From: an uncultured Poribacteria bacterium | Lineage (GTDB): Bacteria; Poribacteria; WGA-4E; WGA-3G | Length of the DNA: 64,000 bases | Direction: 5' to 3' | Assembly: GCA_958296135.2 (NCBI GenBank) | Contig: CATQHZ020000001.1 | Span: 3,552,001 to 3,616,000, forward strand | Shown: positions 1-64,000 of the stretch, one piece after another | Position numbering within the stretch: position 1 is the stretch's first letter | Layout of the letters: every line of letters begins with the position of its first letter | The notes under the pieces: generated by a model | What the model was told of the DNA's origin: nothing | What the model saw: only the letters and a program-made list of their open reading frames with translations | Databases searched by the model: none | Program-made: the position numbers and the translations under genes

Positions 1-431
1 CCGTAAAAAGATTCCGTCATCCGCGTCGCATCGGGCAGCTGGCTCTGGAATTCCGCCTGGTTCACCGTTCTTCGGCTGATTTTTTCGTTCCGCTGCTTTG
101 CATACTCGGCGTAAGTCAAGACATCCCCGCTCTGGTAGAGCGGTTTGCTCACATAAGCGGCCTCGCACTCCTTGATATAGGTATCGTCAATATCGCGCAG
201 TGGCTGCGCAGCGTTGGTGAAAAGTAGGTTTGTCACGTAGGCGTTGACACGCCGAATGTCCTCGGATTCCATGTAGGTGGTATAGGTATCTTTACCGGTT
301 CTGAGGCGGAACATGCTGCCAGACACATCGTAGATGACGATGATGTGTTTGGCATTCGCAACAGACGTAAAACCTATCATAAAAACGAGCAAAACAGCGA
401 GGCATGCGGCGTAACGCGATAAATTCTTCAT
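1..431 (-). CDS. Exported vWA-domain protein (partial, runs off the left edge)
   Basis: Not in the ORF track; translated by hand from ATG at 431: MKNLSRYAACLAVLLVFMIGFTSVANA-KHIIVIYDVSGSMFRL... Signal peptide followed by the DxSxS MIDAS motif; starts 1 nt after the upstream stop. Confidence 0.75.
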   Translation of the reverse strand, partial: MKNLSRYAACLAVLLVFMIGFTSVANAKHIIVIYDVSGSMFRLRTGKDTYTTYMESEDIRRVNAYVTNLLFTNAAQPLRDIDDTYIKECEAAYVSKPLYQSGDVLTYAEYAKQRNEKISRRTVNQAEFQSQLPDATRMTESFY

Positions 432-432
432 C

Positions 433-1830
433 TCAATCTCCTAATAAATTCAGGCAAACCAACCGGTCTTTGCACAGAATAAACAGTTTGTCACCATATT
501 GAATAGGCGCAGCAACAGGAACAGGATTATCCGGCATCCCCATCGCCAACGCTTGATGCGACACGGTGTAAGTCGGTTCAAGTTCCTGGAGAGTCAATCC
601 AGATGAATGCGCCGAATAAATTCGGTTGTTCACCGCAATTGAACGGTGTGGGACAAACCTCTGCAACATGTTGCCGCTCCCCAGGTGGCTCTCCGAGGCC
701 AAATCGATATCGCCATCAATGTTGATATGATAGGTATACCGTTTCTGCCCCGATTGATCGGAGAGGAACAGTCGCCTGCCATCGGTGAGCGGCGGATGAA
801 CAAAGAGTTTCAGGTGTTGTGCCACATTTGACACTGCGTCTAAGGTTGCCACCTGCGACAGTCGTTTGGTTCGCGGTTCATAACGCGCGAGACTGCGCCT
901 TCCATTGCTGGTGCTCACTGCTTCAAAATAGACGCTACCGCCGAGCGAGATGGGTGCGGAAAACGATTGAGCTTTAAAGGACTTCGCTTGATAACGTTTG
1001 CTTCCAAGGTTCAGAGCAAAAATATGGCCGCGCTTGGAGGTGAAAACGACAGACTCGCCACAAAGCGTCGGAGACATGGGTTCGTTTTCCGCGTTGAAGA
1101 AATCGTGAGGGACGTAGTCTCTGTCGCGGCTAGTCAGTTCTAACAACAATACGCCTTGTTGCAGTCCGGCAATCATCGTCTGTCTGCCTGCCACATCGCA
1201 TTTTAGCGGTGCGCATTCAGGCAGCGGTTCAATCTGGGCGGCATCCAGTCCCTTTATCTCAACGGGTTCCGATTTTCCATCCAAAACCGACGTTTTGTGA
1301 ATACCGCCGGAAACCACGTAATAGAGATGGAGCCCGTGATAGACAGGCGTGCATCCATGCGTCAACGGCGCGTTGAAGGGAATGCTCCATTGACGCGAGA
1401 GATGCCGCTGCTCTGGATGCTTTGCAACCGTATAAGCATCTAAACGTTGTGCTTCAGGATTCGGCACAACGATGAGTCCATCAACGGCGAGTAGCCCCGG
1501 CAAGCTTTCACCGGTTTCTATCTTGGGGATTTCCGCTGCTCCGGAAAAGAACCCACAACTGTCCAAGAGTTGGGGCCCAGTGGGTTCTCCCATCTGCAGC
1601 GTTGCGGTCCGCTGCGGATTGGCATAAGCCATCTCCCACGCCGCCGGTCTCCTGAGTTTTTTCCCGCACTGCGTGCAAAAGCGGGCGAACGCGCGGTTCC
1701 AATGGCCTTCAGGACATAGGCAGGCAACCGTGGCGCACTGCTGACAATACGCCACGGTTGGGGTTTTTCTGTCATTCGCTGCAGGCAAATCGCAGGCACT
1801 CTTTTGGCTTGCAGTAGGACAGTTCGTCAT
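433..1830 (-). CDS. N-terminal Zn-ribbon plus PQQ-like beta-propeller protein
   Basis: CQQC...CPEGH...CTQC, then W-x-M-x-x-x-NPQRT and repeated blade motifs (TPVYHG, SPTLCG, SAPISLGG, APIQYGDKLFI); ATGA overlap with the upstream gene. Confidence 0.65.
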   Translation of the reverse strand: MTNCPTASQKSACDLPAANDRKTPTVAYCQQCATVACLCPEGHWNRAFARFCTQCGKKLRRPAAWEMAYANPQRTATLQMGEPTGPQLLDSCGFFSGAAEIPKIETGESLPGLLAVDGLIVVPNPEAQRLDAYTVAKHPEQRHLSRQWSIPFNAPLTHGCTPVYHGLHLYYVVSGGIHKTSVLDGKSEPVEIKGLDAAQIEPLPECAPLKCDVAGRQTMIAGLQQGVLLLELTSRDRDYVPHDFFNAENEPMSPTLCGESVVFTSKRGHIFALNLGSKRYQAKSFKAQSFSAPISLGGSVYFEAVSTSNGRRSLARYEPRTKRLSQVATLDAVSNVAQHLKLFVHPPLTDGRRLFLSDQSGQKRYTYHINIDGDIDLASESHLGSGNMLQRFVPHRSIAVNNRIYSAHSSGLTLQELEPTYTVSHQALAMGMPDNPVPVAAPIQYGDKLFILCKDRLVCLNLLGD

Positions 1831-2474
1831 TCCGCTCCCTCCGGTTCCGTTTCTGAGTAGACGAGTACAATCTCAATTCGGCGGTTTTTCGCGCGGCCTA
1901 CCTCAGTCCAATTTGAGGCAACCGGATGGTATTCTCCATACCCGGTCGCGATGAGTGTGCGCGCATCGATGCCGACTTCATCAACGAAAAGCCGTAAAAC
2001 AGCAATGGCACGAGCCGAGGAGAGCTCCCAGTTCGATGGAAATTGCTCTGTCTCAATCGGAATGTTGTCAGTATGGCCGTTGATTTGCACGCGTTGATAT
2101 AACCGCTGGTTTTTCTCATCAGTTTCATAACGCTGCAATAACCTTCCGACGGTAGCGAGGGTCGTCTGTCCGAGAGGTTGCAACTCTGCCTCAGCCGTGT
2201 GAAAGAGGATCCTGTCGCTAAAACTGAACCGCTGCAGATTCCCATCGCGCTCAATTGCAATGGTGCCATCTGCTATCTCCGCTTCAAATTCTTTCGCAAA
2301 CGCTGCCTGGATAGTCTCCTGCTTTTTCTCCATCCGGATTTTCAGAATCAGTTTGCTGTTGGCAATAAACTGAATGAAAAGGAAGAACAGGAAGATGAGC
2401 AGCATCGCGATGGCCACATCGGTAAAAGCGGGCCAGATATTCAGAACGGATTTTTGCCGCATGCGTAGATCCAT
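1827..2474 (-). CDS. ZorB/MotB-like protein (TM helix plus OmpA-like peptidoglycan-binding domain)
   Basis: WPAFTD-TM with the conserved Asp, GHTD, NWELSSARA, NRRIEI; start placed at ATG 2474. Confidence 0.85.
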   Translation of the reverse strand: MDLRMRQKSVLNIWPAFTDVAIAMLLIFLFFLFIQFIANSKLILKIRMEKKQETIQAAFAKEFEAEIADGTIAIERDGNLQRFSFSDRILFHTAEAELQPLGQTTLATVGRLLQRYETDEKNQRLYQRVQINGHTDNIPIETEQFPSNWELSSARAIAVLRLFVDEVGIDARTLIATGYGEYHPVASNWTEVGRAKNRRIEIVLVYSETEPEGAE

Positions 2475-2488
2475 CGAAATCTTCCTTG

Positions 2489-4513
2489 TCACTTCTCGCC
2501 ACGGAACCACCGGCGGATTCCGGAAATCCAACGGGATACCCCAGGTTGACGCATCGTGTTGTTCAGTTCGTCTAGTTTTAGAGAAATTTGCTGCAACAAC
2601 TCAACCAGGTCTCCGGTTGGAAGAGCCGTAGGCGGCGGCACTCTCGGGTCCGATGGTTTTGAATTCGCCGCAACCCTTCGGACAAGCTCAACAAGCTCTT
2701 GAATGTGTTGATTCTGCTCGTTAGCCAGTCTGCCGTATCCATTCAGATGGCCTTCAATCCGTCCAAACATCTGATGCTGTGCATCCAAGGCCGAACCAAT
2801 CTGCAACTCCTCCGCAATCCGTCGAAGCAGCTGGTTCTGCACATCAAGTGCCGAACCAATCTGCAACTCGCCTAAGAATTGTTGGAGCACCTGAAGCATT
2901 TCCTGCTGATAAGCCTCAATGGACTGAAAGGACTGCCCGAGTTGTTGTCCATTTGTATCAAGCTGTTGCTGAATTCGCTCGAACGCCTGATTCTGTGCCT
3001 CAATTGCCGAGCGGATTTTCAACTCGTCTGCCAGTTGCGTCAGGACATGCACCACATTTTGCTGCTGCCCTGTGATGTCACGAATCTCGGAGAGCAAGGT
3101 ATCGGAAAGGTTCTTAAGGAGCTCGGCTTGTGAGTCCTGATACTCACGCAGTGCCGCTTGCGATGCCTCCCTTTCTTCCATTACCAATTCCATCAGGACA
3201 CGCACCATATCCTGATGCCGCTCTGAAACGGTGTGAATTTGGGATTGCAAGGCAGTGGAGAGCGTGTCAATGAGCTCGGCTTGTGAGTCCTGATACTCAC
3301 GCATTGCCGCTTGCGATGCCTCCCTTTCTTCCGTTACCAATTCCATTAGGACACGCACCATATCCTGCTGCCGCTCTGAAACGGCGTGAATTTGGGATTG
3401 CAAGGCAGTAGAGAACTTGTCAATGAGCTCGGATTGCGATGCCTGATACGCTCGAATCGCCTCTTGCAACGCCGTGCTCTCGTCTTCTAGCCGCGGCACC
3501 GACTCTTCTAGGACTCGGTTCAGCGCGTCTTGATAGCCGCCAATTTCAGCCATTGACTGCGCTGTCATTGCCTTAAAGGTATCAACAGCGGAGGTGATTA
3601 GCAGCTGATACTCGTTGATTCCACCTAAACTTTTCAGGAGATTCTCCGAGGTTTCGTCAAACTTGAATGCCAATATCTGTTGCTGCTCAAGATGTCCACC
3701 CCATGAAGTATCGGTGAGTTGCTCAATCGCCCGCCGCATCGCGGCAACATTTTCATCCGTGGCGAACTTCAACATGTCGGTGCACTCGGAGAGTCGCTGA
3801 ACAGCAGACTCAATTGACGCTTCTGGCGTTTGCGTGAAATGCGGCAATATAACAGTTGATACGAATTCCTCAAGTGCAGTGAGAAAAAACGATTGCACCC
3901 GACTAAAGCCTAAGCCGACAAGGCCTAAAACGAGTGACGTTAGCAAACCCGTTAACGTGGTAACGAATGCCGTGCTCATGCCGCCGACGGTGAGTTCCAG
4001 CGTCTTAGATATCTCAGCAAGTTTGTCAAAATCGTCGATGCCTGTCACAATGGGACGCACTTGGATGAGTGCCGTAATTAAACCCCATAATGTTCCCACC
4101 AAACCGAGGATAATCAGGATGCCGAGGATATGGCTGGCGAAACTGGCCCTTCGGCTCTCTTTGCCGGTGAGAATGTCAGCGAGGGCATCGTTATCAATTT
4201 GCCCACCGCTGTCTCTAATTTGGAGCAAAGCCCCGATGCGCCGATAGATAATGCTTCGAGGCCAAACCTTCGCCTCGTCGAGCCTCTTAAGCAAATGAGA
4301 GACATCCCCGAACCCATGATTGAGCGTAAAATAGGTCCGGACGCGCCTCAGATTTTCCCACTGCCATCCTATCCACGCCATCTGCAAAAGATAATTGATA
4401 ACACCAATTGCAAAGAAGCCGCAAATTGCCCATACGATGCTTCTACCGGTTGCATCGTCAAGACTAAAAATAAATTGGAACAATTCTCCCACGCTGTTAT
4501 CTCCATCAGGCAA
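2489..4513 (-). CDS. ZorA-like MotA/TolQ/ExbB protein with long helical tail
   Basis: Three TM segments including LGLVGTLWGL and GMSTAFVTTLTGL, followed by a ~450-aa Q/E-rich helical tail. Confidence 0.8.
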   Translation of the reverse strand: MPDGDNSVGELFQFIFSLDDATGRSIVWAICGFFAIGVINYLLQMAWIGWQWENLRRVRTYFTLNHGFGDVSHLLKRLDEAKVWPRSIIYRRIGALLQIRDSGGQIDNDALADILTGKESRRASFASHILGILIILGLVGTLWGLITALIQVRPIVTGIDDFDKLAEISKTLELTVGGMSTAFVTTLTGLLTSLVLGLVGLGFSRVQSFFLTALEEFVSTVILPHFTQTPEASIESAVQRLSECTDMLKFATDENVAAMRRAIEQLTDTSWGGHLEQQQILAFKFDETSENLLKSLGGINEYQLLITSAVDTFKAMTAQSMAEIGGYQDALNRVLEESVPRLEDESTALQEAIRAYQASQSELIDKFSTALQSQIHAVSERQQDMVRVLMELVTEEREASQAAMREYQDSQAELIDTLSTALQSQIHTVSERHQDMVRVLMELVMEEREASQAALREYQDSQAELLKNLSDTLLSEIRDITGQQQNVVHVLTQLADELKIRSAIEAQNQAFERIQQQLDTNGQQLGQSFQSIEAYQQEMLQVLQQFLGELQIGSALDVQNQLLRRIAEELQIGSALDAQHQMFGRIEGHLNGYGRLANEQNQHIQELVELVRRVAANSKPSDPRVPPPTALPTGDLVELLQQISLKLDELNNTMRQPGVSRWISGIRRWFRGEK
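3121..3430. repeat. 153-bp (51-aa) intragenic tandem repeat
   Basis: gctcggcttgtgagtcctgatactcacgca at 3121 and 3274; protein unit ELIDxxSTALQSQIHxVSERxQDMVRVLMELVxEEREASQAAxREYQDSQA. Confidence 0.9.
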
Positions 4514-4807
4514 AAACTATTAAGACTTATCAGCAAAGCATACCAAATTCCGCCAAAAAAGTCAAATTCACTTTTAGTTGTGGTCCTGCATTGACCTTTT
4601 GGGTTGCTGCTGGAGCCCTGTGACACTAAGGTTTTCGCAAAAGTGCAGGACTCACTAACTTTTTTTTGCGATTTTTCAATTGGTTTTGTTAAGGCGGTTG
4701 CAGCGTTGTGTCACAGGGGTTTCTCGTGCCTTGCGACAATTTGGATAAGGTCAATTTCGGTTAAGAAATTGACCTTTGGGTTAAAAATAGTTTCATGAAC
4801 GCCTGTG

Positions 4808-5200
4808 CTACAGGGGTTCGTCGGCTTCGGCGAATTTTTGGTTGAACTCCCAGAGTTGCAGGACGGCTTGCCATTCGTCGTATTGCTGAAAGACGTATGG
4901 TTCTTCATTCTTGAGTTTGATATCCGCGCTTCCTTCGGTGTCGGTTCCGATGTCTGCTTGCGGATAGGGTTCGTCGGAGCAGTGTCCGAAGATGCTTGCA
5001 TCGCCGATGGAGGTTTGCCTGTCCTCGCTGAGGAATCGTTGCTGGCCCGGGTCATAGTGGTATTCGGGTGGTTTTTCTGCTTCTTGTTGCAGGACGTTTG
5101 CGTATCGAAACCATCCGAATGAATTGCTTTTGGTCCACCGGTTCGTGTTTATGCGTGGAAGAGGGTTTCTCTCTCCCGCGCGCCGGTAATGGTACTGCAG
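4808..5200 (-). pseudogene. Start-less open frame, possible gene remnant
   Basis: Stop-free frame ...WFRYANVLQQEAEKPPEYHYDPG...WQAVLQLWEFNQKFAEADEPL* with no start codon; its 5' end runs into a palindromic repeat. Confidence 0.3.
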
Positions 5201-5204
5201 ACAT

Positions 5205-5227
5205 CGAGACCGGGAGGTCTCTCCTAC
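5205..5227 (-). repeat. GTAG palindromic repeat, family R3 (GTAGGAGAGACCTCCCGGTCTCG)
   Basis: Identical 23-mer at 29331-29353; one-mismatch copy at 8555-8577. Confidence 0.85.
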
Positions 5228-5265
5228 CGGACCTTCGCGCGATGGTGAGGGCCGGGGTGGTGGCC

Positions 5266-6054
5266 CTATCTTTTGAGCTGGGCGATGGCCTCCTCCACGC
5301 GCCGTATTCGAATCTCTGTAGGGAATGGATCTGTAAGTGCCAGACCCAATTGTTTCTCCAATTTTGGCAGGATGATGTGTTTGACGATACCGTCTAACTC
5401 CACCCGGTGCCGGGCCCCGATATGGCCCAAGACATGAGGGGCAACATACACGCCCATGGCCTCATCGTCCTCTTCGTCCAGATAGGGGAGGAGGTAGGGG
5501 ACAACGGGCGGCCCCATGGCGATGAGGGCTTCGCGGACAGGGGCAGTTCCTATGTTACCCCCACACTCATAAGCGACGAGGGTTTCGATGGACCGCGGGT
5601 CGCGGAGATAGGCGAGTTCGTCTAGCAAGTCGCCGATTTCTTCTGCATGGGCCTCGCTCTCAAGATAGTCAACTATCGGTGTCAATTGTTGGACGAGCCC
5701 TGCGGTTCGGGGGTCTGCGTTGCCGCCCCAGGCGAAGGGGTTGTCGGCGATTTCGTCAAGTTTGGCCCAGGCCTTGGCGATGGGGTCGTCTGCATCGAGT
5801 TCGTCGAGGTTGCCGGGTTTGACGAGTTCTGGCAGTTCAATATGTTGTTGCCAGTCGACGCTGGGTATCAGGTCGCCGGTGTCGTCATGTGCATCGTCGT
5901 CGGGTTTCCCGTGGCCGCCGGGTTGTTCGTCGGCGGCGGGTGGCACGGGGAGTGCTGCGTCGAATTGTGCTTTTTGCCATTCGGCATAGAAGTAGAGGGC
6001 AAGGCAGAGGGCGAGCAGGAGGCAGAAGCTGCTGATGATAGTTTTGGCGTTCAT
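5266..6054 (-). CDS. Membrane-anchored hypothetical protein with HEAT-like helical C-terminus
   Basis: N-terminal TM, acidic linker, LAYLRDPRSIETL / ALIAMGPPVVPYLL motifs; GGAG RBS. Confidence 0.6.
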   Translation of the reverse strand: MNAKTIISSFCLLLALCLALYFYAEWQKAQFDAALPVPPAADEQPGGHGKPDDDAHDDTGDLIPSVDWQQHIELPELVKPGNLDELDADDPIAKAWAKLDEIADNPFAWGGNADPRTAGLVQQLTPIVDYLESEAHAEEIGDLLDELAYLRDPRSIETLVAYECGGNIGTAPVREALIAMGPPVVPYLLPYLDEEDDEAMGVYVAPHVLGHIGARHRVELDGIVKHIILPKLEKQLGLALTDPFPTEIRIRRVEEAIAQLKR

Positions 6055-6087
6055 GAGGGTTCTCCTCGTTTTATGGCAATCAAGTAT

Positions 6088-6208
6088 CGAGCCGCGGGAG
6101 GGCTCTCCTACAAGGCTTCGAGACCTTTTGGCTCTCCTACCGAAGGGGAGTCGAGACGCAGGAGGGCTCTCCTACCGAACGCATCGAGACCTTTTGTCTC
6201 TCCTACGG
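6088..6208 (-). repeat. Cluster of four R3-like GTAG repeats
   Basis: Four units of the form cgag...ctctcctac. Confidence 0.75.
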
Positions 6209-6260
6209 GACTCAGCTTCATCTCGGGTGCGGGGAGATGAAGAGGTGTTGTTCGGATGAT

Positions 6261-6509
6261 TCACGCGTGAGTCATCCGGTTGTCCTTTTCAAGGATGACC
6301 TGTTTGGGTTCCGACGAGGTGGAAGGGGACATCGCTTTTGTGTTCGGGCTTCCAACCGAGGGTCGGCTTTTTAGTTTGCCGGCGTTGCTTTGTGCTAAGA
6401 CTGCGCGCACGGCAGTTTCGTGAGAAATGCCGTGTTGACGATACCGGGCAAGGGCAGCATCATAGGCGGTTATCGCTTTATGGTTTGGTTTGATGTTCCA
6501 TGTTGGCAT
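6261..6509 (-). pseudogene. N-terminal remnant of a restriction-modification enzyme, paralogous to 36589..39669
   Basis: MPTWNIKPNHKAITAYDAALARYRQHGISHETAVR aligns with MQALNLNPNSRAVRDYYATLRQYATHSISHEGAVS, then diverges. Confidence 0.7.
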
Positions 6510-6702
6510 AAGATTTAGTGTAGCATATTTTGCACGAGAATTGCAAGAAAATTGTCTGACTCAGGATTTGCAGGATGAACGGGACTTAGGGTTGGCGCGC
6601 TGCGGAAGTGGCGGCGGCCGGGCGAAAGACAGGCCCTCACCCTACGGTAATGATGAAGGAAGCAACCTGAAAACGAGAGGGTTCTGACAATTGAAAAAAG
6701 AT

Positions 6703-6731
6703 TTGACATATTTCGCGAAATGTAGTATAAT
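6703..6731 (+). promoter_or_regulatory. Consensus sigma70 promoter
   Basis: TTGACA-17-TATAAT; the spacer contains the palindrome ATTTCGCGAAAT. Confidence 0.85.
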
Positions 6732-6813
6732 TAACAATACTTTTCAACAGTAGGAAACGCGGGAAGGAAACCGATTTCTCTACCGCACCTGCTGAAAACT
6801 ATAGGAGACATTT

Positions 6814-8424
6814 ATGAACACTAAATATAGCGCAGTGCAGGCACGCGCATTTTCAATTGTCACGGCAATGGTTGTCGTGTTGTTTTCACTCTCGGCAGTC
6901 TTGCTGTCCGGGTGTGAACGGATGACGGAAGTGGTGGCACCACCGGATACCACCGCGACCACGTTAAAGGTTGGCGTGATTCAGCCGTCAAAGTATTATA
7001 CCTCTTTCACCAAAGGTGCGGAACTCGCCCGCGCCGAAATCAACACAGCGGGCGGTGTCCTCGGCATGCAGGTGGCATTTGTCTATCGGGATAACCAGAC
7101 TTCTCCGGACATGTTTCCCACGCCGGAGGCAACTATCCAAGTCGCCACAGAGCTCGTTGAAACAGAGAAAGTCGCGGCGATATTAGGCCCGATTTTCTCA
7201 ACGAACGCGCTGCCACTGGCCCCGGTTGTTGAGATTCCGACACTCACCGCTGCAACGGATGCAAGCGTGACACAGGCAGGCGAGTTTATCTTTATCGTCA
7301 GTGCCCCGAACAGGTTGCACGCGCAAGCCATAGCGGAATTCGCCGCGAATGAGCTCGGCGCAAAAACGGCCGCCACGATTCACCAAGATGGCGATGTCTA
7401 CTCCATAGGACACGTCAACGCGTTCAATATGCGTTTCAAGGCACTCGGTGGAGACATCGCTGTCGCCGATGTTTATCAATCTGGCGACACCGACTTTAGC
7501 GCGCAACTCGCGAAAGTGAAAGCAGCGGCACCGGACGTACTCCTGCTCTCCAGTTGGGCACCCGAAGTGCCCTTGTTGATCAAACAAGCCAAGGAGATGG
7601 AGATTCCTGCAACCCCCATCGGCGGCGATGGATGGGCAGATCCTGCGCTATTTTTCAACACGCTGGAAGATAACACGCCGTTAGACGGAAGTTACTTCAC
7701 ATCCGAACTTTACGACACGACAAATGCGCCGCCAAGCACGCAAACATTTGTCGCAGCCTATACCGAAATGTACGGGATAGCCCCCGATGGTGTGGCAGCG
7801 TCAGGCTATGACGCTATGAAACTCTTGGCCATAGGGATTGAACAAGCAGCATCAACAGAGCCCATCGCCGTGCGCGATGCAGTCGCCGGCATAACCGACT
7901 ACGCTGGGGCCACGCTCATCTCTCGTTACGATGAAAACCGCAACCCTGTCAAAACCCTGAGTGGCGTTTTGGAAATTCGTGACGGGAAAGTCCAACCCTA
8001 CGCCGCAATACCAGAAACGGATACGATGCCGACAGATGAAACATCTGATGCAGGGGACATGACGACAGATACGCCCGCAACGACAGATGAAACCACCGAT
8101 GCGATGGATGCTGACGATGCAGGGGAGATGGATCCCGAGATGACCGCGCCAGAGGCAGAAGATATGAAGACTGATGCCGATGCCGATGCCGCAGACCCGA
8201 AGGATAAGACCGGGGATGGGGATGCTGATGAGGCAGGGAAGACGGATCCCGAGATGACCGCGCCAGAGGCAGAAGATATGAAGCCTGATGCCGATGCAGA
8301 TGCCGCAGACCCGAAGGATAAGACCGGGGATGGGGATGCTGATGAGGCAGGGAAGACGGATCCCGAGATGACCGCGCCAGAGGCAGAAGATATGAAGCCT
8401 GATGACGCAGACCTGAAGAAATAA
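6814..8424 (+). CDS. LivJ/LivK-type ABC substrate-binding lipoprotein with acidic repeat tail
   Basis: LSGC lipobox, EINTAGGVLG, TDFSAQLAKVKAAAPD, GYDA; GGAG RBS. Confidence 0.85.
   Translation: MNTKYSAVQARAFSIVTAMVVVLFSLSAVLLSGCERMTEVVAPPDTTATTLKVGVIQPSKYYTSFTKGAELARAEINTAGGVLGMQVAFVYRDNQTSPDMFPTPEATIQVATELVETEKVAAILGPIFSTNALPLAPVVEIPTLTAATDASVTQAGEFIFIVSAPNRLHAQAIAEFAANELGAKTAATIHQDGDVYSIGHVNAFNMRFKALGGDIAVADVYQSGDTDFSAQLAKVKAAAPDVLLLSSWAPEVPLLIKQAKEMEIPATPIGGDGWADPALFFNTLEDNTPLDGSYFTSELYDTTNAPPSTQTFVAAYTEMYGIAPDGVAASGYDAMKLLAIGIEQAASTEPIAVRDAVAGITDYAGATLISRYDENRNPVKTLSGVLEIRDGKVQPYAAIPETDTMPTDETSDAGDMTTDTPATTDETTDAMDADDAGEMDPEMTAPEAEDMKTDADADAADPKDKTGDGDADEAGKTDPEMTAPEAEDMKPDADADAADPKDKTGDGDADEAGKTDPEMTAPEAEDMKPDDADLKK
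8131..8403 (+). repeat. 114-bp (38-aa) intragenic tandem repeat, about 2.4 copies
   Basis: gatcccgagatgaccgcgccagaggcagaagatatgaag at 8131, 8245 and 8359. Confidence 0.95.
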
Positions 8425-8452
8425 GTCCGGGGATTCCTCTGAGACAGAAAAG

Positions 8453-8635
8453 GCGGTAGGCGCGCCCACCCTATCTCGATTTCTTGCGGTAGGCGCGCCC
8501 ACCCTGTCTCGATTGCCTGCGGTAGGCGCGCCCACCCTGTCTCGATTGCCTGCGGTAGGAGAGACCTCCTGGTCTCGATTTCTTGCAGTCTTGATTTCTT
8601 GCGGCAGGCGCGCCCCCCCTGTCTCGATTTCTTGC
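8453..8635 (+). repeat. Tandem array of 33-bp GTAG repeats between convergent genes
   Basis: gcggtaggcgcgcccaccctRtctcgatt at 8453, 8486, 8519, with variants at 8552 and about 8601. Confidence 0.9.
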
Positions 8636-8642
8636 TCGGTTT

Positions 8643-9737
8643 CTACATACCGAGCACAACTGACAGAGCCGGCAAATGCGCGACAACCCCTGCGTGGTCT
8701 GACGGCCAGATGCCGGATGGGAGCAGGTCTGGCGTTTTGTCCCCCACCGTGTGCGTTACCACAGGCCCGGCGAGCTCATAATTCCGCACAAAAACCTGGT
8801 CGATGCGATATGACAACCCACTCTCTGCATTTCCGAGCCCGGCGGCTTGACAACAGGTATTCCCCGTAACACCAGCCTCCATCTGCCATACGTCAACATA
8901 TCCTGCCGATAACAGCATCTGGTAGGCAGTGCCCTCAGGTGCCGCCGTGTTAAAATCGCCTAGTAAAATAATAGGCAATGTTTCATCGTGAAGAAGCGTT
9001 AGCAACTCCTGCGCTTGCGCAACCCGAATCGGTTCCCCGAACGCCTCTAGGTGCGTATTAACAACGCGATAGGTAACCCCGCCAACCGTCGCATCTATGG
9101 CGACGTACCCTCTCGGTACCTCCAGGAGGAGGGTTTCAATAGAGAGCGCGTTCATAAAATTCGCGCTTTCCACGCGTGAAACGCCGACATCGCTGCGCGC
9201 GAGGAGCACATCAAAGTCAGTCAGCCGCGCGTCGTCAATCCCGGCATCAGTGAACATCGGCATCTCAATGTCAATGTTTTCGACTTTAGCGGCAACCTGA
9301 TAACTCAAGCCTTCCGCTTGTAGTGCGTCCATCAAAATTTGCAAAAAATCGAGGACGACTTCTTCCGCCTGCACTTCGCCTCCGGCAATCCTATCTCCCG
9401 GGGACTGCAGCCTCACCAAAGATACCTCTTGTAATCCGACGATGTGCGGTTGCGCAGTCTTGATAGACTTGGCAATTGCCGTGGCGCGCGCCGGAAAATC
9501 CGAGGCGATAACACCGTTATACATGTTGGCGACTTCTGTCGGCACCTGCAGCAGATTCGTTGTGGCCAGAAGCGGGTCCGCGCTCGCACCAACGTAGACG
9601 TTGTAAGTCATTACCGACAGCTGTTCCACTTCGGGGGCATCAACAGGCGGTGCGATAATTGTGTCGCTCATTTTCTCACATCCGGAAAGGATAGCGAGGC
9701 ATATAAACAACGAAAAAACAATTTTGACTCGTGACAT
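8643..9737 (-). CDS. Endonuclease/exonuclease/phosphatase family lipoprotein
   Basis: LSGC lipobox, MTYNV, GLQEV, NTHL, GDFN, RID, PSDH motifs. Confidence 0.9.
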   Translation of the reverse strand: MSRVKIVFSLFICLAILSGCEKMSDTIIAPPVDAPEVEQLSVMTYNVYVGASADPLLATTNLLQVPTEVANMYNGVIASDFPARATAIAKSIKTAQPHIVGLQEVSLVRLQSPGDRIAGGEVQAEEVVLDFLQILMDALQAEGLSYQVAAKVENIDIEMPMFTDAGIDDARLTDFDVLLARSDVGVSRVESANFMNALSIETLLLEVPRGYVAIDATVGGVTYRVVNTHLEAFGEPIRVAQAQELLTLLHDETLPIILLGDFNTAAPEGTAYQMLLSAGYVDVWQMEAGVTGNTCCQAAGLGNAESGLSYRIDQVFVRNYELAGPVVTHTVGDKTPDLLPSGIWPSDHAGVVAHLPALSVVLGM

Positions 9738-9830
9738 AATTTCATATCTCCTTTCAATTATTACAGAAATTAGCCAAGGCGCACCCCGCGTAAGCGGAGA
9801 CGCAGAAGCAGTTTTCTTGCCAAGGCATCC

Positions 9831-11255
9831 TTACCGAACGCTTGGCGACAATACAGAAGAGGCATACAAAAACTCCCCGTCCATCGCGGTTAATTTGACA
9901 CGTAGAATGTGGTTAATCGATGCCTCCGGCGTATCGACGAGGACACGCAGATAGTTATCCGTAAAGCCGGCAAGGTGTTGCGCTTGTCCCTCGCGGCTAT
10001 CTTCAACGAGCAATTCCGTATCCTTTCCAAGCATCCGTCGTCGAAACGCCGTGCCGAGTTGCTGGCCTAACTGAATCATTGCGCGGCTCCGCGCGGCGGA
10101 GACATGCGGTGGAACCTGGGCTTCGTAGGTGGCAGCAGGCGTGCCTTTGCGGGGCGAATACCGAAACACATGCAGCTGACTGAAGCCAATCTGCTCCACA
10201 AATTGAAGGGATGTCTCAAAATCGGCATCGGTTTCACCGGGAAACCCTACCATGATGTCGGTAGTCATCCCGACATCATCGGTGAAGAGCGTCCGCAGTC
10301 TCTCAACGAGGTGTGCGAACTGCGCCGTGGTATAGCGGCGCCGCATGCGCTGCAAGACGTTATCAGCACCGGATTGCAGTGGGAGATGGAAGTGCGGCAT
10401 ACACTTCGGCAATGCGGCCATCCGTTCCGCGAGGACATCTGGAAAATACATCGGTTCAATGGAACTGAACCGGATGCGCGTGATGCCTTCAATTCCGTGA
10501 ATCCGTTCTAAAATGTCGGCGATATCCTTGTCTCTACCCGAATCCAACCCATAAGCACCGAGGTGCACACCGGTGATAACGATTTCCTTAATGCCGTTGT
10601 CCGCGATGCGACGCGCTTCGTCCACGATGTCGGCAAGTGGACGGCTCGTCATGCGGCCGCGCACATAAGGGATAATGCAGTAAGTGCAGAAGGCACTGCA
10701 CCCATCTTGCACCTTGATAAGCGCGCGCGTCCGTTTCCCCGCGCTACTCACCCCGCTGCTGAACCGTGCGTGTTCTCGAACTGCGTCGTGTTTTTCGTAT
10801 TGGCGCAATGCGTTTGATAACGTCTCCGGTGCAATGAAGTCACTCTTCGTAGCACCGCGCGCCCCTTTGTTGCCTGCGGCGTTCCTCTGGCTGATTTGTT
10901 CAGCATCTAATGCGTCCAGATACGTCTGAAAATCCGCCTTTTCGCGATTGCCGAAGACCACGGTGACACCCGGAATCTTCTCTATCGCCCCCCGGTCGCT
11001 CTCAGCGTAGCACCCTGTGACAAGCACTTTCGCATCGGGTGCTTCTCGGAGCACCCGGCGGATAACCTGACGTGCCTTCTGGTCTGCAGTATTTGTGACG
11101 GTGCAGGTATTAATAAGATAGAGATCGGCGCGAGGCGTTTCCTCAACGACAGTGTAGCCGTTGCGAAGAAGCGTCTCCTGCATCGACTGCGTATCGTATT
11201 GGTTCACCTTGCATCCCATTGTAATGAGTTTAACTGTTTTCATCTCTATAGACAT
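9831..11255 (-). CDS. mtaB: tRNA t6A37 methylthiotransferase
   Basis: GCKVNQY, NTCTVT, TGCYA, QDGCSAFCTYCIIP radical-SAM motif, TRAM-like end; follows rsmE. Confidence 0.92.
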   Translation of the reverse strand: MSIEMKTVKLITMGCKVNQYDTQSMQETLLRNGYTVVEETPRADLYLINTCTVTNTADQKARQVIRRVLREAPDAKVLVTGCYAESDRGAIEKIPGVTVVFGNREKADFQTYLDALDAEQISQRNAAGNKGARGATKSDFIAPETLSNALRQYEKHDAVREHARFSSGVSSAGKRTRALIKVQDGCSAFCTYCIIPYVRGRMTSRPLADIVDEARRIADNGIKEIVITGVHLGAYGLDSGRDKDIADILERIHGIEGITRIRFSSIEPMYFPDVLAERMAALPKCMPHFHLPLQSGADNVLQRMRRRYTTAQFAHLVERLRTLFTDDVGMTTDIMVGFPGETDADFETSLQFVEQIGFSQLHVFRYSPRKGTPAATYEAQVPPHVSAARSRAMIQLGQQLGTAFRRRMLGKDTELLVEDSREGQAQHLAGFTDNYLRVLVDTPEASINHILRVKLTAMDGEFLYASSVLSPSVR

Positions 11256-11380
11256 TAAGGGACTAACGGTGCTTCATCTACCTATTGCGAGGGGCACCCT
11301 CGGCGATTAGTGATCGCCGGGCCCTCGCGCTGCAGTAACTAGGGATTCCGAAGGACCGGCCCTCGCTCTTGGTTAATTGC

Positions 11381-12148
11381 CTACGGATAGTATTCATAAA
11401 CGACAACTGCGACGCAGGCAATCGCAGCTGTTTCTGTCCGCAAGATATGCCGCCCGAGTGTTACAGGAATGCATCCCTTTTCTCTCGCAGCGTTCACCTC
11501 TTCCGTCGAGAATCCGCCTTCCGGTCCGATAAAAATGGCGATGGCTTCTGCGGGTGGTGCTTGCCCTTCCCACTTTTCACGTAGGGCGATGGCTTGTCCT
11601 GCGCGATGCCTCAACACTGTTTTGATATGTCGTTCCTGCTCATTTTCGCTGCAGATTAGGCAGAGCGCGAACTTCTCTATCTGCGTAAGACACTCTTCAA
11701 ACTCTTGTGCGCGTGACAATTCGGGTAGCCAAGCGCGTCTGCATTGCTTTGTCGCGGAGACAACGACGCGCTGCCACCTTTCACACCGTTTCTGGCTCGG
11801 CTTTTGCAGCGAACGTTGCGAATGCATCGGCACAACCTGTGTCACACCGAGTTCTGTCGTTTTCTGCAGAATGAGCTCCATTTTATCATGCTTTGGCATT
11901 CCCTGAAAAAGCGTGAGTGACGGCGAAATCGGCGCGTGAAATGCATGAGACAGAACCTCTGCCTGTGTTGCAACTGCCATCTCCGTATCAAGCACGGTCG
12001 CGATATAGACTGTCCCCTCGCCATCAATAAGAGAGATATTCTCCCCCGGTCGGACACGGAGCACATTCCGGAGATGGTGATGCTCATGCCCTGTAATTGT
12101 CGCGATGTCTCCCTCAAACTGCGAAGGCGCGGCATAAAAGGTGTGCAT
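11381..12148 (-). CDS. rsmE: 16S rRNA m3U1498 methyltransferase
   Basis: HHLRNVLR, QKTTELGV, IGPEGGF, LGRHILRTETA; start placed at ATG 12148. Confidence 0.92.
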   Translation of the reverse strand: MHTFYAAPSQFEGDIATITGHEHHHLRNVLRVRPGENISLIDGEGTVYIATVLDTEMAVATQAEVLSHAFHAPISPSLTLFQGMPKHDKMELILQKTTELGVTQVVPMHSQRSLQKPSQKRCERWQRVVVSATKQCRRAWLPELSRAQEFEECLTQIEKFALCLICSENEQERHIKTVLRHRAGQAIALREKWEGQAPPAEAIAIFIGPEGGFSTEEVNAAREKGCIPVTLGRHILRTETAAIACVAVVVYEYYP

Positions 12149-12245
12149 CTGTCTCACCGTTCCGTTTAACGTAAGTGTAACGTACGCGCCCGTTGCTCCA
12201 GAGCATGCAGTCGTATTGCCGAATGTCGCATATAGAAATCCGCCC

Positions 12246-12899
12246 TTACCCTTGCCGCAACTTTTCAATGACGACTGCCGGCTGCGGGCTTCGGAAAATA
12301 GCCGTTCCTGCGACAAGAATCGTCGCACCCTTTTGGACTGCTAGCGGCGCGATTGCCGGCGTTACGCCGCCGTCAACCGAAATCTCAACGGCGAGGTTTT
12401 GTGCGTCAATCATTTGACGCAATCGCGCTATTTTTGCAAGGGCACTCCGTTGAAATGTTTGTCCTCCACGGCCCGGTTCAACGCTCATCGGTAGCACCAG
12501 ATCGAGCTGCGAAAGATAAGGGATAACCGTATCAATAGAGGTTTCCGGCGATAAGGCTAAACCGACCTTGATGCCGCGCGCTTTAATTCCGGCGATGACC
12601 GCGGCTGGTGCATCGGCACTTTCGATGTGGAACGTAATCATATCCGCCCCTGCCGTTGCGAGCGCATCCAGATAACGGAATGGGTGCGTTACCATGATGT
12701 GAACATCAAAAGGCACATCTGTCGTTTTGCGGAGCGCGGCGATAGTCAACGGACTGATGGCAAAATAGGGAACAAATTCGCCATCCATGACATCAAAATG
12801 GAGCAGATCTGCCCCGGCTGCGACTATTCGCGTCACCTCCTCACCGAATCGGGTAAAATCAGATGCCAGCATCGAAGGGGCAATTTTCAGTTTAAACAT
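12246..12899 (-). CDS. rpe: Ribulose-phosphate 3-epimerase
   Basis: IAPSML, HFDVMDG, DVHIMV, MSVEPG, VDGG. Confidence 0.92.
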   Translation of the reverse strand: MFKLKIAPSMLASDFTRFGEEVTRIVAAGADLLHFDVMDGEFVPYFAISPLTIAALRKTTDVPFDVHIMVTHPFRYLDALATAGADMITFHIESADAPAAVIAGIKARGIKVGLALSPETSIDTVIPYLSQLDLVLPMSVEPGRGGQTFQRSALAKIARLRQMIDAQNLAVEISVDGGVTPAIAPLAVQKGATILVAGTAIFRSPQPAVVIEKLRQG

Positions 12900-12953
12900 G
12901 TTTTTCAACTACGATTGACGCAGAACCAAATGCAACGGAACAAACTTGAAATT

Positions 12954-12979
12954 GGGCGGATAGAGACATCCGCCCTTAC
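12954..12979. repeat. Palindromic repeat family R4 (GGGCGGATAGAGACATCCGCCCTTAC)
   Basis: Identical copy at 52429-52454; variant at 34511-34542. Confidence 0.85.
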
Positions 12980-13076
12980 ATTTTCTAGGCACCCTCGGCG
13001 ACAGAACAAACCCGGGAGGCGCGGTCGCCAATCGTGCACATTTGAAAAGCATGCCTAGGGATAAGAATGCCGGAAC

Positions 13077-14054
13077 CTATTGATAATGAATTTCAGGCAA
13101 TCTATTCCCATCTTCGTATATGTTCACACGTGTGCTACCGAAAACCCGAACGCCTTGCCTATCCAAGTCAACCACAGTGCCGGGGGCATAGTGCCGGTCT
13201 ACCACGGTGCGTTCGCCGTGTTCATCACTGACAACGATTCGGATATGTCGCGACAGATTCCCCTCCTCGCTCACTAGGTGCTTCAGGGGGAGCAATCGCC
13301 CGATGTCTTTCGTTTCCCTTCGCGCGCCGCTGACTTCAAGTTGAACGGTGCTGCCGCCTTGGATGAGTTCACCTGCGGCAGGTTTATGCGTAATAATGCG
13401 CCCCTTCGGAATCTTCGGGTGCGGACTATACTGGATTTCAACCTTGAGCCCTACCTCTTCTAGTTTCGGTCCCACCTCTCTCACAGGCTGTGTGCGGAGA
13501 TCTGGCAGTTGGATGCTTTGCGGCATTGCGCCGAGACTCACCAAGAGGTTCACATCGCTCCCCCGCTGTTGTCCACCCCCTTCAGGTGGCGATTGCGCGA
13601 TGACGGTATTCGGCAGATACTTCGCCGAATGGACGTAGGCGAACCGGTTGGGCCGAAACCCTGCGGCGGTGAGTGTCGCGCGCGCCTCATCCAGCTGTTT
13701 TCCGATAACAGAGATAACCGGTGCCAACTCCGCACCGATGCTCACGGCAATTTCAACCGGCTGATACGACTTGATCCGGAAATTCGCCGGCGGATTTTGG
13801 GAGACGATTTCGCCTTTGGGCGTGGTGCTACTCGCTTCCAGAATAGTCTCAGCGGGACGCAACCCGGCTTCATCAAGCACGCGCACCGCTTCATAATAGG
13901 GCTTCCCGGTGACGTTCGGGACAACGACTTCCTCCGTCCGGACCCACCGTGGCATCACCACAAGAATCGTCAGCACGCCGACAATGCCGAGCACAATCAA
14001 GCAATAAAGCAACACTTTGAATATCGCAAATAAGGGATTGTTGATGCCTTTCAT
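13077..14054 (-). CDS. Membrane-anchored protein with three PASTA domains
   Basis: TM, then VPNVTG..IVSQNP, VIAQSP and LPDL..IITHKP repeats; no kinase domain. Confidence 0.85.
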   Translation of the reverse strand: MKGINNPLFAIFKVLLYCLIVLGIVGVLTILVVMPRWVRTEEVVVPNVTGKPYYEAVRVLDEAGLRPAETILEASSTTPKGEIVSQNPPANFRIKSYQPVEIAVSIGAELAPVISVIGKQLDEARATLTAAGFRPNRFAYVHSAKYLPNTVIAQSPPEGGGQQRGSDVNLLVSLGAMPQSIQLPDLRTQPVREVGPKLEEVGLKVEIQYSPHPKIPKGRIITHKPAAGELIQGGSTVQLEVSGARRETKDIGRLLPLKHLVSEEGNLSRHIRIVVSDEHGERTVVDRHYAPGTVVDLDRQGVRVFGSTRVNIYEDGNRLPEIHYQ

Positions 14055-14146
14055 TTTTTGGGATTTCCTAGCGGTGGTTTGACATTGTCCCCCAAAACAC
14101 TAAAACTTGCACTCTTTCGATTAGCCACGTCACCCCCCGCGTAAAG

Positions 14147-15190
14147 TCACGTTATCAAACGCGGGGCGACACTACAAAATCTCTCGCCGGTTTTCAGGTG
14201 GTATCCGTTTACAAAATCGCGCGCGTCCATCGCCTTCTTCGTTGCAGGTTGAACTTGCAAGAGTTGAAGCGTTCCTTCCCCCGTTGCGACGAGCAGCTGC
14301 GGTTCACCCGCTTCCACCCTCCCGTAGCGCGGGGGCCTGTCCGCCGCGTTTCTGACAATCTCAATTGTTCCCGGAAGCAAGGTGGGTGCCTGCTGCAGTG
14401 GCAGACAGCGGAGAATCTTGAGTCGCATATCCTCCCTGAAAAAGGCATACGCGCCGGGCCAACCTGCGGTGCCTCTCACGAGATTGTGGATAGCGGTTGC
14501 GGCGCAGTGCCAGTCAATGTGCCCTGTCTCCTTTGTGAGGCGCGGTGCGTGCGTCGCTTCGTCGTGATGCTGCGGCATCGAGAGGGGTGGCGCGCCCGCC
14601 GGCATCTCTGTCAGCACCTGCACCAACAACTTGGCACCGAGGCACGCTAACTTCTCCATCAACGTTCCGGTTGTATCCTCATCCCCAATGAGAATCCGTT
14701 CTGCACAGATAATCTCGCCGGTATCCTCTCCCGCGTCCAGCAACATCAGCGTGATGCCTGTCTCGGGCTCGCCGTTGATTAGTGCCCATTGCACCGGGGC
14801 AGCCCCTCGGTACTTCGGAAGGAGAGATGGATGCAGGTTGATAGTACCGCACGGCGGGATGTCCAACATCGCTTGCGGCAGCAGCTGCCCGAAAGCGGCG
14901 ACGATGATGACATCCGGCGCGAGGCGTTCCAGCGTTCGGATAAAACTGCGCCGCCGAACCTTTTCCGGTTGATAAACCGGTAGGTTGTGCTGTTCCGCTA
15001 CCACCTTGACAAGCGGCGGCGTAAGTTGTCTGCCGCGTCCACTGCGCCGGTCGGGCTGCGTAACGACACCGATGAGCTCATATTTGTGGGCTATTAATGC
15101 GCTCAGTGCCGGAACCGCAAATTCACTGGTGCCCATAAAGAGAATTTTCGTCTGTCGCAATGCGTTTGATAACGTTTTCCGTGCAATCAC
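14147..15190 (-). CDS. fmt: Methionyl-tRNA formyltransferase
   Basis: FMGTSEFA, VTQPD, NLHPSLLPKYRGAAP. Confidence 0.95.
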   Translation of the reverse strand: MIARKTLSNALRQTKILFMGTSEFAVPALSALIAHKYELIGVVTQPDRRSGRGRQLTPPLVKVVAEQHNLPVYQPEKVRRRSFIRTLERLAPDVIIVAAFGQLLPQAMLDIPPCGTINLHPSLLPKYRGAAPVQWALINGEPETGITLMLLDAGEDTGEIICAERILIGDEDTTGTLMEKLACLGAKLLVQVLTEMPAGAPPLSMPQHHDEATHAPRLTKETGHIDWHCAATAIHNLVRGTAGWPGAYAFFREDMRLKILRCLPLQQAPTLLPGTIEIVRNAADRPPRYGRVEAGEPQLLVATGEGTLQLLQVQPATKKAMDARDFVNGYHLKTGERFCSVAPRLIT

Positions 15191-15258
15191 GTATCTGTTC
15201 CTTTGAACCTACACAAATCGAGACAAGAGCAGAGATAACGTCTATTGCGTTACCATCT

Positions 15259-16431
15259 CTACCGTGTGGTTTGCAGCGAGTATCTCGCTGGAGGAACCCT
15301 CAAAGCACGTGACATTTCCGCTATGAAAATACCGCGTGCGCCGTTCAAATCCCTGTCACACCGATGACCGTCTGCATCAGTAATCACCTTCGCACCGCCG
15401 AGGTTCTCGACAATGTTACCTGTCCAGCTAATCGTCTTTGACGTATATGCTTCATTGGCATCAACTACAAGAACACCGTATTCCTTCGCCTTTTGCTTCA
15501 GGAACATTTTGAACTGGTAATGCGATAACGTGAGCATTTGTCGGACAGACTTTTTACGGAGCTTCCTCGCACCACGCTTTGTCATCTGCTTTGTTTCAAA
15601 CGTCGGCAGCAGGATAACGTCGTAAGTATTGACAAGGAAGTGTGCAACTTTCTTGTGTAGTTCCTTCACAAGATTACGGATTTTTAACTGAATCTTCTGT
15701 GCGCATTTTCGCAAGGTGCGCCGTAGCGGACGCTTTACTTGTGTTGCGCGGGCGTAGAGATTATCTGCATGTTGGCAGAGCCTCTGGATACGATTAATTG
15801 CATGATGTCCGAGCCAGCCGAACGCCGTTTCAGAAAACATTGTCATGAACGTCCGAACGCCAGGGTCGAGTGCTACGATATGTCCGCTTGAGTCTCGCGG
15901 TTTTGTTTTCTCGATGTAGCTGACGTTCATATAAAACCTGTCATGTTGCATGACGATGCGACTCTCCTTTACCTCAGATTCATGGTCACGTTCCGCCTTC
16001 TTGCCAGGACCTTGCGGCTTCGCGGGGAGCGGTTCTGTCATCTTCATTTCACCGAGTAAGCGGACATAAAAACCATGAGTTTTGATGAACTGCGCACACA
16101 GGTAAAACGACTTTGTGGTGTTCTTCTTCCTGCGGAACTTTACGCGTTGCGGTTCACCTGTTTCCTTCCACTTTCGCCGTGCTGCAGTCACCGCTTTCTG
16201 TGCATCCATCACTGCACCGACACGGATATGTCGAGGACAATTCGATGTCCACTCAGGCAGTGTTTTTAGCAAGTCGGGCGCATACACCTTGCGTCCTTTG
16301 TTAAACTGCTTCACCGCCTCGTTGTAGACGTAACGTGAGATACCTTCCCACCTACGGAGTCTCGCTTTCTGTGCCGTTGTGGGTAAGATTTCGATCTGCT
16401 TTGATTTCGTCACGGTAGCGTCGGAGTCCAT
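15259..16431 (-). CDS. tnpB: IS607 TnpB RNA-guided nuclease
   Basis: ALDPGVRTF, VILLPTFE, NEAYTSKT, DRDLNGARGI; start placed at ATG 16431 overlapping the end of tnpA. Confidence 0.9.
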   Translation of the reverse strand: MDSDATVTKSKQIEILPTTAQKARLRRWEGISRYVYNEAVKQFNKGRKVYAPDLLKTLPEWTSNCPRHIRVGAVMDAQKAVTAARRKWKETGEPQRVKFRRKKNTTKSFYLCAQFIKTHGFYVRLLGEMKMTEPLPAKPQGPGKKAERDHESEVKESRIVMQHDRFYMNVSYIEKTKPRDSSGHIVALDPGVRTFMTMFSETAFGWLGHHAINRIQRLCQHADNLYARATQVKRPLRRTLRKCAQKIQLKIRNLVKELHKKVAHFLVNTYDVILLPTFETKQMTKRGARKLRKKSVRQMLTLSHYQFKMFLKQKAKEYGVLVVDANEAYTSKTISWTGNIVENLGGAKVITDADGHRCDRDLNGARGIFIAEMSRALRVPPARYSLQTTR

Positions 16432-16957
16432 ACATCCGTGAGGAAAAGACGTGGAGAATCTCCAGCAAATCGGAAGTAAGTTCCTGTTCGGGACTGTGAG
16501 TAGTTTGGTTGAGAACCACGACTTCTCCACCGTTTTGCTCGATAAGATATCGAATGACTTCGCTGCCGAAGCGGGCGAGTCTATCCCGATGGGCGACCAC
16601 AACGCGGCGTTTATCACCGCACAGGACTCTGTCCAATATCCGCTGGAGGCCTTTTCGCTTGAAGTTAATGCCACTGCCGAAGTCTTGGATAACTTCCGCT
16701 TGGGGGAACTTTTCTTGCATGTAGGCGACTTGCGAGGCGAGGGCGTCCGCCTGCGCTTTTCCGCTGACGCGGCAGTAGCAAATGGTAGAAATGTCTGGTT
16801 TTCGTTGAGCATCAACAAACTTCTGGACATCGTAACGCCGATGACCGCCTCCAGTGCGCACGCAGTCGATTTCGCCGCGGGCTTCCATCCTGCGAAGGTG
16901 CTCGATGGAAATATCCAACACCTGCGCAGCGTTTTGTGGTGACATTAGGTGATTCAT
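16352..16957 (-). CDS. tnpA: IS607 TnpA serine recombinase
   Basis: MerR-like HTH with RTGGGHRRY, YCRVSG, DFGSG, HRDRLARFG, FSSRMYGLR; TTGAAA-17-TATAAT ends 6 nt upstream of the ATG (leaderless). Confidence 0.93.
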   Translation of the reverse strand: MNHLMSPQNAAQVLDISIEHLRRMEARGEIDCVRTGGGHRRYDVQKFVDAQRKPDISTICYCRVSGKAQADALASQVAYMQEKFPQAEVIQDFGSGINFKRKGLQRILDRVLCGDKRRVVVAHRDRLARFGSEVIRYLIEQNGGEVVVLNQTTHSPEQELTSDLLEILHVFSSRMYGLRRYRDEIKADRNLTHNGTESETP

Positions 16958-17114
16958 ACCTACATTATACCACATTTATTCGATTTTTCAAGTTAAAACG
17001 ACATTTATACCGATTTACTCGGATTTTCGGGGTCCAGCACTCAACTCACCGTAGTTCCGCAGGGAGCGTTGTTGTCTGACGCGTTCCTGGTGCTAATGGC
17101 TATTTTTGCGTGAT

Positions 17115-17684
17115 TCAGAACGTAATGAGCAGGAGTGGCACTGCGACTCCAGCCGCTGGCTCACTTGCCCACCGATTGAGCACGTTAGCAGCATGGCTGT
17201 TGCGCGCGCGGGAACTTGCGCCTACAAACCTCGGTTGGTTCAATCGAGGTAGACGCGCGATGGGGCCCTCTACTGGTTCTGCCTCTTCAGTCGGCGGCGG
17301 CGGTTCCCGTTCCTGAATCCGCGGCGCAGCACTGTCTACATCGCGAGTCCGCCACCAATCCCACACGCCGATGAACAGCGATAACGATGCGGCACCGATG
17401 CCGATTATCCGATAATCCCGCGGGGATAATTCCGGCGCGAATTGATTCTCGCGATACATTTTGATACAGCGCGTCACCAGGTAACTGTGAACGGCGGTAA
17501 ACGGAAGAGAACTTAACGTGATAATCTCAAACCGGCGCAGCGCGCTCTCGTGATAGTGCTCCTGTGGTGCCTGCTGCGGTTGTTGCCCTGGCGGCAGCTG
17601 CGGCGTTTGGGCTAACGCCCGCGGTCCGACTGACAAAATAAGAACTATACTGACGACGAATAGCTGCAAGTTAAATTTGAACAT
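17115..17684 (-). CDS. Hypothetical membrane protein with signal peptide
   Basis: GGAGG RBS, signal peptide, RRFEIITLSSLPFT and a further TM segment. Confidence 0.6.
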   Translation of the reverse strand: MFKFNLQLFVVSIVLILSVGPRALAQTPQLPPGQQPQQAPQEHYHESALRRFEIITLSSLPFTAVHSYLVTRCIKMYRENQFAPELSPRDYRIIGIGAASLSLFIGVWDWWRTRDVDSAAPRIQEREPPPPTEEAEPVEGPIARLPRLNQPRFVGASSRARNSHAANVLNRWASEPAAGVAVPLLLITF

Positions 17685-17701
17685 AGGTTCCTCCGCTCGC
17701 G

Positions 17702-18205
17702 CTAGAAATTCTCGTCGCGCCGATGCCGGTTGCGGAAGATGTAAAAAATCAGCATCCCCGCGCCGATACACACCGACACATCGGCAACATTAAAGGTTGG
17801 CCAAAATAGTCCCCGGCTTTCAATACCAAATTGGAGAAAATCGACGACTGTTCCTAAGTAAACCCTATCAATAAAGTTTCCCACCGCGCCGCCAAGCAGG
17901 AAGCCGAGAGAAATGCGCATCCATCGGCTGTGCTGGAAGTAGAGGTAATAGACAAAAATGAAGGCTAAGGCGACAAACGTAACGAGAATCAGAAAAGTCC
18001 GCTGTCCTGCTAACACACCGAAAGCCGCGCCGCTGTTCCTATCGTGCCGAAGGTTGAAGAAACCGGGAATGATAGGATAGCCGCTCCCGTACGGCATGTG
18101 CTGTCGGATAAGCCATTTGCTCACCCAATCCAATGCCAGCACCGGCAGTGCCACGCCGATTACCGGGAGCGCGGTTCTCCAGGTGAAGTTCTTAAGGATT
18201 TTCAT
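17702..18205 (-). CDS. lspA: Lipoprotein signal peptidase II
   Basis: NSGAAFG, GAVGNFIDR, VVDF, FNVAD. Confidence 0.95.
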   Translation of the reverse strand: MKILKNFTWRTALPVIGVALPVLALDWVSKWLIRQHMPYGSGYPIIPGFFNLRHDRNSGAAFGVLAGQRTFLILVTFVALAFIFVYYLYFQHSRWMRISLGFLLGGAVGNFIDRVYLGTVVDFLQFGIESRGLFWPTFNVADVSVCIGAGMLIFYIFRNRHRRDENF

Positions 18206-20855
18206 GTTTGAGCGACTCCCATTCCATTTTCGCGTCGTATTGCGCAGGCTGTAGTTGAATCCAAGGTGTCAGGAAAATGCTACCCGGCGCATCGCTGGCC
18301 GTTGGCTTCGCGCTTTTGTGAGACGTGCCGATCCTCGGTGCACTACAAAGGTTGTAACCATATTCGGATAAAAAAGGCGTGAGCGGTGCCAAGCGTTGAA
18401 GTAGCGCGGTGGCTATTAGCGATAGAGTGCGGAGTGCAGCGGCACTCATTGTGACAGGACGTTTCCGCATTAATCGGAGATAAAGCCCGAGGTCTGCCTC
18501 GCAGAATTCGACGAGGATGCGCCAGATGTCAAGGAATTTCCCATTCTCGTAAACCTGCTGCACCTCTTGCAACCGCGTCCCGGTTATGGCGAGCGCGAGC
18601 GCGTCAATGCGGCGATGCTTGTTCTTCGGAAGAACGTCGGTTTGTCTGCGCGCTTCTCGGACTATTGAGAAGTCATATCCGCCGGCGGCTTTCAATACAA
18701 CGGCAACCTTTTCCAATAGAGTTTGCAGTTGCTGGTATTTGACTGAGTATTCTTCGGCGATTGTTTTCAATTGCGTCCGCTTCAGGCTCGGCGTTATCGC
18801 AACAAGCCGTCTAACATCCGGCAGGTAGTTGACGAAAAACGCCTCTTCAATCTCAAAATCTCTGATGCGCTTATCCCCGGTTGGTATCTCCCGCAGTGTC
18901 AGCTGCTTAAACGGTTGGCTCTCTTTAATCGGGCGGCTCCGGCTGAGTGCGGCGCAGAGGACGCTGATTTCTGCCAGCCACTCTGCAAATCCTGCCTGAG
19001 GCAAGAAGACGACGCTGACGGCCCCTCCCGGCGGTTTCTTGAAGTCGGAACTGTTAATCGTTTGCAATAGGTTCGCGAAGTGGCTATCGATGAGCGTCGC
19101 CTCTTTGCGGAACTCCTTTGAATTGCATTTCGGACAATAGGTATCGGTAGGTAAGAGTTCTTCAACGCTCAATCGGAACCAGAAATCAAACCCACGGCGG
19201 ATAGAATCGCGGATAGCGAGGAGCGTATTTCTATCCGCCAGCGGTTCATCGCATTCGTCACAGAACAGAATCGGCAGCGGCATCCCCCACTGGCGTTGCC
19301 CGGATACCTGCAGTGCTGATAAATTCGCGCTGGCTTTTCGGGCTACTTCCATCGCTGCATGCCCGACGGCACCGTAATTATCCCAGTATTCTTGCGCGTT
19401 GACGAGTTCTATCGTCGGCTGATTTTCGGCAACCGAGAACTTCCAGTGTGAGCTGGGCCGAAAAACGGCTAGCGTCTGACAGCGGTGACAGTGGATTTCG
19501 TGCAGTGCGTCTTGCGATTGGGAACGCGTTCCCGCCTCGCGCGCGCATTCTGGCGATTTCAGGAGATGTCCGAACCGTGCTAATTCCGGCACGATGAGTT
19601 TATCTGCCGCATACAGATTCAATCCGCACAAAGTACCGGCTTCTTCTGTGAACCGGCCCGTCTCATCGAAAACCGCGCTAGAACTTCTGCCTGACTTTCG
19701 CGCGATGTAGTAACTCAGCGGATTATGCGCCGGATTCAACGGGATAACGCCTGGAAACAGTTCGTCCTCAGAACAGAATGCGCCCGCGAAACCACCCTTC
19801 TCGAGCATTGCCACTGCGTCGGCGGATACCTCCGCCGACACGGCGAAAATTTTCAACGTTTTCGATGGAAAAAGCGGATGCGAGACTTCGCTTTGTGCCA
19901 ACTCATCACCAGAGATTTCCTCGATAATTTCCGGGGCCGCCCCCCCTTCCGGGAGAGATTGCAGGAAATTTTCCAACTGTTGTCTCGCAAAGAGAAGATA
20001 TTCGCCTTCAAACTGCGTGAGACAGTAGGTGGTATTTTTCGTGATACCGAGTTCTGTCGTGCCAGCTATTTCCCATAGGTGTGGCACTTGGACACAGAAG
20101 AAGACATCTACCCCATAAGACTCTAAGCCGGTGCTGAAAGGGAATTTCACATACGCGTACCGCATTTCTGTGGCTACCCATCCAAGCGTTGCTTCATCAA
20201 GAGGCGCGATGCACTTCGGGCACCAGGGACTGAGCTGCGCCCGGTCCTGCAGATATCGATACTCCCGCAGGCGACTGATAAGCGGAATCAGTTTTGCCTC
20301 TTGACGGAAATCCATGTTTTTCAGGCCTGTGTCCCAATCGGCAAAATTACCCAACTGGTGCAGCTTCTCCTGCTGTGCCTCTATCCGTTGCTTATGGAGG
20401 GAGCGGCACCGTTTTCGGAAGAGCGGCAGATTCACAGGGGCTTTGGTGGTAGCCTCCTTGGCAACTCCGTCCTCAATTTGCGCAGGGTATTTCTCCCACG
20501 CCGGTACGTAGATAACCTGATTGCCTTGCATCAGTTCCACTTTGAGAAAGATATCTTGATAAACCTTTCGACAAAGGGTGCTGAGCGTCAGCGCGCGGAC
20601 AGGTGTCGGCATCTCCCGAATAACGTAAGTTGTTGTCTGCGGTTCTTCGTCTTCGGGAGTTTCAACGTGGTGCGTCTGGGTGTGCGTGGGCCGGTTCAAC
20701 TGCACCTTGCCGCGCTCCACCGGATAAACATTGACGTTCGCCCAGTGGCGCAAAATCGCCTCTTCACGCGTCCGGCCAGTAGCCGGTGCCTTTTTCTTTC
20801 TGCGGCCATTCCCTGGCGCACTTTTTTTGGTAGCCGGTCTTCCTCTTTTCTTCAT
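18192..20855 (-). CDS. Isoleucyl-tRNA synthetase-like protein with degenerate catalytic motifs
   Basis: IleRS framework (YVPAW, WCPKC, YVKFP, QRQWGMPLP, CPKCNSKEFRKE, RLAPLTPFLSE) at the yggT-ileS-lspA position, but no HIGH or KMSKS. Confidence 0.8.
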   Translation of the reverse strand: MKKRGRPATKKSAPGNGRRKKKAPATGRTREEAILRHWANVNVYPVERGKVQLNRPTHTQTHHVETPEDEEPQTTTYVIREMPTPVRALTLSTLCRKVYQDIFLKVELMQGNQVIYVPAWEKYPAQIEDGVAKEATTKAPVNLPLFRKRCRSLHKQRIEAQQEKLHQLGNFADWDTGLKNMDFRQEAKLIPLISRLREYRYLQDRAQLSPWCPKCIAPLDEATLGWVATEMRYAYVKFPFSTGLESYGVDVFFCVQVPHLWEIAGTTELGITKNTTYCLTQFEGEYLLFARQQLENFLQSLPEGGAAPEIIEEISGDELAQSEVSHPLFPSKTLKIFAVSAEVSADAVAMLEKGGFAGAFCSEDELFPGVIPLNPAHNPLSYYIARKSGRSSSAVFDETGRFTEEAGTLCGLNLYAADKLIVPELARFGHLLKSPECAREAGTRSQSQDALHEIHCHRCQTLAVFRPSSHWKFSVAENQPTIELVNAQEYWDNYGAVGHAAMEVARKASANLSALQVSGQRQWGMPLPILFCDECDEPLADRNTLLAIRDSIRRGFDFWFRLSVEELLPTDTYCPKCNSKEFRKEATLIDSHFANLLQTINSSDFKKPPGGAVSVVFLPQAGFAEWLAEISVLCAALSRSRPIKESQPFKQLTLREIPTGDKRIRDFEIEEAFFVNYLPDVRRLVAITPSLKRTQLKTIAEEYSVKYQQLQTLLEKVAVVLKAAGGYDFSIVREARRQTDVLPKNKHRRIDALALAITGTRLQEVQQVYENGKFLDIWRILVEFCEADLGLYLRLMRKRPVTMSAAALRTLSLIATALLQRLAPLTPFLSEYGYNLCSAPRIGTSHKSAKPTASDAPGSIFLTPWIQLQPAQYDAKMEWESLKHENP

Positions 20856-21017
20856 ATTTTTTCTTGTTCAAAATGCGTTCGGCGGACATCACCGATGCAG
20901 AGACGGTTGTCTCACCAGGCCGACTACACAGTGGGCAGCCGACTTGCGAGACATCGCCGGACTTGATAGGCGTAACCGTGGGCAGTGCTACTCGCTTCTC
21001 CCCACGCGCAATTGGGA

Positions 21018-21284
21018 CTACGCACCCAGCATCTGCACCAGAACATGTAACAACATCAGCAGGATAAAGGGTGAAATATCAATGCCAAAATTCCTAGTTA
21101 CTGGTTCAATCATGCGGCGAATAGGGTTAAGCACCGGATCGACGAAGTTGCCCGTGCTCCAGTAAATTCGCCTGATGACTATATTCCGCGTGCCAAAAAC
21201 GAACCATGACAGAATGGCGTTGACGAAAACGACTATCATGTAAATCTCAAGCAGTTGCTTGAGAACACGTGCGACGCTGTCCAT
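21018..21284 (-). CDS. yggT: YggT family membrane protein
   Basis: ILSWF...DPVLNPIRR...IDISP; follows yggS-proC. Confidence 0.88.
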   Translation of the reverse strand: MDSVARVLKQLLEIYMIVVFVNAILSWFVFGTRNIVIRRIYWSTGNFVDPVLNPIRRMIEPVTRNFGIDISPFILLMLLHVLVQMLGA

Positions 21285-21319
21285 AAAAATGTGTTCCTCT
21301 CGCAATCGGGAGCGTGTTC

Positions 21320-22132
21320 CTATCTACTCCCTAACTCTGTCGCGCGTTCGGTTGCAGCAAGGATGGCTTCCGTTAGCGTTGCCCGTAAGCCGCCCAATTC
21401 AAGCGCGTGGAGGCCCGCCGCCGTCGTTCCACCCGGTGTCGTGACGCGATTTTTTAGCACGGCTGGGTGTTCCTCAGTCTGCGCTAACATCGTCGCTGTG
21501 CCTAACACGGTATGCGTTGCCAAGGTTTGCGCTGCCTGCCGCGGTAACCCAACGTGGACACCCGCATCTGCCAACGCCTCAACGAAAAGCGCGACGTAGG
21601 CCGGACCGCTTCCGCTGAGCCCGGTAACGGCGTTGAGATGATGTTCCTCCATCACCAACGTCGTGCCGCAGGCATTGAAAAACTTTGTGGCTATCTCAAT
21701 ATGCGTATCCGCTGCACGGCTCCCTTTTGTCAACACAGAGATGGCAGCCCCGGCAGCGGCGGCGATGTTCGGCATCACTCGCACGACAGGCGGCGGTGTC
21801 TCAAAATAGGCCTCAAGCGTTGCAGTGGACACGCCAGCGGCGATGCTCATGAGCCAGTGCTGCGGCGACAACACCTCTGCCACCTGTGGGATGACATACG
21901 GAACAGCACCCGGTGGCACCGCGCACAATATCGCGTCGGTATTCTGGGCAAGCGTGGCAATATTCGCCGCCGCGTTCACGCTTTTTTCAGCACGAAGTTG
22001 CGCGACAAGCTCCATGTCAATGTCCGTAACCCAGAGCTGACTGGCGGGCAGCGCGTTATCAGCAACGTTTTTGACGATAACGCCACCCATCTTTCCAACG
22101 CCTATCACACCGAGTCGGAAGTTTGCTGTCAT
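21320..22132 (-). CDS. proC: Pyrroline-5-carboxylate reductase
   Basis: GVGKMG, SIAAG, RVMPN, GLSGSGPAY, VTTPGGTT. Confidence 0.95.
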   Translation of the reverse strand: MTANFRLGVIGVGKMGGVIVKNVADNALPASQLWVTDIDMELVAQLRAEKSVNAAANIATLAQNTDAILCAVPPGAVPYVIPQVAEVLSPQHWLMSIAAGVSTATLEAYFETPPPVVRVMPNIAAAAGAAISVLTKGSRAADTHIEIATKFFNACGTTLVMEEHHLNAVTGLSGSGPAYVALFVEALADAGVHVGLPRQAAQTLATHTVLGTATMLAQTEEHPAVLKNRVTTPGGTTAAGLHALELGGLRATLTEAILAATERATELGSR

Positions 22133-22215
22133 GTTTAACTCCTATCGCGCTTGGGCACTCGCTCCTACCAGCGCGCTGCCAAAGCACGCCTTCCTCGGCT
22201 ACGCTGAAACCGCTC

Positions 22216-22938
22216 CTACGCTGGCGGCTCAAAAATGGCCCTGCCGATTCTGACGAGGTTCGCGCCTTCTTCAACAGCAATTTCAAAATCGTTTGTCATG
22301 CCCATTGATAGAAATCGCATCTCAATTCCCGGAAATTGCTGCACTATCACCTTCTCACCGAGCTCTCTGAGATAAGCGAAAGCGGGACGGTTCGCCGCCG
22401 GCGTAGCCGTTAATCTCCCCATTGTCATCAGCCCAAGGACGCGCACCCGTGGATACGCTAAAGACGTTTCCATGAAGTCCAGCACTGCATCCGGCTCTAT
22501 GCCGTATTTGCTGGCCTCGCCCGTTGTGTTCACCTGAACCAAAATCTCGGTATCCCGGCCGCGCGCTTCGGAGCAGCGTGCAATTTCGGCCAGAAGCCGC
22601 ATGCTATCCACGGAATGAATCAGCGAGAACATCTCCAATGCCGGTTTCACCTTATTTCGCTGCAAGTGGCCGATAAGATGCCAATTGCTTCCAGACAGGG
22701 ATTGCGAGGCACAGGTACTCGCGCTACGGTTAAGGCGACTGTATTTCTGTTGCGTCTCTTGCACTCGATTCTCGCCGATGAAAAGCACCCCGGCATCGAG
22801 GACTTCCTGAATCTCGGCTACGGAACGTCCCTTCGTGACAGCAACAACCCAGATAGAATTCTGTGAGCGGCCGCTCCGTTTGGCGGCAGCTGCAATGCGT
22901 TCATTCACGTTGGCGAGGTTTTCTGCAATCCGATTCAA
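22216..22938 (-). CDS. yggS: PLP homeostasis protein (YggS family)
   Basis: VAVTK, GENRVQE, WHLIGHLQRNK, GLMTM, LSMGMTNDF, VRIGRAIF. Confidence 0.95.
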   Translation of the reverse strand: MNRIAENLANVNERIAAAAKRSGRSQNSIWVVAVTKGRSVAEIQEVLDAGVLFIGENRVQETQQKYSRLNRSASTCASQSLSGSNWHLIGHLQRNKVKPALEMFSLIHSVDSMRLLAEIARCSEARGRDTEILVQVNTTGEASKYGIEPDAVLDFMETSLAYPRVRVLGLMTMGRLTATPAANRPAFAYLRELGEKVIVQQFPGIEMRFLSMGMTNDFEIAVEEGANLVRIGRAIFEPPA

Positions 22939-22975
22939 TTGCCTTCTCCTATTCTAAGCACGCTGAGAAGAAACG

Positions 22976-23266
22976 TCACACTAACGGGTTTCGTTCTTCC
23001 TCGCTAGTGGATTGGGCATCTACATCCTTGTGGGTTTTGTTGCACAACAGAAGGCCGACAACGGCTACTAACACCGCGACACAGACGATACCGATGCCCA
23101 CTGTCACCGTGTGCGTTGCCTCCGTGTAAATCTGCGTGACTTGAACCGCGCTCGCGGATTCGGATAATGTGTCCCGATACTGTGCAGGATAGCCGCGCCC
23201 GAGAAGGATAACAATCAGGCCGACAATCCCGATACCGATAGATAACAGTGCAAATAGTAGACGCAT
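22976..23266 (-). CDS. Small two-TM membrane protein
   Basis: Two hydrophobic segments; GGAG before ATG 23266. Confidence 0.5.
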   Translation of the reverse strand: MRLLFALLSIGIGIVGLIVILLGRGYPAQYRDTLSESASAVQVTQIYTEATHTVTVGIGIVCVAVLVAVVGLLLCNKTHKDVDAQSTSEEERNPLV

Positions 23267-23386
23267 CTCCGACTTTCTCCGCTTTTCATTCAACCGTGCG
23301 AATTCCCTTACATTAATGATACCACATTTCACGGCGTTTGTCAAGTCCAATAGCAATTTTTCTGACAACGTCGTTAGCAGGTTTTC

Positions 23387-24142
23387 CTACATCCCCACCC
23401 TAAAGGATGAAGAAAGTTGGATAAAGGAGAGCATTCGTCCCGTCCGGCCCCCTTCAGCCCGATAGGAATAAAAGTGCTCCGTGCAACAAGCAGTGCAAAA
23501 CGGCGAGACTGAAATCGCCGCAGACGGCACACCTGACTCAACTAACTGGACAGCGTTTGCTGCCTGCAGCGCCAAGTTCGTGCCATCCTGCACAAACAGC
23601 CCGAAGTGCGCCGTAAACTGCGAGATTAAATCCGAACTAACGGTATAGCAACATTTTTGAATAGAGGGGCCTAAGTGGACAAGGCAATCTTCCGGGGCGG
23701 TGCCGAAGCGCGCACTCATTTCCTTAATGGCGTTGACAGCGATTTTTGCCAGTGTGCCTCGCCACCCTGCATGCACAATGCCGATAGCCGGTGTCGCGCT
23801 ATCTAAAATGAACACAGGAACGCAATCTGCCGTGAACACACCGAGGGCACAACCCGGTGTAGCAGAGATTATCGCATCCGCCGGTTCTCGAACCTCCCCA
23901 ACCGATTCCGCCTCAATGACTCGCGCACTATGAATTTGGCGGCAATAAACCAACTTCTGCACGCCGGTTGCCGCAAAGAAAATCTGTCTATTCGTTGCAA
24001 CCGCCTTGGGGCAGTCTCCCACATGCTCTGCGAGGTTCAGAGACGCGTAAGGTGCTTGACTCACGCCTCCATGCCTGATACTGATGGCGGCTCTGACTAG
24101 CCCGGTCGCCTCCAATTCCTGAATGGGGTGATAAACTTTCAT
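23387..24142 (-). CDS. pgeF: YfiH/PgeF family protein
   Basis: SLNL, QIHS, TADCVPV, HAGWRG, GPSI, FYSYR. Confidence 0.92.
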   Translation of the reverse strand: MKVYHPIQELEATGLVRAAISIRHGGVSQAPYASLNLAEHVGDCPKAVATNRQIFFAATGVQKLVYCRQIHSARVIEAESVGEVREPADAIISATPGCALGVFTADCVPVFILDSATPAIGIVHAGWRGTLAKIAVNAIKEMSARFGTAPEDCLVHLGPSIQKCCYTVSSDLISQFTAHFGLFVQDGTNLALQAANAVQLVESGVPSAAISVSPFCTACCTEHFYSYRAEGGRTGRMLSFIQLSSSFRVGM

Positions 24143-24472
24143 TTACGCCTTGTAATCTTCGCGCGGCGGACTGAAAATGTCCAGCGCGATGGCAGGTTCG
24201 TCAAACGCTCTCGCGCTGTGCTTCACATTGGAAGGAATAAGGTAAGCGTCTCCCGCCTTGATTTGCCGGGATTCGCCATCAATCGTGAGCTCAAACGTGC
24301 CCGCCAGCACCATGCCCATTTGTTCGTGCGGATGGCTATGTTCTGCCACAACACCGTGCGGTTGTAAGTTGACGAAAGACATCATCACCTTTTCGCCGTG
24401 AATCGTGCGAATGGTGGTTTTCCCATCAAAAATCGACTTTTCGGGCTGTTCATCGATGACAAAAAAGGGCAT
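24143..24472 (-). CDS. Cupin domain protein
   Basis: HSHPHEQ...IPSNVKH...DIFSPPREDY. Confidence 0.88.
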   Translation of the reverse strand: MPFFVIDEQPEKSIFDGKTTIRTIHGEKVMMSFVNLQPHGVVAEHSHPHEQMGMVLAGTFELTIDGESRQIKAGDAYLIPSNVKHSARAFDEPAIALDIFSPPREDYKA

Positions 24473-24561
24473 ACTGCGTTAATCCTATTTTTAGCACTTA
24501 TCCCGTAGGCGCGCTTTATAGGCGCGCCTCCCAACTACTATTCGATGCTACCCCTCTTATC

Positions 24562-25311
24562 CTACGGAAACGGAATATCCGACGAAGGCGGTTGCACGTA
24601 AAGAGCCCGCTTACAACTGGAGCAGTAAACGAGTTTCTGATACTTCTGCGCTTCCTTGAGCGTCTGTGGTTGGATAGAAATGCGACAACTACCGCAAATT
24701 CCTTTCATGCCGAGTGCAAGGAAGGGTGTCCGCTGTCGCTCCATCCACCGGTGATACTGCACGACGAGCTGCGCGTCGATTTGCGGGAGAAACGCCTTTC
24801 GTTTTTCCCGCTTCTCCGCGATGAGCGTTTCTAACTCTCGCTGTTTCGCTTGGAGCGCGGCTTTCTGTTCGGTGTTTCTTTCGTTTTCTTGCGCGGCTTC
24901 GGCTTCTATCTCCGTCAATGCCGCCTGGTGCCGGTCGATTTCGTCCATGAGCACCAGAATCTCGTCTTCTGTCTCGGCATCCTGCCGGTCAAGGAATTCG
25001 ATTTGGCGTTCAAGGGCACTATAGGCATCGTTCGATGTCGCTGTCCGCTGTTCCGCCTTATATTTCTCGCGTTGCACCGCGTTCATTTCTAGTGCGGCGT
25101 TCTTTGAACGTTGTGCTTTCTCGGCTTCGGCGAGCGTGGCGGAAGTAGCCGCGATGTCCTCCGTAGACTTCGCGACGCTAGCATCCAACTGTTCAATTTG
25201 GCGTGGGATGTCTTGTAACTGTCTGCGGATTGACAACAAGCCGCGGTCGTGCTCTTGCAGCTGGTAGAGGGTAGCAAGCTGCTGTCTCAAAGAAGCGTCT
25301 GTACTAGACAT
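24562..25311 (-). CDS. Coiled-coil protein with C4 Zn-ribbon (DUF164-like)
   Basis: LYQLQEHD start, long coiled coil, CGSC...CSSC. Confidence 0.85.
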   Translation of the reverse strand: MSSTDASLRQQLATLYQLQEHDRGLLSIRRQLQDIPRQIEQLDASVAKSTEDIAATSATLAEAEKAQRSKNAALEMNAVQREKYKAEQRTATSNDAYSALERQIEFLDRQDAETEDEILVLMDEIDRHQAALTEIEAEAAQENERNTEQKAALQAKQRELETLIAEKREKRKAFLPQIDAQLVVQYHRWMERQRTPFLALGMKGICGSCRISIQPQTLKEAQKYQKLVYCSSCKRALYVQPPSSDIPFP

Positions 25312-25389
25312 GATGTTTCATACTCCTCCGTAGCATAACTCCTCCGTAGCATGGCTAAGACACAAGTCTTGCCTTACAATCTAAGGCAC

Positions 25390-26199
25390 CTATTCAACGA
25401 GGTATGCGAAGAAAATGCCAAGTTGATATAACACAAAAAGCGGCACAGCCATCAATAGCATTGAGCCCGGGTCCGCCGGGGTGAGCAATGCCGACATGAT
25501 ACAGATACCTAGCAACGCGTAACTCTGTTTCTCCCGAAACCCGCGTGCGTTGATAACGCCGATTCGGGAAAGGAACGCCATCACAATAGGCAACTCAAAA
25601 GCAATGCCGAACCCTAAAATGAGCCGAGTGACGAAGTTCACATATTTTTCCAGATCCCACAGATTCTGCAAATCTGGAAGCAGTTGTGCCGAGAAATGCA
25701 ACACAACGGGCGTTACGATGAAATAGGCGAACACCGCGCCCAAGACAAAAAACATTACGATGAGGAGGAAAAGCGGCACCGCGAACCGCCGTTCTGTCCT
25801 GTTCAACGCGGGGAAAATAAATGCCCATAGCTGATAGAGGATTATCGGCAACGATAACACAATGCCGGTCGTCACGCCTATCTTCAGGTAAGCCATGATG
25901 CCTTCAAGCGGGCCCACTTTGAAGAGCTCGGCGTTGACATGTGCTGTCCCGGCCCGCAAGGCGAGCGCGAGGAATCCTAGCGTCGACGTTTCCGTGCCAC
26001 CTATCCTCTCAATAGCGGTGGCAAGCAAATCGTTCATTGAAGTTTCCAGCGGAAACTTGATGACCTTTTCAATCGGTTTGCTAAAGGATAAACTCAGCAC
26101 CGTGAACACAGCGATTGCCACTGCTGACACGATAATTCGCCGGCGGAGCTCCTCAAGGTGCTCCCAAAAAGTCATTGCTACATCGTCACGGGTTTCCAT
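25390..26199 (-). CDS. tatC: Twin-arginine translocase subunit TatC
   Basis: MTFWEHLEELRRR, YQLWAFIFPAL, FELP, LTPADP. Confidence 0.95.
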   Translation of the reverse strand: METRDDVAMTFWEHLEELRRRIIVSAVAIAVFTVLSLSFSKPIEKVIKFPLETSMNDLLATAIERIGGTETSTLGFLALALRAGTAHVNAELFKVGPLEGIMAYLKIGVTTGIVLSLPIILYQLWAFIFPALNRTERRFAVPLFLLIVMFFVLGAVFAYFIVTPVVLHFSAQLLPDLQNLWDLEKYVNFVTRLILGFGIAFELPIVMAFLSRIGVINARGFREKQSYALLGICIMSALLTPADPGSMLLMAVPLFVLYQLGIFFAYLVE

Positions 26200-26327
26200 A
26201 ATTTCTCTGTATGGACGCGAAGCGTTCAAGCTGCATCCCTTGGCGGGGCCCCTCAGCTGCGTTGCGGTTGCGTTGGCATCCTTTCGGACACGTATCTCCC
26301 CAGAGCACCATAGGACGGCCACACCTA

Positions 26328-26537
26328 TTATGCGTTGGACTTGGGCGTTTTGTCGCTTTTGTCTTTCTCGGTTTCGTTGACTGCCCGGTTCAATTCGTCT
26401 TGGATATCATTGCCCGCGCTCTTAAATTCCCGGATGGCTTTTCCGAGGGAACGCCCCATTTCCGGTAACTTCTTCGGGCCGAAAACGACAAGCGCGATGA
26501 CAAGGATAACAAGGATTTCCATTCCGCCGAGGCTCAT
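26328..26537 (-). CDS. tatA: Twin-arginine translocase subunit TatA
   Basis: FGPKKLPEMGRSLGKAIREFK; AAGGAGG RBS. Confidence 0.95.
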   Translation of the reverse strand: MSLGGMEILVILVIALVVFGPKKLPEMGRSLGKAIREFKSAGNDIQDELNRAVNETEKDKSDKTPKSNA

Positions 26538-26585
26538 TTCCTATTCCTCCTTTGGTGAGATATGGCAGATTGCCTGATATGAAGA

Positions 26586-26614
26586 GTCTATCACGAAATC
26601 GGTTTTATGCCAAA
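26586..26614 (-). promoter_or_regulatory. Putative sigma70 promoter for tatAC
   Basis: TTGGCA-17-TAGACT on the minus strand. Confidence 0.5.
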
Positions 26615-27014
26615 TTAATTTACGGCTGTCGCGCTACAGGGATTCACTTGGGATGCAGCCGATGTGCTATACGGCACACAACGACTGTCCACTCCGGTCT
26701 CCAACCGAGCTACCTGTTGGACGAGCAACCAAGTGTTGAAAAATCTTTCATGCATGTGACGAATCCTTATGATAGGTAAGCGAAAAGAAAAGGTGGTCCT
26801 TCCCAATCGATAACGGGGTAGCCCCACGCGCCTCTTGACGTTTCCACTCCAGAGGCGTGACTTCATCTGTCCGCCGTGACTGATTGTGGCTCATCATGAT
26901 GTCCCCATAAAGCATTTTTGTCGCCATCTTAAACTGTTCCCCGAAGTCTCAACATATCGAGATAAGTCGAGACTTCTAAGTTCCTGCTTCATCACTTACC
27001 GCCTCCGAAACGCA

Positions 27015-27483
27015 CCTGCCGATTTTGACGTAGGCATGCTTGCGAAAGCCAAGCATGCCGAAGATGTCTTATTCTGTAAACAGAATAAGACTGCGTCAAA
27101 ATCGGAGAAATGCGAATACTACGAGGTCTTACGCGAGCACCACAGGCGTTTTGCGTCTCGGTCAAACCAGCCGCGACGTTTTCTTTGTAGTTCTAGATAC
27201 TGCAGCGAAACAATCCTTTCTCCGATTTTTGTCGGTCGACGGCGTAGGCGTTCGGGACTACCGAACGCCGAAGATGCGCATTCGGCTTTGCGAATACGCT
27301 GCGCCGTCGACCGCGCGCAGTGTCATTTGCGAACAGGTCACAGACTGACCTATTCGGTTGTTCTAGGCGATCGTGCAGTGTTATTCGGAATACCGAATAA
27401 CACATCTTCGGCGGTTTGTTACTACAAACCGCCTACACGATCGCCAGCAGTTATTACAAACTACCTACGCAAAAATCGGCAGG
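27015..27483. repeat. Nested cluster of Y-shaped GTAG/CGAAGAT elements
   Basis: Units at 27019-27105 (+), 27233-27313 (+) and 27366-27445 (-), plus an envelope at 27217-27483 (-). Confidence 0.85.
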
Positions 27484-27641
27484 GAATCGCGTCGGACTTA
27501 CGGCCCCCTCCACCGTCAGCGATGCAGTCGCACCACCGACTCTTAATACGCTTCACACGGGGGGTTAGGACATTACGCCTGCCTCTTGGTATCGTGCAGC
27601 AGGAAACGTTCTTCACGCTCCGTTCGCCATCCTCTCACCTG

Positions 27642-27729
27642 AGAGATAAAACGACTTAAATCAGATATGTTACGAATGAACGAGACTTACCGAGAATTCA
27701 ATCGATTTACTCGGATTTTCGGGCTCTAG
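27642..27729 (-). mobile_element. Non-autonomous IS607 miniature (about 88 bp)
   Basis: 27703-27734 matches 17011-17042 closely; AGAGATAA at 27642 matches 15231. Confidence 0.6.
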
Positions 27730-27781
27730 CACTCTCCTCCTTCCTAGCGGCACTGCGCGAAAACCTTGCGACTCAATTTAA

Positions 27782-27810
27782 ATTATATCACATCAAGACG
27801 GAGGTTGCAA
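27782..27810 (-). promoter_or_regulatory. Sigma70 promoter facing the non-coding locus
   Basis: TTGCAA-17-TATAAT on the minus strand. Confidence 0.7.
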
Positions 27811-27839
27811 CAAAAAAGTTGAATCGCTGCCGAAGCACG

Positions 27840-29030
27840 TTAACGGCGCGGGAAAAACGTATCAATGCCGGCATCAATATCCTCAATCGGGTGGCCGTAT
27901 TGCTGCCGATAGTTGTCGTGGATACCCTGTTCTGTCTCGGTGAGTGCCGTCAGCGGAAAGGTGAGGGTTTCTCGGCTCCGTTTGCCCGATTCCGCCATCG
28001 CGATGTTCATCTCCTGGTCTTGCCTAGCCAACAGTGCGCCGTATGCCGGCTCTGTGTCGTTAAGCACGGCAGTAGCGATGCTGAGCAATTCATCTGCCAC
28101 CGCAATCTGTCCTTCGGAGAGAGGATAGTGCTTAAGCGGGTTCTCCCACGTCACCGTCTGCTCAGGCAACTCCAACGTAATGTTCTCAATAACGGTGGCT
28201 CCATCCACGTCAATCGTGGTTCGCTTCGGCTGATATGCGATACCTTTCGCCCCAGATTGCAGTTCCTCAGCCGGTGTCACATAGATATCCTCGCCGACGA
28301 TGGTGCCTTTGCTGCCATCAATCTGCGAGATACCCGTTTGCCCGCGTCCCAAGGAACGCGCATGGATGACGTTAGAGTATACCATCAGCGCAGTCGCGCC
28401 GTTATCAAATTCAATGAAGCCGAGGCTCCAATTCTCGCTAGTGTGGTGCCGCTTCATCCTATCAATGATCGGAATCACCGGGCTAGTTTGCACAATCCCG
28501 AGTGCCGACTTCGGTTCGCCGCCGGCGCGAAGCCGCAGCATGCTCATCCCGTGATAGCCGCCTTCGTAAAAAATGCGATAAATCCGAGCGACATCGCCGA
28601 TGACATCCGCCGCGATAACCTCCGACAAGAACCGCTCGCGCGGGGCACGGTAGTAGTTCTCCGCCACTTCAAGTTTGACGTTATTCGCTTTGGCGCGTGC
28701 AATCATCAAATCTGTCGTCGGCAACGTCACAGCAATAGGCGTTTCACAGAGGATGTGAATCCCGGCATCCGCCATAAAGCACCCAACTGCATGATGCGCC
28801 ACACCGGGCACAGTAATATCAACAACATCAAGTACTTCCTGCTCAACGAGTGCACGGACGCTGGTGTAAGGTGTCGCACCGTATTGCTTGGCATAGCGCG
28901 TCGCCACCTCCTCATCTATATCACAAATTGCGACGAGGTTATAGACATCTTTGAGTTTCGCGATAACCGGCAGGTGCGCACCGCCCCCGCGCCGCCCCGC
29001 ACCGACTAAAGCAATATTGAGTTTTGACAT
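27840..29030 (-). CDS. Gfo/Idh/MocA family oxidoreductase
   Basis: ALVGAGRRG, AICDID, CETPIA, VAENY; AGGAGG RBS. Confidence 0.88.
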   Translation of the reverse strand: MSKLNIALVGAGRRGGGAHLPVIAKLKDVYNLVAICDIDEEVATRYAKQYGATPYTSVRALVEQEVLDVVDITVPGVAHHAVGCFMADAGIHILCETPIAVTLPTTDLMIARAKANNVKLEVAENYYRAPRERFLSEVIAADVIGDVARIYRIFYEGGYHGMSMLRLRAGGEPKSALGIVQTSPVIPIIDRMKRHHTSENWSLGFIEFDNGATALMVYSNVIHARSLGRGQTGISQIDGSKGTIVGEDIYVTPAEELQSGAKGIAYQPKRTTIDVDGATVIENITLELPEQTVTWENPLKHYPLSEGQIAVADELLSIATAVLNDTEPAYGALLARQDQEMNIAMAESGKRSRETLTFPLTALTETEQGIHDNYRQQYGHPIEDIDAGIDTFFPRR

Positions 29031-29159
29031 GAAAAACCTCCTAACATGGAAAATGACAGAGCCCTGTCCTTGGCCTGTCCCCACCACGCCCGAGCGAGTC
29101 AAGAACGATTGGGAGAGACAGGCCCTCGCGCTACGATGGCAGCAGCATTTGCTGCTACA

Positions 29160-29290
29160 TCAGAGGCGTGCGGAATGTGTGCAACTACCGAGTCCCATCC
29201 GATATTTGATGTCGTAGTTGATGATGAAGTCTAACTCCTCATCCGTGAAGCTGTAGTGTTCCGCAAGCACCCGGTCGATGAGGACTTTGC
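29160..29290 (-). pseudogene. C-terminal remnant of an Eco57I-like restriction-modification methyltransferase
   Basis: IDRVLAEHYSFTDEELDFIINYDIKYRMG tail with no upstream gene body; flanked by GTAG repeats. Confidence 0.55.
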
Positions 29291-29485
29291 GGAAGTCGCT
29301 GTATCTTTGGGAGCGGCGAGCGTGGGATGTCGAGACCGGGAGGTCTCTCCTACTGGGCGGCGAGACAGGCTCTGCTTCATCAACAAACGCTTGCATCCGC
29401 TCAAGGCATGCTTCGTAGAGCGGCTCCAGGATATTTAGCGCGTTGACAAACCAGAACGATTCAGTTTTCTGTTACAGAAAAACGT

Positions 29486-29514
29486 TTGACATCCACTCCG
29501 GGAAATGCTATACT
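29486..29514 (+). promoter_or_regulatory. Sigma70 promoter
   Basis: TTGACA-17-TATACT with TG extension. Confidence 0.75.
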
Positions 29515-29553
29515 TTCACAATAAACGCTTGCCTTGGCACTGACACTATCACT

Positions 29554-30309
29554 ATGCTTGCCCTCATCCTGAAAGAACTCCGTTCCTATACACGCTCCCG
29601 CAAATACCGGCGGCTCCACTTCCTGACATTAGCTGCACTCACGCTCTTGCTGTTTGTCGCCACCGTCGAATTTTATGCACAGAGCCGCACCGGTGCTGCC
29701 GTTGACGTAGGAAAACAAGCATACACCCTCTTCCTCGTCGCGCTTTTCCTCACGCAATTCCTCGTGCCGAGGCATGCCGTTGAAGCACTGCACAGTGAAC
29801 GACATCGCCACGCGACGAACGGTGCACTGCTTCGGCTAACGCCGCTGTCAGACTGGCACATCTTGGCTGGCAAACTGAGCGCGGTTGTTTTGTGGGAATT
29901 GTGGGGCGTTTGGCTAACAATACCATTGCTGGCACTCTCAAGTTACATCGGCGGTTTTGCCCTGCCGCAATTGCTGAAATGCGGCGCGGTGCTCATCGGG
30001 AGTTGCATCTTTTTCGCACTCATCGGTACCAGTTTTGCCCTATGGCATTCGCCCATCCGGGCCAAAGGTATCAGTTACGGAGCCGCCCTCCTCATCACGT
30101 TCCTCCCGCTGATTCCTTTGCCTCATATTGACGCACTCCCGATGTTGGAGGCAATGAGCCCCCTCTGCGCACTGTTAGCTATCCTCCGTTCAGAACCCAG
30201 ACAACTTTGGGTGTGGAACGTTGCGCTGTTTTGCGTCCTAGCTGTACCGCTTTTCTGGCTTGGCACGAAACGTTCAATAACCAGTTTTAAGTTACAGACA
30301 TCGGTTTGA
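29554..30309 (+). CDS. ABC-2 type permease-like membrane protein
   Basis: LILKELR start, ER...LLRLTPLS..ILAGKL motif, about six TM segments. Confidence 0.75.
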   Translation: MLALILKELRSYTRSRKYRRLHFLTLAALTLLLFVATVEFYAQSRTGAAVDVGKQAYTLFLVALFLTQFLVPRHAVEALHSERHRHATNGALLRLTPLSDWHILAGKLSAVVLWELWGVWLTIPLLALSSYIGGFALPQLLKCGAVLIGSCIFFALIGTSFALWHSPIRAKGISYGAALLITFLPLIPLPHIDALPMLEAMSPLCALLAILRSEPRQLWVWNVALFCVLAVPLFWLGTKRSITSFKLQTSV

Positions 30310-32176
30310 ATTGACACCCCTCCACGAAGATTTCAAAGAAATCCGATGTTGTCTCCAACTCAATATGCTCAATGTTTTTGACGAACGCCTCAATCGCCGC
30401 ACGTTTCTCGCGTGAAAGCAAAACCGCTTTTGCACCGCTGATAGCCGCGTTTCCGATTTTGACAATCCGCGCAGCAGGAACAGGAGCCAAAAACCCAATG
30501 TCAACGGCATCCTGCAGGTTGACGTAGTTCGCAAATCCGCCTGCCAAAAAGAGTCGCGCGATGTCCTGAGGCGCGCAGCCGTAGTGCCGCAGCACTATGA
30601 ATTGCCCACAGTAGTTCGCCGCCTTCGCTTGTGCCAAGTTGCTCGCATCCTCACGGGAGAAGGTGATGCCATAATCCGGTAAGAGCGACAACTCACGCTG
30701 TTTCCTCTCCACAAAAACGCCTTTCGGACTCATCTGCTCGTGCCTGCGGAGCAACGCCAGCAGCGAAATCAGACCGGAACCACACAATCCTTGCGGCGGC
30801 TTTCCATCAATAGTCTCGTACGTAAACTCACCGTCGCGCCAGTTCATCGCCTCAATCGCACCGGGGTAAGCAGGCATGCCGTATGTGATACCGCCGCCTT
30901 CAAACGCCGGACCGGCGGGACAGGACGCGCAGACCATCCGTTCCGAATTTCCGACTACCACCTCCGTGTTTGTGCCGACATCAACGAGCATCATCACCTC
31001 GTCTCGCACGCTCATGTCAATTGCAACAAGATCTGCGGCGACATCGGCACCGACATGGCTCGCAATTAACGGCAGGCTGTAAACCATCGCTTTCGGGTTC
31101 GCACGGATGCCCAAACGTCGCGCCTTCTCGGTGAGCGAAGTCGTCGCGCGCACACCCTCGCGATACTCGTGCTCAATCACCGATTTATACGGTTTCTGCC
31201 CGATGCTCTGGACATCCTGCTTGAAGAAAATATCGCGCATCGTCGTGTTGCCAGCGACAACAATCTCATAAATCTCCTGCCGGACGAAATCATGTCGGAT
31301 GCACATCGCCATAATCTCGCTGTTGAGCGCGGCGATAAGCGAACGACGCAGTTCACCCTGAAACTGTCCATCGTAGGAGATGCGGTTCATGATGTCGCTG
31401 CCGCCGAAACGCTGCGGATTCTCAAAGGCACTGACAGAAACTGTCTTTCCACTCTCAAAATCCACGAGCTGGGCGACGACTGTCGTCGTGCCGATGTCCA
31501 ACGCAAGGCCGTAGAGATGGCCTCGAAACCGGTCTACCGGCTCAGTATCATAATAGACAACGCCATCCCGATGCGTCACCATCGGCTGCAGGTTGCTGTG
31601 CGTGCCAATGTCTACGGTATCTGTCAAAATCCTCGGCGTGCGGCGCAGCGGCTCAAAGGCTATGTCCGCGCCCGCATCCTGCACCACCGCTTGACAGGCA
31701 AGCCGGAAGTTATCCCGTAAGAAAGCCTCCGCTGCATTGAGAGGCGTAAGTGCTTGCATCCCCGCTTTTATCTCAACGATGCACTCGTGGCACTGGCCCG
31801 TGCGAAAGCAGGAGGTAGGCACTTGAATCGCCAACTCGTCCGCATAGTCAAAGATTGTTTTTCCGGCGGTAAGGGGTTGCGTTTTCCCATCGCAAGTGAT
31901 GCTCCCGGAACCGTAATTCACGTCAGGTGCCGCGTCTGGCTCCATTTCCCACGCGTGCCGGTAGTCTAATTTATCGTCACCCACGCACAGCAGCCCGGTG
32001 CCCTCAGCAATCCGCCGTTGGTTGCGGCACCCGAACTTCGCAGTGCAGTGGTTTTTACGATTTTTGTAGGGACACCGATACGTCGCCTGTTCATCGGCGT
32101 GCACGACGAGTTCTTCAAAAATCGCTGTTATCTTATTGAGCCGTTTTTCGTATTCAACTTTGTCAATCTTCGTCAT
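30287..32176 (-). CDS. ASKHA/DUF4445 corrinoid reductive activator with 2Fe-2S domain
   Basis: SCFRTGQCHEC...RLACQ, DIGTTT, NPQRFGGSDIMNRI, DVGTNTE, AGPAFEG, GLCGSG. Confidence 0.88.
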   Translation of the reverse strand: MTKIDKVEYEKRLNKITAIFEELVVHADEQATYRCPYKNRKNHCTAKFGCRNQRRIAEGTGLLCVGDDKLDYRHAWEMEPDAAPDVNYGSGSITCDGKTQPLTAGKTIFDYADELAIQVPTSCFRTGQCHECIVEIKAGMQALTPLNAAEAFLRDNFRLACQAVVQDAGADIAFEPLRRTPRILTDTVDIGTHSNLQPMVTHRDGVVYYDTEPVDRFRGHLYGLALDIGTTTVVAQLVDFESGKTVSVSAFENPQRFGGSDIMNRISYDGQFQGELRRSLIAALNSEIMAMCIRHDFVRQEIYEIVVAGNTTMRDIFFKQDVQSIGQKPYKSVIEHEYREGVRATTSLTEKARRLGIRANPKAMVYSLPLIASHVGADVAADLVAIDMSVRDEVMMLVDVGTNTEVVVGNSERMVCASCPAGPAFEGGGITYGMPAYPGAIEAMNWRDGEFTYETIDGKPPQGLCGSGLISLLALLRRHEQMSPKGVFVERKQRELSLLPDYGITFSREDASNLAQAKAANYCGQFIVLRHYGCAPQDIARLFLAGGFANYVNLQDAVDIGFLAPVPAARIVKIGNAAISGAKAVLLSREKRAAIEAFVKNIEHIELETTSDFFEIFVEGCQFKPMSVT

Positions 32177-32276
32177 TTTTCTCTCTTCAAGCATCCCGTG
32201 GCGGGGAACTCCGGTTTGTGTCTCGGCTGCGCTAGGCACGCTTTGGAGAATTTCTCAAGACCGGCAGGGCCCCGCA

Positions 32277-33035
32277 TTAAAATTCTTCATCGTCTTCTTC
32301 AAGGAACCGCTTGGCAAGCGCGACACACGCCAACGCGTCTTTGCCGTATCCATCGGAGCCCATATCATCAGCAAACTCCTGTGTGACAGGCGCGCCGCCT
32401 ACCATAATCTTGACATCTTCGCGCAAGTCTTCGTCAATAAACGCATCGATCGTTTTCCCCATGTTCGGCATCGTGGTAGTGAGCAACGCCGACATCCCCA
32501 AGATAGGGGCCTGATATTGCTCCACTGCCTCAATGAACTCGTCTTCGGAGGTATCAACACCCAAATCGTGGACGACGAACCCCGCGCCCCGCAGCATCAT
32601 GATGCACAGGTTTTTGCCGATATCGTGCAGGTCACCTTTGACGGTGCCCATTATCACAGTACCGATAGGTTCAATTCCAGCATCGGAGAGAATCGGTTCG
32701 ACATGTGCCATGCCGGCTTTCATCGCGCGCGCGCAGGCTAAAACTTCCGGCACGAAGATGAAATTTTCCCGGAACTTAATGCCGACGATGCCCATCCCCG
32801 CGATGAGCGCGTCGTCCATGATTTCCAGAGCCTCGGTGCCGGCTCCCAGTGCTGCCACCGTCAATTCATCAACAGCACCGTGGTCTCCGTCAATAAGCGC
32901 GGCGGCGATATCCTGCATTGCCGGGCGCACTTGAGCGAACATGTCCGTGAAGCGCGCTATCTCATCGGGACGCTCCAGAAACTCTTCAATCTCTTCTCGG
33001 ATGAATTCGTTTGCGATGTCGTTAATAGTTGCCAC
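32277..33035 (-). CDS. Cobalamin-binding methyltransferase corrinoid protein
   Basis: FVPEVL, GTVKGDLHDIGKN, SALLTTT, VGGAP; GTG start after AAGGAG. Confidence 0.92.
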   Translation of the reverse strand: MATINDIANEFIREEIEEFLERPDEIARFTDMFAQVRPAMQDIAAALIDGDHGAVDELTVAALGAGTEALEIMDDALIAGMGIVGIKFRENFIFVPEVLACARAMKAGMAHVEPILSDAGIEPIGTVIMGTVKGDLHDIGKNLCIMMLRGAGFVVHDLGVDTSEDEFIEAVEQYQAPILGMSALLTTTMPNMGKTIDAFIDEDLREDVKIMVGGAPVTQEFADDMGSDGYGKDALACVALAKRFLEEDDEEF

Positions 33036-33093
33036 AGGCTTTTTATATCTCCTTAAAAAGAGGATACCACAACTGACAAAAAATTGCAAATTT

Positions 33094-34473
33094 TTACGAC
33101 AGCAGATGCTGTTCCCACCATGCCACATACTCCGCATCGCTGATATCCGGCGAGAGGCCGCGCTTTTCCATCGCCTGCCTGAAACCTGCCGCCATGTGCT
33201 CATCCCAATAGGTGGCAACCTCCGAAGATTCCGGCACTTCTCCCATATCACCTGTCGTCTCTATCCACGCATCCAACTGCGCGCTGAGCTCCGCTCGCAC
33301 GGCATCATAGCGTGCATCAGCTGCAAGGTTGTTCACCTCGTCAGCGTCTACCTCAAGGTGATAGAGCTCTTCGGCAGGCCGCGTCGGCTGCACGAACCGC
33401 TGTTGCACCGCCGACAACGCGCCTTTTTCAGATAACGCCTGCAGCAACGCCCACACCGGATACTGCTGTTTCTTGTAACCGTTGAATTGCATGTAGGGAC
33501 GTTCCGGGTGATAATTGCGGATGTACTTATAGCGATGCGTCCGGATACACCGAATTCTGTCATCCGTGCCATCGCACCGGTCGCGGGCTGCGAAAATTGC
33601 ATCGCGCCTCGTTGCATCCGCGCCGAGGAAGATTTGGCCCTGCATAAAATCAGGAATCTCAACGCCCGCGAGCGATAACGTCGTCGGCGCGAAATCAACA
33701 CCGCTGATGAGTTTATCGCTGATACCGCCCGCTTCAACCTGCCCCGGCCATCGGACAATCAGCGGGATATGGATACCGCCATCGTAAAGAAACTGCTTGC
33801 AGCGGACATGCGCGCGTCCATGGTCGCTCATAAAAAAGATAATCGTATTGTCCGAGAGCCCCTCATCATCCAGCCGTTGGAGAATCTGTCCCACCTTCCG
33901 GTCCAGAATTTGGATGCTCTCAAGGTAGAGAGCCCAATCCTTACGGGTAAGCGGATGGTCTGGATAATAAGATGGCAGTGCAACGTCATCCGGGGAGATA
34001 GGGTGTCCCGGGTCCGGTTTAAAGACGCGGTGCGTGTCCGGAATGTTAATCTGCGCGTAAAAAGGTTGGCCTTCCGCGCGTTCACGCCAATCCACCGCAT
34101 CAAACGGATTTTCACGCTGAAAGTTGAAATCTGTCTTCCCAGGGCGGTTGTAGGGCGGCCCAGGGCTGTTGCATGTCCAATAGCCGACTTCTCGGAAGCA
34201 ATCGGTGATGAGTTTCATATCAGGAGGCAGAGGTTTGTCGCGATTGCTTCGATGGTTGTGCGCGTCAAAATGCGTCTGATAGGTCCCTGTGATGAGCGCG
34301 GAGCGGCTCGGCGAACACACCGGACACGTGACGAAAGCATGGGTATAGCGAGTGCCCTCGGAAGCAAGCCGGTCGATGTTCGGTGTCTGCACGGCAGGCG
34401 TGCCGTAACACCCTAAGTCGGGCGAGAGGTCTTCGCCGTAAATCCAGAGGACATTCGGTTGTTTGGTTTGCAT
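33094..34473 (-). CDS. Sulfatase (Cys-type)
   Basis: PNVLWI..EDL, CSPSRSALITG, SDHG, EELY. Confidence 0.92.
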   Translation of the reverse strand: MQTKQPNVLWIYGEDLSPDLGCYGTPAVQTPNIDRLASEGTRYTHAFVTCPVCSPSRSALITGTYQTHFDAHNHRSNRDKPLPPDMKLITDCFREVGYWTCNSPGPPYNRPGKTDFNFQRENPFDAVDWRERAEGQPFYAQINIPDTHRVFKPDPGHPISPDDVALPSYYPDHPLTRKDWALYLESIQILDRKVGQILQRLDDEGLSDNTIIFFMSDHGRAHVRCKQFLYDGGIHIPLIVRWPGQVEAGGISDKLISGVDFAPTTLSLAGVEIPDFMQGQIFLGADATRRDAIFAARDRCDGTDDRIRCIRTHRYKYIRNYHPERPYMQFNGYKKQQYPVWALLQALSEKGALSAVQQRFVQPTRPAEELYHLEVDADEVNNLAADARYDAVRAELSAQLDAWIETTGDMGEVPESSEVATYWDEHMAAGFRQAMEKRGLSPDISDAEYVAWWEQHLLS

Positions 34474-34575
34474 GGTTTTTTCCGGATACCGAGTTGCGAT
34501 TGGGATTCGTGTATGGGGCGGATAGAGACAGCCGCCCCATACGGGCTTTGTGAGAAACAAAACTATAAAGGCAGC

Positions 34576-35430
34576 TCACACCGACGCGCCATTGACATTG
34601 CCCACCACATACCGGTCGCGGAAAAGCGTCTGCCGCAGCGGCGGCATCGCCGCAAGCAGTTCCGGATGCGGCCTGTAAAGCTTCGCGAAACCGCTATCAA
34701 CAGGACTATACAGATTGAAAATCGCTATCCTGTCGTTATCTGTGTTCGTCCACGTCGTCGCGCTATGCGTAAGTGCCTCCGTGAAGAAGAGCAGTGAACC
34801 CGCTGGGCAACCGTAAGTGCTCCAGATATCCGACACCGGGTTTTGGATATCCGCTGGTGCCGTGTAAACCGACTTATGACTGCCTGTCACGAGCAGTGTG
34901 CCGCCTTGTCCCTTCTTCACCTCGGTCAATTCCCACACAATGCGGGTATGCGGACTATGGCCCTTGCCGGGGAACGCGTTGTAGTAGTGGACATCGCCGG
35001 GGAAACGGAGTAACCCATTCCCGTTGTGCGGCCCGAAACTGCCCATGCCGGGGGTGCGATAAAAGAGACTCGTGCTTTCAACCGAAAAGCCGTAGCATTC
35101 CGAGCTCGTCACGGCGGGGTGCGCCATGAATTCGTTGAGCAGCGAGACGACAAGCGGATGATCGATCAGTTTCTGAAGCGGGCCGCCGAGTGGCCCCCGT
35201 TCAGATTCCGGAATTGACTCGGGTCTATGGTGTAGCCGCGCGGCAAACTCGTGCATCTCCTTCAATTCGCCACCTGAGAACACTTCCGGCACGAGAAACC
35301 ATCCATGCGTATCAAAAGCATATCGCTGTTCCGGGGGGAGCTCAGGCACGGCGAGTCCATCGGCGTTGCGCGCCGGAAATTGGCACGCATCCGATGGCAG
35401 GTGAAATCCGTTCGCGGTCTGATTTTCCAT
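34576..35430 (-). CDS. Phytanoyl-CoA dioxygenase-like Fe/2OG enzyme (HxG variant)
   Basis: YAFDTHGWFLV, GPHNG, GSHK, AGSLLFFTEALTH, R before the C-terminal strand. Confidence 0.8.
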   Translation of the reverse strand: MENQTANGFHLPSDACQFPARNADGLAVPELPPEQRYAFDTHGWFLVPEVFSGGELKEMHEFAARLHHRPESIPESERGPLGGPLQKLIDHPLVVSLLNEFMAHPAVTSSECYGFSVESTSLFYRTPGMGSFGPHNGNGLLRFPGDVHYYNAFPGKGHSPHTRIVWELTEVKKGQGGTLLVTGSHKSVYTAPADIQNPVSDIWSTYGCPAGSLLFFTEALTHSATTWTNTDNDRIAIFNLYSPVDSGFAKLYRPHPELLAAMPPLRQTLFRDRYVVGNVNGASV

Positions 35431-35441
35431 TTGGGGTCCTC

Positions 35442-36439
35442 CTAAATTTCGGCGCGGTAAGCAGAGGTGCGCTGTTCAAAATCGCCGTTGATAACGTTCC
35501 CGCCGGCGTAGGGTTCGCGAAAAAGCGTCTGCCGTTTCGGCGGCATCGCCGCCACAAGCCGCGGATGCGGCACCCAATTGGACCAGCGGCTCGCCACCGT
35601 GTTATACAAATTAGAGACGCAAACTCGTCCTGCACCATCGGCGTTAGCACCCCCACTCGCAATCGTCATCGATTCTGTGAAGAGAATGAGCGATCTGTGA
35701 AGAGAATGAGCGAGCCTGAGGGAACATGCACGTCTCCCACAGCGGGGAATCCACATCCTGCACCGCCTCCGGATAGGATACGCCGCTTTATGACTGCCCG
35801 CGGATGAACCCGTTACATCGATTTGCTTCAGGATTGCGAGATCGTGTGTTCTTCACCGCGAGTGCGTGCTGATCGCGCGTCAAGCGCTCCAGCCTCGCCG
35901 GGAACGCACGGTAAAGATGCGAATCGCCCGGCAACCGGAACAGCCCGTTTCCTGCGTGAGGGGCGGGCTGGTTTGTTTGTTTGTTGGAGTGTGGGGGTGG
36001 TGTGGGTGGTTGGGGGGGTTGGTGTGTGTGTGGTGGGGTGGGGGGGGGGGTGGGGGGGGGGGGTGGGGGGGGTGGGGGGGGTGGTGTGGGGGGTGGGTGG
36101 ATGGTGGGTGGGTGGGGGGGGTTGAGTATTAGGATGGTCTGCCAGTTTTTGCAAGGGCCCGCCAAGCGCGCAACGCTCCGGTTCCGGGAGGCCATCCGGT
36201 TCGGTGCGCAGGCGTTCGCAAAATTCGCGCATCTCCCCAATCTCCGCATCCGATAAGACGCTCGGAATCAGAAGCCAGCCGTTCCGATCGAAGTCGTACT
36301 TCTGCTTCTGCGTCGGGACAACCACGGGCAATCCGTCAGCGTTAGCGCGCGTTAATTCTTCCGGTTCAACCTCAACGGCACTGCCGAGGTTTTTGTTCAC
36401 AATAAAGGGTTTTGTCGTCGCAAGTTCTCTGTAAGCCAT
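35442..36439 (-). pseudogene. PhyH-like paralogue broken by frameshifts and a poly-G tract (probably an assembly artefact)
   Basis: Fragments MAYREL...YDFDRNGWLLI...LGGPLQKLADHP, APHAGNGLFRLPGD and LILFTES...MPPKRQTLFR parallel 34576..35430 in different frames. Confidence 0.7.
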
Positions 36440-36552
36440 CAGCGTACGTCCTCCGTGCAATGTTCGCATGGGGAGAGTCTACCACGGAACCAAAAATTTG
36501 TCAACTGAACTCTGATAATACCCAAGACGATTTAGTTCTCCCTTTTTTTCTC

Positions 36553-36582
36553 TTGACACAAAACCCCCAATGTTGTTATCAT
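36553..36582 (+). promoter_or_regulatory. Sigma70 promoter giving a probable leaderless mRNA
   Basis: TTGACA-18-TATCAT, ATG 6 nt later, no RBS. Confidence 0.65.
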
Positions 36583-36588
36583 ATCTCT

Positions 36589-39500
36589 ATGCAAGCATTA
36601 AATCTGAACCCTAATAGCAGAGCAGTCCGTGACTACTATGCCACGCTGCGACAATACGCCACGCACAGCATCAGCCATGAAGGCGCAGTCAGCACGCCGT
36701 TGCAAACGCTTTTGGATACCTGCGCCAAACAAGTCGGTGCCACCTTCGTGCCGCAATACGCGATGCGGCCCTCAGACGGCGCGGAGGCCAACCGCGCACG
36801 CATCGTCGTCGATGGCGCACTCCTCGACGCATACGGACTCCCTTTCGCCTTCGTTGAAGCAAAAGACATCGACGATGAACTCGAACGCGAAATCCGCCGA
36901 AAATTTGATGCAGGTTATCCTGACACCAACCTCCTCTTCTACACCCCGCAGCGCGCCGTCCTCTATCAAAACGGACAGCGTGTGCTAGACGAGGACATCA
37001 CCGAGCCACAACGGCTGAAAGTGGTGATAGAACGCCTCTTCTCTCACCCGCTCGCCGCTATCGAGAATTGGCATACCGCCGTGGCGGAATTCCGCGAGAC
37101 GGTGCCGGCACTCGGACGCGAACTCGCTGAACTGATTCAGCATGCACACGAAACCAATCCGCGCTTCAGCACGGCGTTTGCCGACTTTTATCAACTCTGC
37201 AAGACTTCTATCAATCCCAATCTGTCCCAAGCTGCCGTGGAGGAAATGCTCATCCAGCATCTGCTTACCGAGCGCACCTTCCGCACCGTCTTCAATAATC
37301 CCGATTTCACGCGGCGCAATATCATCGCACGCGACATTGAGAACGTCATCGACGCGCTCACCTCCCAAGCCTTTAGCCGACACGACTTCCTCCGCAGCCT
37401 CGACCGGTTTTATCTCGCCATCGAAGACGCAGCGCGCCTCTGTCAAGATTTCTCGCAGCAACAGCACTTTTTGAATACTGTCTACGAACAGTTTTTCCAA
37501 GGCTTCTCCATCAAAGTGGCGGATACACACGGCATCGTCTACACACCGCAGCCCATCGTTAACTTCATGGTGAAAAGTGTCGAACATCTCCTCAAAACCG
37601 AATTCAACCGCTCCCTCTCCGATACAGGGGTTCACATCATCGATCCGTTCGTCGGCACCGGCAACTTCATCGTTCGCCTTATGAAGGACATTGACGTGAC
37701 GCGGCTAGAGGAGAAATACCGCGCCGAACTCCACTGCAACGAGCTCATGCTGTTGCCCTATTACATCGCGTGCCTGAACATTGAGCATGAGTATTTCCAA
37801 CGCACGGGCGAATACCTGCCGTTTGAAGGCATCTGCCTCGTCGATACGTTTGAATTGCTGGAAGAACGACAGACGCAACTGTTCACGCGTGAAAACACCG
37901 AACGCGTGGCACGCCAAAAAGCCACCGACATGTTCGTCGTCATCGGCAATCCACCCTATAATGCGAAACAAGTCAACGATAGCGACAACAATCGAAATCG
38001 CAAGTACCCTGCGATGGATGCACGGGTGCGAGAGACTTATGCGAATGCCTCCAAAGCGACAAACAAAAATTCGCTCTATGACCCTTACGTCAAATCCCTC
38101 CGATGGGCAACGGATAGACTCGGCAAAGATGGCATCGTCGTACTCGTCACGAATCATAGTTTCATCGACGGTTTGGCATTCGATGGGATGCGGAAACATC
38201 TCGCCGAAGAGTTTGACATGCTCCACATTGTGGATTTGGGCGGCAACATCCGCAAGGGGAACCCGGGTGATTCCAACGTGTTCGGCATTCGCGTCGGTGT
38301 GAGCATCAACATCCTCGTCAAAAAGCAGGGGGCGCGGGATGGGCGCGGCCGCATTCTGTATCACGGCGAGACAGCGGCGTGGAGCAAAGAACGCACGTTT
38401 GATTTTCTGAACGAAAAAGAGCACGTCGGCAACGTGACATGGCAAGAGATTCAGCCGAATGCGCGGCATGTCTGGCTTACTGACAGCCTCCGCGAGGAGT
38501 TTGAAACCTTTACGCCACTCGGAAACAAGGCGGTAAAGACAGGAAAATCTGAGGCAATCGGGACGCTTTTTAAAGACTACTCTCGAGGACTGACAACGAA
38601 CCGAGATCCGTGGGTTTACAACTTCAACCGGGAGGCTCTCACGGAGAACATCACTCGCATGATTGATGTCTACAACACGCAAGTGCTTCGGTGGGAACGG
38701 CGGACAGACATGACGAAAAGCATCAATGATTTTGTGGAAACTGATGTGACGAAAATCAAATGGTGTCGAGAGTTACGGCAGCAGCTGCAACGCGGCATCC
38801 TTGGCGAATACGCCGAGCATAAGGTTCGGACTTCACTTTATCGCCCCTTCACTAAATCAAACCTCTTTTTTGATCGGGTGCTGAATGGCTGTGTCTATCA
38901 GCTTCCCTCTTTCTTTCCGACGCGGGATACCGAAAAGGAAAACCGCGCGCTTTGTGTCAACGTGACACCCGAAAAACCCTTTATCTGTCTCATGGTTGAC
39001 TGTATCCCCGAACTCGTCATGACTGGAGGATTCGGATCGCCCACGCAGTGCTTCCCGTTCTATACCTACGATGAAGATGGCACAAACCGCCGAGAGAACA
39101 TCACCGATTGGGCACTGGCACACTTCCGAGCGCATTACGACGATGAAACCATCACCAAGTGGGACATCTTCCACTATAATTACGCCGTGTTGCATCAGCC
39201 GCACTATCGCAAACGGTATGAGGGAAATCTCCGGCGCGATTTGCCGCACATCCCCTTCGCGCCGGACTTCTGGGCATTTGCCAACATTGGCAAGGCGTTA
39301 GCGGAACTCCATCTGAATTATGAGGCGCAGCCCGAATACGCAGGGTTGGAGTTGATTGCCACGCCCGGTGTGCAGCGCAATTGGCGCGTGGAGCAGATGA
39401 AATTCTCGCCGGACAAGACGCAGATTCGCTACAACGAATTCCTGACGATAGCCGGCATCCCTGAGGCGGCATTTGCGTATCGGTTAGGGAACCGTTCCGC

Positions 39501-39669
39501 GTTAGAGTGGGTAGTCAATCAGTATCGCGTCAAAACGGACAAACGGAGTGGCATCGTGAACGATGCGAATCGTGCGGATGCGCCGCAATATATTGTGAAG
39601 TTAATCGGGCGCGTCCTCACGGTGAGTTTAGAGACAGTGCGGCTAATTGAACGTTTACCGGCATTGTAG
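36589..39669 (+). CDS. Single-chain restriction-modification enzyme: nuclease, m6A methyltransferase and type ISP-like specificity domain, no helicase
   Basis: VDG...EAKD nuclease motif, GIVYTP, DPFVGTGNF, GNPPY, LYRPF, YRLGNRSALEWV. Confidence 0.85.
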   Translation: MQALNLNPNSRAVRDYYATLRQYATHSISHEGAVSTPLQTLLDTCAKQVGATFVPQYAMRPSDGAEANRARIVVDGALLDAYGLPFAFVEAKDIDDELEREIRRKFDAGYPDTNLLFYTPQRAVLYQNGQRVLDEDITEPQRLKVVIERLFSHPLAAIENWHTAVAEFRETVPALGRELAELIQHAHETNPRFSTAFADFYQLCKTSINPNLSQAAVEEMLIQHLLTERTFRTVFNNPDFTRRNIIARDIENVIDALTSQAFSRHDFLRSLDRFYLAIEDAARLCQDFSQQQHFLNTVYEQFFQGFSIKVADTHGIVYTPQPIVNFMVKSVEHLLKTEFNRSLSDTGVHIIDPFVGTGNFIVRLMKDIDVTRLEEKYRAELHCNELMLLPYYIACLNIEHEYFQRTGEYLPFEGICLVDTFELLEERQTQLFTRENTERVARQKATDMFVVIGNPPYNAKQVNDSDNNRNRKYPAMDARVRETYANASKATNKNSLYDPYVKSLRWATDRLGKDGIVVLVTNHSFIDGLAFDGMRKHLAEEFDMLHIVDLGGNIRKGNPGDSNVFGIRVGVSINILVKKQGARDGRGRILYHGETAAWSKERTFDFLNEKEHVGNVTWQEIQPNARHVWLTDSLREEFETFTPLGNKAVKTGKSEAIGTLFKDYSRGLTTNRDPWVYNFNREALTENITRMIDVYNTQVLRWERRTDMTKSINDFVETDVTKIKWCRELRQQLQRGILGEYAEHKVRTSLYRPFTKSNLFFDRVLNGCVYQLPSFFPTRDTEKENRALCVNVTPEKPFICLMVDCIPELVMTGGFGSPTQCFPFYTYDEDGTNRRENITDWALAHFRAHYDDETITKWDIFHYNYAVLHQPHYRKRYEGNLRRDLPHIPFAPDFWAFANIGKALAELHLNYEAQPEYAGLELIATPGVQRNWRVEQMKFSPDKTQIRYNEFLTIAGIPEAAFAYRLGNRSALEWVVNQYRVKTDKRSGIVNDANRADAPQYIVKLIGRVLTVSLETVRLIERLPAL

Positions 39670-39748
39670 GGGAGCCGGACGATTTAGTTATCCCGTTCTG
39701 TCGTTAACCGGCCCGCCAAACGCATCGCGAAAGACGAAAAATCGTGTC

Positions 39749-41749
39749 TCACGGCCACGGAAAAAACGGTGCCGGCACATTCGCACTCCAACTGACAAGA
39801 CACCACACCACTGCCATGCTAAATTCACCGAAGACTAGCCCCAAAAAGAATGGCCGAAACCGCTGATACTGCCGAATCCCGCTGTAACGCAGGAGCGGCG
39901 TTTTAATGCTCCACGCGATGAAGACCGGAAACCAAAACACGATAAGTGTCCACGAAGCGGATAAGGCATACCCAAGCGGGTGCAGCGGCCACCACCAATA
40001 TAACATTCTGAGCGCAACTAAGCCTGTCGTCACAAGCGCGCCGATGCCGAAGAAGAGCCCGCCTGTCGCGAGCAGATTCGAGCCCAGTCCCTCCATCGCC
40101 GCCACATTGTCCTGAAAGGCCCAAAGCGGATTCCCACGATACGTATAACTATACATATAGTTAGCCCCGTGCGTATAGGGCAGCCATAAGTGAAGGGCGG
40201 CTGCACAGAAAAACGCCAGCGCGCAGCCTAATGCTAAAACGCCCAACAATGAACGGTAAGCCAGGCCCACTCTGTCACTGATTTTTAAACTGTCTAGGAA
40301 ACCGGTAAGGATTAATCCACGCTGATCTCGCGTGAAAATTGCATCCAGCAAAGACAGTGTCGTGAGGCTTGGTGCCCCTAACGTCGCCTTGCTGGCGATG
40401 AGTTGATAGAGATCGATCGGACGGAAGGAGGTTTCTGTCATTAGCAAACCGCCTTCTGCCGTGCTGCGCGCCATCACCACCGCCACGATGCAGACGTAAA
40501 CCAGCATCTCAAATGCCGCAAATCCTAAGCTTAAGCCAGCGAGATGACACCAGCCTATCGCAAGAAGCAGGCAGACGATGAACCCCCAGACAGCTGTGCG
40601 GTAGGGGAGAATCTCGGCGGAGTCATCAGCTATGTCCCATCGGGCGCGGGCCTGTCCCTCGCCATGCTGCGAAGTGCCCAAACCGCGATTAAAGGCACGC
40701 CGAAACACACGGCGGAAGTGCGGAAAGCCGACATAGATGAACGAGATTATCAGCACAACATAAGCACCGGCTATCTGGTAGCCGATATAGAGCCGAGTTG
40801 GATAGAGCGGCATACCGCTTACCCGCAAACCAAACATCGCAGCGACAACATCTTGCAGCCGCGTGAGCAGAAAAAAGAACCACAGACTGAACAGCAGTTG
40901 CGTCGGCAGCAGGTAGAAAAACCCTACCGCCGCGAAAGAGAGAAAAATGGGGGTGTAGGCGATGGCGTTGAACGGCTGTTCCGTGAAATATTGGTTCAGG
41001 ACATATTGCAAGGAGACACTCGGTATCTGCGGCCAGATTTCGTGAAGCCCATTTAAGGTGAAGATGAGCGCAGGCACCGCGAACCCCAGCCACATCAGAC
41101 GGCTCCGAAAGAAGCCGCGCTCCTCATAGACAAACTCTAGCGGCAGTGAGACTAACGGAAACGCCAATTTCTCGTTTTCAACCCACTGTTTGCGCAAGAT
41201 TGCCGCGAGGCAGAGAAACGCGGTAAACACCAAGAATACCAGCACGCCCCAGACGCACAACGGTTTTATCCATAGGTTCCACGGAATTGCATCGCCGGGC
41301 TCAAGGCCTTCATAGAAACTGACAGCGACAGGGGCTTGGCCTTTTTGTTCCGGCGAAAAGGGAATTAACCACGGCTTGATGTGCGGAAAGAAGAGCGTGT
41401 CCCAACTGTTCGTCTCATTGGAGAAATAGTTCACCGCGATGAGGGCCGGAATCAGTTTCTCCATGACACCGCGCGACGAAATCATTGAGGCGACGAGCAT
41501 CATGCAGTAGATGCACATCAATTCGCGCGGGGATAAGCCAAAATGCTGATTCAACTTTTGGAACAGCCTATTGCCGAGCACCAAAAAGAAAAATAGCCCG
41601 ATGACTGCCGGCGGTAACTGCAAAAAACCGATTTGGATGTAGGTAATCACCAATTCGGCATAAGAGACGATGAAACAGATGGCGATAACGCAACAGATAC
41701 CAAGCGGAAGGAAACGCCATGAGAGGCGGTTTTCGTTTGTGGATAGCAA
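39749..41749 (-). CDS. Polytopic membrane protein (DUF6785/DUF6784-like)
   Basis: RKQWVENEKLAFPL, WWPLHPLGY, RPFFLGLVFGE motifs; many TM segments. Confidence 0.7.
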   Translation of the reverse strand: MLSTNENRLSWRFLPLGICCVIAICFIVSYAELVITYIQIGFLQLPPAVIGLFFFLVLGNRLFQKLNQHFGLSPRELMCIYCMMLVASMISSRGVMEKLIPALIAVNYFSNETNSWDTLFFPHIKPWLIPFSPEQKGQAPVAVSFYEGLEPGDAIPWNLWIKPLCVWGVLVFLVFTAFLCLAAILRKQWVENEKLAFPLVSLPLEFVYEERGFFRSRLMWLGFAVPALIFTLNGLHEIWPQIPSVSLQYVLNQYFTEQPFNAIAYTPIFLSFAAVGFFYLLPTQLLFSLWFFFLLTRLQDVVAAMFGLRVSGMPLYPTRLYIGYQIAGAYVVLIISFIYVGFPHFRRVFRRAFNRGLGTSQHGEGQARARWDIADDSAEILPYRTAVWGFIVCLLLAIGWCHLAGLSLGFAAFEMLVYVCIVAVVMARSTAEGGLLMTETSFRPIDLYQLIASKATLGAPSLTTLSLLDAIFTRDQRGLILTGFLDSLKISDRVGLAYRSLLGVLALGCALAFFCAAALHLWLPYTHGANYMYSYTYRGNPLWAFQDNVAAMEGLGSNLLATGGLFFGIGALVTTGLVALRMLYWWWPLHPLGYALSASWTLIVFWFPVFIAWSIKTPLLRYSGIRQYQRFRPFFLGLVFGEFSMAVVWCLVSWSANVPAPFFPWP

Positions 41750-41933
41750 TCTTTCTTGTCCTTTGCCCGACGATTTTGACTTTGAGAAAGTGTATCACGA
41801 ACGCGAAAATCTGGCAAATGGAACGAAAAAATCAAAAAAATGAAAAAATGTCACTTTTTTTGTAACCGTTCCTCATATAAAAGCGTTTTAATTAAGTGAA
41901 ACCAATTTTATCGCGCGAAAAAAGGTTAAAGGT

Positions 41934-42191
41934 ATGTTCAATCATACACAAAATCCGCTTGTCGGGTTACCAACAAGGGCCCTGCGCCTCTATAGTGCAT
42001 TGGAGGTTTTCCGGGGTGCGTATACTTCCCTGAGCGAACCGACGTGGTTTCGTGCACCAAGACGGGACGCGCTCCTCAAAAAAATCGGATTCTCCAAAGC
42101 CGATATTGATACCGCCATCAGCGAACTCACGCAAGCGAATTTGTTGCAAATCCGGGAACAGCAGAACACCCGGTGGTATCGCCTCAAATAA
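41934..42191 (+). CDS. Small hypothetical protein, winged-helix-like
   Basis: AISELTQANLLQIRE..RWYRL end; abuts maf. Confidence 0.5.
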   Translation: MFNHTQNPLVGLPTRALRLYSALEVFRGAYTSLSEPTWFRAPRRDALLKKIGFSKADIDTAISELTQANLLQIREQQNTRWYRLK

Positions 42192-42192
42192 T

Positions 42193-42825
42193 ATGCCCAG
42201 CAGTGGACTCTTCGACAAACTCCCATGCCTCGTTTTGGCATCGGCATCGCCGCGTCGCGCCGCCCTCTTATCGCAAATCGGCCTGACGTTCGAGATACGC
42301 CCAAGTGATGTCGCGGAACCGCTGCACAACGGAACCGCGGCGGAAGTCACACAAAAACTTGCCTTGCTCAAGGCAAAAGCCATCGCGCGCCAGCACACCG
42401 AAGGACTAATCATCGGTGCAGATACGTTGGTAGCGTTAGACGGCCGACTTCTCGGCAAACCGACAGATGACGCGCACGCCACAGAAATGCTGACGCAACT
42501 TAGCGGCACCTGCCACGAGGTAGTCACAGGAGTGGCATTAATCGTTGTCGACTCTTCCGGTAGGCGCGATTTTCAACCGCGCACGCCTGCCGCGCGCGAA
42601 ATTGTCTGGACAGAAACCACCAAGGTCTACTTCCGAGAATTGCGCAGCGCGGAGATTGCCGCCTATGTTGCAAGCGGCGAAGCATCGGATAAGGCAGGCG
42701 CATACGGAATCCAAGGGCGCGGCGCGGCACTCGTGAAACGCATTGAAGGATGCTATTTCAACGTCGTCGGACTGCCGCTAGCCAGTCTCGTTGAACAATT
42801 ATGGAAACTTGCCCCGACAACCTGA
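42193..42825 (+). CDS. maf: Maf/YhdE nucleoside triphosphate pyrophosphatase
   Basis: LASASPRR, GADTLV, LGKP, DKAGAYGIQG, NVVGLP. Confidence 0.93.
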   Translation: MPSSGLFDKLPCLVLASASPRRAALLSQIGLTFEIRPSDVAEPLHNGTAAEVTQKLALLKAKAIARQHTEGLIIGADTLVALDGRLLGKPTDDAHATEMLTQLSGTCHEVVTGVALIVVDSSGRRDFQPRTPAAREIVWTETTKVYFRELRSAEIAAYVASGEASDKAGAYGIQGRGAALVKRIEGCYFNVVGLPLASLVEQLWKLAPTT

Positions 42826-43541
42826 TGCCGAACGCGAAAACTTACACTCCGACTGAAGGCTACGTTGACATCGCGCCTCCCGGCGAAATGGGGACGCTGC
42901 AGCTCGGCATCCTCAACCTCACACCCAACGCCACGTACTTTGACCATTCCGATGACACTGAAGTCGCCTTGATTGCACTAGGCGGCAACTGCACCCTGTT
43001 AGTCGGGCATAATGGCAACAAAGCAAACGGTATCTTAGGGGAACGTCCAGATGTCTTTCACGGCGAGGCATGCGTTGCGTTCATTCCGCACCACACAACT
43101 TACGAAGTGCTCACGGGCGAAGCGGGTATTGAAATCGCCGTTTGCAAAACGGCATCGCACTCGGAAACGGCGGCTGTCATCTTAGGCGCAGGCGAGGTAG
43201 CAGACGAAACCAACCGGCACCTCCACATCACAGAAAATGAGATGCCAAACCGGCGCGGCGGCGAAGCAGTCTGCCTCATCCGATATCCGCACGAAGAAAG
43301 CACCACGGTCTTCCAATTTCCAAGCATCGGCGATGGAGAAAAGAAAGAGGCGGATATGATGAATCACATCCGCCCGTCACGCCTATTCTCTTTCAACAAT
43401 TCGGGTTTCCCCGAATTGTTGCCCCCCGGTAGGCGAGAGCTCCCGGTCCCGATGTTCGGATTCTCTTTCAACAATTCGGGTTTCCCCGAATTGTTGTCCT
43501 CTGAGCGCGCCTATACGTTGTGGATAGCGCACGTGGTATAG
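42825..43541 (+). CDS. IolB/KduI-like cupin, C-terminus truncated or replaced by repeats
   Basis: EVALIALGGNC, LGERPDVF resemble the IolB N-terminal half; tail is made of duplicated hairpins. Confidence 0.5.
   Translation: MPNAKTYTPTEGYVDIAPPGEMGTLQLGILNLTPNATYFDHSDDTEVALIALGGNCTLLVGHNGNKANGILGERPDVFHGEACVAFIPHHTTYEVLTGEAGIEIAVCKTASHSETAAVILGAGEVADETNRHLHITENEMPNRRGGEAVCLIRYPHEESTTVFQFPSIGDGEKKEADMMNHIRPSRLFSFNNSGFPELLPPGRRELPVPMFGFSFNNSGFPELLSSERAYTLWIAHVV
43385..43496. repeat. 37-bp hairpin direct repeat flanking an R3-like GTAG repeat
   Basis: attctctttcaacaattcgggtttccccgaattgttg at 43385 and 43460. Confidence 0.9.
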
Positions 43542-43545
43542 AGCG

Positions 43546-43848
43546 TCACTCCCCTTCGATCAGCTCCCCGCCCTTTTTCAGAAAAGCGACAGCACTCCGA
43601 GAAATCTGCACCTTCACCTCCTGGCTGTTCACTTCGCCTACGGAGATGAGGATGATATTCTTATCGTTGCTGAGGCCGAGAATTTTGCCGTGCAACCCGC
43701 CGTTGGTGACGATTTCATCACCTTTGGACAGGTTCTCAAGCATGTTCTGGTGTTTTTTGCGTTTGGCTTGCTCCGGACGCCAGAGTAAGAAATACATTAT
43801 CGCCCCCATCGCGATAAACGGAACAAGCAAACCTCCTATCTGTTCCAT
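43546..43848 (-). CDS. yajC: Preprotein translocase subunit YajC
   Basis: MYFLLWRPEQ, LSKGDEIVTNGGLHG. Confidence 0.93.
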   Translation of the reverse strand: MEQIGGLLVPFIAMGAIMYFLLWRPEQAKRKKHQNMLENLSKGDEIVTNGGLHGKILGLSNDKNIILISVGEVNSQEVKVQISRSAVAFLKKGGELIEGE

Positions 43849-43930
43849 GAAGTGTCTCCTTCTACAATTTCCGGCAAGTGCGGTTTGCAACCCCGCCTAC
43901 CGGGTTCGTTCAGTATTTGTTCACCTTACC

Positions 43931-44986
43931 CTAAAGAATCAGCATGGCATCGCCATAACTGTAAAAACGGTAGTTATGCCGGAGTGCCTCCTGATATGCC
44001 TCGCGAATCAGTTTGACATCGGCGAAGGCACTCACTAGCATAAGTAAGGTAGATTTCGGTAGATGGAAGTTGGTAATCAGTGCATCTACCACGTTGAATT
44101 GATGACCGGGGTAGATAAACAGCTCGCTCTCGCCGCGATAAGGGGTGACGGTACCAGTGCTCCCGGCCGTTTCCAGCGCGCGCACCACCGTCGTCCCGAC
44201 AGCGACGATTTTCCGCCCGGCTCCCCGCGCCGAACGGATACGCTCCGCCCCAGCGGCGGTGAGATGGATGTATTCGGCATGCATCTTATGAGTGCCAATA
44301 TCTTCCACCTTCACCGGCTGAAATGTGCCGATTCCGACGTGCAAAGTCAACGTAGCGGTTTTTATCCCGGTCGCGCGCAATCTCTCCAGCAGTTCTTGCG
44401 TGAAGTGCAAGCCGGCAGTCGGTGCAGCAATCGCGCCGTCGGCATCGGCGTAAACGCATTGGTACCGCGCCGCATCTTCTGCACTCGGCGCGCGTTTGAT
44501 GTAGGGCGGCAACGGCACCTGTCCGATGCTCGCCAAAATGTCTGCAAACGTTCCCTCACAGTAGAAACGGACTTGACAGAACCCATCAGCTGGTATCTTA
44601 ACGACTTCTGCGATAAGTTCCCCATCCCCAAATGAAACCCGCGTGCCAACCTTCAGACTCCGCCGGGGTCTGGCAAGCACTTCCCAAATGGCGCGTAAGG
44701 ACAAATTTCTACAGCTGCCCGCTCTCTTTTCTCGGACGAGAAGCAACTCAACTTTGCCGCCGGTCTCCATTTTTTTACCGATGAGCCGTGCCGGAATCAC
44801 TTTCGTGTCGTTCAGCACGAGCATCGCGTTCTCCGGCAGGAATTCGCCAATCTGCGAAAACCGGGTGTGATGAAACGTGCGCGCGTCTCTCTCAATCACC
44901 ATGAGCCGCGAACCATCGCGCCGCTGAAGGGGGAACTGCGCAATGCTGTCTGCCGGCAAAGGGTAATCAAAGTCTGCAAGTTGCAT
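43931..44986 (-). CDS. queA: S-adenosylmethionine:tRNA ribosyltransferase-isomerase
   Basis: FDYPLP, NDTKVIPARL, PLPPYI, AAPTAGLHF, NFHLPKSTL, FYSYGD. Confidence 0.96.
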   Translation of the reverse strand: MQLADFDYPLPADSIAQFPLQRRDGSRLMVIERDARTFHHTRFSQIGEFLPENAMLVLNDTKVIPARLIGKKMETGGKVELLLVREKRAGSCRNLSLRAIWEVLARPRRSLKVGTRVSFGDGELIAEVVKIPADGFCQVRFYCEGTFADILASIGQVPLPPYIKRAPSAEDAARYQCVYADADGAIAAPTAGLHFTQELLERLRATGIKTATLTLHVGIGTFQPVKVEDIGTHKMHAEYIHLTAAGAERIRSARGAGRKIVAVGTTVVRALETAGSTGTVTPYRGESELFIYPGHQFNVVDALITNFHLPKSTLLMLVSAFADVKLIREAYQEALRHNYRFYSYGDAMLIL

Positions 44987-44987
44987 A

Positions 44988-46013
44988 TTAATAGAACAGC
45001 GAAGGTTGAGTGCCGACCGGGTAGTCAAAGTATTCATAGGCGGCATCTGTCGCGACGCGCCCACCCGGTGTCAGCATCAACAGCCCCTCTTTGATATAGT
45101 AAGGTTCGTAGACCTCGGAGATAGTGCGTTCGTCTTCACTGAGCGCGACCGCGAGTGCCTTCAGCCCCGCGCGTCCGTTGAATTTCTCAATAAGCGTGCG
45201 GAAATAGGCGTAATCTTGCGAGTCTAATCCGCGTTCATCAATGCCGAAAAACGCCAGGGCCTCCTCCGCAACCTCAAACGTGAGAACGCCGTTGCCCTTC
45301 ACCTCGGCGTAGTCTCTGACGTTCGCCAGCAATTTATTAGCAATTCGCATCGTACCGCGCGAACGCCGGGCCAACGCGTATTCTGCCTCGTCTTCAATAT
45401 CAATGTTGAGTTTCGCGCTGTTGATTCGGATAGCCTGCTGGATGTCCACCGGTTCGTAATAATCCAAATGGATGCGGATGCCGAACCGGTCGCGAAACGG
45501 ACCGGCGAGCAGGCCCTCGCGCGTCGTCGCACCGACAAGCGTGAAACGCGCGATATCCAGTTGCACAACATCCGACGCGGGGCCCTGGCCAATCGCCAGA
45601 TCCAACTGGTAATCCTCCATCGCCGGGTATAGCGATTCTTGGACATACCCTTTCATCCGGTGGATTTCGTCAATAAATAGGATATCGCCCTTCTCCAGGT
45701 TGGACAACGTCGAGACAATGTCTAGTTTCTCCATGACGGGGCCGATGGCCTGCTTAAAATTAGTCTCAATTTCATTAGAGATAATCTTCGCAAGCGTCGT
45801 CTTCCCGAGCCCCGGCGGACTGACGAGGAGCACATGTTCCAACGCATCTCCCCGCTTTTTAGCGGCTTCAATGTGGATACGGAGCTGCTCCTTGGCTCTC
45901 TCCTGCCCGATAAATTCCTTCAGCGTCTCCGGCCGGAGGCTATATTCAAAGCCATCGTCTTCAACAGCCAAATCGTGCATCCGGGAAGCATCCGATGTGT
46001 CGTGGTTAGCCAT
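44988..46013 (-). CDS. ruvB: Holliday junction helicase RuvB
   Basis: LRP..L.EFIGQ, PPGLGKTT, FIDEIHR, GATTR. Confidence 0.96.
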   Translation of the reverse strand: MANHDTSDASRMHDLAVEDDGFEYSLRPETLKEFIGQERAKEQLRIHIEAAKKRGDALEHVLLVSPPGLGKTTLAKIISNEIETNFKQAIGPVMEKLDIVSTLSNLEKGDILFIDEIHRMKGYVQESLYPAMEDYQLDLAIGQGPASDVVQLDIARFTLVGATTREGLLAGPFRDRFGIRIHLDYYEPVDIQQAIRINSAKLNIDIEDEAEYALARRSRGTMRIANKLLANVRDYAEVKGNGVLTFEVAEEALAFFGIDERGLDSQDYAYFRTLIEKFNGRAGLKALAVALSEDERTISEVYEPYYIKEGLLMLTPGGRVATDAAYEYFDYPVGTQPSLFY

Positions 46014-46132
46014 TCTCGCTTACCTATCGTCTGATGAATATTCAAATGAGTTCCGAACAGGACAGACGCAAATGTCAGCAGTGAGGAGGGGCAGTTGAAA
46101 ACCGCACCTCCGAGGTCGAGTCTGCGGCCATC

Positions 46133-46726
46133 CTACCGAATATAGCGCAGTGCCTGCTTCACCAAATTTTCTCGCTGTGCCGACTCACCGAGCACCTTCT
46201 GCGCCCTCTCAACGGCTTGCTCAGCGTCAAGCTCCGATGCACCCAAATTGACCAGGATTTTTATCACCTCCGCGTCTGCTCCACCGGCGCGCGCCAGCCC
46301 CGCCTCGCCTTCAAATTTCACCTTCGTCATGTGCTTCTTGAGCTTCATGATGATGAAATGAGCGTTCTCTTTGCCCAACCGCGGCACCCGCATCAACGTC
46401 GTGGTATCGCCTTGATGAACAGCGCGTTGGAATTGCGGCGGTGTCAACTTCGCAACGATGTTTTGCGCCAGCGCGGGACCGACACCTTTCACCGTCAGTG
46501 CCATTTCAAAGACTTTCAGGGCATCTCTGGAAGTGAAACCGTAGAGGGTAATGTCATTTTCGCGATTTTGGTAATAATGCGTGTAAAAGGTGACCTGCTC
46601 GCCCACCAACGGTAAATCATCGCCGGTTTTCGGTGGAATATCCACGGCATACCCGATGCCGTTCACATCCACGACAACCTGTTTCGTGTCTTTATGGGCA
46701 ACAACCCCTTTGACATAAGCAATCAT
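46133..46726 (-). CDS. ruvA: Holliday junction binding protein RuvA
   Basis: MIAYVKG, DVNGIGY, LYGF, VKGVGP. Confidence 0.93.
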   Translation of the reverse strand: MIAYVKGVVAHKDTKQVVVDVNGIGYAVDIPPKTGDDLPLVGEQVTFYTHYYQNRENDITLYGFTSRDALKVFEMALTVKGVGPALAQNIVAKLTPPQFQRAVHQGDTTTLMRVPRLGKENAHFIIMKLKKHMTKVKFEGEAGLARAGGADAEVIKILVNLGASELDAEQAVERAQKVLGESAQRENLVKQALRYIR

Positions 46727-46811
46727 TTTTTTCGTCCTTCTCGGAAAATCGCTGCGTGGCGAGGGAAACCCTCGGCGATTCACGCTCGCCGGGTTTTCCC
46801 TCGCCCCACAG

Positions 46812-47333
46812 TTACCGGAACCTCTCGCGCAACTCAAGCACTTTATAGGAACGCGCGTGGCAAAGCGCGACAGCAAGCGCATCCGCAGCGTGGTCTGGAC
46901 GAGGTACCTGCTTAAGCCGGAGCAACGCTTGGACCATCCGTTGCATCTGGGTTTTCGTGGCTCGCCCGTACCCCACTACCGCCTGTTTGATTTGCGATGG
47001 GGTATACGTTGTAACAGGACATCCCGCGCTCGCCGCCGCAAGCTTCACGATACCCTTGACTTCGCCGACAGCAAACGCGCTACTCACATTCTTGCTGAAG
47101 AAGATATCCTCAAGCACCACAACATCAATAGCGAATTCCGTAATCAGGCGCGCCACTTCATCGTGAATCTGTTTCAGGCGCGCTTCCGATGCAGTCTGCG
47201 CGCTCGTCCGAATGTTCCCGTAGGCACGCGAAATCGCCCGGTTCGCGTGGGATTCCACCACGCCGTACCCTGTATTCGCAATGCCCGGGTCAATACCAAG
47301 AATAATCAACGGTTTTGTGTCACGATGAGACAT
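46812..47333 (-). CDS. ruvC: Holliday junction resolvase RuvC
   Basis: LGIDPG, EDIFF, YTPSQIK, DHAADALA. Confidence 0.95.
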   Translation of the reverse strand: MSHRDTKPLIILGIDPGIANTGYGVVESHANRAISRAYGNIRTSAQTASEARLKQIHDEVARLITEFAIDVVVLEDIFFSKNVSSAFAVGEVKGIVKLAAASAGCPVTTYTPSQIKQAVVGYGRATKTQMQRMVQALLRLKQVPRPDHAADALAVALCHARSYKVLELRERFR

Positions 47334-47347
47334 CGCTCCTACCAGTG

Positions 47348-48094
47348 CTACGCGGCGGCCTCTAATAGGGCATCGGGGATGTCAAAGTTGGCATAGACTT
47401 TCTGCACGTCTTCCAGCTCATCAAGCGCTTCCATCAGCCGGAGCATCCGTTCCGCTTCCTTCCCTTCAAGTCTCACGGTGTTCCGCGGAATCATGCTGAT
47501 TTCAGCGAGGTGGATGTCGGCTTCCGTCGCTTGGATTGCCGTTAGGACGTTATCGAACATGTCAAAAGGTGTGACGATTTCGATGCCTGTCTCCGAGGAG
47601 CTGATATCTTCCGCGCCTGCGTCCGCCGCAATCATAAAGAGTTCGTCCTCATCAATGCTCTCCGGTCCGACGACGACGAGGCCGCACCTGTCAAACCCCC
47701 ATGCGACGCTGCCGCGTTCGCCCATTCTGCCATGGTGTTTACTGAAAGTGTGCCGGATTGCGGCGACTGCGCGATTGCGGTTGTCTGTCAACACCTCAAT
47801 CATTAGCGCGACACCGCCAGGGCCGTATCCTTCGTAGAGGATTTCTTCATAATCAGCCCCGCCAAGCTCGCCGGTGCCACGAAGCACCGCTTTCTCGATA
47901 TTATCGTTCGGGACATTGCTTGACTTCGCCATCGCAATTGCAGTGCGGAGCCGCGGATTCATGTCCACATCTCCGCCGCCGATGCGCGCTGCCGCGGTAA
48001 TCTCCTTCACCAATTTGGAGAAGAGTTTCCCGCGCCTAGAATCGTTCGCCGCTTTCTTATGTTTAATTGTCGACCATTTTGAGTGTCCTGACAT
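47348..48094 (-). CDS. yebC: YebC/PmpR family protein
   Basis: MSGHSKWSTIKHKK, YEGYGPGG, TDNRNR. Confidence 0.96.
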   Translation of the reverse strand: MSGHSKWSTIKHKKAANDSRRGKLFSKLVKEITAAARIGGGDVDMNPRLRTAIAMAKSSNVPNDNIEKAVLRGTGELGGADYEEILYEGYGPGGVALMIEVLTDNRNRAVAAIRHTFSKHHGRMGERGSVAWGFDRCGLVVVGPESIDEDELFMIAADAGAEDISSSETGIEIVTPFDMFDNVLTAIQATEADIHLAEISMIPRNTVRLEGKEAERMLRLMEALDELEDVQKVYANFDIPDALLEAAA

Positions 48095-48233
48095 AACGTG
48101 TATCCTTCCTGAATTATCGGTTTCAAGTTGCGTCGGAAATCGCGCCTACAAAATGAGTATAGCACAACGCGAAAAAAAATGCAACCCAAATCGCTGGAAG
48201 AAAATTAGCAGATTCAGTTCTCTTAGCTGCACG

Positions 48234-49292
48234 CTAAATTCTGCCCCGTTCCTCAAGCATTTTGACAGTTTGGATTGCCGCCTTTCTTGCGGCTTCGTTG
48301 GCGATGCGCTCGCTTTCCTCGCGCGCGGTTTGCGCTGCGACGCGTTTGCCTTCCTTGGCGGCCCGTTTTGCCACCTCGTTAGCCGCTTCGTGCGCTGCTT
48401 CGTTGGCGATGCGCTCGCTTTCCCGGGTCGCCTGCGCTGCGATTTCACTCGCTACCTGCTTGGCAACCTCACTCGCAGCTTGTATCGCTACCTCTCGCGC
48501 GATACGCTCGTTTTCCTGAGATGCTTCTCTGACGATGCGCTCCACGTTGCTGGTTGTCTGCGCGGCGATTTCGCCTGCAATCTCTTTCGCGACCTCGGCA
48601 GCTGCCACGCGAGCGGCTTCGCGCGCAATCCGTTCGTTTTCCTGCATCGTCTCATTTATCAGACGCTCGTTTGTCGCCATTGCAGCGTCAACAATGCGTC
48701 GGTTCTCGGCGGTTGCCTCGCTGACGATGCGCTCAGTCTCCTTTGTTGTTTGCGCGGCGATTTCACTCGCAATCTCTTTTGCGACTTCGCGAGCGACTTC
48801 GCGTGCAATATGCTCGTGTTTCTCCATCGCCTCGTCTATAGCGCGCCGGTTTTCGGCGATTGCCGCGTTTATTGCGCGTTCGTTTTTCTCCATCGCCTCG
48901 TCAACGATGCGCCTATTTTCAGCTATCGCCTCGTCAACGACGCGGTGAACTTCCATGAGCAACTCGCGCCGGAATAAATCCGCCTCCTGCCGCCATAAGG
49001 CAACTTCTTTTGTCAGGTTATCGAATTTCTCAGCCTGATTATCGAATTTCTCAGACAAATTCTGCTGAGAGTTTTCAATCCGAGTCAAGCGATTCTCCGA
49101 TTTCTCAGCCTGATTATCGAATTTCTCAGACAAATTCTGCTGAGAGTTTTCAATCCGAGTCAAGCGATTCTCCGATGCGTCGTCCCGCTTTTTGCGGCTC
49201 CACAGCCAGACGAGAAGTATCCCAATCCCAGTCGCAATCAGCGACGCGACGATAGGGAACACAAGATTGGTAAGTAACGGGTTAGAAAGCAC
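48234..49292 (-). CDS. Single-TM protein with long repetitive coiled coil
   Basis: GTG start after AAGGAGG; TM, duplicated 25-aa unit, ENRRIVDEAM and ERIAREVA repeats. Confidence 0.75.
   Translation of the reverse strand: MLSNPLLTNLVFPIVASLIATGIGILLVWLWSRKKRDDASENRLTRIENSQQNLSEKFDNQAEKSENRLTRIENSQQNLSEKFDNQAEKFDNLTKEVALWRQEADLFRRELLMEVHRVVDEAIAENRRIVDEAMEKNERAINAAIAENRRAIDEAMEKHEHIAREVAREVAKEIASEIAAQTTKETERIVSEATAENRRIVDAAMATNERLINETMQENERIAREAARVAAAEVAKEIAGEIAAQTTSNVERIVREASQENERIAREVAIQAASEVAKQVASEIAAQATRESERIANEAAHEAANEVAKRAAKEGKRVAAQTAREESERIANEAARKAAIQTVKMLEERGRI
49026..49175. repeat. 75-bp tandem duplication within the CDS
   Basis: tttctcagcctgattatcg...gattctccga occurs twice, 75 bp apart. 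Confidence 0.9.
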
Positions 49293-49326
49293 AAAAACAT
49301 CCTCCTTTTCAGTTAAACTTAACACA

Positions 49327-49355
49327 AGTATAACATAAAAAGGCACCGATGTCAA
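49327..49355 (-). promoter_or_regulatory. Sigma70 promoter
   Basis: TTGACA-17-TATACT on the minus strand. Confidence 0.75.
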
Positions 49356-49407
49356 GTCAAAAAAGTTTTTGTTGAATAAACCTCGCGACGTGTGGTAAAA
49401 TACTTAA

Positions 49408-49522
49408 TCGAGCGTCTAAGGGGTTTTTTGTATTATACCCAATTCATCTCTGGCATCCGAGCTTGCAACCCTCCGATGTTAGTGACATCGGGAGCTCGCC
49501 CAGGTCAAACTTAGGCGTTTTT
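49408..49522 (+). ncRNA. Candidate small structured RNA or leader
   Basis: TTGAAT-18-TAAAAT upstream; AGCGTCTAAG/CTTAGGCGTT closing stem, internal long hairpin, T-run. Confidence 0.35.
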
Positions 49523-49584
49523 GGCTTACGGAACCGAGATAATTTTCTAACGTAATTTGGTATAAGGACTCGCGCGGGACAGCC

Positions 49585-49617
49585 CCGGTAGGCGCGCTTT
49601 GAAAGCGCGCCTACCGG
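49585..49617. repeat. GTAG palindrome, family R2
   Basis: ccggtaggcgcgctttgaaagcgcgcctaccgg; relatives near 24503, 43878, 46085 and 52242. Confidence 0.85.
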
Positions 49618-49669
49618 CAGCGCAGGCGCGGAAGTCCTGTGTATCCTCTACGCTGATGAGTGGAGTGCT

Positions 49670-50476
49670 ATGTTACCTTTTGTGCTTAAATTTGCAGATA
49701 GCCCGGTGGAGAGCCTTCACCGGATTAACGCCGAGATGCAACGCGAGGGCCGGCGCGAGGCGCTCGATCTGGACATTGAGGTTGATGTCCAAATTGAACT
49801 TTATTCGCAGGAGATTGACGGTGCGCAGACAGCACAACAAATCTTGCAAGAAGCTACCGAAAGCGCATATCAGGAGTTTATCGGCTTCCTCCGAAGCGTC
49901 TCGCATCCCGTGGAATTTCTGCCTTTCGGATTGCTGCAGCAATTTTCCGGCCGACGCTACTGCCTCATACTGTCTACCGCCCGCTCGCACGAACTCTTTG
50001 ACATGTGCCACATGCAGCCCGACCCGAGGCACGCTGTTCTGCAATACGGCGGTTATGAACTTACCATCATCGCGAGAAGACACCTCGCGGATACGGAGGC
50101 GTTTTTGGTAGAACCGAAGAAGCACGCGCTTTTCATTCGCCAGGTCCGTGCCGAAGACACGATTCGCGTCTATCGCAGCAGTTTCATGAACCTGACCCGG
50201 GCAACACCTCCCCCATTCAGCCTGGATGCCCGCGAAATCATTCAGAACGTCCAACTGGAACTCGTAGGGCAAACAGAACGCGCCGTGCGGATAGAGCAAC
50301 TGCTGATGTTCCCACCGCCTGCTGAAGAGGCAACTGAAGCGCGCATCACCAACTGCCCTGAGTGCGGCGGACGCGTCAGACCGCTCGGCAAAGAACGGCA
50401 TTTCTGCTTGGATTGCGATTGGGATGATCTGCCGCTGCTAAAAAGAACCACATCGTGCCCGCCAGAAAATAATTAG
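49670..50476 (+). CDS. Hypothetical protein with C-terminal Zn-ribbon
   Basis: GGAG RBS; CPECGG...FCLDC. Confidence 0.65.
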   Translation: MLPFVLKFADSPVESLHRINAEMQREGRREALDLDIEVDVQIELYSQEIDGAQTAQQILQEATESAYQEFIGFLRSVSHPVEFLPFGLLQQFSGRRYCLILSTARSHELFDMCHMQPDPRHAVLQYGGYELTIIARRHLADTEAFLVEPKKHALFIRQVRAEDTIRVYRSSFMNLTRATPPPFSLDAREIIQNVQLELVGQTERAVRIEQLLMFPPPAEEATEARITNCPECGGRVRPLGKERHFCLDCDWDDLPLLKRTTSCPPENN

Positions 50477-50523
50477 GACACCCCTGATACATACCGGGAG
50501 GCGCGAGGCATATTCATAAATGG

Positions 50524-51141
50524 CTAATAATAGAACCGCGCTTTGACATAGAAAACGAGGGCTGTGTTGCCGACTGCGAGCACCGCGCCAACCACGGTCT
50601 GAAGCAGCGTATGCCGCTTCCGGTAAACCCGAGCCCAAGCAATCAACGGCACCAGCAGAAAGAGCCACCCACATTGAGAATTCACAAGCACGACAAGCAC
50701 GGTAATGCACGCTGTCGCAACACTACTGTGGAAACTGATTTTCCATATCGGTGTAATCGCTGAGAACACAACGCTATTCGCGATATAAGCGACACCCGCC
50801 CAGACAATATGGTGCTCCGCATCAATCCAATACAGGATAACCGTGCCGACAATCATGCTCGCCAACGTGAAGCAGAGGGGTAGCAGGCGTTCCTCCTTGC
50901 TATGGAGGTGCCAGTCGCTGACTTTTGACAACCGAAACAGCATCCCGATCCAGAGAACAGGCAACACGGTAACGAACATCGCTAGAATCGTCAGCCACAG
51001 CAGTGTCTCGTGCGAGGTAACCGCATATTTCTCAACAACGACTACCGTCGTCGCAATCAGCACGAAAAATGGGCTGAAGACGAGGGAGATGCCCCAAGCC
51101 ACCCGTTCACGAAATGCTAAGAGAGTGCTACGCGTCATCAA
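50524..51141 (-). CDS. PAP2-like integral membrane protein
   Basis: WKISFHS, WARVYRKRHT..Q motifs; about six TM segments. Confidence 0.75.
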   Translation of the reverse strand: MMTRSTLLAFRERVAWGISLVFSPFFVLIATTVVVVEKYAVTSHETLLWLTILAMFVTVLPVLWIGMLFRLSKVSDWHLHSKEERLLPLCFTLASMIVGTVILYWIDAEHHIVWAGVAYIANSVVFSAITPIWKISFHSSVATACITVLVVLVNSQCGWLFLLVPLIAWARVYRKRHTLLQTVVGAVLAVGNTALVFYVKARFYY

Positions 51142-52197
51142 TTACTTTGACGGTTCCAACGTCTTAAAAAATTCCACTAAATCGGCACCGTGGGTGGAGA
51201 CGTTCACCTCGGTGTCAATTTTCGCAATATTCCCGGCTTTGTCAATGATAACGGTTAACCGCTTGACACGCCCATCAGGTGCATCTGTCGCGCCGAAAAG
51301 GAGCGCGAGGTGGCGGTGTGTATCCACCAAAAGCGGGAAATTGAGTTGATTCTCTGCCGAGAATTTCTGATGGGATTCAGCATCGTTCAGCGTAATCCCG
51401 AAAACCTGTGCATCGTGCAGAGCAAGACGACTCGACTCATCACGGAGCGAGCAGACTTCAATCGTTCAGCCACGCCCGAAATCGCGCGGATAAAAGGCAA
51501 GCACGACGTTCTTTTTGCCACGGAACTTGCTCAACTGGCGCGTTTCGCCTTTGCCATCAGTTGCGATAAAATCGGGCGCCGGTTGGTCCACCTCAATTCT
51601 CGGTAGCACTGTCTTAAGCATCGCGACAACATCTTCACCGTGTGTTTTAACCTTGACATTTTTATCTATCGAGCGGATGTAACCCGCCTTGTCAATGATA
51701 AAGGTGACCCGGTTTGAGGCGTTAAACTGAGTCATAATACCGCTATAGCGGCCGCTCACTTTAGCCGTTGGATCTGCCAGCAAGGAAAAGTCTAACTTCA
51801 GTGAGTCCCGAAAACGCCGATGCGTTTCAACAGTGTCAAGACTCACACCGAAAACCACGGTGCCGGTCGCTTTTATCTCGCTCAAATTTTCCCGGAGCGA
51901 GTTAACTTCAGTTGTTCATCCACCAGTGAAATCTTTCGGGTAAAAGGCGAGCACGACGTTCTTTTTGCCCCAGAACTCGCTGAGCGTTCGCATAACACCA
52001 GTATCATCTGGCAGCGTAAAATCGGGAGCTATCATCCCTACTTCCAGGGACTGCGATTGCGCCGCTGCTGCCAACGCCTTTGAATTTTTCACGTCATCCT
52101 CCGCGAAGACGGTGGGGCTCCAGAGGCCCACTGTGGACACAATAGCCCAACAAACGGCCGAAAATTGGAGAGCCCTCCTCCAAAACTTTTGAAACAT
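51142..52197 (-). CDS. Exported tandem BCP/peroxiredoxin selenoprotein (two UGA-Sec)
   Basis: Three track ORFs share one frame, separated only by TGA at 51916-51918 (FYPKDFTGG-U-TTE) and 51466-51468 (FYPRDFGRG-U-TIEVC); SECIS-like hairpins follow both. Confidence 0.88.
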
Positions 52198-52491
52198 TTC
52201 CGATACCTCAAAAATAGATTGATTAGGACTGCCGGACATAAGCGCAGTTTCAAACCGCGCCTACCGGTTGATGTAACTCTTTGCATAAGCTGCAAAGAGC
52301 CCTATTAAAATGATACCACTTTTTTCTGTGGCTGTCAAGCGAAAAAACGAACCGCCCAGAACTATTTGGTTCTCCGCTGGGCCCTGTGAAGGACAGATTG
52401 CTATATCTGTCCGTTTGTTTTGCATGTCGGGCGGATAGAGACATCCGCCCTTACAAACAACAGACCGGCAATGGAAAACGGCACCACCGCG

Positions 52492-53355
52492 CTAACTTGA
52501 GATAACGCCTTGCTCCTCAAGCCAGACTTTCAACGGAACATCCGCGTCCTTCGGCGAAAAATGGCCGTTGGCATTCGTGCCGCCGCCAAGGAGTTGCTGA
52601 CGAATCGGGTCATTCCGTTCAAACATCTCCTTCGGAACGGTCATGTCGTCTTTGCTCCGCAGCCAGCGGTAGCCGTAGCCGTAGAAGAGCCCTTTGCGCG
52701 TGATGTCTGAATCGTTTTCGCTGCGCGCGTGCCAGATGCGCCGGTCGAAGAAAACCGCATCGCCGGGTTTGCAACAGACTGGGATGGCCCCTTCGGGGTG
52801 CGAACCGTCCATCGGCCGCTCCAAGGTATCCCACAGATGGCTGCCGGGAACGATGTAAAAATTCCCGCGCCCGATGTCTGAGCAGTCCGAAAGCCAATAA
52901 ACCACCTTGAGCGAGAGGCGGGGCCGCGGGGAACTTTCAATTTCGAGGTTGACACGTCCGCTATCCTGATGCCATCCGAGGGGTGTTGACTTACCGCGGC
53001 GTTCGGCGGGCCGCGGCGGCGTGATAATCAGATGGCTATGATACGAATAGATGTTCCACCCCAAAGTCCCCCACACCTTTGGGAACGTCTTATACCAATC
53101 CAGAATGTTGACGAAAAGCTGGTCTTTCCCGAGGAAATTGGGGTAGAAGAAATTCTTGTGAGGTGTCATCGGACTTTCGGTGTAGGGATCGTATCCCGCG
53201 TCCAGATGTTCGTTGTAAATCTGATCGACGCGCGCCTCTAAGCGCGCGACAAGGGGCGGCGGCAGCGCATTTTCAACGATGAAATACCCTTTCTCGTTCA
53301 GCCCTCGGCGCTGCTCATCGGTAATCTGATGTTGCAGATGGCGTTCGTCAAGCAT
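52492..53355 (-). CDS. Phytanoyl-CoA dioxygenase family protein
   Basis: GYFIVENAL, WHQD, VPGSH, PGDAVFFDRRIWH. Confidence 0.9.
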   Translation of the reverse strand: MLDERHLQHQITDEQRRGLNEKGYFIVENALPPPLVARLEARVDQIYNEHLDAGYDPYTESPMTPHKNFFYPNFLGKDQLFVNILDWYKTFPKVWGTLGWNIYSYHSHLIITPPRPAERRGKSTPLGWHQDSGRVNLEIESSPRPRLSLKVVYWLSDCSDIGRGNFYIVPGSHLWDTLERPMDGSHPEGAIPVCCKPGDAVFFDRRIWHARSENDSDITRKGLFYGYGYRWLRSKDDMTVPKEMFERNDPIRQQLLGGGTNANGHFSPKDADVPLKVWLEEQGVISS

Positions 53356-53370
53356 AGCTTCGTCCTCCTA

Positions 53371-54321
53371 TCACGGTAAAGGTCCTTCTATCTCATCGAC
53401 AAGACGAATGGAATGAATAACATCGCGGAGATCGGTGAGCGGCACGTTGCCATTGCGCACGCAATCAATGAAATGGCGATGCATCGTGAGCACGCCTTCA
53501 TAGTTCGACGTATCGCCCGGGTCAACGCCATCAACTTCCCAACCACCCATGACGCTTCGGTTGTTATCCTCGTAAATTTCGATTTCTTCCGGGATTTTCA
53601 TATAACAGCCGATGCCAACTCCGTGCAATTCGGAGCGGAGCACGCGGCCGCCGGAAGCCCGGTTCCCGAAGAGCACCCCCGTGACATTGTTATCAAACCG
53701 GACGAACGCCGTATAGCAGTTCCGCTGTTCTGCCCCGAACGTATCGCGATGCGCTGTGACTTCCACCGGTTCCCCGCCTGCCATGTAGCGCAGCAAATCC
53801 ACGACGTGACAGACATCGTTCCACAGCGTCGTCGTAAATTCGCGATTCTGTCCAATCATTTGCTTGTTGAATGTCGTTACAGCAAGCGAGACGGGGCCCT
53901 TCTCAGCGACGCGCCGCATCGCCTCGCGCGTTACGGCGGCGTACCGCCGCTGAAACCCAACCATGCAGTAGACATCGTTGGCGACAGCGGCTTCCAGCAA
54001 CTGCTGCGTCTCATCGCTCGTCGCACCCGGCGGCTTTTCAATAAACAGATGCTTCCCGGCGTTGAGGCAATCCAGCGCGGGTTGCAAAATCCACTTCTCG
54101 TTCATGACACAGTAAACGATGTCCAACTCTACCGTATCCAACATCTTCCGGTGATCGGTGAAGGACTGTGGGAACTCATATTTCTGCGCCACTTGGGCAA
54201 GCTTCGCCTCGTCAAGTTCACACGCCGCAAGCATCTCAACATCGTCCTCAAGCCGGTTGACGCTCGGATAATGCGCCCCCTGGCTGCGCCCGCCTGCACC
54301 GATAAATCCTGCTTTCAACAT
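53371..54321 (-). CDS. Gfo/Idh/MocA family oxidoreductase
   Basis: FIGAGG, FIEKPPG, VGFQRRY, DVCHVVD. Confidence 0.9.
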   Translation of the reverse strand: MLKAGFIGAGGRSQGAHYPSVNRLEDDVEMLAACELDEAKLAQVAQKYEFPQSFTDHRKMLDTVELDIVYCVMNEKWILQPALDCLNAGKHLFIEKPPGATSDETQQLLEAAVANDVYCMVGFQRRYAAVTREAMRRVAEKGPVSLAVTTFNKQMIGQNREFTTTLWNDVCHVVDLLRYMAGGEPVEVTAHRDTFGAEQRNCYTAFVRFDNNVTGVLFGNRASGGRVLRSELHGVGIGCYMKIPEEIEIYEDNNRSVMGGWEVDGVDPGDTSNYEGVLTMHRHFIDCVRNGNVPLTDLRDVIHSIRLVDEIEGPLP

Positions 54322-54412
54322 TGGGAGCGCCTCCTCATCTCAGATTATGATTTAATTTTAGCATATTGCCGAAAATATTTTCAAGCCAATTTTTGACCCG
54401 GGACAAAAAAAC

Positions 54413-54441
54413 TTGACAATCTTCACATTTTGTAATAGACT
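54413..54441 (+). promoter_or_regulatory. Sigma70 promoter
   Basis: TTGACA-17-TAGACT. Confidence 0.7.
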
Positions 54442-54499
54442 GGTTTATGGAATATGCACACCGGCTGTTTTTTTACAGCCAGCCCTTTGGAGGCACTCT

Positions 54500-56182
54500 A
54501 TGACGACACTACAAAAAAGCCTCATCGGCATCTTCATTTTTATCAGCATCTGTTTGGGATTGATGTGGCGCGCGGGACAAGTCGTCGCGGACGCTAGCCT
54601 CGTATGGTATAGCGTGATACCGCCATTGCTCGCTGTCACACTCGCTATTCTGACAACGCGCCTAATCTTAAGTCTCGGCATAGCCGTCGGCATCGGCCTT
54701 GGGCTTGCATGGACAAGACAGGATGTAACCGGCGGAATCGCGACCGGGAAATCGCTCCTATGGGAGATAGTGTGGTTCGCGCGCGAGGTTACCATCAAAA
54801 ACGAACCTAACATCGATCTCTTCAATATCTGGGTAATCTTGTTCGTCTTGCTTATCATGGCGACGATTGCTGTCGTAGTCGCATCGGGCGGTATTGCAGG
54901 CGTTGTGACGTGGCTGTCGCGGTTTGCCAAGGGGCCGCGCTCTACGCAAATCATCACCGCCGTGATGGGAATTGTCATTTTTATCGGCGATTATTCCAAC
55001 GCGATGCTCGTCGGCCCGACGATGCGGCCCCTAACAGATTATCATCGGGTGAGTCGTGAAAAGCTGGCCTATATCGTCGATTCCACCAGCGCGCCTATCG
55101 CAGGACTCGCCTTCGTCAGCACATGGATAGGCTATGAGGTTGGCCTTTTTAACGATGTCGCGAAATCCATAGGAATTGAACGCGACGGCTACTCCATGTT
55201 CTTTGACGCGCTCGGATTTCGGTTTTATTGCATTCTGACAATCATTTTTGTCATTGTCAACGCAATCAGTGGACGTGATTACGGCGCGATGCGGAAAGCA
55301 GAAGCGCGCGCGCGGGAGACAGGTGCCGTGGCTGAACCCGATGCCCAACTCGTCGGAGACACGACATCGTCGGAAATCGCGCCGAGTGCTGCCACACATC
55401 CGTTTTCAGCAGTGCTCCCGCTCCTAACGCTTTTTTCTTTGTTACTCGGCGGTTTCTGGGTAGATGGGCAGGGCACGGGCACCATCTTCTCCCTCACCGC
55501 ATGGCGCGACGCGCTCTCGAATGCCGATAACGTCAAGGTTCTCGCTATTGCCGCCGCTAGCGGATTCTTCGTCGCGATAGTTTGCGCACGCGGGCTATCC
55601 AACATGAGATTCGCGGATATCGGCACCGCCGTGTGGAACGGCGTGAAGTCTAGTTTTATTCCACTGAGTATCCTGTTGTTGGCTTGGGGATTAAAAGCGA
55701 GTTGCGATAGACTCATGACAGGCGCATTCCTCGCGGCGATGCTGCAGGATGTCGTCTCACCACTCTGGTTTCCCATCCTCGTCTTTACGTGCGCGTCCGC
55801 CTGCTCGTTTGCTACCGGCACCAGCTGGGGCACCATGGCGATTCTCATCCCCACCGCGATTCCGGTGGCATTCGCTCTTGATGGAAATATCTACGGCCTG
55901 ACGACAATCATCTGTTTAGGGGCCGTGTTAGACGGTGCCATCTTCGGAGACCACTGTTCCCCGCTCTCGGATACGACTATCCTGAGTTCTATCGCGAGTA
56001 ACTGCGCGCCGCTGCACCATGTCCGAACCCAATTGCCTTACGCGCTCACCGTTGCAGGCATCGCCTTCGTATGCGGATACCTGCCGGCGGCGTTGAACAT
56101 TTCTTCCGCTATCGGCATTGCGGCCGGCACGGGGCTCATTGTGCTACTGTTTTATGGGTTGTCGCGGCTGCGTTCGTCTTAA
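54500..56182 (+). CDS. Na+/H+ antiporter NhaC family transporter, copy 1
   Basis: SREKLAYIVDSTSAP, FATGTSWGT, GAIFGDHCSPLSDTT, HVRTQLPYA. Confidence 0.9.
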   Translation: MTTLQKSLIGIFIFISICLGLMWRAGQVVADASLVWYSVIPPLLAVTLAILTTRLILSLGIAVGIGLGLAWTRQDVTGGIATGKSLLWEIVWFAREVTIKNEPNIDLFNIWVILFVLLIMATIAVVVASGGIAGVVTWLSRFAKGPRSTQIITAVMGIVIFIGDYSNAMLVGPTMRPLTDYHRVSREKLAYIVDSTSAPIAGLAFVSTWIGYEVGLFNDVAKSIGIERDGYSMFFDALGFRFYCILTIIFVIVNAISGRDYGAMRKAEARARETGAVAEPDAQLVGDTTSSEIAPSAATHPFSAVLPLLTLFSLLLGGFWVDGQGTGTIFSLTAWRDALSNADNVKVLAIAAASGFFVAIVCARGLSNMRFADIGTAVWNGVKSSFIPLSILLLAWGLKASCDRLMTGAFLAAMLQDVVSPLWFPILVFTCASACSFATGTSWGTMAILIPTAIPVAFALDGNIYGLTTIICLGAVLDGAIFGDHCSPLSDTTILSSIASNCAPLHHVRTQLPYALTVAGIAFVCGYLPAALNISSAIGIAAGTGLIVLLFYGLSRLRSS

Positions 56183-56206
56183 CATTCAACACACTAGAAA
56201 CCAATT

Positions 56207-57973
56207 ATGAGTACTAAACTGAAAATATTTATCAGTGCCTTCGTCTTTGTCAGCATCACGCTTGCCTGTATCCTCGGTGCGCAGCAAGTCGATGCTGCCG
56301 CAGGACTCGTTTGGTATAGTGTGATACCGCCGCTGCTTGCTGTCACGCTCGCCATTCTCACAGCCCGATTCTTCTTGAGTCTCAGTGTCGCTGTTGGTGC
56401 AAGCATCGTGCTCAGCTGGATAAAACATTACCTGACGGCCGGCGAACCTGCCTCATCATTGATTCCCAATTTTTTCGGCGAAACTATCTGGTTTGTAGGG
56501 AAGGTGGCATTAGACTTAGAAAACATCTGGATGGCACTTTTCGTCTTTCTGATTTTGTCAATGATTGCGGTGGTGGTATCGTCCGGCGGCATGGGCGGCA
56601 TCGTCGCGTGGCTCTCGCGGTTTGCAAAAGGACCGCGCTCAACGCAAGTCGTCACCGCTTTGATAGGCGTGTTCGTCTTTATCGGTGACTATACGAGCGC
56701 GATGCTCACTGGGCCTAGCATGCGTCCGATGACAGACAGGTTCCGCGTTTGTCGTGAAAAACTGGCATACATCGTGGATTCTACCAGCGCGCCGATTACC
56801 GGGCTCGCCTTTGTCAGCACATGGATAGGTGTGGAAGTCGGACTTTTTAGCGACGTTTCAGGATCTCTGCAACTCGGCCGCGACGGTTACTCCATGTTCT
56901 TTGACGCGCTCGGATTCCGATTCTACTGCATCCTGACGATCATCTTTGTCATCATCAATGCAATCAGCGGTAGAGATTACGGTGCAATGCGAAAAGCCGC
57001 AACCCGCGCACGGGAGACAGGGGCGGTTTCCGAACCGAACGCTAAAATGCTCGGAGACCCGGCATCTTTTACGAGCACGCCAAACGTCGTCACGCAACCG
57101 TTGTCCGCCATCTTACCGCTCGTCACCCTTTTCGCGCTGCTCCTTGGCGGGCTCTGGCTGACAGCGGTTTGGGTGAGGGGCGAAGGAACCGAACTCATCC
57201 TCTCACCCGCCGCGTGGCAGGCCGTGCTGGCGAAACTCAAAGCAGAGGGGAAAGAACTCGGATTTATCCTCTCCCTCTCCGCCTGGAGAAATGTGCTAAC
57301 GACGCTGAAGACTGTTCAAATCCTTAGAATGCTAGCCTGTGCAGCGTGCGGCTCGCTTGTTGTCGCAATCATCTGCGCGCGCGGCTTATCAAAGCTGCAA
57401 TTTCCAGACATCCGCACCGCCGTTTTGGCCGGGCTCAAGGGTAGCCTCGTCCCCTTGGGAATTCTCGTCCTCGTCTGGGGTTTAAAAACTGGATGCAAAA
57501 GATTGGAGACAGGGCAATTTCTCGCGTTGATACTTGAAGGAAAGGTGCCTGTCCTGGTGTTCCCGATGCTCGTTTTTGCAACCGGGGCCGCCTGCTCGTT
57601 TGCAACAGGCTCTAGTTGGAGCACGATGGCAATTCTCATACCTACCGCCGTCCCGGTAGCGTATGCAATGGACGGGGATACCTACGGCTTGACGACGCTC
57701 ATTTGTCTCGGTGCGACGCTGGATGGGGCCATCTTCGGCGACCACTGCTCCCCGATTTCCGATACGACGGTTTTCAGCGCGATTGCCAGCAGCTGCGATG
57801 CGCTACACCACGTCCGAACCCAATTGCCTTATGCGCTCACCGTTGCGTTCATCGCGTTAGGGTGCGGCTATTTTCTCGCCGCGCTGGGGCTCTTTGCACC
57901 GCTCTGCATTCTCGTCGGGACAGGGGTGATTGCACTGCTCTTTTTTGGTATTTGTCGCCGCAGCGATGTGTAG
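56207..57973 (+). CDS. Na+/H+ antiporter NhaC family transporter, copy 2
   Basis: Same motifs as copy 1; tandem paralogue. Confidence 0.9.
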   Translation: MSTKLKIFISAFVFVSITLACILGAQQVDAAAGLVWYSVIPPLLAVTLAILTARFFLSLSVAVGASIVLSWIKHYLTAGEPASSLIPNFFGETIWFVGKVALDLENIWMALFVFLILSMIAVVVSSGGMGGIVAWLSRFAKGPRSTQVVTALIGVFVFIGDYTSAMLTGPSMRPMTDRFRVCREKLAYIVDSTSAPITGLAFVSTWIGVEVGLFSDVSGSLQLGRDGYSMFFDALGFRFYCILTIIFVIINAISGRDYGAMRKAATRARETGAVSEPNAKMLGDPASFTSTPNVVTQPLSAILPLVTLFALLLGGLWLTAVWVRGEGTELILSPAAWQAVLAKLKAEGKELGFILSLSAWRNVLTTLKTVQILRMLACAACGSLVVAIICARGLSKLQFPDIRTAVLAGLKGSLVPLGILVLVWGLKTGCKRLETGQFLALILEGKVPVLVFPMLVFATGAACSFATGSSWSTMAILIPTAVPVAYAMDGDTYGLTTLICLGATLDGAIFGDHCSPISDTTVFSAIASSCDALHHVRTQLPYALTVAFIALGCGYFLAALGLFAPLCILVGTGVIALLFFGICRRSDV

Positions 57974-58013
57974 CCGTGCGCGTTGCGCGGCTATACATCC
58001 TGTTCCTCTTCGG

Positions 58014-58913
58014 CTACGAATGCCTATCCGGGAAACGCAGAAACCGTTTCGCATTGCCGCCCATGATGTCCGCTAACGCCGATGCCGATAGGTTGGGCAT
58101 CAGCTTTTCCACAACGGTGGTGAGCGCGCCGTATCCCGGGTCTTCCAAAATCCATGGAAAATCGGTCGCCCACATCAACCGCTTCGCACCGAAGTCATTC
58201 AGCAAATTGCGATGCCACCCTGCTAAATCCTGATACGGAAAGTCTGCATTGCTAAACGCGTACTGCCCAGAGAGATGCACGGTGACATTCTCAAACCGCG
58301 CCAACCGATAGGTAGTGTGCATCGCGAGGTTGTAGCCTGTCACCTGAACGCGCGGCCGCCCCTTCTCATCCCAACTGAATTTGCCTTTTCCTGGAGTCAT
58401 CCCCAGGTGGTTGAGGACAACCCGCACCTGCGGAAATTCCTGAATCAAATAGGGAAGCAGGTGCGCATCAATAGCACGCGGATAAAGCCACAACACGTAA
58501 TCCCGCTCCGCAGCGCAGCACCAGATAGGATACGTCTTGAATTCGCGCACATCCATCTTCGCAAAAATATCCCGCGGCCCGCCAAATTCGGAAAGCCGAA
58601 ACCCGATGATACCGGGATAACTTGCCAACTCTGCCATGTAATCCGCAGGGCGCGGATGTTCCGGCGGGATAAGCCCAATCCCCAGAAACCGTCCCGGGTA
58701 GGCGCGCAGGCAGTGAAGCAGGTACCGATGCTGTGCCAAACTCGTTCCACCAATCTGGACAAGCACCGCCTGGTCGATCTGGTGTCTCTCCATTTCCGCC
58801 AGCAGTTTTTCAACCGGTTCCTCCCGTTCCGCCGGACAAACCGGTGTCGTCTCGCGCGGAAATTCGGGTGACACTTTTGTAAATACGTGCAGATGCGCAT
58901 CAATTCGTGGCAT
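58014..58913 (-). CDS. Amidohydrolase_2 family protein
   Basis: IDAHLH, LNHLG, FGAKRLMWATDFP, GGNA. Confidence 0.88.
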   Translation of the reverse strand: MPRIDAHLHVFTKVSPEFPRETTPVCPAEREEPVEKLLAEMERHQIDQAVLVQIGGTSLAQHRYLLHCLRAYPGRFLGIGLIPPEHPRPADYMAELASYPGIIGFRLSEFGGPRDIFAKMDVREFKTYPIWCCAAERDYVLWLYPRAIDAHLLPYLIQEFPQVRVVLNHLGMTPGKGKFSWDEKGRPRVQVTGYNLAMHTTYRLARFENVTVHLSGQYAFSNADFPYQDLAGWHRNLLNDFGAKRLMWATDFPWILEDPGYGALTTVVEKLMPNLSASALADIMGGNAKRFLRFPDRHS

Positions 58914-58967
58914 AAAAGATTCCTCCTTCACTACAAGATGCCGGGATTCGGACCGCGCCTCTCCAGA

Positions 58968-59681
58968 CTATGCCAAACTGAAAAGTTGCCGCCGCGCCGG
59001 AGTCTGACAAGACTCGGAGATAGCCGCGAACTGCTCTGGACTGACGCGACCCGGGGTCCGCTTCTCATAAATCAGAATAATTGATTGCCGCGGCACGTCC
59101 GAGTGGTTGTCCATAGACACGTGCCATCCATAGGAATTAAACATAATCGCCGTGCCGGCCTTACCGGGAAAAGTTTTGTGCCCCGGCATACTCTCTTGCC
59201 GCATCGGGCGCGTATAGGGCCCCGCGTCCGGCTTATGACTGCCCGGCACATAAGCAAATTCGCCGCACCCCGACGGGACATCGTTGACATAGATTTGCAC
59301 CTTAATGTGCAGCGGACTGCTCTGGGGAACATCCGGGTGCCATCCCGTGTAACTCACCGGCCACGGGGCCACCGTCCGAACCTGCGGTGCCAGCAGAATC
59401 AGTTCGTCATCCGTGAACGCCATCAGCGCGCCGTAGTAACTCGGATAATCGACAATGTCGATGAAAACCGGGTCTTTCTCAAACGGATTCGGGATGTCAT
59501 AAAAGGTGGCGGCGGCTTCGCCTGCTTCCACTCTCTCTAACCATTCCGCCTTACAAGCATCAGCCCAGTAATCAAACGCGGTCTGGAGTCGTTTCAGGGC
59601 TTCGCCCTGAATTGCGTTTTCAAAGACGAGGTAGCCTTCCGCTTCCCATTGCGCTTTTTGCGCTGCATCCGGTCGAATCAT
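58968..59681 (-). CDS. Phytanoyl-CoA dioxygenase family protein
   Basis: GYLVFENAI, WHPD, VPGSHK, AGTAIMFNSYGWH. Confidence 0.88.
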   Translation of the reverse strand: MIRPDAAQKAQWEAEGYLVFENAIQGEALKRLQTAFDYWADACKAEWLERVEAGEAAATFYDIPNPFEKDPVFIDIVDYPSYYGALMAFTDDELILLAPQVRTVAPWPVSYTGWHPDVPQSSPLHIKVQIYVNDVPSGCGEFAYVPGSHKPDAGPYTRPMRQESMPGHKTFPGKAGTAIMFNSYGWHVSMDNHSDVPRQSIILIYEKRTPGRVSPEQFAAISESCQTPARRQLFSLA

Positions 59682-59691
59682 GAGATGCCTC

Positions 59692-60735
59692 CTATTTTAT
59701 CTTGCCTCTGCCTGCAATCCGCCAAATCGCCTCAACGGTATCGGCTCGCACCGCGGCGAGTTCATCGTGGAGATTGCTCGTCATCCCTTGGTGTAGCGGG
59801 ATGACAGAGAGCCGTTCGCCCACCCGAAACCGATGCGAACATCCGCTGACATCCACGTGCCCGTGTTCAACGGACATGCCATAAATCTTCGCATCGGAAT
59901 GTTCAATGATATGGCCATAAGGTGTCGGCGGATAACTGGCGAACGTCTTTTGTCCGCCATCGACGATAATCCTGTCGGGTGTCGGCGTGCTGACGACTGT
60001 TACGATGACGCGGAGCGCGCACCGCCGCGGATGCAACATCTCCGAATTCCCGACGCGCGTCATGCCTTCATAGACATACGAACCGCTGCGCGTCTCCGTG
60101 CAACCGAGTTCCTTGGAGAATTTCTCCGCGCCTGTGCCGCCGCCGCTGATGACGTTGACGGGGATGCCATCGCGCGTGAGGCGTGCAACTGTCTCGTCGA
60201 GGAACGGCTTCGCGCGCGGATTGCTCGGATACGTCATGATGCCTCGAAAATCGAGCCCCGGCATCTTCATAACCGTCCGCGCGAGGTGTTGCGCCTCTTG
60301 TGGCGAACCGACACCACACCTGCCACCGCCCGTATCAAGTTCTAGTATCACAGGCACGACACACCCGTCTGCACTCGCTTGCTGAGAGAGCCCTGTCGCC
60401 GTCTCTTTGGAATCGAGAGCCACCGTGATGCGTGCGCGCTTCAGCAGTGCAGTCAACCGCTTCAGTTTCGGTATCCCGACGATATTGTAGGGAATGAGGA
60501 TATCGTCGATCTCCGCGTCTACCATCGCCTCTGCTTCGCCGAGTTTCTGACAGGTAATCCCTTGCGAGCCCGCGGCGATTTGTAATTTTGCGATTTCTGG
60601 CACCTTATGCGTCTTTGCATGCACGCGCAGTGGAATGTCCAACTGTTTGCAGTACGCGGCCATCCCGTCAATGTTCCGCGCCAGCACGTCCAAATCGACA
60701 ACGAGCGCAGGGGTATCCAGGGCTGTGATGTCCAT
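59692..60735 (-). CDS. D-threonine aldolase/DSD1-like PLP enzyme (alanine racemase fold)
   Basis: LDTPAL, RVHAKTHK, QKLGEAE, RCGV, SGGGT, SVEHG. Confidence 0.88.
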   Translation of the reverse strand: MDITALDTPALVVDLDVLARNIDGMAAYCKQLDIPLRVHAKTHKVPEIAKLQIAAGSQGITCQKLGEAEAMVDAEIDDILIPYNIVGIPKLKRLTALLKRARITVALDSKETATGLSQQASADGCVVPVILELDTGGGRCGVGSPQEAQHLARTVMKMPGLDFRGIMTYPSNPRAKPFLDETVARLTRDGIPVNVISGGGTGAEKFSKELGCTETRSGSYVYEGMTRVGNSEMLHPRRCALRVIVTVVSTPTPDRIIVDGGQKTFASYPPTPYGHIIEHSDAKIYGMSVEHGHVDVSGCSHRFRVGERLSVIPLHQGMTSNLHDELAAVRADTVEAIWRIAGRGKIK

Positions 60736-60945
60736 CTATTTTCCCCTCCAGAGGATTTCTAGGAAGAGTTTATCTATTGTTTACCTTTTTGTCAACAAAA
60801 AACAAAAGTTTGTAACTCAGGCTCGCCTACTATCCAGGCCAAACGAATCAGGATCCGGCGATTCTGAACGACAGAAGTGATACGAATCAACGTCATACCG
60901 CGATTCCCGCGTGAGCCAGCCCGCCGCCCTACGGTAAAGATATGA

Positions 60946-61040
60946 CGGTGCCCGTAGCGCGAGGGCCTGTCCCTCGCGAGCGGTGTTTGAGCCGGCCCGG
61001 TGCCCGTAGCGCGAGGGCCTGTCCCTCGCGAGCGGTGTTT
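60946..61040 (+). repeat. Two tandem copies of GTAG palindrome family R1
   Basis: cggtgcccgtagcgcgagggcctgtccctcgcgagcggtgttt at 60946 and 60998. Confidence 0.92.
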
Positions 61041-61145
61041 CTGTCGGATGTGCCGCGCCGTCCCGTTGTTTTTAACGCTCATCGTGTTCTTTGCTGAACG
61101 AGGCGTTCGTGGCTGTCGCCGGTGGCGATGTCCGGTTTCCAAAAT

Positions 61146-61175
61146 TTGACAAACCCACCCCATTTATGATATACT
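61146..61175 (+). promoter_or_regulatory. Sigma70 promoter for tyrS
   Basis: TTGACA-18-TATACT. Confidence 0.65.
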
Positions 61176-61274
61176 AATGAACATATCTTCACAAAAAAGG
61201 ATTAAACAGAGCTATCCAGGTCTTCCCTTCACTCGGTAGTCAAAACTGAAACTAAATGGCTCTGGGAATCAAAA

Positions 61275-62531
61275 GTGAATAACGTCTTTGATACCCTCAA
61301 GGAACGGGGGTTCGTCCAGCAATGCACGCATGAAGAAAACGTCGCGCAACTGCTCGCCGAAAAGCAGATAACCTACTACGTCGGCTTCGACCCGACGGCT
61401 GAGAGTCTGCATGCGGGGAGCCTCGTGCCTCTCATGGCCATGGCGCATTTGCAGCGCGCCGGACATCAACCCATCGCTATCATCGGCGGCGGAACAACGA
61501 TGATAGGCGACCCGAGCGATAAGACAGAGATGCGTCAGTTGTTACCGCGCGAACAAATTGCGGCGAACGGCGCAAGCATCTTGGAACAACTCCAGCGGTA
61601 CGTCAAACTTGACACGCCGACGACTCACGCGAACAACGCGGGGGGACTGTTTCTGGATAACGCCGAATGGCTGCTGCCGCTGAACTACATTGACTTTCTG
61701 CGCGATATCGGCAGGCACTTCCGCGTTAACGAAATGATCCGTGCCGAAGCGTATCGCCAACGCCTTGACCGGGAAGAGGGACTCTCGTTCCTTGAATTCA
61801 ACTACCAACTGCTGCAGGCTTACGACTTCTTGCACCTCTATCAGCAGTATGGATGCGCGCTACAACTCGGCGGCGATGACCAGTGGAGCAACATCCTCGC
61901 CGGGGTATCCCTGGTACGGCGGCTTGAGGGAGAACGGGTGCACGCGCTCACCTTCCCCTTGCTCACAACAGCAAGCGGCGCGAAAATGGGAAAAACTGCG
62001 GACGGCGCAGTCTGGCTCGATGCAAACAAAACATCGCCCTACGAATTTTATCAATACTGGATTAACACCGATGACCGGGATGTAGAGCAGTTCTTAGCCT
62101 ATTTCACCTTTCTGCCGATGGACGAAGTGCAGCGGCTCGGCGGTTTGGAACACGCGGCAATTCGGGAGGCGAAGGCAGTGCTCGCCTACGAAGCAACGAA
62201 ACTCGCGCACGGAAAAGCGGCGGCGGACAAAGCGCAGGCGGCATCGCGCGCAGCATTCGGAGGCAGCGGACAAGAACTGGAGGCAATGCCAACCTCCACT
62301 CTCCCCACTGAACGCATCCACGCAGGCATTCCTATCATGGAGTTATTCCATGAAGTCGGTTTAGCGAGTTCGCGGAGTGAAGCGCGACGGCTCATCCAGC
62401 AAGGCGGGGCCTATATCCACGAAAAGCAGTATCGCACCATCAATACCGTCGTCGATGCAACGCTACTAGAGAATAACGCGCTGCGTCTCCGTGCCGGCAA
62501 AAAACGTTACCATCGCGTCGTGTTTGAATGA
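61275..62531 (+). CDS. tyrS: Tyrosine--tRNA ligase
   Basis: YVGFDPTAESLHAGS, IGDPS, QAYDF, GGDDQW, KMGKT, S4-like tail RAGKK. Confidence 0.96.
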   Translation: MNNVFDTLKERGFVQQCTHEENVAQLLAEKQITYYVGFDPTAESLHAGSLVPLMAMAHLQRAGHQPIAIIGGGTTMIGDPSDKTEMRQLLPREQIAANGASILEQLQRYVKLDTPTTHANNAGGLFLDNAEWLLPLNYIDFLRDIGRHFRVNEMIRAEAYRQRLDREEGLSFLEFNYQLLQAYDFLHLYQQYGCALQLGGDDQWSNILAGVSLVRRLEGERVHALTFPLLTTASGAKMGKTADGAVWLDANKTSPYEFYQYWINTDDRDVEQFLAYFTFLPMDEVQRLGGLEHAAIREAKAVLAYEATKLAHGKAAADKAQAASRAAFGGSGQELEAMPTSTLPTERIHAGIPIMELFHEVGLASSRSEARRLIQQGGAYIHEKQYRTINTVVDATLLENNALRLRAGKKRYHRVVFE

Positions 62532-63970
62532 AGCGGGACTTTATGGAATCAACCAAAACGCCCTTCAAACGGTTCATTTTTATCCTCATTGATGGCGCGC
62601 CTTACGCAGTCTTCAAAGAGTTAGTAGAAAACGATGTGCTGCCAAACATCAAGAAACACGTGATTGCACGCGGATGCCTCAAAAAAGCGGTCTCCGTTTT
62701 TCCCTCAACAACCGGGCCCGCCTTCACACCGTTTTTTATGGGCCTGTTTCCGGGCACAGCGAACATCCCCGGTATCCGCTGGTTATCCAAGGCAGATTTT
62801 CAGAACCCGCACCGGTTCAAACGCCCGGGTGTCTGTAGTTACCTGGGCCTTGACGCGTTGGATTTCGAGGCTGATCTTCCGGTGAACCCGACACTGTTCA
62901 ACTTCTTCTCCCCGGTCAGCAACATTTACAATCCGCTTGCGCGCGGGTGCCCGCCTGACAAAAACCTGACGCGATGGGTGAAGCCGTTCGCTTATGCCTA
63001 TGCACATTTCTCACATCAATGGCGGTTCGTCAATCAGATTGCGGGCCGCCATCTTTGCAAAGCCGTGGAAGCCGGAGATAGATTTGTGATGTGCCTCTTC
63101 CCCGCAGTGGACACCTTCTCGCACCTCTCGCATACGCAATCACCCCAAGTGATTGAAACCTATCGTGAGATAGATGCCGCCGTTGAGAAAATCGCCGACA
63201 ATTTGCAAAAGACGAACGCGCTTGATGAAACGCTGATGCTGATAACGAGCGACCACGGTATGACGAACACGCACACCCACATCGATGTCGTGAAACAAAT
63301 GGACGATGCAGGCTGGCGATGCCTGCATTACCCGCGTTTATGGCGGCGCGGTGCAACAAGCGCAAGCATGGTATCCGGCAACGGAATGACACATCTCTAC
63401 TTTAAAAACGAAGGACCCGGCTGGGGAAAACGAACCTCTTTTGAACACCTCCAAAAAATGGGAGTCATTGAGGCACTCTTGGAACTTGAGGGATTAGCCT
63501 TAGTCGCCGGGCAAAGCCGCGAGGGAAGCATCATCGTTCAAAACCGAATCGGACGGGCGAAGATAACGTGTCAGGCAGGCACGTTTTCTTACCGATTTGA
63601 GCAGGCAGACCCGCTTGGATACGGCGTTTGTTATGACACATTGTCTTCCAGCGAAGTGCTGCGTCAGACTTATGACGCTGCTTATCCGGATGCAATCGTC
63701 CAATTGTGGCAAATCTTCCAGAGCAACCGAACCGGTGACCTGGTTTTGAGCGCAGCAAGCGGTTATGATTTACGCGCCCGTTATGAAATTCCGGAGCATC
63801 ACGCCACGCACGGTGCTTTGCTCGCTGAGCATTTGCATATCCCCCTCGCGATGAACGTGCCGATTGCCGAGACATGCATCCGGTCTGTTGACGTTTTCCC
63901 AACAGTTTTGAATTTGTGTGGCCGCGTTGTCGCGCAGGACCCGAAAATTGATGGAAAAATTGTCTATTGA
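62528..63970 (+). CDS. Alkaline phosphatase / nucleotide pyrophosphatase family protein
   Basis: ILIDG, FPSTTGP, DTFSH, TSDHG, THG, RSVDVFPT. Confidence 0.88.
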   Translation: MKRDFMESTKTPFKRFIFILIDGAPYAVFKELVENDVLPNIKKHVIARGCLKKAVSVFPSTTGPAFTPFFMGLFPGTANIPGIRWLSKADFQNPHRFKRPGVCSYLGLDALDFEADLPVNPTLFNFFSPVSNIYNPLARGCPPDKNLTRWVKPFAYAYAHFSHQWRFVNQIAGRHLCKAVEAGDRFVMCLFPAVDTFSHLSHTQSPQVIETYREIDAAVEKIADNLQKTNALDETLMLITSDHGMTNTHTHIDVVKQMDDAGWRCLHYPRLWRRGATSASMVSGNGMTHLYFKNEGPGWGKRTSFEHLQKMGVIEALLELEGLALVAGQSREGSIIVQNRIGRAKITCQAGTFSYRFEQADPLGYGVCYDTLSSSEVLRQTYDAAYPDAIVQLWQIFQSNRTGDLVLSAASGYDLRARYEIPEHHATHGALLAEHLHIPLAMNVPIAETCIRSVDVFPTVLNLCGRVVAQDPKIDGKIVY

Positions 63971-64000
63971 TGTGAAAAAAAAAAGAATTTGACATTTACC

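Follow-up and report, generated by a model that had tools for sequence, protein, structure and literature searches.

A ZorAB-like motor pair heads a conserved 12-gene operon encoding tubulin-like and Hsp70-like proteins in Candidatus Poribacteria

What would a Zorya-like motor pair do in an operon that encodes none of the known Zorya partners? This question is raised by four open reading frames (A, B, C, and D), all on the minus strand, at the left end (1..4513) of the window, i.e., the whole stretch of 64,000 nucleotides analysed here from an uncultured Poribacteria bacterium (GCA_958296135.2, CATQHZ020000001.1:3552001-3616000). Zorya was reportedly described by Doron in 2018 as a group of anti-phage systems with a ZorAB core. 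A first, sequence-only reading had taken the four genes for a tightly coupled unit continuing off the window, and both points were borne out, since B and C overlap by 4 nt, C and D are spaced by 1 nt (ORF coordinates), and the sequence retrieved left of the window contains eight further operon genes. In this regard, A-B-C-D is the head of a 12-gene operon of ~20 kb (~16 kb of it left of the window), in the order A-B-C-D-D2-E-F-G-H-I-J-K. Upstream ORFs were scanned with Pfam, and in the source genome the operon is surrounded by housekeeping genes; differently from Zorya, it comprises 12 genes and lies outside any defence island. The argument that an RM remnant nearby fits a defence locus fails, since the sole RM-like gene found (Type ISP-like, 36412-39669) is 32 kb away from the operon, with housekeeping genes between.

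Gene A (2489..4513, minus strand) encodes 674 aa as the longest ORF, and 667 aa from a probable GTG start at 4492, which is also the length of the database copy. The protein matched Pfam MotA_ExbB (4.6e-5; 23.6 bits, cut-off 22.9) and the PADLOC models ZorA3 (6.8e-16, residues 127-584) and ZorA1 (4.7e-8), and residues 1-335 alone still matched ZorA1 (2.5e-9) and ZorA3 (5.9e-9). Three transmembrane (TM) segments were assigned by eye; in the orthologue alignment, TM2 has an invariant GT motif and TM3 an invariant TAFxTT motif. The three segments are followed by a cytoplasmic, helical tail of ~460 aa, ending in a conserved basic/aromatic motif. The MotA-like protein with three TM segments and a long helical tail that had been noticed at the outset is therefore supported by the Pfam and ZorA3 matches, and A is predicted to be a ZorA-like channel protein, with weak HMM scores (56 bits for A). 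Orthologues are 554 to 735 aa long and the alignment gaps fall in the tail, where Tandem Repeats Finder identified a 153-bp unit (51 aa; 2.3 copies, 91% matches) at 3119..3467 and a 60-bp unit (20 aa; 1.9 copies) at 2755..2869, both on the minus strand; tail length probably changes fast via such tandem repeats. Gene B (1827..2474, minus strand; longest ORF 1827-2531) encodes 215 aa if translated from the ATG at 2474, its probable start; a single TM helix with an Asp precedes an OmpA-type peptidoglycan-binding domain. Matches to Pfam OmpA (1.7e-16) and PADLOC ZorB3 (1e-28) agree with the MotB/OmpA-like protein first proposed, and its TM Asp (FxD) is invariant across 21 sequences, as are the SNWELSxxRAxAV and NRRIEI motifs.

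The best defence-library matches of A and B were the PADLOC ZorA and ZorB models. When a profile of the wider A family (2566 representatives) was compared with the PDB, ZorA chains were the only representatives of 5:2-motor subunits among the best 60 matches (Shewanella type I, 8vvn, 2.4e-18; E. coli, 8qyd, 1.7e-9; S. kujiense type II, 8vvi, 2.2e-7), and no MotA, ExbB, or TolQ chain was among these 60, in line with the earlier view of a ZorAB-like rather than an ExbBD/TolQR pair. The profile of the Poribacteria A family alone matched no solved 5:2 motor subunit in the PDB. The most likely product of A and B is a stator-type complex of the ZorAB kind, driven by ions and anchored to peptidoglycan, for which an A:B stoichiometry of 5:2 would be expected by analogy. 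As regards partners, when the 12 operon proteins and the two genes that follow K were scanned against PADLOC (hmmscan), no ZorC, ZorD, ZorE, ZorF, or ZorG model was matched, so that the absence of such partners, first noted within the window, extends to its left. A MotAB, ExbBD, or TolQR identity is not supported: the motor relatives among the best 60 PDB matches are three ZorA sequences, and no flagellar, TonB, or TolA-Pal genes were found in the operon.

Gene C (433..1830, minus strand; 465 aa) had been read as a Zn-ribbon plus propeller protein, and this description was upheld. In its N-terminal 55 residues, seven Cys and one His are invariant in the alignment, and the best Foldseek matches of its structure model (pLDDT 66.9) were 8-bladed propellers of the PQQ/BamB type (BamB, E 5.9e-11, TM 0.37/0.47). 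There was no PADLOC match, no Pfam match above cut-off, and no hydrophobic N-terminus; C is modelled as a cytoplasmic Zn-ribbon/8-bladed propeller protein. The window holds the first 143 codons of gene D (1..431, ORF 3-431, minus strand), and the remainder lies to its left (L002 16506-18431). The full-length protein (641 aa) comprises a signal/anchor, a vWA domain, two beta-sandwiches, a TM helix predicted at 487-509, and an FHA-like domain. Pfam finds nothing in D; residues 24-215 fold like many vWA domains (best Z 9.8, CLCA1 VWA), a vWA lead was also obtained in the ESM Atlas (score 0.90), and the MIDAS is intact, with DxSxS, T106, and D175 invariant. The cytoplasmic FHA-like domain reached Z 9.0 to the Rad53 FHA. 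Hence, the initial call of an exported signal-peptide vWA protein was right as to the vWA domain and wrong as to mere export: because of the TM helix and the cytoplasmic FHA-like domain, D is predicted to be bitopic, with the vWA domain and both beta-sandwiches in the periplasm.

Left of the window, D2 is a 4-TM protein, and E is an FtsZl1/Tubulin_2 GTPase of ~1100 aa with a helical extension at the C-terminus of the tubulin homologue. E matched PF13809 at residues 6-373 (2.1e-46; 2.1e-47 at the same position in the whole-genome search), and both the GLGTTG and the GGxCSG motif are retained in 17/17 orthologues. F is an Hsp70-like ATPase (HSP70 match, 7.6e-29) with intact ATP motifs, DFGTT, DFGGGT, and AGQSS being invariant. 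H and I are paralogous and possibly GrpE-like cofactors of F; their GrpE likeness is weak (hhalign E 0.17 and 0.026), a PF01025 search of the genome found only the canonical GrpE, and indirect support comes from the fusion of F to an H-type domain in 2/17 loci and from a Pfam-GrpE protein in a related metagenome locus (L074). G is DUF5716-like by language-model features only, K is an Ig/CBM48 protein, and J is a periplasmic transglutaminase-like protein. A likeness was also seen between J and a periplasmic protein in the PDB, presumably a LapG-type adhesin-processing protease. Many operon components are membrane or periplasmic proteins, and C, E, F, G, and K, i.e., most of the large components, have no signal peptide. 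Among the 12 proteins, Pfam and PADLOC recognised no nuclease, NADase, pore, or other classic effector domain, and Pfam gave no Pkinase or GTPase family match, although divergent GTPases may escape Pfam; outer-membrane and secretion-system genes were not seen in the operon.

The link of the motor pair to the propeller and vWA genes, postulated from a single locus, was confirmed by neighbourhood comparison, with the A-B-C-D order kept in 19/21 related loci, 16 of which reach through F. A-B-C-D-D2-E-F was kept in all 17 loci retrieved and, within a reach of 20 kb per locus, G was present in 17, J in 16, and K in 15; moreover, the 12-gene order was retained at A identities as low as 33%. The operon (strong A match) is patchy both within the phylum (22/176 genomes) and within genera (6/40, 7/65, and 4/20 in three genera). 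A strong PF13809 match accompanied the strong A match in 21/22 genomes, and FtsZl1 occurred without this A orthologue in seven genomes of the phylum. The upstream flank is common to same-genus loci only, the genomic position differing between genera. Upstream of 12 related loci, 12 of 80 ORFs matched any PADLOC model, all of them generic (ABC-ATPase-like, TnpB-like, PD-DExK, DUF3800).

Two components are shared with Zorya: A, a channel subunit of the MotA/ExbB type whose long helical tail lies in the cytoplasm, and B, a partner of the MotB type that has both the TM Asp and a domain for binding peptidoglycan. The partners differ; instead of ZorC/ZorD (type I), ZorE (type II), or ZorF/ZorG (type III), there are a membrane protein with vWA and FHA-like domains, a propeller protein, a GTPase resembling tubulin, and an ATPase resembling Hsp70. 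The FtsZl1-vWA-OmpA neighbourhood was described in 2010, when membrane remodelling was predicted for it and FtsZl1 was found in many other taxa (Makarova & Koonin, 2010, PMC2875224). OmpA-like, Ser/Thr kinase, and divergent P-loop GTPase genes are frequent accessories; in the supplementary table of that paper, the genes beside FtsZl1 include MotA/TolQ/ExbB and OmpA in Deinococcus, MotB-like ones (COG1360) in cyanobacteria, GrpE in Chloroflexus, and DnaK in Magnetospirillum. The paper predates Zorya, and OmpA-like proteins are treated there as membrane transport/porin-type. Like those operons, ours combines an FtsZl1 of ~1100 aa with a neighbouring membrane protein whose vWA domain has an intact MIDAS, and with a gene of the OmpA/MotB type (B); unlike them, as presented there, it joins all the accessory themes of that table in one 12-gene unit, with a complete tail of the ZorA type on its MotA-like protein. 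Systems of tubulin, vWA, HSP70, and GrpE, known from Firmicutes and Actinobacteria and with a core of one or two TRAFAC-clade GTPases (GAP1/DO-GTPase), were predicted to be conflict systems (Kaur et al., 2020, PMC7159879). The likeness to these systems extends to the tubulin homologue with its helical extension at the C-terminus, to a membrane protein whose vWA domain is extracellular, to an ATPase of the HSP70 family and its possible exchange factor, and to beta-sandwich-repeat-rich proteins; conversely, Pfam matched no GAP1/DO-type TRAFAC GTPase family in the Poribacteria operon. The word 'MotA' is absent from the main text of Kaur et al. (2020), and we found no explicit link of a ZorAB-like pair to FtsZl1/tubulin-vWA-HSP70 operons in the literature. 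Consequently, "undescribed" stands for this link and not for the operon class, which is known from both papers. Lastly, inner-membrane-tethered vWA proteins have been proposed as force transducers of TolQR-like 5:2 motors (MBE, 2025, PMC12204202); a tethered vWA protein is likewise encoded here beside a 5:2-type motor pair, but the motor is ZorAB-like with its own MotB-type partner, and D has a cytoplasmic FHA-like domain and no TonB/TolA-like architecture.

Regarding function, we favour a Zorya-like conflict (anti-invader) system of the tubulin-vWA-HSP70 class over membrane remodelling, a prediction to which we give slightly less than an even chance. On the periplasmic side, D and/or the anchor domain of B would sense an envelope perturbation, and ion flow would turn A and its tail, which is of variable length and would project into the cytoplasm; the tail signal would then set off or position the assembly of E and F on the membrane, an assembly that depends on NTP and acts on the invader or on the cell. 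In such a scheme, the motor would be coupled to D, C, E, F, H, I, J, and K instead of Zorya nucleases. This is suggested by the domains and the conserved order of the operon, by the kinship of A with ZorA, by the patchy spread and the genus-restricted upstream flank, by CHAT, ClpB-like AAA+, kinase, and vWA-STAND neighbours and a TIR-like C-terminus in the wider family, by the second ZorAB-like/Tubulin_2 operon with its TIR gene in one copy, by the prediction of Kaur et al. (2020), and by Zorya itself, in which the ZorA tail relays a signal to cytosolic effectors (PMC11946911, PMC11890865). Against it count the missing effector domain, the housekeeping surroundings, the generic character of the upstream PADLOC matches, the missing TRAFAC GTPases, the weak GrpE likeness of H and I, the failure of the Poribacteria-only A profile to reach a solved 5:2 subunit, and a literature in which, as far as it was available, no function test of any FtsZl1 system was found. 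In addition, the strict 12-gene order down to 33% A identity also fits a long-kept cellular machine. Such a machine, following Makarova & Koonin, could serve vesicle or compartment formation or envelope maintenance: E would polymerise under the inner membrane, the AB motor and D would tie the polymer to the wall and supply energy or position, and F would remodel it. We regard this as possible and somewhat doubtful. The context analysis of 2010 (PMC2875224), the many membrane or periplasmic components, the housekeeping neighbours in the window, the lack of an effector domain, and the strongly conserved order all suit it; patchiness within genera, a genomic position that differs between genera, nearest solved relatives that are defence proteins, CHAT, TIR, and STAND domains in sister ZorAB-like cassettes, and the quickly varying tail of A do not.

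A motor for surface adhesion, gliding, or secretion, in which AB would drive D as a periplasm-spanning 'force transducer' together with Ig-like proteins, moving or releasing a surface adhesin, seems improbable. The likeness of J to a presumably LapG-type protein and the periplasmic vWA head and two beta-sandwiches of D would suit it, as would the force-transducer proposal for 5:2 motors (PMC12204202); nevertheless, this ZorA-like motor has a long tail in the cytoplasm instead of a rotor in the periplasm, five proteins (C, E, F, G, and K) have no signal peptide, and the operon shows no outer-membrane or secretion-system genes. Furthermore, the locus might be a mere juxtaposition of two unrelated modules, one made up of an orphan ZorAB-like pair, C, and D, the other an FtsZl1-Hsp70 cassette, as could be argued from the seven genomes and many other taxa with FtsZl1 alone and from the absence of Tubulin_2 beside ZorAB-like pairs in 8/8 metagenome loci scanned. 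We consider this very improbable, given the co-occurrence of A and FtsZl1 in 21/22 genomes in conserved order, the tiny or overlapping intergenic gaps, the existence of a second, divergent ZorAB-like and Tubulin_2 operon, and the FtsZl1 of Deinococcus adjoining MotA-like and OmpA genes.

From this operon, motors of the Zorya type appear to be linked with cytoskeleton-like machinery, beyond the nucleases of known phage-defence systems. Zorya is currently understood to be a motor recruiting nucleases; this locus and its relatives, with a ZorA-like/ZorB-like pair built into operons of the FtsZl1-vWA-Hsp70 class known since 2010, suggest that motors of this kind have other outputs as well. Should the coupling be real, FtsZl1, an orphan family of bacterial tubulins, would gain a testable input, an ion-driven envelope sensor, and Zorya-type motors a much wider role. 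The operon also provides a defined 12-protein set for reconstitution. More generally, and as a rather unlikely speculation, ZorAB-type motors could be a modular envelope-sensing front end repeatedly wired to self-assembling NTPases (tubulin-like GTPases, Hsp70-like ATPases, ClpB-like/CHAT modules), and in this operon a rotating, repeat-tuned A tail would seed a tubulin-like filament, or bring it to the site of envelope damage, as a prokaryotic device for membrane-to-cytoskeleton immune signalling without a nuclease effector. The second ZorAB-like/tubulin-like operon and the metagenome pairs with CHAT, ClpB-like, and kinase genes point to such modularity. Among the eight metagenome loci of the wider family scanned, CHAT and ClpB-like AAA+ genes were both present in six and a Ser/Thr kinase in seven, and one locus encoded an STK-Hsp70, a GrpE-like protein, and a vWA-STAND ATPase; one wider-family representative has a TIR-like C-terminus. 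The second operon, found in other Poribacteria, encodes a short Tubulin_2 protein and a homologue of J alongside its ZorAB-like pair, and one of its five copies carries a ThsB-type TIR gene.

The locus proves to be a genuine accessory operon with strong conservation, in which a ZorAB-like motor is built into an FtsZl1-vWA-Hsp70 system, and through it both FtsZl1 function and the modularity of Zorya-type motors become directly testable. In the ORF listing, genes A (ZorA-like channel subunit, window 2489-4513), B (MotB-like, 1827-2531), C (Zn-ribbon/propeller, 433-1830) and the start of D (vWA protein, 3-431) lie on the minus strand. The sequence-only reading had described these four genes as an operon running off the window; ORFs, family matches and models agree with that description save for one correction on D, and in the 18 kb to the left (locus L002) same-strand genes follow unbroken from D through K. 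These are, in L002 coordinates, D (641 aa, 16506-18431), a vWA/FHA-like bitopic protein; D2 (161 aa, 15780-16265), with four hydrophobic segments; E (1124 aa, 12373-15747), which matches Pfam Tubulin_2 over residues 6-373 (2.1e-46); F (928 aa, 9580-12366), with a Zn-ribbon, an Ig-like region and an HSP70 match (7.6e-29); G (402 aa, 8337-9545), without a family match; H (393 aa, 7108-8289) and I (377 aa, 5957-7090), paralogues with a common C-terminal domain; J (345 aa, 4918-5955), with a signal peptide and a C-terminal TM; and K (865 aa, 2312-4909), with Ig-like and CBM48-like matches. An enolase-superfamily gene comes after K and is not conserved together with the cluster.

A scan of species genomes with A returned 21 loci, all titled Candidatus Poribacteria or uncultured-bacterium MAGs, and the neighbourhood proved to be conserved: the order A-B-C-D is kept in 19 of them, 16 of which extend through D2, E and F, while in the two other loci, both from one MAG, G-H/I-J-K stands directly upstream of A. 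Seventeen 20-kb stretches fetched by genome handle, mostly from the same species genomes and thus not independent of the 21 loci, all carry A-B-C-D-D2-E-F and, as far as the stretches reach, G (17/17), J (16/17) and K (15/17), with one or two H/I-type genes per locus and the H-type domain fused to the end of F in two. Within the phylum the distribution is patchy, with a strong A match (best E <= 1.3e-71) in 22 of 176 genomes, a weak match only (E >= 9.3e-8) in another 18, and strong matches in 6 of 40, 7 of 65 and 4 of 20 genomes inside individual genera. In a large protein collection, 7998 candidates were scored and 124 of them proved to be relatives of A, and a tblastn search of plasmids with A gave zero matches.

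The motor half of the operon is ZorAB-like. Gene A barely exceeds the cut-off of Pfam MotA_ExbB (4.6e-5; 23.6 vs 22.9 bits) and matches PADLOC ZorA3 at 6.8e-16 along residues 127-584; with most of the tail removed (residues 1-335), ZorA1 and ZorA3 are still matched at 2.5e-9 and 5.9e-9. B matches OmpA (1.7e-16) and ZorB3 (1e-28), and 21 aligned orthologues share without exception the membrane Asp (FxD), GHTD, SNWELSxxRAxAV and NRRIEI. A profile of the A motor domain recovered 2566 cluster representatives at E <= 0.001 among 1.84 billion, 540 at 1e-10 and 33 at 1e-30; in a sample of 32 members of this wider family, ZorA1 was matched by 21 and ZorA3 by 16, weakly (best 4.5e-24). Against the PDB, the wider-family profile found type I ZorA of Shewanella sp. 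ANA-3 (8vvn, 2.4e-18, aligned over 7-461), E. coli ZorA (8qyd, 1.7e-9) and type II ZorA of S. kujiense (8vvi, 2.2e-7); the rest of its best 60 matches were helical bundles aligned to the tail, with no MotA, ExbB or TolQ chain among the 60. The kinship of A to ZorA is thus real but remote, since only this broader profile finds ZorA chains, whereas the Poribacteria-only motor-domain profile found no PDB chain at E up to 10. A flagellar, Ton or Tol stator was rejected, as profile evidence and gene context speak against it.

A canonical Zorya system was likewise rejected. As anticipated from the window, PADLOC found no ZorC/D/E/F/G partner in the operon, its left-hand continuation included, nor any other significant defence model in the operon proteins left of the window; because the defining effector genes are absent, the locus is not filed as Zorya, and the motor is predicted to work like a ZorAB core with other partners. 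Two recent tandem repeats, one with a 153-bp unit (2.3 copies) and one with a 60-bp unit (1.9 copies), lie in the A tail, and orthologues of A range from 554 to 735 aa. In Zorya, the tail is described as essential, defence being abolished by every tail truncation tested, and that of E. coli ZorA was modelled at 70 nm (Nature 2024, PMC11946911). A complex prediction that paired C with residues 600-674 of A, the tip of the tail, scored 0.01 and is uninformative either way. Among the cluster representatives, the 772-aa P0185 is ZorA-like with a TIR-like C-terminus (PADLOC SAVED_TIR, 2.1e-7), which would make it a direct fusion of a motor subunit with an effector domain of the defence type.

The partner proteins were characterized mainly by models and motif conservation. 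The N-terminal 55 residues of C hold seven invariant Cys and one His, and its model (pLDDT 66.9, core >80) shows an all-beta fold built of repeats, with BamB 8-bladed propellers as the top Foldseek matches (E 5.9e-11); no family match lay above cut-off. D, which had been taken for an exported vWA protein, has no Pfam match; in its model (pLDDT 76.1), residues 24-215 superpose on dozens of solved vWA domains (best Z 9.8, rmsd 3.0, 132 residues), and DxSxS, T106 and D175 are invariant in 18 orthologues. The vWA assignment therefore stands, but D is not merely exported: the model continues with two beta-sandwiches (residues 223-480), a helix (487-509) and a putatively cytoplasmic region (517-621) that superposes on the Rad53 FHA domain (Z 9.0), in which canonical phosphothreonine-binding residues are not evident by eye. 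The motifs GLGTTG and GGxCSG of E are kept in 17 of 17 orthologues, and DFGTT, DFGGGT and AGQSS of F are invariant. J matched PDB chain 4fgo_A ('Periplasmic protein', 2.3e-4), which we take to be a LapG-type transglutaminase-like protease. G resembles DUF5716 clusters by language-model features only (30/30 matches, score 0.95) and showed no relation to F by hhalign; no significant PDB match was obtained with profiles of C, D, G or H/I. H and I may be GrpE-like: a Pfam GrpE search of the genome did not detect them, and hhalign aligned the expected C-terminal region at a probability below 1% (E 0.17 and 0.026). In two Poribacteria loci, F shares a single open frame with an H-type gene (L028 2555-6046, 1164 aa; L039 9671-13264, 1198 aa), which argues that F and H/I act together. 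L028 (G171:C1) also holds a tandem second copy of E within the operon (6199-8775 and 8917-12045), with a stop (1 TAG) in one copy, and some operon-bearing genomes have a second full-length FtsZl1 elsewhere on the chromosome (G066:C1:3579208-3580377, open frame of 947 aa; G053:C1:2291276-2292409, 971 aa).

A second, divergent operon, traced from weak A/PF13809 matches, was found in five other Poribacteria genomes (L080, G136:C35:108000-126000; L081, G144:C15:191500-209500; L082, G104:C1:511000-529000; L083, G134:C50:4000-22000; L084, G094:C33:1000-19000), its core being conserved in all five. It encodes a ZorA-like protein of 739 aa (about 600-800 aa across copies), an OmpA/MotB-like protein of 271 aa, a short Tubulin_2 protein of 491 aa (about 490 aa across copies; PF13809, 3.9e-9), a J homologue 61-63% identical to J, and proteins of 485, 158, 1011 and 359 aa; a K homologue is present in L084, and a ThsB-type TIR gene in L080 alone. 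Within the phylum, then, a ZorAB-like motor became, or stayed, coupled to a tubulin-like GTPase on at least two occasions.

A metagenome scan with a subset of distant ZorA-like members gave 15 loci, of which the eight with usable flanks (59 ORFs) were scanned, six short loci and one weak match being omitted. In all eight, the ZorA-like ORF is directly followed by an ORF of 205-233 aa (seven matching OmpA), and Tubulin_2 is absent; the genes around the pair include those for a CHAT protease together with a ClpB-like AAA+ ATPase (6/8), a Ser/Thr kinase (7/8) and TPR proteins (5/8). The ZorA-like/MotB-like pair stands with the CHAT protease, ClpB-like AAA+ and Ser/Thr kinase, often with TPR proteins, in L066, L068, L069, L072, L073 and L075, and L068, L069 and L075 additionally encode a sigma-70 region 2 (ECF-like) protein; these cassettes look like an uncharacterised family of motor-linked conflict-type systems. 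L074 (~100-15800) links the Hsp70 theme to the ZorAB-like pair beyond Poribacteria: it encodes a kinase-Hsp70 fusion (1206 aa), ZorA-like (593 aa) and MotB-like (232 aa) proteins, a 438-aa protein with a C-terminal Pfam GrpE match (6e-8) and a vWA-STAND ATPase (1104 aa), and F is homologous to its Hsp70-like protein (9e-23 over 582 residues).

Each part of the operon has been described before, but full-text literature searches found no paper that links a ZorAB-type motor to a tubulin-like gene; the supplements of PMC2875224 and PMC7159879 may list more MotA/OmpA-linked tubulin neighbourhoods. Makarova and Koonin (2010, PMC2875224) defined FtsZl1 along with the operons that combine it with genes for vWA, OmpA-family, kinase and GTPase proteins, and proposed a role in membrane remodelling. 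Their table places vWA-FtsZl1-'B7'-COG1360 (MotB-like) in cyanobacteria and FtsZl1-MotA/TolQ/ExbB-OmpA in two Deinococcus genomes, and among the neighbours it lists a gene annotated as GrpE for Chloroflexus and a DnaK gene for Magnetospirillum. On a Deinococcus deserti plasmid, we observed that the MotA-like gene adjoining the tubulin-like gene matches ZorA1 models (1.6e-7). Conflict systems centred on GTPases, in which tubulin, extracellular vWA, HSP70 and GrpE take part, were described in Firmicutes and Actinobacteria in a paper whose main text does not contain the term 'MotA' (Kaur et al., 2020, PMC7159879), and a 2023 survey of the FtsZ/tubulin family put Tubulin_2 proteins aside, their history being unclear.

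Mechanistically, A and B would assemble as a peptidoglycan-anchored, ion-driven 5:2 complex, the A tail might, by extrapolation from the modelled 70 nm of the E. coli ZorA tail, extend a similar distance into the cytoplasm, D could link periplasm and cytoplasm, and E and F may serve as output in the form of NTP-dependent assemblies. That such a machine is a conflict system has, in our judgement, slightly less than an even chance: the patchy spread, the shifts in genomic position, the kinship to ZorA, the sister cassettes with conflict-type partners (CHAT, STAND, TIR), the repeats in the A tail and the 2020 prediction (Kaur et al., PMC7159879) speak for it, whereas no classic effector domain was found, the surroundings are housekeeping, the 12-gene order is very stable, and among 80 flank ORFs from 12 related loci no more than 12 had a PADLOC match, all of these matches being generic (a count that omits 17 ORFs of two further loci).

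Membrane remodelling, the role already proposed for FtsZl1 operons, is possible although rather unlikely, and adhesion or force transduction by the complex is quite improbable. A chance juxtaposition seems very improbable: a strong PF13809 match is present in 21 of the 22 genomes with a strong A match, the lone other genome being 86% complete in 210 contigs. Pointing the other way, PF13809 is strongly matched in seven genomes that lack this A orthologue.

Regarding the genomic setting, the nearby RM remnant that had been considered to fit a defence locus is probably a 1085-aa ORF (window 36412-39669, plus strand) with Type ISP coupler, N6 methylase and Type ISP C-terminal specificity domains, for which no nuclease or helicase match was reported; lying 32 kb from the operon, this RM-like gene does not make the region a defence locus. 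Upstream of A, window 4514-6800 shows raised G+C (0.58), strong GC and AT skew and overlapping ORFs on both strands (5266-6054 minus, 5647-6240 plus, 4711-5055 minus), none with a Pfam match or a counterpart in related loci; the window's upstream genes are common only to two same-genus loci. A TnpB/IS605 OrfB-like gene (Cas12f1-like TNB, HTH_OrfB_IS605) lies among housekeeping genes at window 15259-16830 on the minus strand, and the flanks of two related loci (L005 and L007) hold TnpB-like genes as well.

Follow-up and report, generated by a model that had tools for sequence, protein, structure and literature searches.

An ORF-less mobile element, probably IS607-derived and carrying a RAGATH-18-like guide scaffold, in the 5' leader of a Poribacteria gene

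The stretch of 64 kb from an uncultured Poribacteria bacterium that was analysed here as a whole (the window) contains, upstream of tatA, a promoter-driven and hairpin-rich gap for which a sequence-only reading had proposed a candidate large structured RNA, of a divergent known class or a new one. What is this locus, and does the pairing observed there belong to it? Several of the starting observations hold: there is no conserved long ORF, the minus-strand promoter TTGCAA-17-TATAAT (27810..27782) has 10/12 matches with a TG before its -10 box and is kept in two genomes of the same genus (G001 and G002), and tatA has a promoter candidate of its own (TTGGCA-17-TAGACT at 26613..26585). The expected lack of a known RNA is also borne out: across the 64 kb of the window, Rfam returned nothing that reached the gathering score, and 26300..28000 gave just one junk match, at E 9. 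Models for OLE, GOLLD, ROOL, raiA, RNase P, tmRNA and SRP matched nowhere in the window at gathering score, and relaxing the threshold to E 10 revealed none of them either in the region or in the minimal copy of the element described below. Rfam searches at E up to 10 covered the region, the minimal copy, six loci of another genome (G004), a tnpB element and other remnants; LINC00901, MIR7486 (in a flanking palindrome), RT-3, STnc560 and a Fluoride fragment were discarded as chance matches, sub-threshold RAGATH-18 being the only other result.

A multi-copy element behind a Shine-Dalgarno sequence

The interval 26934..27742, on the minus strand, is one of at least seven copies of an ORF-less mobile element within its own genome, where blast returns 77 matches, including seven long copies, with 85-97% identity and ends common to all. 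The minimal copy, at C1:2122193-2122650, measures about 458-461 nt, and the 3' 83 nt are 100% identical in five copies. A chromosomal large-ncRNA gene of the OLE, GOLLD or ROOL kind is not what such a multi-copy mobile locus represents. All seven copies lie in sense orientation upstream of genes, and the genes found 3' of them are mutually unrelated (an IF-2B/MtnA-like gene, PhyH and others). The features of the window locus, all on the minus strand, are as follows.

27782..27810, minus: sigma-70-type promoter TTGCAA-17-(TG)TATAAT of the downstream small gene, in host DNA outside the element (10/12 matches)
27743..27750, minus: Shine-Dalgarno sequence of the host gene, GGAAGGAG, with the target-adjacent motif AGGAG at its 3' end; the element starts immediately after it (from empty sites)
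26934..27742, minus: composite ORF-less element, probably of the IS607 family (blast against the six other same-genome copies at 85-97%, empty sites, contig breaks)
27650..27742, minus: left end with AT-rich repeated motifs, presumed TnpA-binding sites (71% identity to the left end of a complete IS607)
27455..27632, minus: conserved structured core domain, whose 3' part resumes past insert A (covariance model R1)
27221..27481, minus: insert A of 261 nt, nested within the loop that core helix 11 closes (from aligning the minimal copy)
27107..27220, minus: 3' strand of helix 11, linker, hairpin H7 and 5' half of the RAGATH-18-like motif (93% identity to minimal-copy positions 265-378)
27017..27106, minus: nested insert B, a 90-nt mini-element with terminal inverted repeats of ~18 nt (~15 genome matches; inverted-repeat pairs I2 and I4)
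26934..27016, minus: RAGATH-18-like motif, 3' half (GAUGAAGCAGGAA), with the terminal hairpin GAAGUCUCGAC..GUUGAGACUUC and the right end ..GGGGAACAG (identical in five copies)
26914..26933, minus: predicted 20-nt guide segment in host DNA beside the right end, spanning the ATG at 26925..26927 (from the TnpB/omega-RNA mechanism)
26748..26927, minus: downstream host gene, shortened to 59 aa (against its orthologues)

The window locus of G001 and G002 lacks the element and retains both promoter and gene, the empty site reading ..GGAAGGAG|TTTAAAATG in G002 and ..GGAAAGGAGCGTAAAATG in G001. The promoter therefore belongs to the downstream gene, and not to an RNA gene as first proposed. Empty sites were found at all three loci examined, the others being AAGGAG|AAAACACCATG and AAGGAG|AATTTACCATG at locus c2122 (G002, G004) and ..AGGAA|.. 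at locus c1558 (G002, G001 and G004). There is no target-site duplication, and the same dinucleotide AG stands at both junctions, closing the left flank (AGGAG) as well as the element (..AACAG), so that the boundary can be shifted by 1-2 nt on either side. The insertion point lies in the 5' leader of the small gene, directly after the Shine-Dalgarno AGGAG and 6 nt before the ATG. Orthologues of this gene in G001 and G002 encode 130 aa, ~216 nt being absent from its middle here, and no Pfam family was found for the 59-aa product. Conservation upstream of tatA, on which the RNA-gene proposal depended, was not found in relatives, since the locus is empty in both same-genus genomes and the core of the element occurs in 2/112 family genomes. 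In four DNA runs from one sample of one study, contigs end at both element borders and summed depth is ~10-fold higher inside; no contig of these runs bridges an empty site, and ongoing excision is thus without sign, contigs being unable to show absence.

Where does the strong pairing come from? The 812-nt stretch does fold better than expected (z -8.39, with 0/20 shuffles as good), but the excess belongs to the two nested mini-elements at 27221..27481 and 27017..27106: the minimal 461-nt copy, which is free of them, has a folding z of 0.06, and 50 of 100 shuffles are equally good. Insert A is an inverted-repeat mini-element of ~88 nt that was itself hit again, its pieces matching 10-23 times in the genome, and contigs from other copies contain the DNA joint 27220->27482 that omits its 261 nt. 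Insert B sits in the apical loop of the distal hairpin of the RAGATH-18-like motif, and the window copy, with its scaffold interrupted by these 90 nt, may be inactive. The repeat cluster and the mini-element (90 nt) that had been noticed are indeed present, the hairpin GAAGTCTCGAC/GTTGAGACTTC corresponds to inverted-repeat pair I3, and all nested insertions fall in predicted loops or linkers, in line with the proposed tolerance of insertions in loops. In contrast, removing the insertions leaves 461 nt when the minimal copy serves as the alignment reference, instead of the ~600 nt estimated, and CGCCTCT/AGAGGCG falls outside the element, within the coding sequence of the small gene 3' of it. 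What appeared as a promoter-driven, hairpin-rich gap without ORFs consists of mobile elements stacked in a 5' leader, which removes a false lead.

Ends, guide scaffold and target of the element

The 3' 155 nt of the element are 75-77% identical to the sequence that, in tnpB genes of 368 aa from this genome, directly follows the zinc-ribbon domain. These tnpB elements have the right end ..GGAACAG in common with the ORF-less element, and their left flanks are AGGAG (2/4), GGGAG and GAGAG; overall, left flanks are AGGAG in 8/10 cases, with GGGAG and GAGAG once each. At its left end the element has 71% identity with a complete IS607 located 10 kb away in the window and with the twin of that IS607 at C1:4836328. 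This complete IS607 encodes a TnpA (16352..16975) with Resolvase (E 3.5e-17) and MerR HTH domains, together with a TnpB matching OrfB_IS605 and TNB. The AT-rich repeats of the left end were spotted by eye, and their binding by TnpA is presumed. A sister subfamily in G004 has ~55 nt of left end (85-89% identity) and the scaffold in common with tnpB elements, and scaffold-homologous sequence lies directly 3' of tnpB in this genome (G000) and in G004. The genome contains 34 tnpB-like matches; only ~55 nt of left end and the scaffold are common to tnpB-bearing relatives and the element, the core being absent from the former.

The scaffold resembles RAGATH-18 (RF03064), whose Rfam gathering cut-off of 44.9 bits is reached in no Poribacteria copy: full-length sub-threshold matches score 22.3 bits in the minimal copy and 26.9 bits in the best Poribacteria copy (L141), while neither the window copy, interrupted as it is by insert B, nor the six G004 loci gave a match at E up to 10. 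The fold of the minimal copy aligns to model positions 1-71 over its full length, with an outer helix CCUGU/GCAGG, a purine-rich internal loop (UGGA / GAUGAAG) and inner helices. Helices 12-15 covary, helices 13-15 being 98-99% paired with five pairs changed on both sides, and the scaffold helices contain ten pairs with compensatory changes. A RAGATH-18/reRNA scaffold is recognized by position when it closely follows an IS607-type tnpB and leaves ~50 nt to the end of the transposon, with an AGGAG or GAGGG TAM at the left end, and this arrangement is found here, the RAGATH-18-like motif stopping 47 nt short of the right end. RAGATH-18 was also detected at 55-68 bits, 69-111 nt past the tnpB match, in 7/9 scanned loci with TnpB relatives (all seven from Bacillus and Clostridium, 30-33% identical), and AGGAG is the TAM in 18/22 strains with RAGATH-18-type IS607 TnpB, according to the available text of PMC11061315. 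By homology and covariation, the scaffold is a divergent RAGATH-18 type, with putative roles in TnpB binding and guided DNA cleavage. The long-range pairing TTCCTGCT/AGCAGGAA of the sequence-only reading competes with its helix P1, and P1 is favoured by the lone P1 variant of the set (L050, columns 337/485, G-C to C-G), taken together with the core segment, which is unchanged in the alignment.

With a probability of about 0.85, the element derives from an insertion sequence of the IS607 family, is non-autonomous and codes for no protein, and carries a divergent RAGATH-18-type TnpB guide-RNA scaffold and a structured core of ~180 nt. Neither tnpA nor tnpB, nor any ORF, was found within it; it can only be a non-autonomous derivative because no serine-recombinase TnpA is encoded there, and its mobility and guide function would rest on factors acting in trans, since tnpA and tnpB are both lacking. 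In the mechanism proposed, a TnpA serine recombinase provided in trans, such as the one encoded 10 kb off in the window, would cut and join at the AG core. Excision and integration driven by TnpA would be consistent with the seven scattered copies, the 83-nt identity and the empty locus in relatives. The host promoter would ensure transcription through the element, and a TnpB acting in trans would bind the 3' scaffold, with the adjoining ~20 nt of host sequence as guide, a prediction based on the TnpB/omega-RNA mechanism as described in the parts available of PMC11061315 and bioRxiv 10.1101/2023.11.20.567912. The TnpB complex would then cut alleles devoid of the element, in which AGGAG is followed by the sequence matching the guide, and the element would be regained through recombination. 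The window copy was later struck by two small inverted-repeat mini-elements, the source of most of the pairing first noted.

Insertions are strongly biased towards one position in genes. A start codon opening an ORF of at least 50 aa lies 4-12 nt downstream of 13 of the 16 such right ends in this genome, versus 2678/20000 random positions (13.4%; binomial P about 2e-9), and the genes behind those right ends are mostly intact. The tnpB-bearing 368-aa elements, which lack the core, occupy the same positions between Shine-Dalgarno and ATG. Members pile up there because the target motif of the subfamily is itself the ribosome-binding sequence, and AGGAG targeting bears both on host gene expression and on genome annotation. 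The purine-rich right end (GGGGAACAG) may, we infer, serve as a weak substitute ribosome-binding site. A full-text literature search, with subscription journals and supplements outside its scope, returned no paper linking TnpB or IS607 target motifs to ribosome-binding sites.

The structured core and competing explanations

The core, of ~180 nt, stands in place of the internal promoter and tnpB. Covariance model R1 recovers it in the window at 143.9 bits (E 8e-34), and its helices contain seven covarying pairs, including a long-range closing helix. Over scaffold and core helices, 17 pairs are changed on both sides, versus 8.1 +/- 1.6 in shuffles, for a structure derived from the same alignment and a sample of ~4-5 lineages in two genomes. 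Compensatory changes in the scaffold and in this domain thus retain the structured RNA of the sequence-only reading, without its being a chromosomal ncRNA gene. The core is kept by two subfamilies that differ in their ends and target motif (AGGAG versus GGG), the GGG-target subfamily having no tie to start codons, and it displays the invariant junction sequences GGAGCGUGA, CCCCCCGUG and ACGGUGGAGG. It was found in 2/112 family genomes with the covariance model and in 2/176 phylum genomes with a strict pattern, and model R1 gave no match on 80 tnpB loci of other phyla. A metagenome pattern scan returned at least 118 stretches, with blastn similarity to the element in none of the 80 loci kept; the pattern was too loose, and the scan is therefore uninformative on distribution. 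No coding signal was detected in the core, either when two types of element were searched by tblastn with 34 TnpB ORFs or when six members were read in six frames. A 22-codon ORF starting from a GTG right after AAGGAGG was rejected, as it is not preserved in the sister subfamily.

Could IS607-derived mini-transposons be carrying the core as cargo, a functional RNA domain of a new kind that replaced tnpB in them? This proposal is tentative and rather doubtful. If correct, the core could be a new ribozyme, or a module for processing, by which the guide RNA is released from host read-through transcripts or matured in the absence of a TnpB in cis, or alternatively it could lessen the harm of landing between a ribosome-binding site and a start codon. 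The conserved structured core in the place of tnpB is a candidate, small and open to testing, for an as yet undescribed RNA function linked to RNA-guided transposon maintenance.

Another explanation would make the core an IStron-like ribozyme, self-splicing or self-cleaving, that cuts the element out of the mRNA and reunites AGGAG with the region of the start codon, insertions thus being harmless. The layout of left end, structured RNA, guide scaffold and right end is that of ORF-less IS607-type IStrons in the available text of PMC4227781 and bioRxiv 10.1101/2023.11.20.567912. The element is in sense orientation and its last base is G, as are, in the portion available of PMC4227781, those of the 5' exons of group B IStrons. 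The 13/16 right ends just ahead of mostly intact genes and the covarying core helices, the long-range closing one among them, would also fit. However, group I, group II and self-cleaving ribozyme families are absent at E up to 10 from the minimal copy, the G004 copies and a tnpB-bearing relative, in a search made without a positive control on a known IStron. By eye, no guide sequence complementary to AGGAG was seen, and among group I features (P/Q/R/S-like boxes, AGGAG-complementary guide) nothing was consistent between subfamilies. Moreover, the 368-aa tnpB elements reach the same Shine-Dalgarno/ATG positions despite having no core, while the GGG-target subfamily has the core and is untied to start codons. 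An IStron-like ribozyme is quite unlikely.

Internal-deletion derivatives of insertion sequences are common, and the core could accordingly be old coding sequence, a remnant of tnpB or tnpA devoid of RNA function. The tblastn search of 34 TnpB ORFs does yield weak matches (E about 7e-4), in which their residues ~360-383 align with positions 305-367 of the minimal copy; in those families the scaffold and the 3' end of tnpB overlap there. Upstream of ~305, however, there are only short and weak matches (best E about 0.8), and the decayed protein gene, for which tblastn had been suggested as a check, is unsupported. The open frame shifts among members, several of which have stops in all frames, compensatory pair changes point to selection on RNA, and tnpB-bearing relatives share with the element nothing beyond ~55 nt of left end and the scaffold; such decay is quite improbable.

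Least probable is a cis-regulatory leader common to these genes, or an independent gene for a large ncRNA under the TTGCAA/TATAAT promoter, for which that strong and conserved promoter, the sense orientation upstream of genes in 7/7 copies and a covarying structure could be invoked, but which is contradicted by the empty sites, by the leaders of G001 and G002 that keep promoter and gene without the element, by the unrelated downstream genes, by the homology to tnpB element ends, by presence in only 2/112 family genomes, and by the lack of any matching Rfam large-RNA family.

Relation to known systems

PATEs are natural, non-autonomous, omega-RNA-bearing derivatives of IS200/IS605 elements, which are devoid of ORFs, retain both ends and the scaffold, and rely on trans-acting TnpA and TnpB. 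The probable IS607 derivative described here resembles PATEs, as generally known, and laboratory mini-IS constructs in being ORF-less, in keeping both ends and a guide scaffold, and in its presumed dependence on factors in trans. Unlike PATEs, which are HUH elements with single-stranded DNA hairpin ends, it would follow the chemistry of IS607, with a serine recombinase acting at an AG core, and its cargo is a conserved RNA domain. A 'mini-IS' of an IS607 IStron, lacking tnpA and tnpB, is excised by TnpA, as stated in the part available of bioRxiv 10.1101/2023.11.20.567912; those excision assays used 581 bp of native left end for the C. botulinum IStron, more than the 270 nt that precede the scaffold here.

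Group B (IS607-type) IStrons, including the ORF-less BcISt1, likewise combine IS607 ends, a G-ending target and a structured RNA 5' of the guide region, and have ORF-less variants and sense insertions inside transcribed host sequence, as far as described in the available text of PMC4227781; in contrast to them, a group I intron is undetectable in the element. OLE, GOLLD, ROOL and raiA are similar in their length of several hundred nt, their many helices and their absence of ORFs, whereas the element is without Rfam match, multi-copy, mobile and patchy, with ends homologous to insertion sequences.

A close parallel lies in IS607 TnpB elements with RAGATH-18-derived guides, of the ISFba1 type (Cell Res 2024, PMC11061315, available text), which also have AGGAG beside the left end, a scaffold after tnpB and a RAGATH-18-like fold ~47 nt before the right end, with neither terminal inverted repeats nor target duplication. 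Moreover, the TnpB relatives encoded by this genome show 30-33% identity to Bacillus and Clostridium TnpBs associated with a true RAGATH-18. The present element differs from the ISFba1 type by its lack of tnpA and tnpB, by a RAGATH-18 score below the cut-off, by an extra domain of ~180 nt at the place of tnpB, and by its Poribacteria host; it would thus provide a natural case of TnpB guide-RNA elements that persist beyond Firmicutes without a nuclease gene of their own.

A multi-copy element behind Shine-Dalgarno sequences

The 1.3-kb gap that contains the element is bordered by two genes and includes a third, small one:

27840..29102, minus strand: GFO/IDH/MocA oxidoreductase gene (Pfam), one border of the gap
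26328..26537, minus strand: tatA, the other border
26934..27742, minus strand: the element
26748..26927, minus strand: small gene, 59 aa, about 216 nt lost from its middle

The sequence-only reading described this gap as lacking a credible ORF, driven by a TTGCAA-17-TATAAT promoter and without core motifs of RNase P, tmRNA, SRP or group I/II introns. These observations hold: the promoter lies at 27810..27782 (10/12 matches, TG upstream of the -10), and across the whole window no Rfam family reached its gathering score, with a chance match at E 9 only on the gap region. The observation is partly confirmed. Reading it as a new large ncRNA gene is not supported; the sequence is a multi-copy repeat with empty sites in same-genus genomes. 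The gap has 77 blast matches in its own genome (G000), and the element recurs at six further sites of contig C1 (944751, 1558524, 824975, 2122193, 2278985 and 3031965, the last 5'-truncated), at 85-97% identity (blast). Every copy starts directly after AAGGAGG and ends in ..GAAGTCTCGAC..GTTGAGACTTCGGGGAACAG. In the four DNA runs with the locus, all from one sample, contigs stop at each boundary of the element and the depth, summed, is about ten-fold higher inside, the pattern expected from a multi-copy repeat.

Both same-genus genomes (G001 and G002) lack the element but have the promoter as well as the gene behind it; by this comparison, the promoter is therefore that of the small conserved gene. 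Empty sites at this and two more loci, the latter also in G004 (a further genome of the family), define the insertion point (slash):

Window locus, empty, G002: ..GCCGCACGGAAGGAG/TTTAAAATGGCAAC..
Window locus, empty, G001: ..GGAAAGGAGCGTAAAATGGCAAC..
Window locus, filled, G000: ..GGAAGGAG/GAGAGTGC...GGGGAACAG/TTTAAGATGGCGAC..
Upstream of a PhyH gene, empty: AAGGAG/AAAACACCATG (G002) and AAGGAG/AATTTACCATG (G004)
Upstream of an IF-2B/MtnA-like gene, empty: ..AGGAA/.. at the insertion point (G002, G001 and G004)

Judged from these sites, the element sits directly behind the AGGAG of a Shine-Dalgarno sequence, 6-12 nt ahead of the start codon; insertion after AGGAG is exact, without duplication and with AG at both junctions. 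The small gene has 130 aa and no Pfam family in G001 and G002 (orthologues L044 1794-2183, minus, and L043 1134-1523, plus). Its internal deletion in the window fits a loss of expression after insertion, and its decay may have followed separation from the ribosome-binding site by the element; fmt, PhyH and the MtnA-like gene, which also lie downstream of insertions, are intact.

The shortest copy (C1:2122193-2122650, hereafter the minimal copy) measures 458 nt, and the window copy corresponds to it plus a 261-nt insert A (27221..27481) and a 90-nt insert B (27017..27106), both made of small inverted-repeat elements with about 10-23 further genome matches. The dense pairing noticed from the sequence is real for an 812-nt stretch (z -8.39, 0/20 shuffles as good), but shuffled sequence folds as well as the minimal copy does (z 0.06), so that the paired look of the window copy stems from nested palindromes. 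As inserts A and B occupy common positions in 5/7 copies, comparison of the copies suggests that this composite form still moved. A family of mini-elements of ~88-90 nt, with terminal inverted repeats of ~18-20 nt (..GCCGATTTTGACGYAGG..), is found at 27017..27106, 27221..27481 and about 15 further G000 places, and also targets other elements, among them 368-aa tnpB elements, where it is inserted in the left-end region.

Several G000/G001 loci are flanked by GC-rich palindromes of ~60 nt (CCGGTAGGCGCG..CGCGCCTACCGG; L006 1413..1476, L043 ~780-960, L146), probably another REP family, which caused a spurious microRNA match (MIR7486) in Rfam. Contig C2 (143,886 bp) has 36.8% G+C versus 54.4% in the 5.0-Mb C1, with 67% in C3 and 60% in C4; C2-C4 may be foreign to the bin (stated contamination 3.6%).

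Kinship with IS607 elements

Matches to the zinc-ribbon domain of TnpB number 34 in G000 and 66 in G004, a very high tnpB load, and many belong to ~1.5-kb elements that lack tnpA. Over its 3' 155 nt, the minimal copy is 75-77% identical to the stretch immediately 3' of 368-aa tnpB genes, whose elements of ~1.6 kb have left flanks AGGAG (2/4), GGGAG and GAGAG, and end in ..TTTCAGGGAACAG. At its 5' side, ~90 nt of the minimal copy share 71% identity with the left end of one complete IS607 element in the window, whose right end ..GGAACAG (..AAAGGAACAG) lies 4 nt ahead of the fmt GTG:

15196..17047, minus strand: complete IS607-type element, near-twin at C1:4836328
16352..16975, minus strand: its TnpA, 207 aa, Resolvase and MerR HTH
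15259..16350, minus strand: its TnpB, OrfB_IS605 and TNB (best-supported reading; the longest ORF overlaps tnpA)
14147..15190: fmt, Formyl_trans_N and C, GTG start

Both ends and the scaffold at the 3' end are thus homologous to tnpB- and tnpA-bearing elements. Without its insertions, the element does give a structured-RNA match in Rfam: the minimal copy matches RAGATH-18 over its full length, below threshold (22.3 bits versus a cut-off of 44.9, E 0.13), in a segment containing the conserved CCUGUGGAG..AGUA..GAUGAAGCAGGAA and ending 47 nt ahead of the right end; another remnant reaches 26.9 bits, also sub-threshold. According to PMC11061315, IS607 TnpB guide RNAs derive from RAGATH-18 (187-nt scaffold, ~20-nt guide), and the target-adjacent motif, adjoining the left end, is AGGAG in 18/22 strains. 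An outward scan of the tnpB family provided an independent check: the closest match is to a Candidatus Poribacteria MAG (71% identity), and true RAGATH-18 (55-68 bits, 69-111 nt 3' of the tnpB match) occurs in 7/9 related tnpB loci scanned, all seven from Bacillus and Clostridium with tnpB 30-33% identical. Given this homology of ends and scaffold, the RAGATH-18 match and the outward check, the element is, on comparative grounds, a non-autonomous member of the IS607 family that still has its two ends and the guide scaffold for TnpB.

Position bias and a sister subfamily

Right ends were counted in G000 as a RAGATH-like 3' motif followed by ..GGAACAG (n=16). At 13/16, an ORF of 50 aa or more begins with a start codon 4-12 nt downstream (100 aa or more in 12 of the 13); of the remaining three, one has a start at 30 nt accompanied by its own ribosome-binding site, one a doubtful TTG at 36 nt and one no start. 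The background is 2678/20000 (13.4%) at random positions and 600/4980 after any AACAG (binomial P about 2e-9), a bias explained by a target motif that is itself the ribosome-binding sequence. The 5'-truncated copy (at 3032448), missed by the motif and outside the n=16, has an ATG 7 nt downstream by eye. Of seven Firmicutes loci with true RAGATH-18 inspected, two (L113 and L098, Bacillus cereus) have an ATG 0-7 nt past the presumed right end (..GTAGCAG), so insertion beside a ribosome-binding site may occur outside Poribacteria too.

A sister subfamily, with target GGG and end ..AGAGCGG (junctions ..GGG/GCTCGGTGCAGTGGCG.. and ..CACAGAGCGG/), has two copies in G000 and at least 11 in G004, and no start-codon link was found among these:

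C1:2911239..2911660, minus strand: sister copy, ORF-less
C1:3280211..3280630, minus strand: sister copy, ORF-less

Its members are intergenic, for example between rib genes, and some in G004 harbor a promoter-like insert (TTTACC-17-TACAAT) inside the left end.

The conserved core and a possible life cycle

Between left end and scaffold lies a core of ~180 nt (27455..27632, minus strand, resuming past insert A), common to both subfamilies and to G000 and G004 at 63-74% identity. The tnpB-bearing relatives have an internal promoter and tnpB in its place, and share with the element just the scaffold and ~55 nt of left end. Thirteen aligned copies (12 distinct, about 4-5 lineages, two genomes) gave an RNAalifold consensus of 88 pairs, with 97.7% of cells paired. 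Both sides change in 17 pairs, against 8.1 +/- 1.6 in shuffled alignments (0/500 reach 17) and 1-6 in slid controls, the consensus structure coming from the same alignment used to score it. The RAGATH-like fold covaries: ten of these pairs are in the scaffold and seven in core helices, three of the latter forming part of a long-range closing helix between columns 58-62 and 231-235. Every nested insertion falls in a predicted loop or linker, which fits the tolerance of insertions in loops proposed earlier:

Insert A: loop of helix 11
Insert B and the L049 insert: distal RAGATH loop
36-nt G004 palindrome: loop of helix 7
L053 insert: linker ahead of RAGATH

The GC-rich 36-nt palindrome (GGTATTTACCCTGCAAAGCAGGGCGAATACC) is inserted repeatedly in G004 (L050-L059; L053 columns 293-328 of the alignment), always in RNA loops or linkers, and resembles a REP-type repeat of G004.

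Could the core make the element an IStron-like splicing element? The layout makes this attractive, but Rfam at E up to 10 detects no intron or ribozyme family in the minimal copy, six G004 loci or a tnpB-bearing relative, and core-less tnpB elements occupy the same kind of site, which leaves it improbable. Slightly less probable still is a decayed protein gene, which the sequence-only reading had named as a refutation of its proposal: the core does not code for protein, tblastn with 34 TnpB ORFs is significant only at minimal-copy 305-367, the scaffold edge, and open frames in the core shift from member to member. The least credible of the three is a regulatory leader or a stand-alone ncRNA, a view that the empty sites contradict.

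For a non-autonomous IS607 element, the published TnpA/TnpB life cycle suggests how it might persist. TnpA supplied in trans would move it, and host read-through transcription would be the source of its RNA; TnpB, also in trans, would use the scaffold and the next ~20 nt (UUUAAGAUGGCGACAAAAAU) as guide to cut alleles without the element, which recombination would then restore. One may also speculate that the purine-rich right end acts as a substitute ribosome-binding site. The core was found by covariance model in 2/112 family genomes (9 matches in G000, 20 in G004) and by strict pattern in 2/176 phylum genomes, and the covariance model had 0 matches in 80 tnpB loci from elsewhere than this phylum. 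That the core does something by itself is speculative, and it is the one small piece worth a bench test. The locus as a whole is a variant of a kind of mobile element already known.

Follow-up and report, generated by a model that had tools for sequence, protein, structure and literature searches.

An intergenic region in the chromosome of an uncultured Poribacteria bacterium contains three short units (A, B, and C) that share one layout: closing stem, GTAG, hairpin, CGAAGAT, hairpin, CTGC, closing stem. The stem sequences differ between the units. This locus raises the question of whether such Y-shaped units ("Y-units") are a new kind of mobile element built on a three-way junction of single-stranded DNA or RNA, as an earlier reading made from the letters alone (the "sequence-only reading") had proposed, or whether they belong to a class of repeat that has already been described. 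The window (i.e., the whole stretch of 64,000 nucleotides that was analyzed) corresponds to C1:3552001-3616000 of a 5.19-Mb assembly that is 94.7% complete; positions without a contig prefix are those of the window. The Y-units are genuine: they are copies of a small, selfish repeat of DNA, of a kind already known from bacteria.

Y-units of the window and their host repeat

A pattern scan of the window for the GTAG..CGAAGAT..CTGC core gives four matches against 0.05 expected, and none of 100 shuffles reaches four. Sequence and pattern scan together locate units A, B, and C exactly where the sequence-only reading had placed them. The remaining core match (13378-13454, minus strand) is attributed to chance, because it has no hairpins and is missed by a covariance model (R1) built from 22 units of the genome. 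The features of the window that concern Y-units are as follows:

26934..27742, minus strand: host repeat, non-coding, about 460 bp without its inserts, seven copies in the genome
27017..27106, plus strand: unit A, complete mobile unit of 90 bp (type-a frame)
27030-27094, plus strand: core of unit A (pattern scan)
27221..27481, minus strand: envelope, a type-a unit at a second site of the host repeat, limits ..cctttc^...^gggaat..
27231..27315, plus strand: unit B, type-c frame with arms 27233-27243 and 27303-27313, limits ambiguous by 1 nt
27244-27302, plus strand: core of unit B (pattern scan)
27363..27449, minus strand: unit C, type-b frame with arms 27366-27374 and 27437-27445, in the hairpin 1 loop of the envelope
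27375-27436, minus strand: core of unit C (pattern scan)
15259..16830, minus strand: tnpB-like gene of 523 aa (Cas12f1-like_TNB, HTH_OrfB_IS605, OrfB_IS605), not part of the Y-units

The limits of unit A are taken from a unit-free copy of the host repeat (C1:2122193-2122650). Between these limits the unit runs from TG through an 11-nt arm (27019-27029), GTAG (27030-27033), hairpin 1, CGAAGAT (27059-27065), and hairpin 2 to CTGC (27091-27094), a second 11-nt arm (27095-27105), and a final A. The empty site reads ..gcacc^gaaatg.. and the filled site ..gcacc^TG...GA^gaaatg.. (the caret marks a junction or a cut), with no duplication of the target. The R1 scores of units A, B, and C are 89.1, 74.6, and 92.8 bits, respectively.

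Units B and C had been described as lying inside a fourth, A-like envelope (27217-27483, minus strand). When the window is compared with the six other copies of the host repeat, this envelope proves to be an interrupted type-a unit, and the proposed nesting is upheld, with C inserted in the envelope's hairpin 1 loop and B in its 3' closing arm; the envelope's second hairpin is rearranged. The envelope site is empty in two of the seven host-repeat copies (c2122 and c3032, named after their positions on C1 in kb); an intact unit of 88 bp fills it in c1559 and c2279, and the unit that fills it in c945 also contains B. Unit B is thereby present in the window copy and in c945 and absent from c1559, c825, and c2279, and the B-in-envelope combination is found again at C1:3276184-3276349. 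Unit C is absent from an otherwise similar unit in c825, with a junction that is off by 1 nt. In the envelope units at C1:825347-825440 and at about 27316-27362 of the window, a short, unrelated segment that contains a hairpin has taken the place of the spacer and of the 5' half of hairpin 2; the covariance model still gives these two units 60 bits.

All Y-unit copies of the window are intergenic, and their host repeat sits between a small ORF (26615-26866, minus strand) and an oxidoreductase gene (27840-29102, minus strand). Its other copies are found at C1:944751-945476, 1558524-1559162, 3031965-3032448, 2122193-2122650, 824975-825700, and 2278985-2279710. The host repeat has a hairpin near either end and no terminal inverted repeats. 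Window positions 26971-27015 and 27107-27176 are 83-87% identical to DNA just 3' of tnpB ORFs (C1:4548793-4548904 and 3387753-3387869), and positions 27703-27743 are similar to DNA upstream of the window's own tnpB copy. Judged from these similarities, the host repeat is probably a TnpB-less miniature derivative of IS605-family elements, since it resembles the right end of one tnpB family at one of its ends and the left end of a different tnpB family at the other. In several copies, a minus-strand start codon is found 10-25 nt downstream of the host repeat's left end (as oriented in the window).

Across the genome, 34 tnpB (Cas12f1-like_TNB) matches exceed the cut-off, several of them near-identical copies. 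The tnpB gene of the window (15259-16830, minus strand) has upstream sequence extending to about 17042, and the first approximately 140 residues that precede its HTH_OrfB_IS605 domain resemble, by eye, a MerR/excisionase-like helix-turn-helix. These residues have no Pfam match, and this N-terminal part may be the remnant of an IS607-type tnpA fused to tnpB.

Occupied and empty sites

The mobility of Y-units, which the sequence-only reading had suspected from their two orientations and their nesting, is borne out by nine comparisons of occupied with empty sites, eight of which have an exact junction:

Unit A site (site 1): 90-bp insert, exact; absent from one of seven host-repeat copies (C1:2122193-2122650)
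Envelope site (site 2): 88-bp insert, exact; empty in two of seven host-repeat copies
High-copy REP composite: 91-bp insert, exact; C1:3108364 versus 979641
High-copy REP composite, type-b unit: 83-bp insert, exact; C1:1676958 versus 3107012 and 4229966
Type-c unit in the hairpin 1 loop of a type-a unit: 93-bp insert, exact; C1:2785 kb versus 3108 kb
Type-b unit c825096 in the hairpin 1 loop of unit A: 86-bp insert, exact
Left end of tnpB family 1: exact; three copies filled and one empty
Unit B in the envelope: exact by comparison, the limits of B being ambiguous by 1 nt
Unit C in the envelope (the ninth comparison): off by 1 nt

The inserts measure 83-93 bp, and target duplication is absent in all eight exact junctions. 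Two host-repeat copies carry a further type-b unit in the hairpin 1 loop of unit A. Filled and empty copies of tnpB family 2 differ by a larger replacement and yield no clean junction, so this family was set aside as a source of junctions.

Units of types a and c start with TG and end with an A after the frame. An empty site is available for five type-a/c events; on the sense strand, their upstream flank ends in C (..C^) in every case, and the downstream flank is ^GAAA in three, ^AAAA in one, and ^GATA in one. Among 14 independent type-a/c sites (counted by eye), C stands before the unit in nine and G after it in nine. Several of the targets are small hairpin loops, among them hairpin 1's own GCGAAAGC loop, a motif that makes a DNA mini-hairpin of unusual stability. 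The preferred target is C^G, frequently as C^GAAA in a small hairpin loop; the loops of other units and the ends of tnpB elements are also among the places of insertion. The number of independent insertions is perhaps 20, because many copies ride as passengers in duplicated host elements. At three single-copy sites (C1:1892, 10955, and 16693), no joint that skips the unit is seen in the four sequencing runs listed as containing this DNA, none of them an RNA run and all of one sample that is probably the assembly's own. The contigs of these runs break within units at 1950 and 16762.

Fold, covariation, and REP architecture

The fold of units A, B, and C is in each case a three-way junction (z-scores from -7.9 to -11.9). 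The GTAG and CTGC motifs, which belong to the invariant core of the sequence-only reading, are not left unpaired: GUA pairs with UGC (G-C, U.G, and A-U) atop the closing stem, and the last G of GTAG and the G that follows it pair with the CC preceding GAAGAT. The sole unpaired strand of the junction is therefore GAAGAU. The U.G pair is invariant on one strand in all 22 aligned units and becomes a C.A mismatch on the opposite strand, so that the unit has a defined sense strand. The R1 score likewise depends on the strand (102.8 versus 45.3 bits).

The claims that the stems are "fully covarying" and that structure is conserved while stem sequence varies both hold for the family as a whole. In the alignment of 22 units, 97.8% of cells are paired, compared with 74.8 +/- 1.1 in shuffles, and none of 500 shuffles reaches the observed value. 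Both sides change in 21 of the 27 pairs (130 cells versus 34.2 +/- 4.5 in shuffles), and pairing falls to 30-48% when the partner is slid by 1-3 columns. One-sided changes of the G.U type are absent from every variable pair of this alignment, which contains a single G.U cell besides the invariant U.G. In 25 distinct units that were parsed, hairpins 1 and 2 are free of G.T pairs in every unit and the frame is free of them in 23. In hairpin 1, 21 of the 25 have 8-11 perfect pairs and the remaining four an imperfect stem. All changes run from one Watson-Crick pair to another, which suits a DNA palindrome that must pair on both strands better than an RNA; covariation without wobble intermediates points to DNA. 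The RNA part of the earlier designation "ssDNA/RNA element," and self-cleavage with it, has little support, given the missing Rfam match and the missing G.U-type changes.

The closing frames are 9-11 bp long and of three kinds: type a encloses unit A and the envelope, type b encloses unit C, and type c encloses unit B. Hairpin modules come from a limited pool and are recombined among units and frames (e.g., frames b and c share one hairpin 1, and frames a and b share one hairpin 2).

The architecture of the unit becomes apparent when each half is read on its own strand. The loops of hairpin 1 (GCGAAAGC, TTTA, and AATA) are the reverse complements of the loops of hairpin 2 (GCTTTCGC, TAAA, and TATT); therefore, each half on its own strand consists of G(T/C)AG, a stem, and one class of loop. 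GTAGG is invariant in the 22 aligned units, and on the other strand hairpin 2 follows GCAG, which is one of the GYAG variants. From its sequence, the Y-unit joins two REPs of one class head to head; their stems differ, a 7-nt spacer separates them, and a palindromic frame encloses them. The genome as a whole is rich in such tagged hairpins: 1321 perfect hairpins carry a GTAG tag, compared with 47-191 for five control tags, and they fall in a few large families. The bulk REPs of the genome likewise pair head-to-head within short frames (e.g., in the flank of copy c2122).

The text of Di Nocera, De Gregorio, and Rocco (2013; PMC3733652) describes GTAG REPs with complementary stem changes and GYAG tag variants, as well as HH, TT, and HT REP dimers and heterodimers. 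It also describes dimers inside longer palindromes of which no empty form exists (A. variabilis GTAG-15 and H. neapolitanus CGTC-1). Y-units resemble the GTAG REP families of that account in the hairpin directly after GTAG, the GYAG variants, and the compensated stem changes. They resemble its GTAG HH heterodimers in the inverted REPs, the tags on the outside, the differing stems, the palindromic setting, and the presence of RAYT (REP-associated Y1/HUH tyrosine transposase) genes in the genome. Compared with the GTAG REP dimers described there, however, Y-units have fixed asymmetric tags (GTAG/GCAG in 22 of 22), an invariant 7-nt spacer, three alternative frames of 9-11 bp, and about 40 copies. 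Relative to the bulk REPs of the same genome, the stems of Y-units are AT-richer. No Poribacteria family is seen in the consulted text of PMC3733652. The view that these elements are "unlike simple REPs or REPINs" thus gives way: the units are head-to-head pairs of GTAG-type REPs, an architecture found in the text of PMC3733652. Y-units are not a new class, and the family adds to the GTAG-REP dimers.

Two further known systems invite comparison. In a REPIN, two inverted REPs are mutually complementary and make up a single long hairpin. Y-units share with REPINs and BIMEs the use of a REP plus an inverted REP as the unit, as well as the presumed single-strand HUH enzyme that reads GTAG plus a hairpin and cuts at C^T, the dinucleotide at which Y-units end. 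Hairpins 1 and 2 of Y-units, in contrast, have different stems and fold separately, and the frame closes a three-way junction. Tandem BIME arrays of Y-units are not seen. The miniature derivatives of the IS200/IS605 family, known as PATEs, are similar to Y-units in their end hairpins, their lack of classical terminal inverted repeats and of target duplication, their target-specific insertion, and their closeness to tnpB elements. In contrast to these miniatures, Y-units carry a GTAG tag, occur in a genome without a canonical TnpA, and are guests inside tnpB elements. A REP dimer can thus pose as a three-way-junction RNA; the signs that identify it are the GTAG tag, the reverse-complementary loop classes, and covariation without G.U intermediates.

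Distribution of the family and its candidate transposase

On the chromosome, 30 units match a strict regular expression. The covariance-model search proposed in the sequence-only reading uncovers further copies: R1 gives 61 matches in the genome, comprising 39 strong places of at least 59 bits, 3 weaker places, and 19 echoes on the opposite strand. The 39 strong places are fewer than in typical REP families. Beyond this genome, one of 60 relatives has R1 matches, at one place in a same-genus draft (G001; 210 contigs, titled Candidatus Poribacteria). The other same-genus genome (G002; 2 contigs) has no R1 match, nor has any of 150 further genomes sampled from the phylum, in which the top candidates were scored under strict filters. 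Scans with the exact-core pattern, which diverged relatives escape, return 62 loci from 185,579 species genomes, one of which is real by R1 (in a MAG, Candidatus Poribacteria AGPOR5, 93.8 bits; the other loci score at most 22 bits). In score and alignment this locus is identical to the G001 match, so the two are apparently one and the same. Among metagenome contigs, the exact-core scan returns 88 stretches, and none of the 80 scored by R1 exceeds 25 bits. All copies found thus belong to one genus, a distribution to be expected of a selfish repeat that expanded recently. Rfam was named in the sequence-only reading as the place where a described family might turn up; it gives no match at gathering score over the whole window and none at E up to 10 over 26800-27700.

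A search of the genome for longer, autonomous elements with the ends of the units gave nothing convincing, and it is noisy because the type-a frame sequence also occurs in TPR-coding DNA. One candidate pair of ends (C1:236596 and 237259, 660 nt apart) was rejected as chance. The type-a frame sequence lies in TPR-repeat coding DNA at C1:1610950-1611650 and C1:2554500-2556250 (motif A-I-A-D-F-D), which is probably a coincidence.

The HUH transposase that the sequence-only reading suggested looking for is represented by two intact, RAYT-like Y1_Tnp genes, at C1:3734 kb and 4791 kb, which match PF01797 at 44.8 and 29.8 bits, both over the cut-off. One of them matches the TnpA-REP of E. coli (4er8_A; E 8.8e-7), and the other (RAYT2) has no match among solved structures. 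By eye, from the translations and the 4er8 alignment, both genes keep the HUH motif and the tyrosine of Y-x-x-x-N-P, and in our reading of the alignment this tyrosine falls on the 4er8 motif that holds the catalytic tyrosine. The two loci (C1:3732978-3736307 and C1:4789655-4792897) are REPtron-like, with RAYT-like genes lying within arrays of GTAGG-tagged REPs. The REP arrays cause program-made ORFs at these loci to run through repeat-encoded peptide repeats. R1 has no match near either Y1_Tnp gene, the flanking REPs being other GTAGG REPs. As no Y-unit flanks a RAYT gene, no REPtron ties a RAYT to the Y-unit subfamily.

Of the five type-a/c events with an empty site, all five have C^T as the left junction of the sense strand, and four of five have it on the other strand as well. 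The text of Corneloup et al. (2021; PMC8266576) reports that TnpA-REP cuts single-stranded REP DNA at C^T, 5' or 3' of the REP, and that GTAG helps to choose the site. From the C^T ends of the units and this C^T cleavage, we infer mobilization by a RAYT. The Y-unit is a non-autonomous, REP-class mobile DNA element, which a RAYT encoded elsewhere in the genome would move, a reading that we regard as reasonably probable. In single-stranded DNA, the frame repeat and GTA/TGC close a three-way junction. The RAYT would recognize G(T/C)AG plus the hairpin in this single-stranded form, and the C^T cut directed by each tagged hairpin would fall about 13 nt upstream of it on the same strand, at the 5' boundary of the unit. 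One-strand cut-and-paste of the IS608 type does not fit, because the right end on any single strand is A^G; the version of the RAYT model that we infer is one with cutting on two strands. Several observations weigh against the RAYT step: no RAYT gene has Y-units at its flanks, the target is C^G and not C^T, two type-b events (1676958 and c825096) do not end at C^T, and GTAG is paired with CTGC in the fold, unlike the unpaired tetranucleotide used in the solved RAYT complex (text of PMC3479197). Also on this side, about 40 copies are few for a REP family, and many of them are passengers, which leaves perhaps 20 independent insertions.

Movement by a different enzyme is the foremost alternative to mobilization by a RAYT. 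The units could be miniature IS200/IS605-type (PATE/MITE-like) elements whose hairpins are left and right ends, and a canonical TnpA (IS200) would then move both these units and the 34 tnpB elements. Precise insertion without target duplication is as this account predicts, and the antisense 5' flanks (TTTC in three events, TATC in one, and TTTT in one) are similar to targets of the IS608 type, whose mechanism is summarized in the text of PMC8266576. Moreover, a tnpB ORF begins 25-760 nt downstream of 12 of 40 units, each of which is antisense to the ORF, with more units in the TnpB-less derivative, and two Poribacteria relatives carry canonical IS200 TnpA at 100-133 bits (36 matches in G005 and 3 in G004). 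In this 94.7% complete genome, however, no canonical IS200-type TnpA is found, the Y1 matches being the two RAYT-like ones (45 and 30 bits), and the GTAGG tag and C^T ends suit a REP and its RAYT better. The closeness to tnpB is a hint rather than a statistic, because the 12 units trace to about five insertions in elements that were multiplied later; one copy of tnpB family 1 lacks the unit, which is therefore a guest in tnpB elements and not an end structure. Movement by a canonical TnpA is accordingly considered rather unlikely.

If the repeats were gene copies of a functional structured RNA (a ribozyme, a terminator or stabilizer, or an antisense partner of the tnpB leader), the very stable folds (z -7.9 to -11.9), the U.G pair invariant on one strand (22 of 22), the strand-dependent model score (102.8 versus 45.3 bits), and the single orientation of the tnpB-proximal units (12 of 12) would be understandable. 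Yet neither the gathering score nor a limit of E up to 10 yields an Rfam match, no variable pair shows one-sided changes of the G.U type, both orientations occur in one intergenic region, nesting in loops destroys the fold of the host unit, and the family is known from one genus; a functional RNA is thus very improbable. It is barely credible that the units are immobile, static parts of larger repeats and that the apparent insertions are deletions. Many copies are indeed carried within duplicated host elements, and no skipping joints are seen at three single-copy sites in one sample, but identical ends occur in unrelated hosts (a MITE, a tnpB left end, a REP composite, unit loops, and unique intergenic DNA), and precise deletion at identical ends would itself imply excision.

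For the preferred reading, mobilization by a RAYT, a further step can be imagined, although we consider it distinctly unlikely. The units may be natural footprints of REP-dimer transposition, with the entire framed dimer as what transposes, cut at C^T about 13 nt 5' of the tag on each strand (GTAG on one, GCAG on the other) and pasted into C^G of GAAA-type loops, with the RAYT as an active transposase and maybe also as the trans-acting enzyme for the 34 TnpA-less tnpB elements. RAYTs are usually regarded as domesticated. Whichever enzyme moves them, the useful feature of this family is its unusually clear insertion footprints, including self-nesting and entry into IS605-family elements. Their source is a sponge symbiont that is uncultivated and whose genome is very rich in REPs. 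The spread of REPs and REP dimers is described as poorly understood in the text of PMC8266576, and clean pairs of occupied and empty sites, with exact ends and a target preference, offer raw material on how REP dimers spread.

Two minor observations concern the assembly as a whole. Contig C2 (143,886 bases) has a GC content of 36.8%, compared with 54.4% for the chromosome, and lacks both the core and the frame words of Y-units; this contig may be foreign or may represent an extrachromosomal element. The cumulative GC skew of the genome is irregular.
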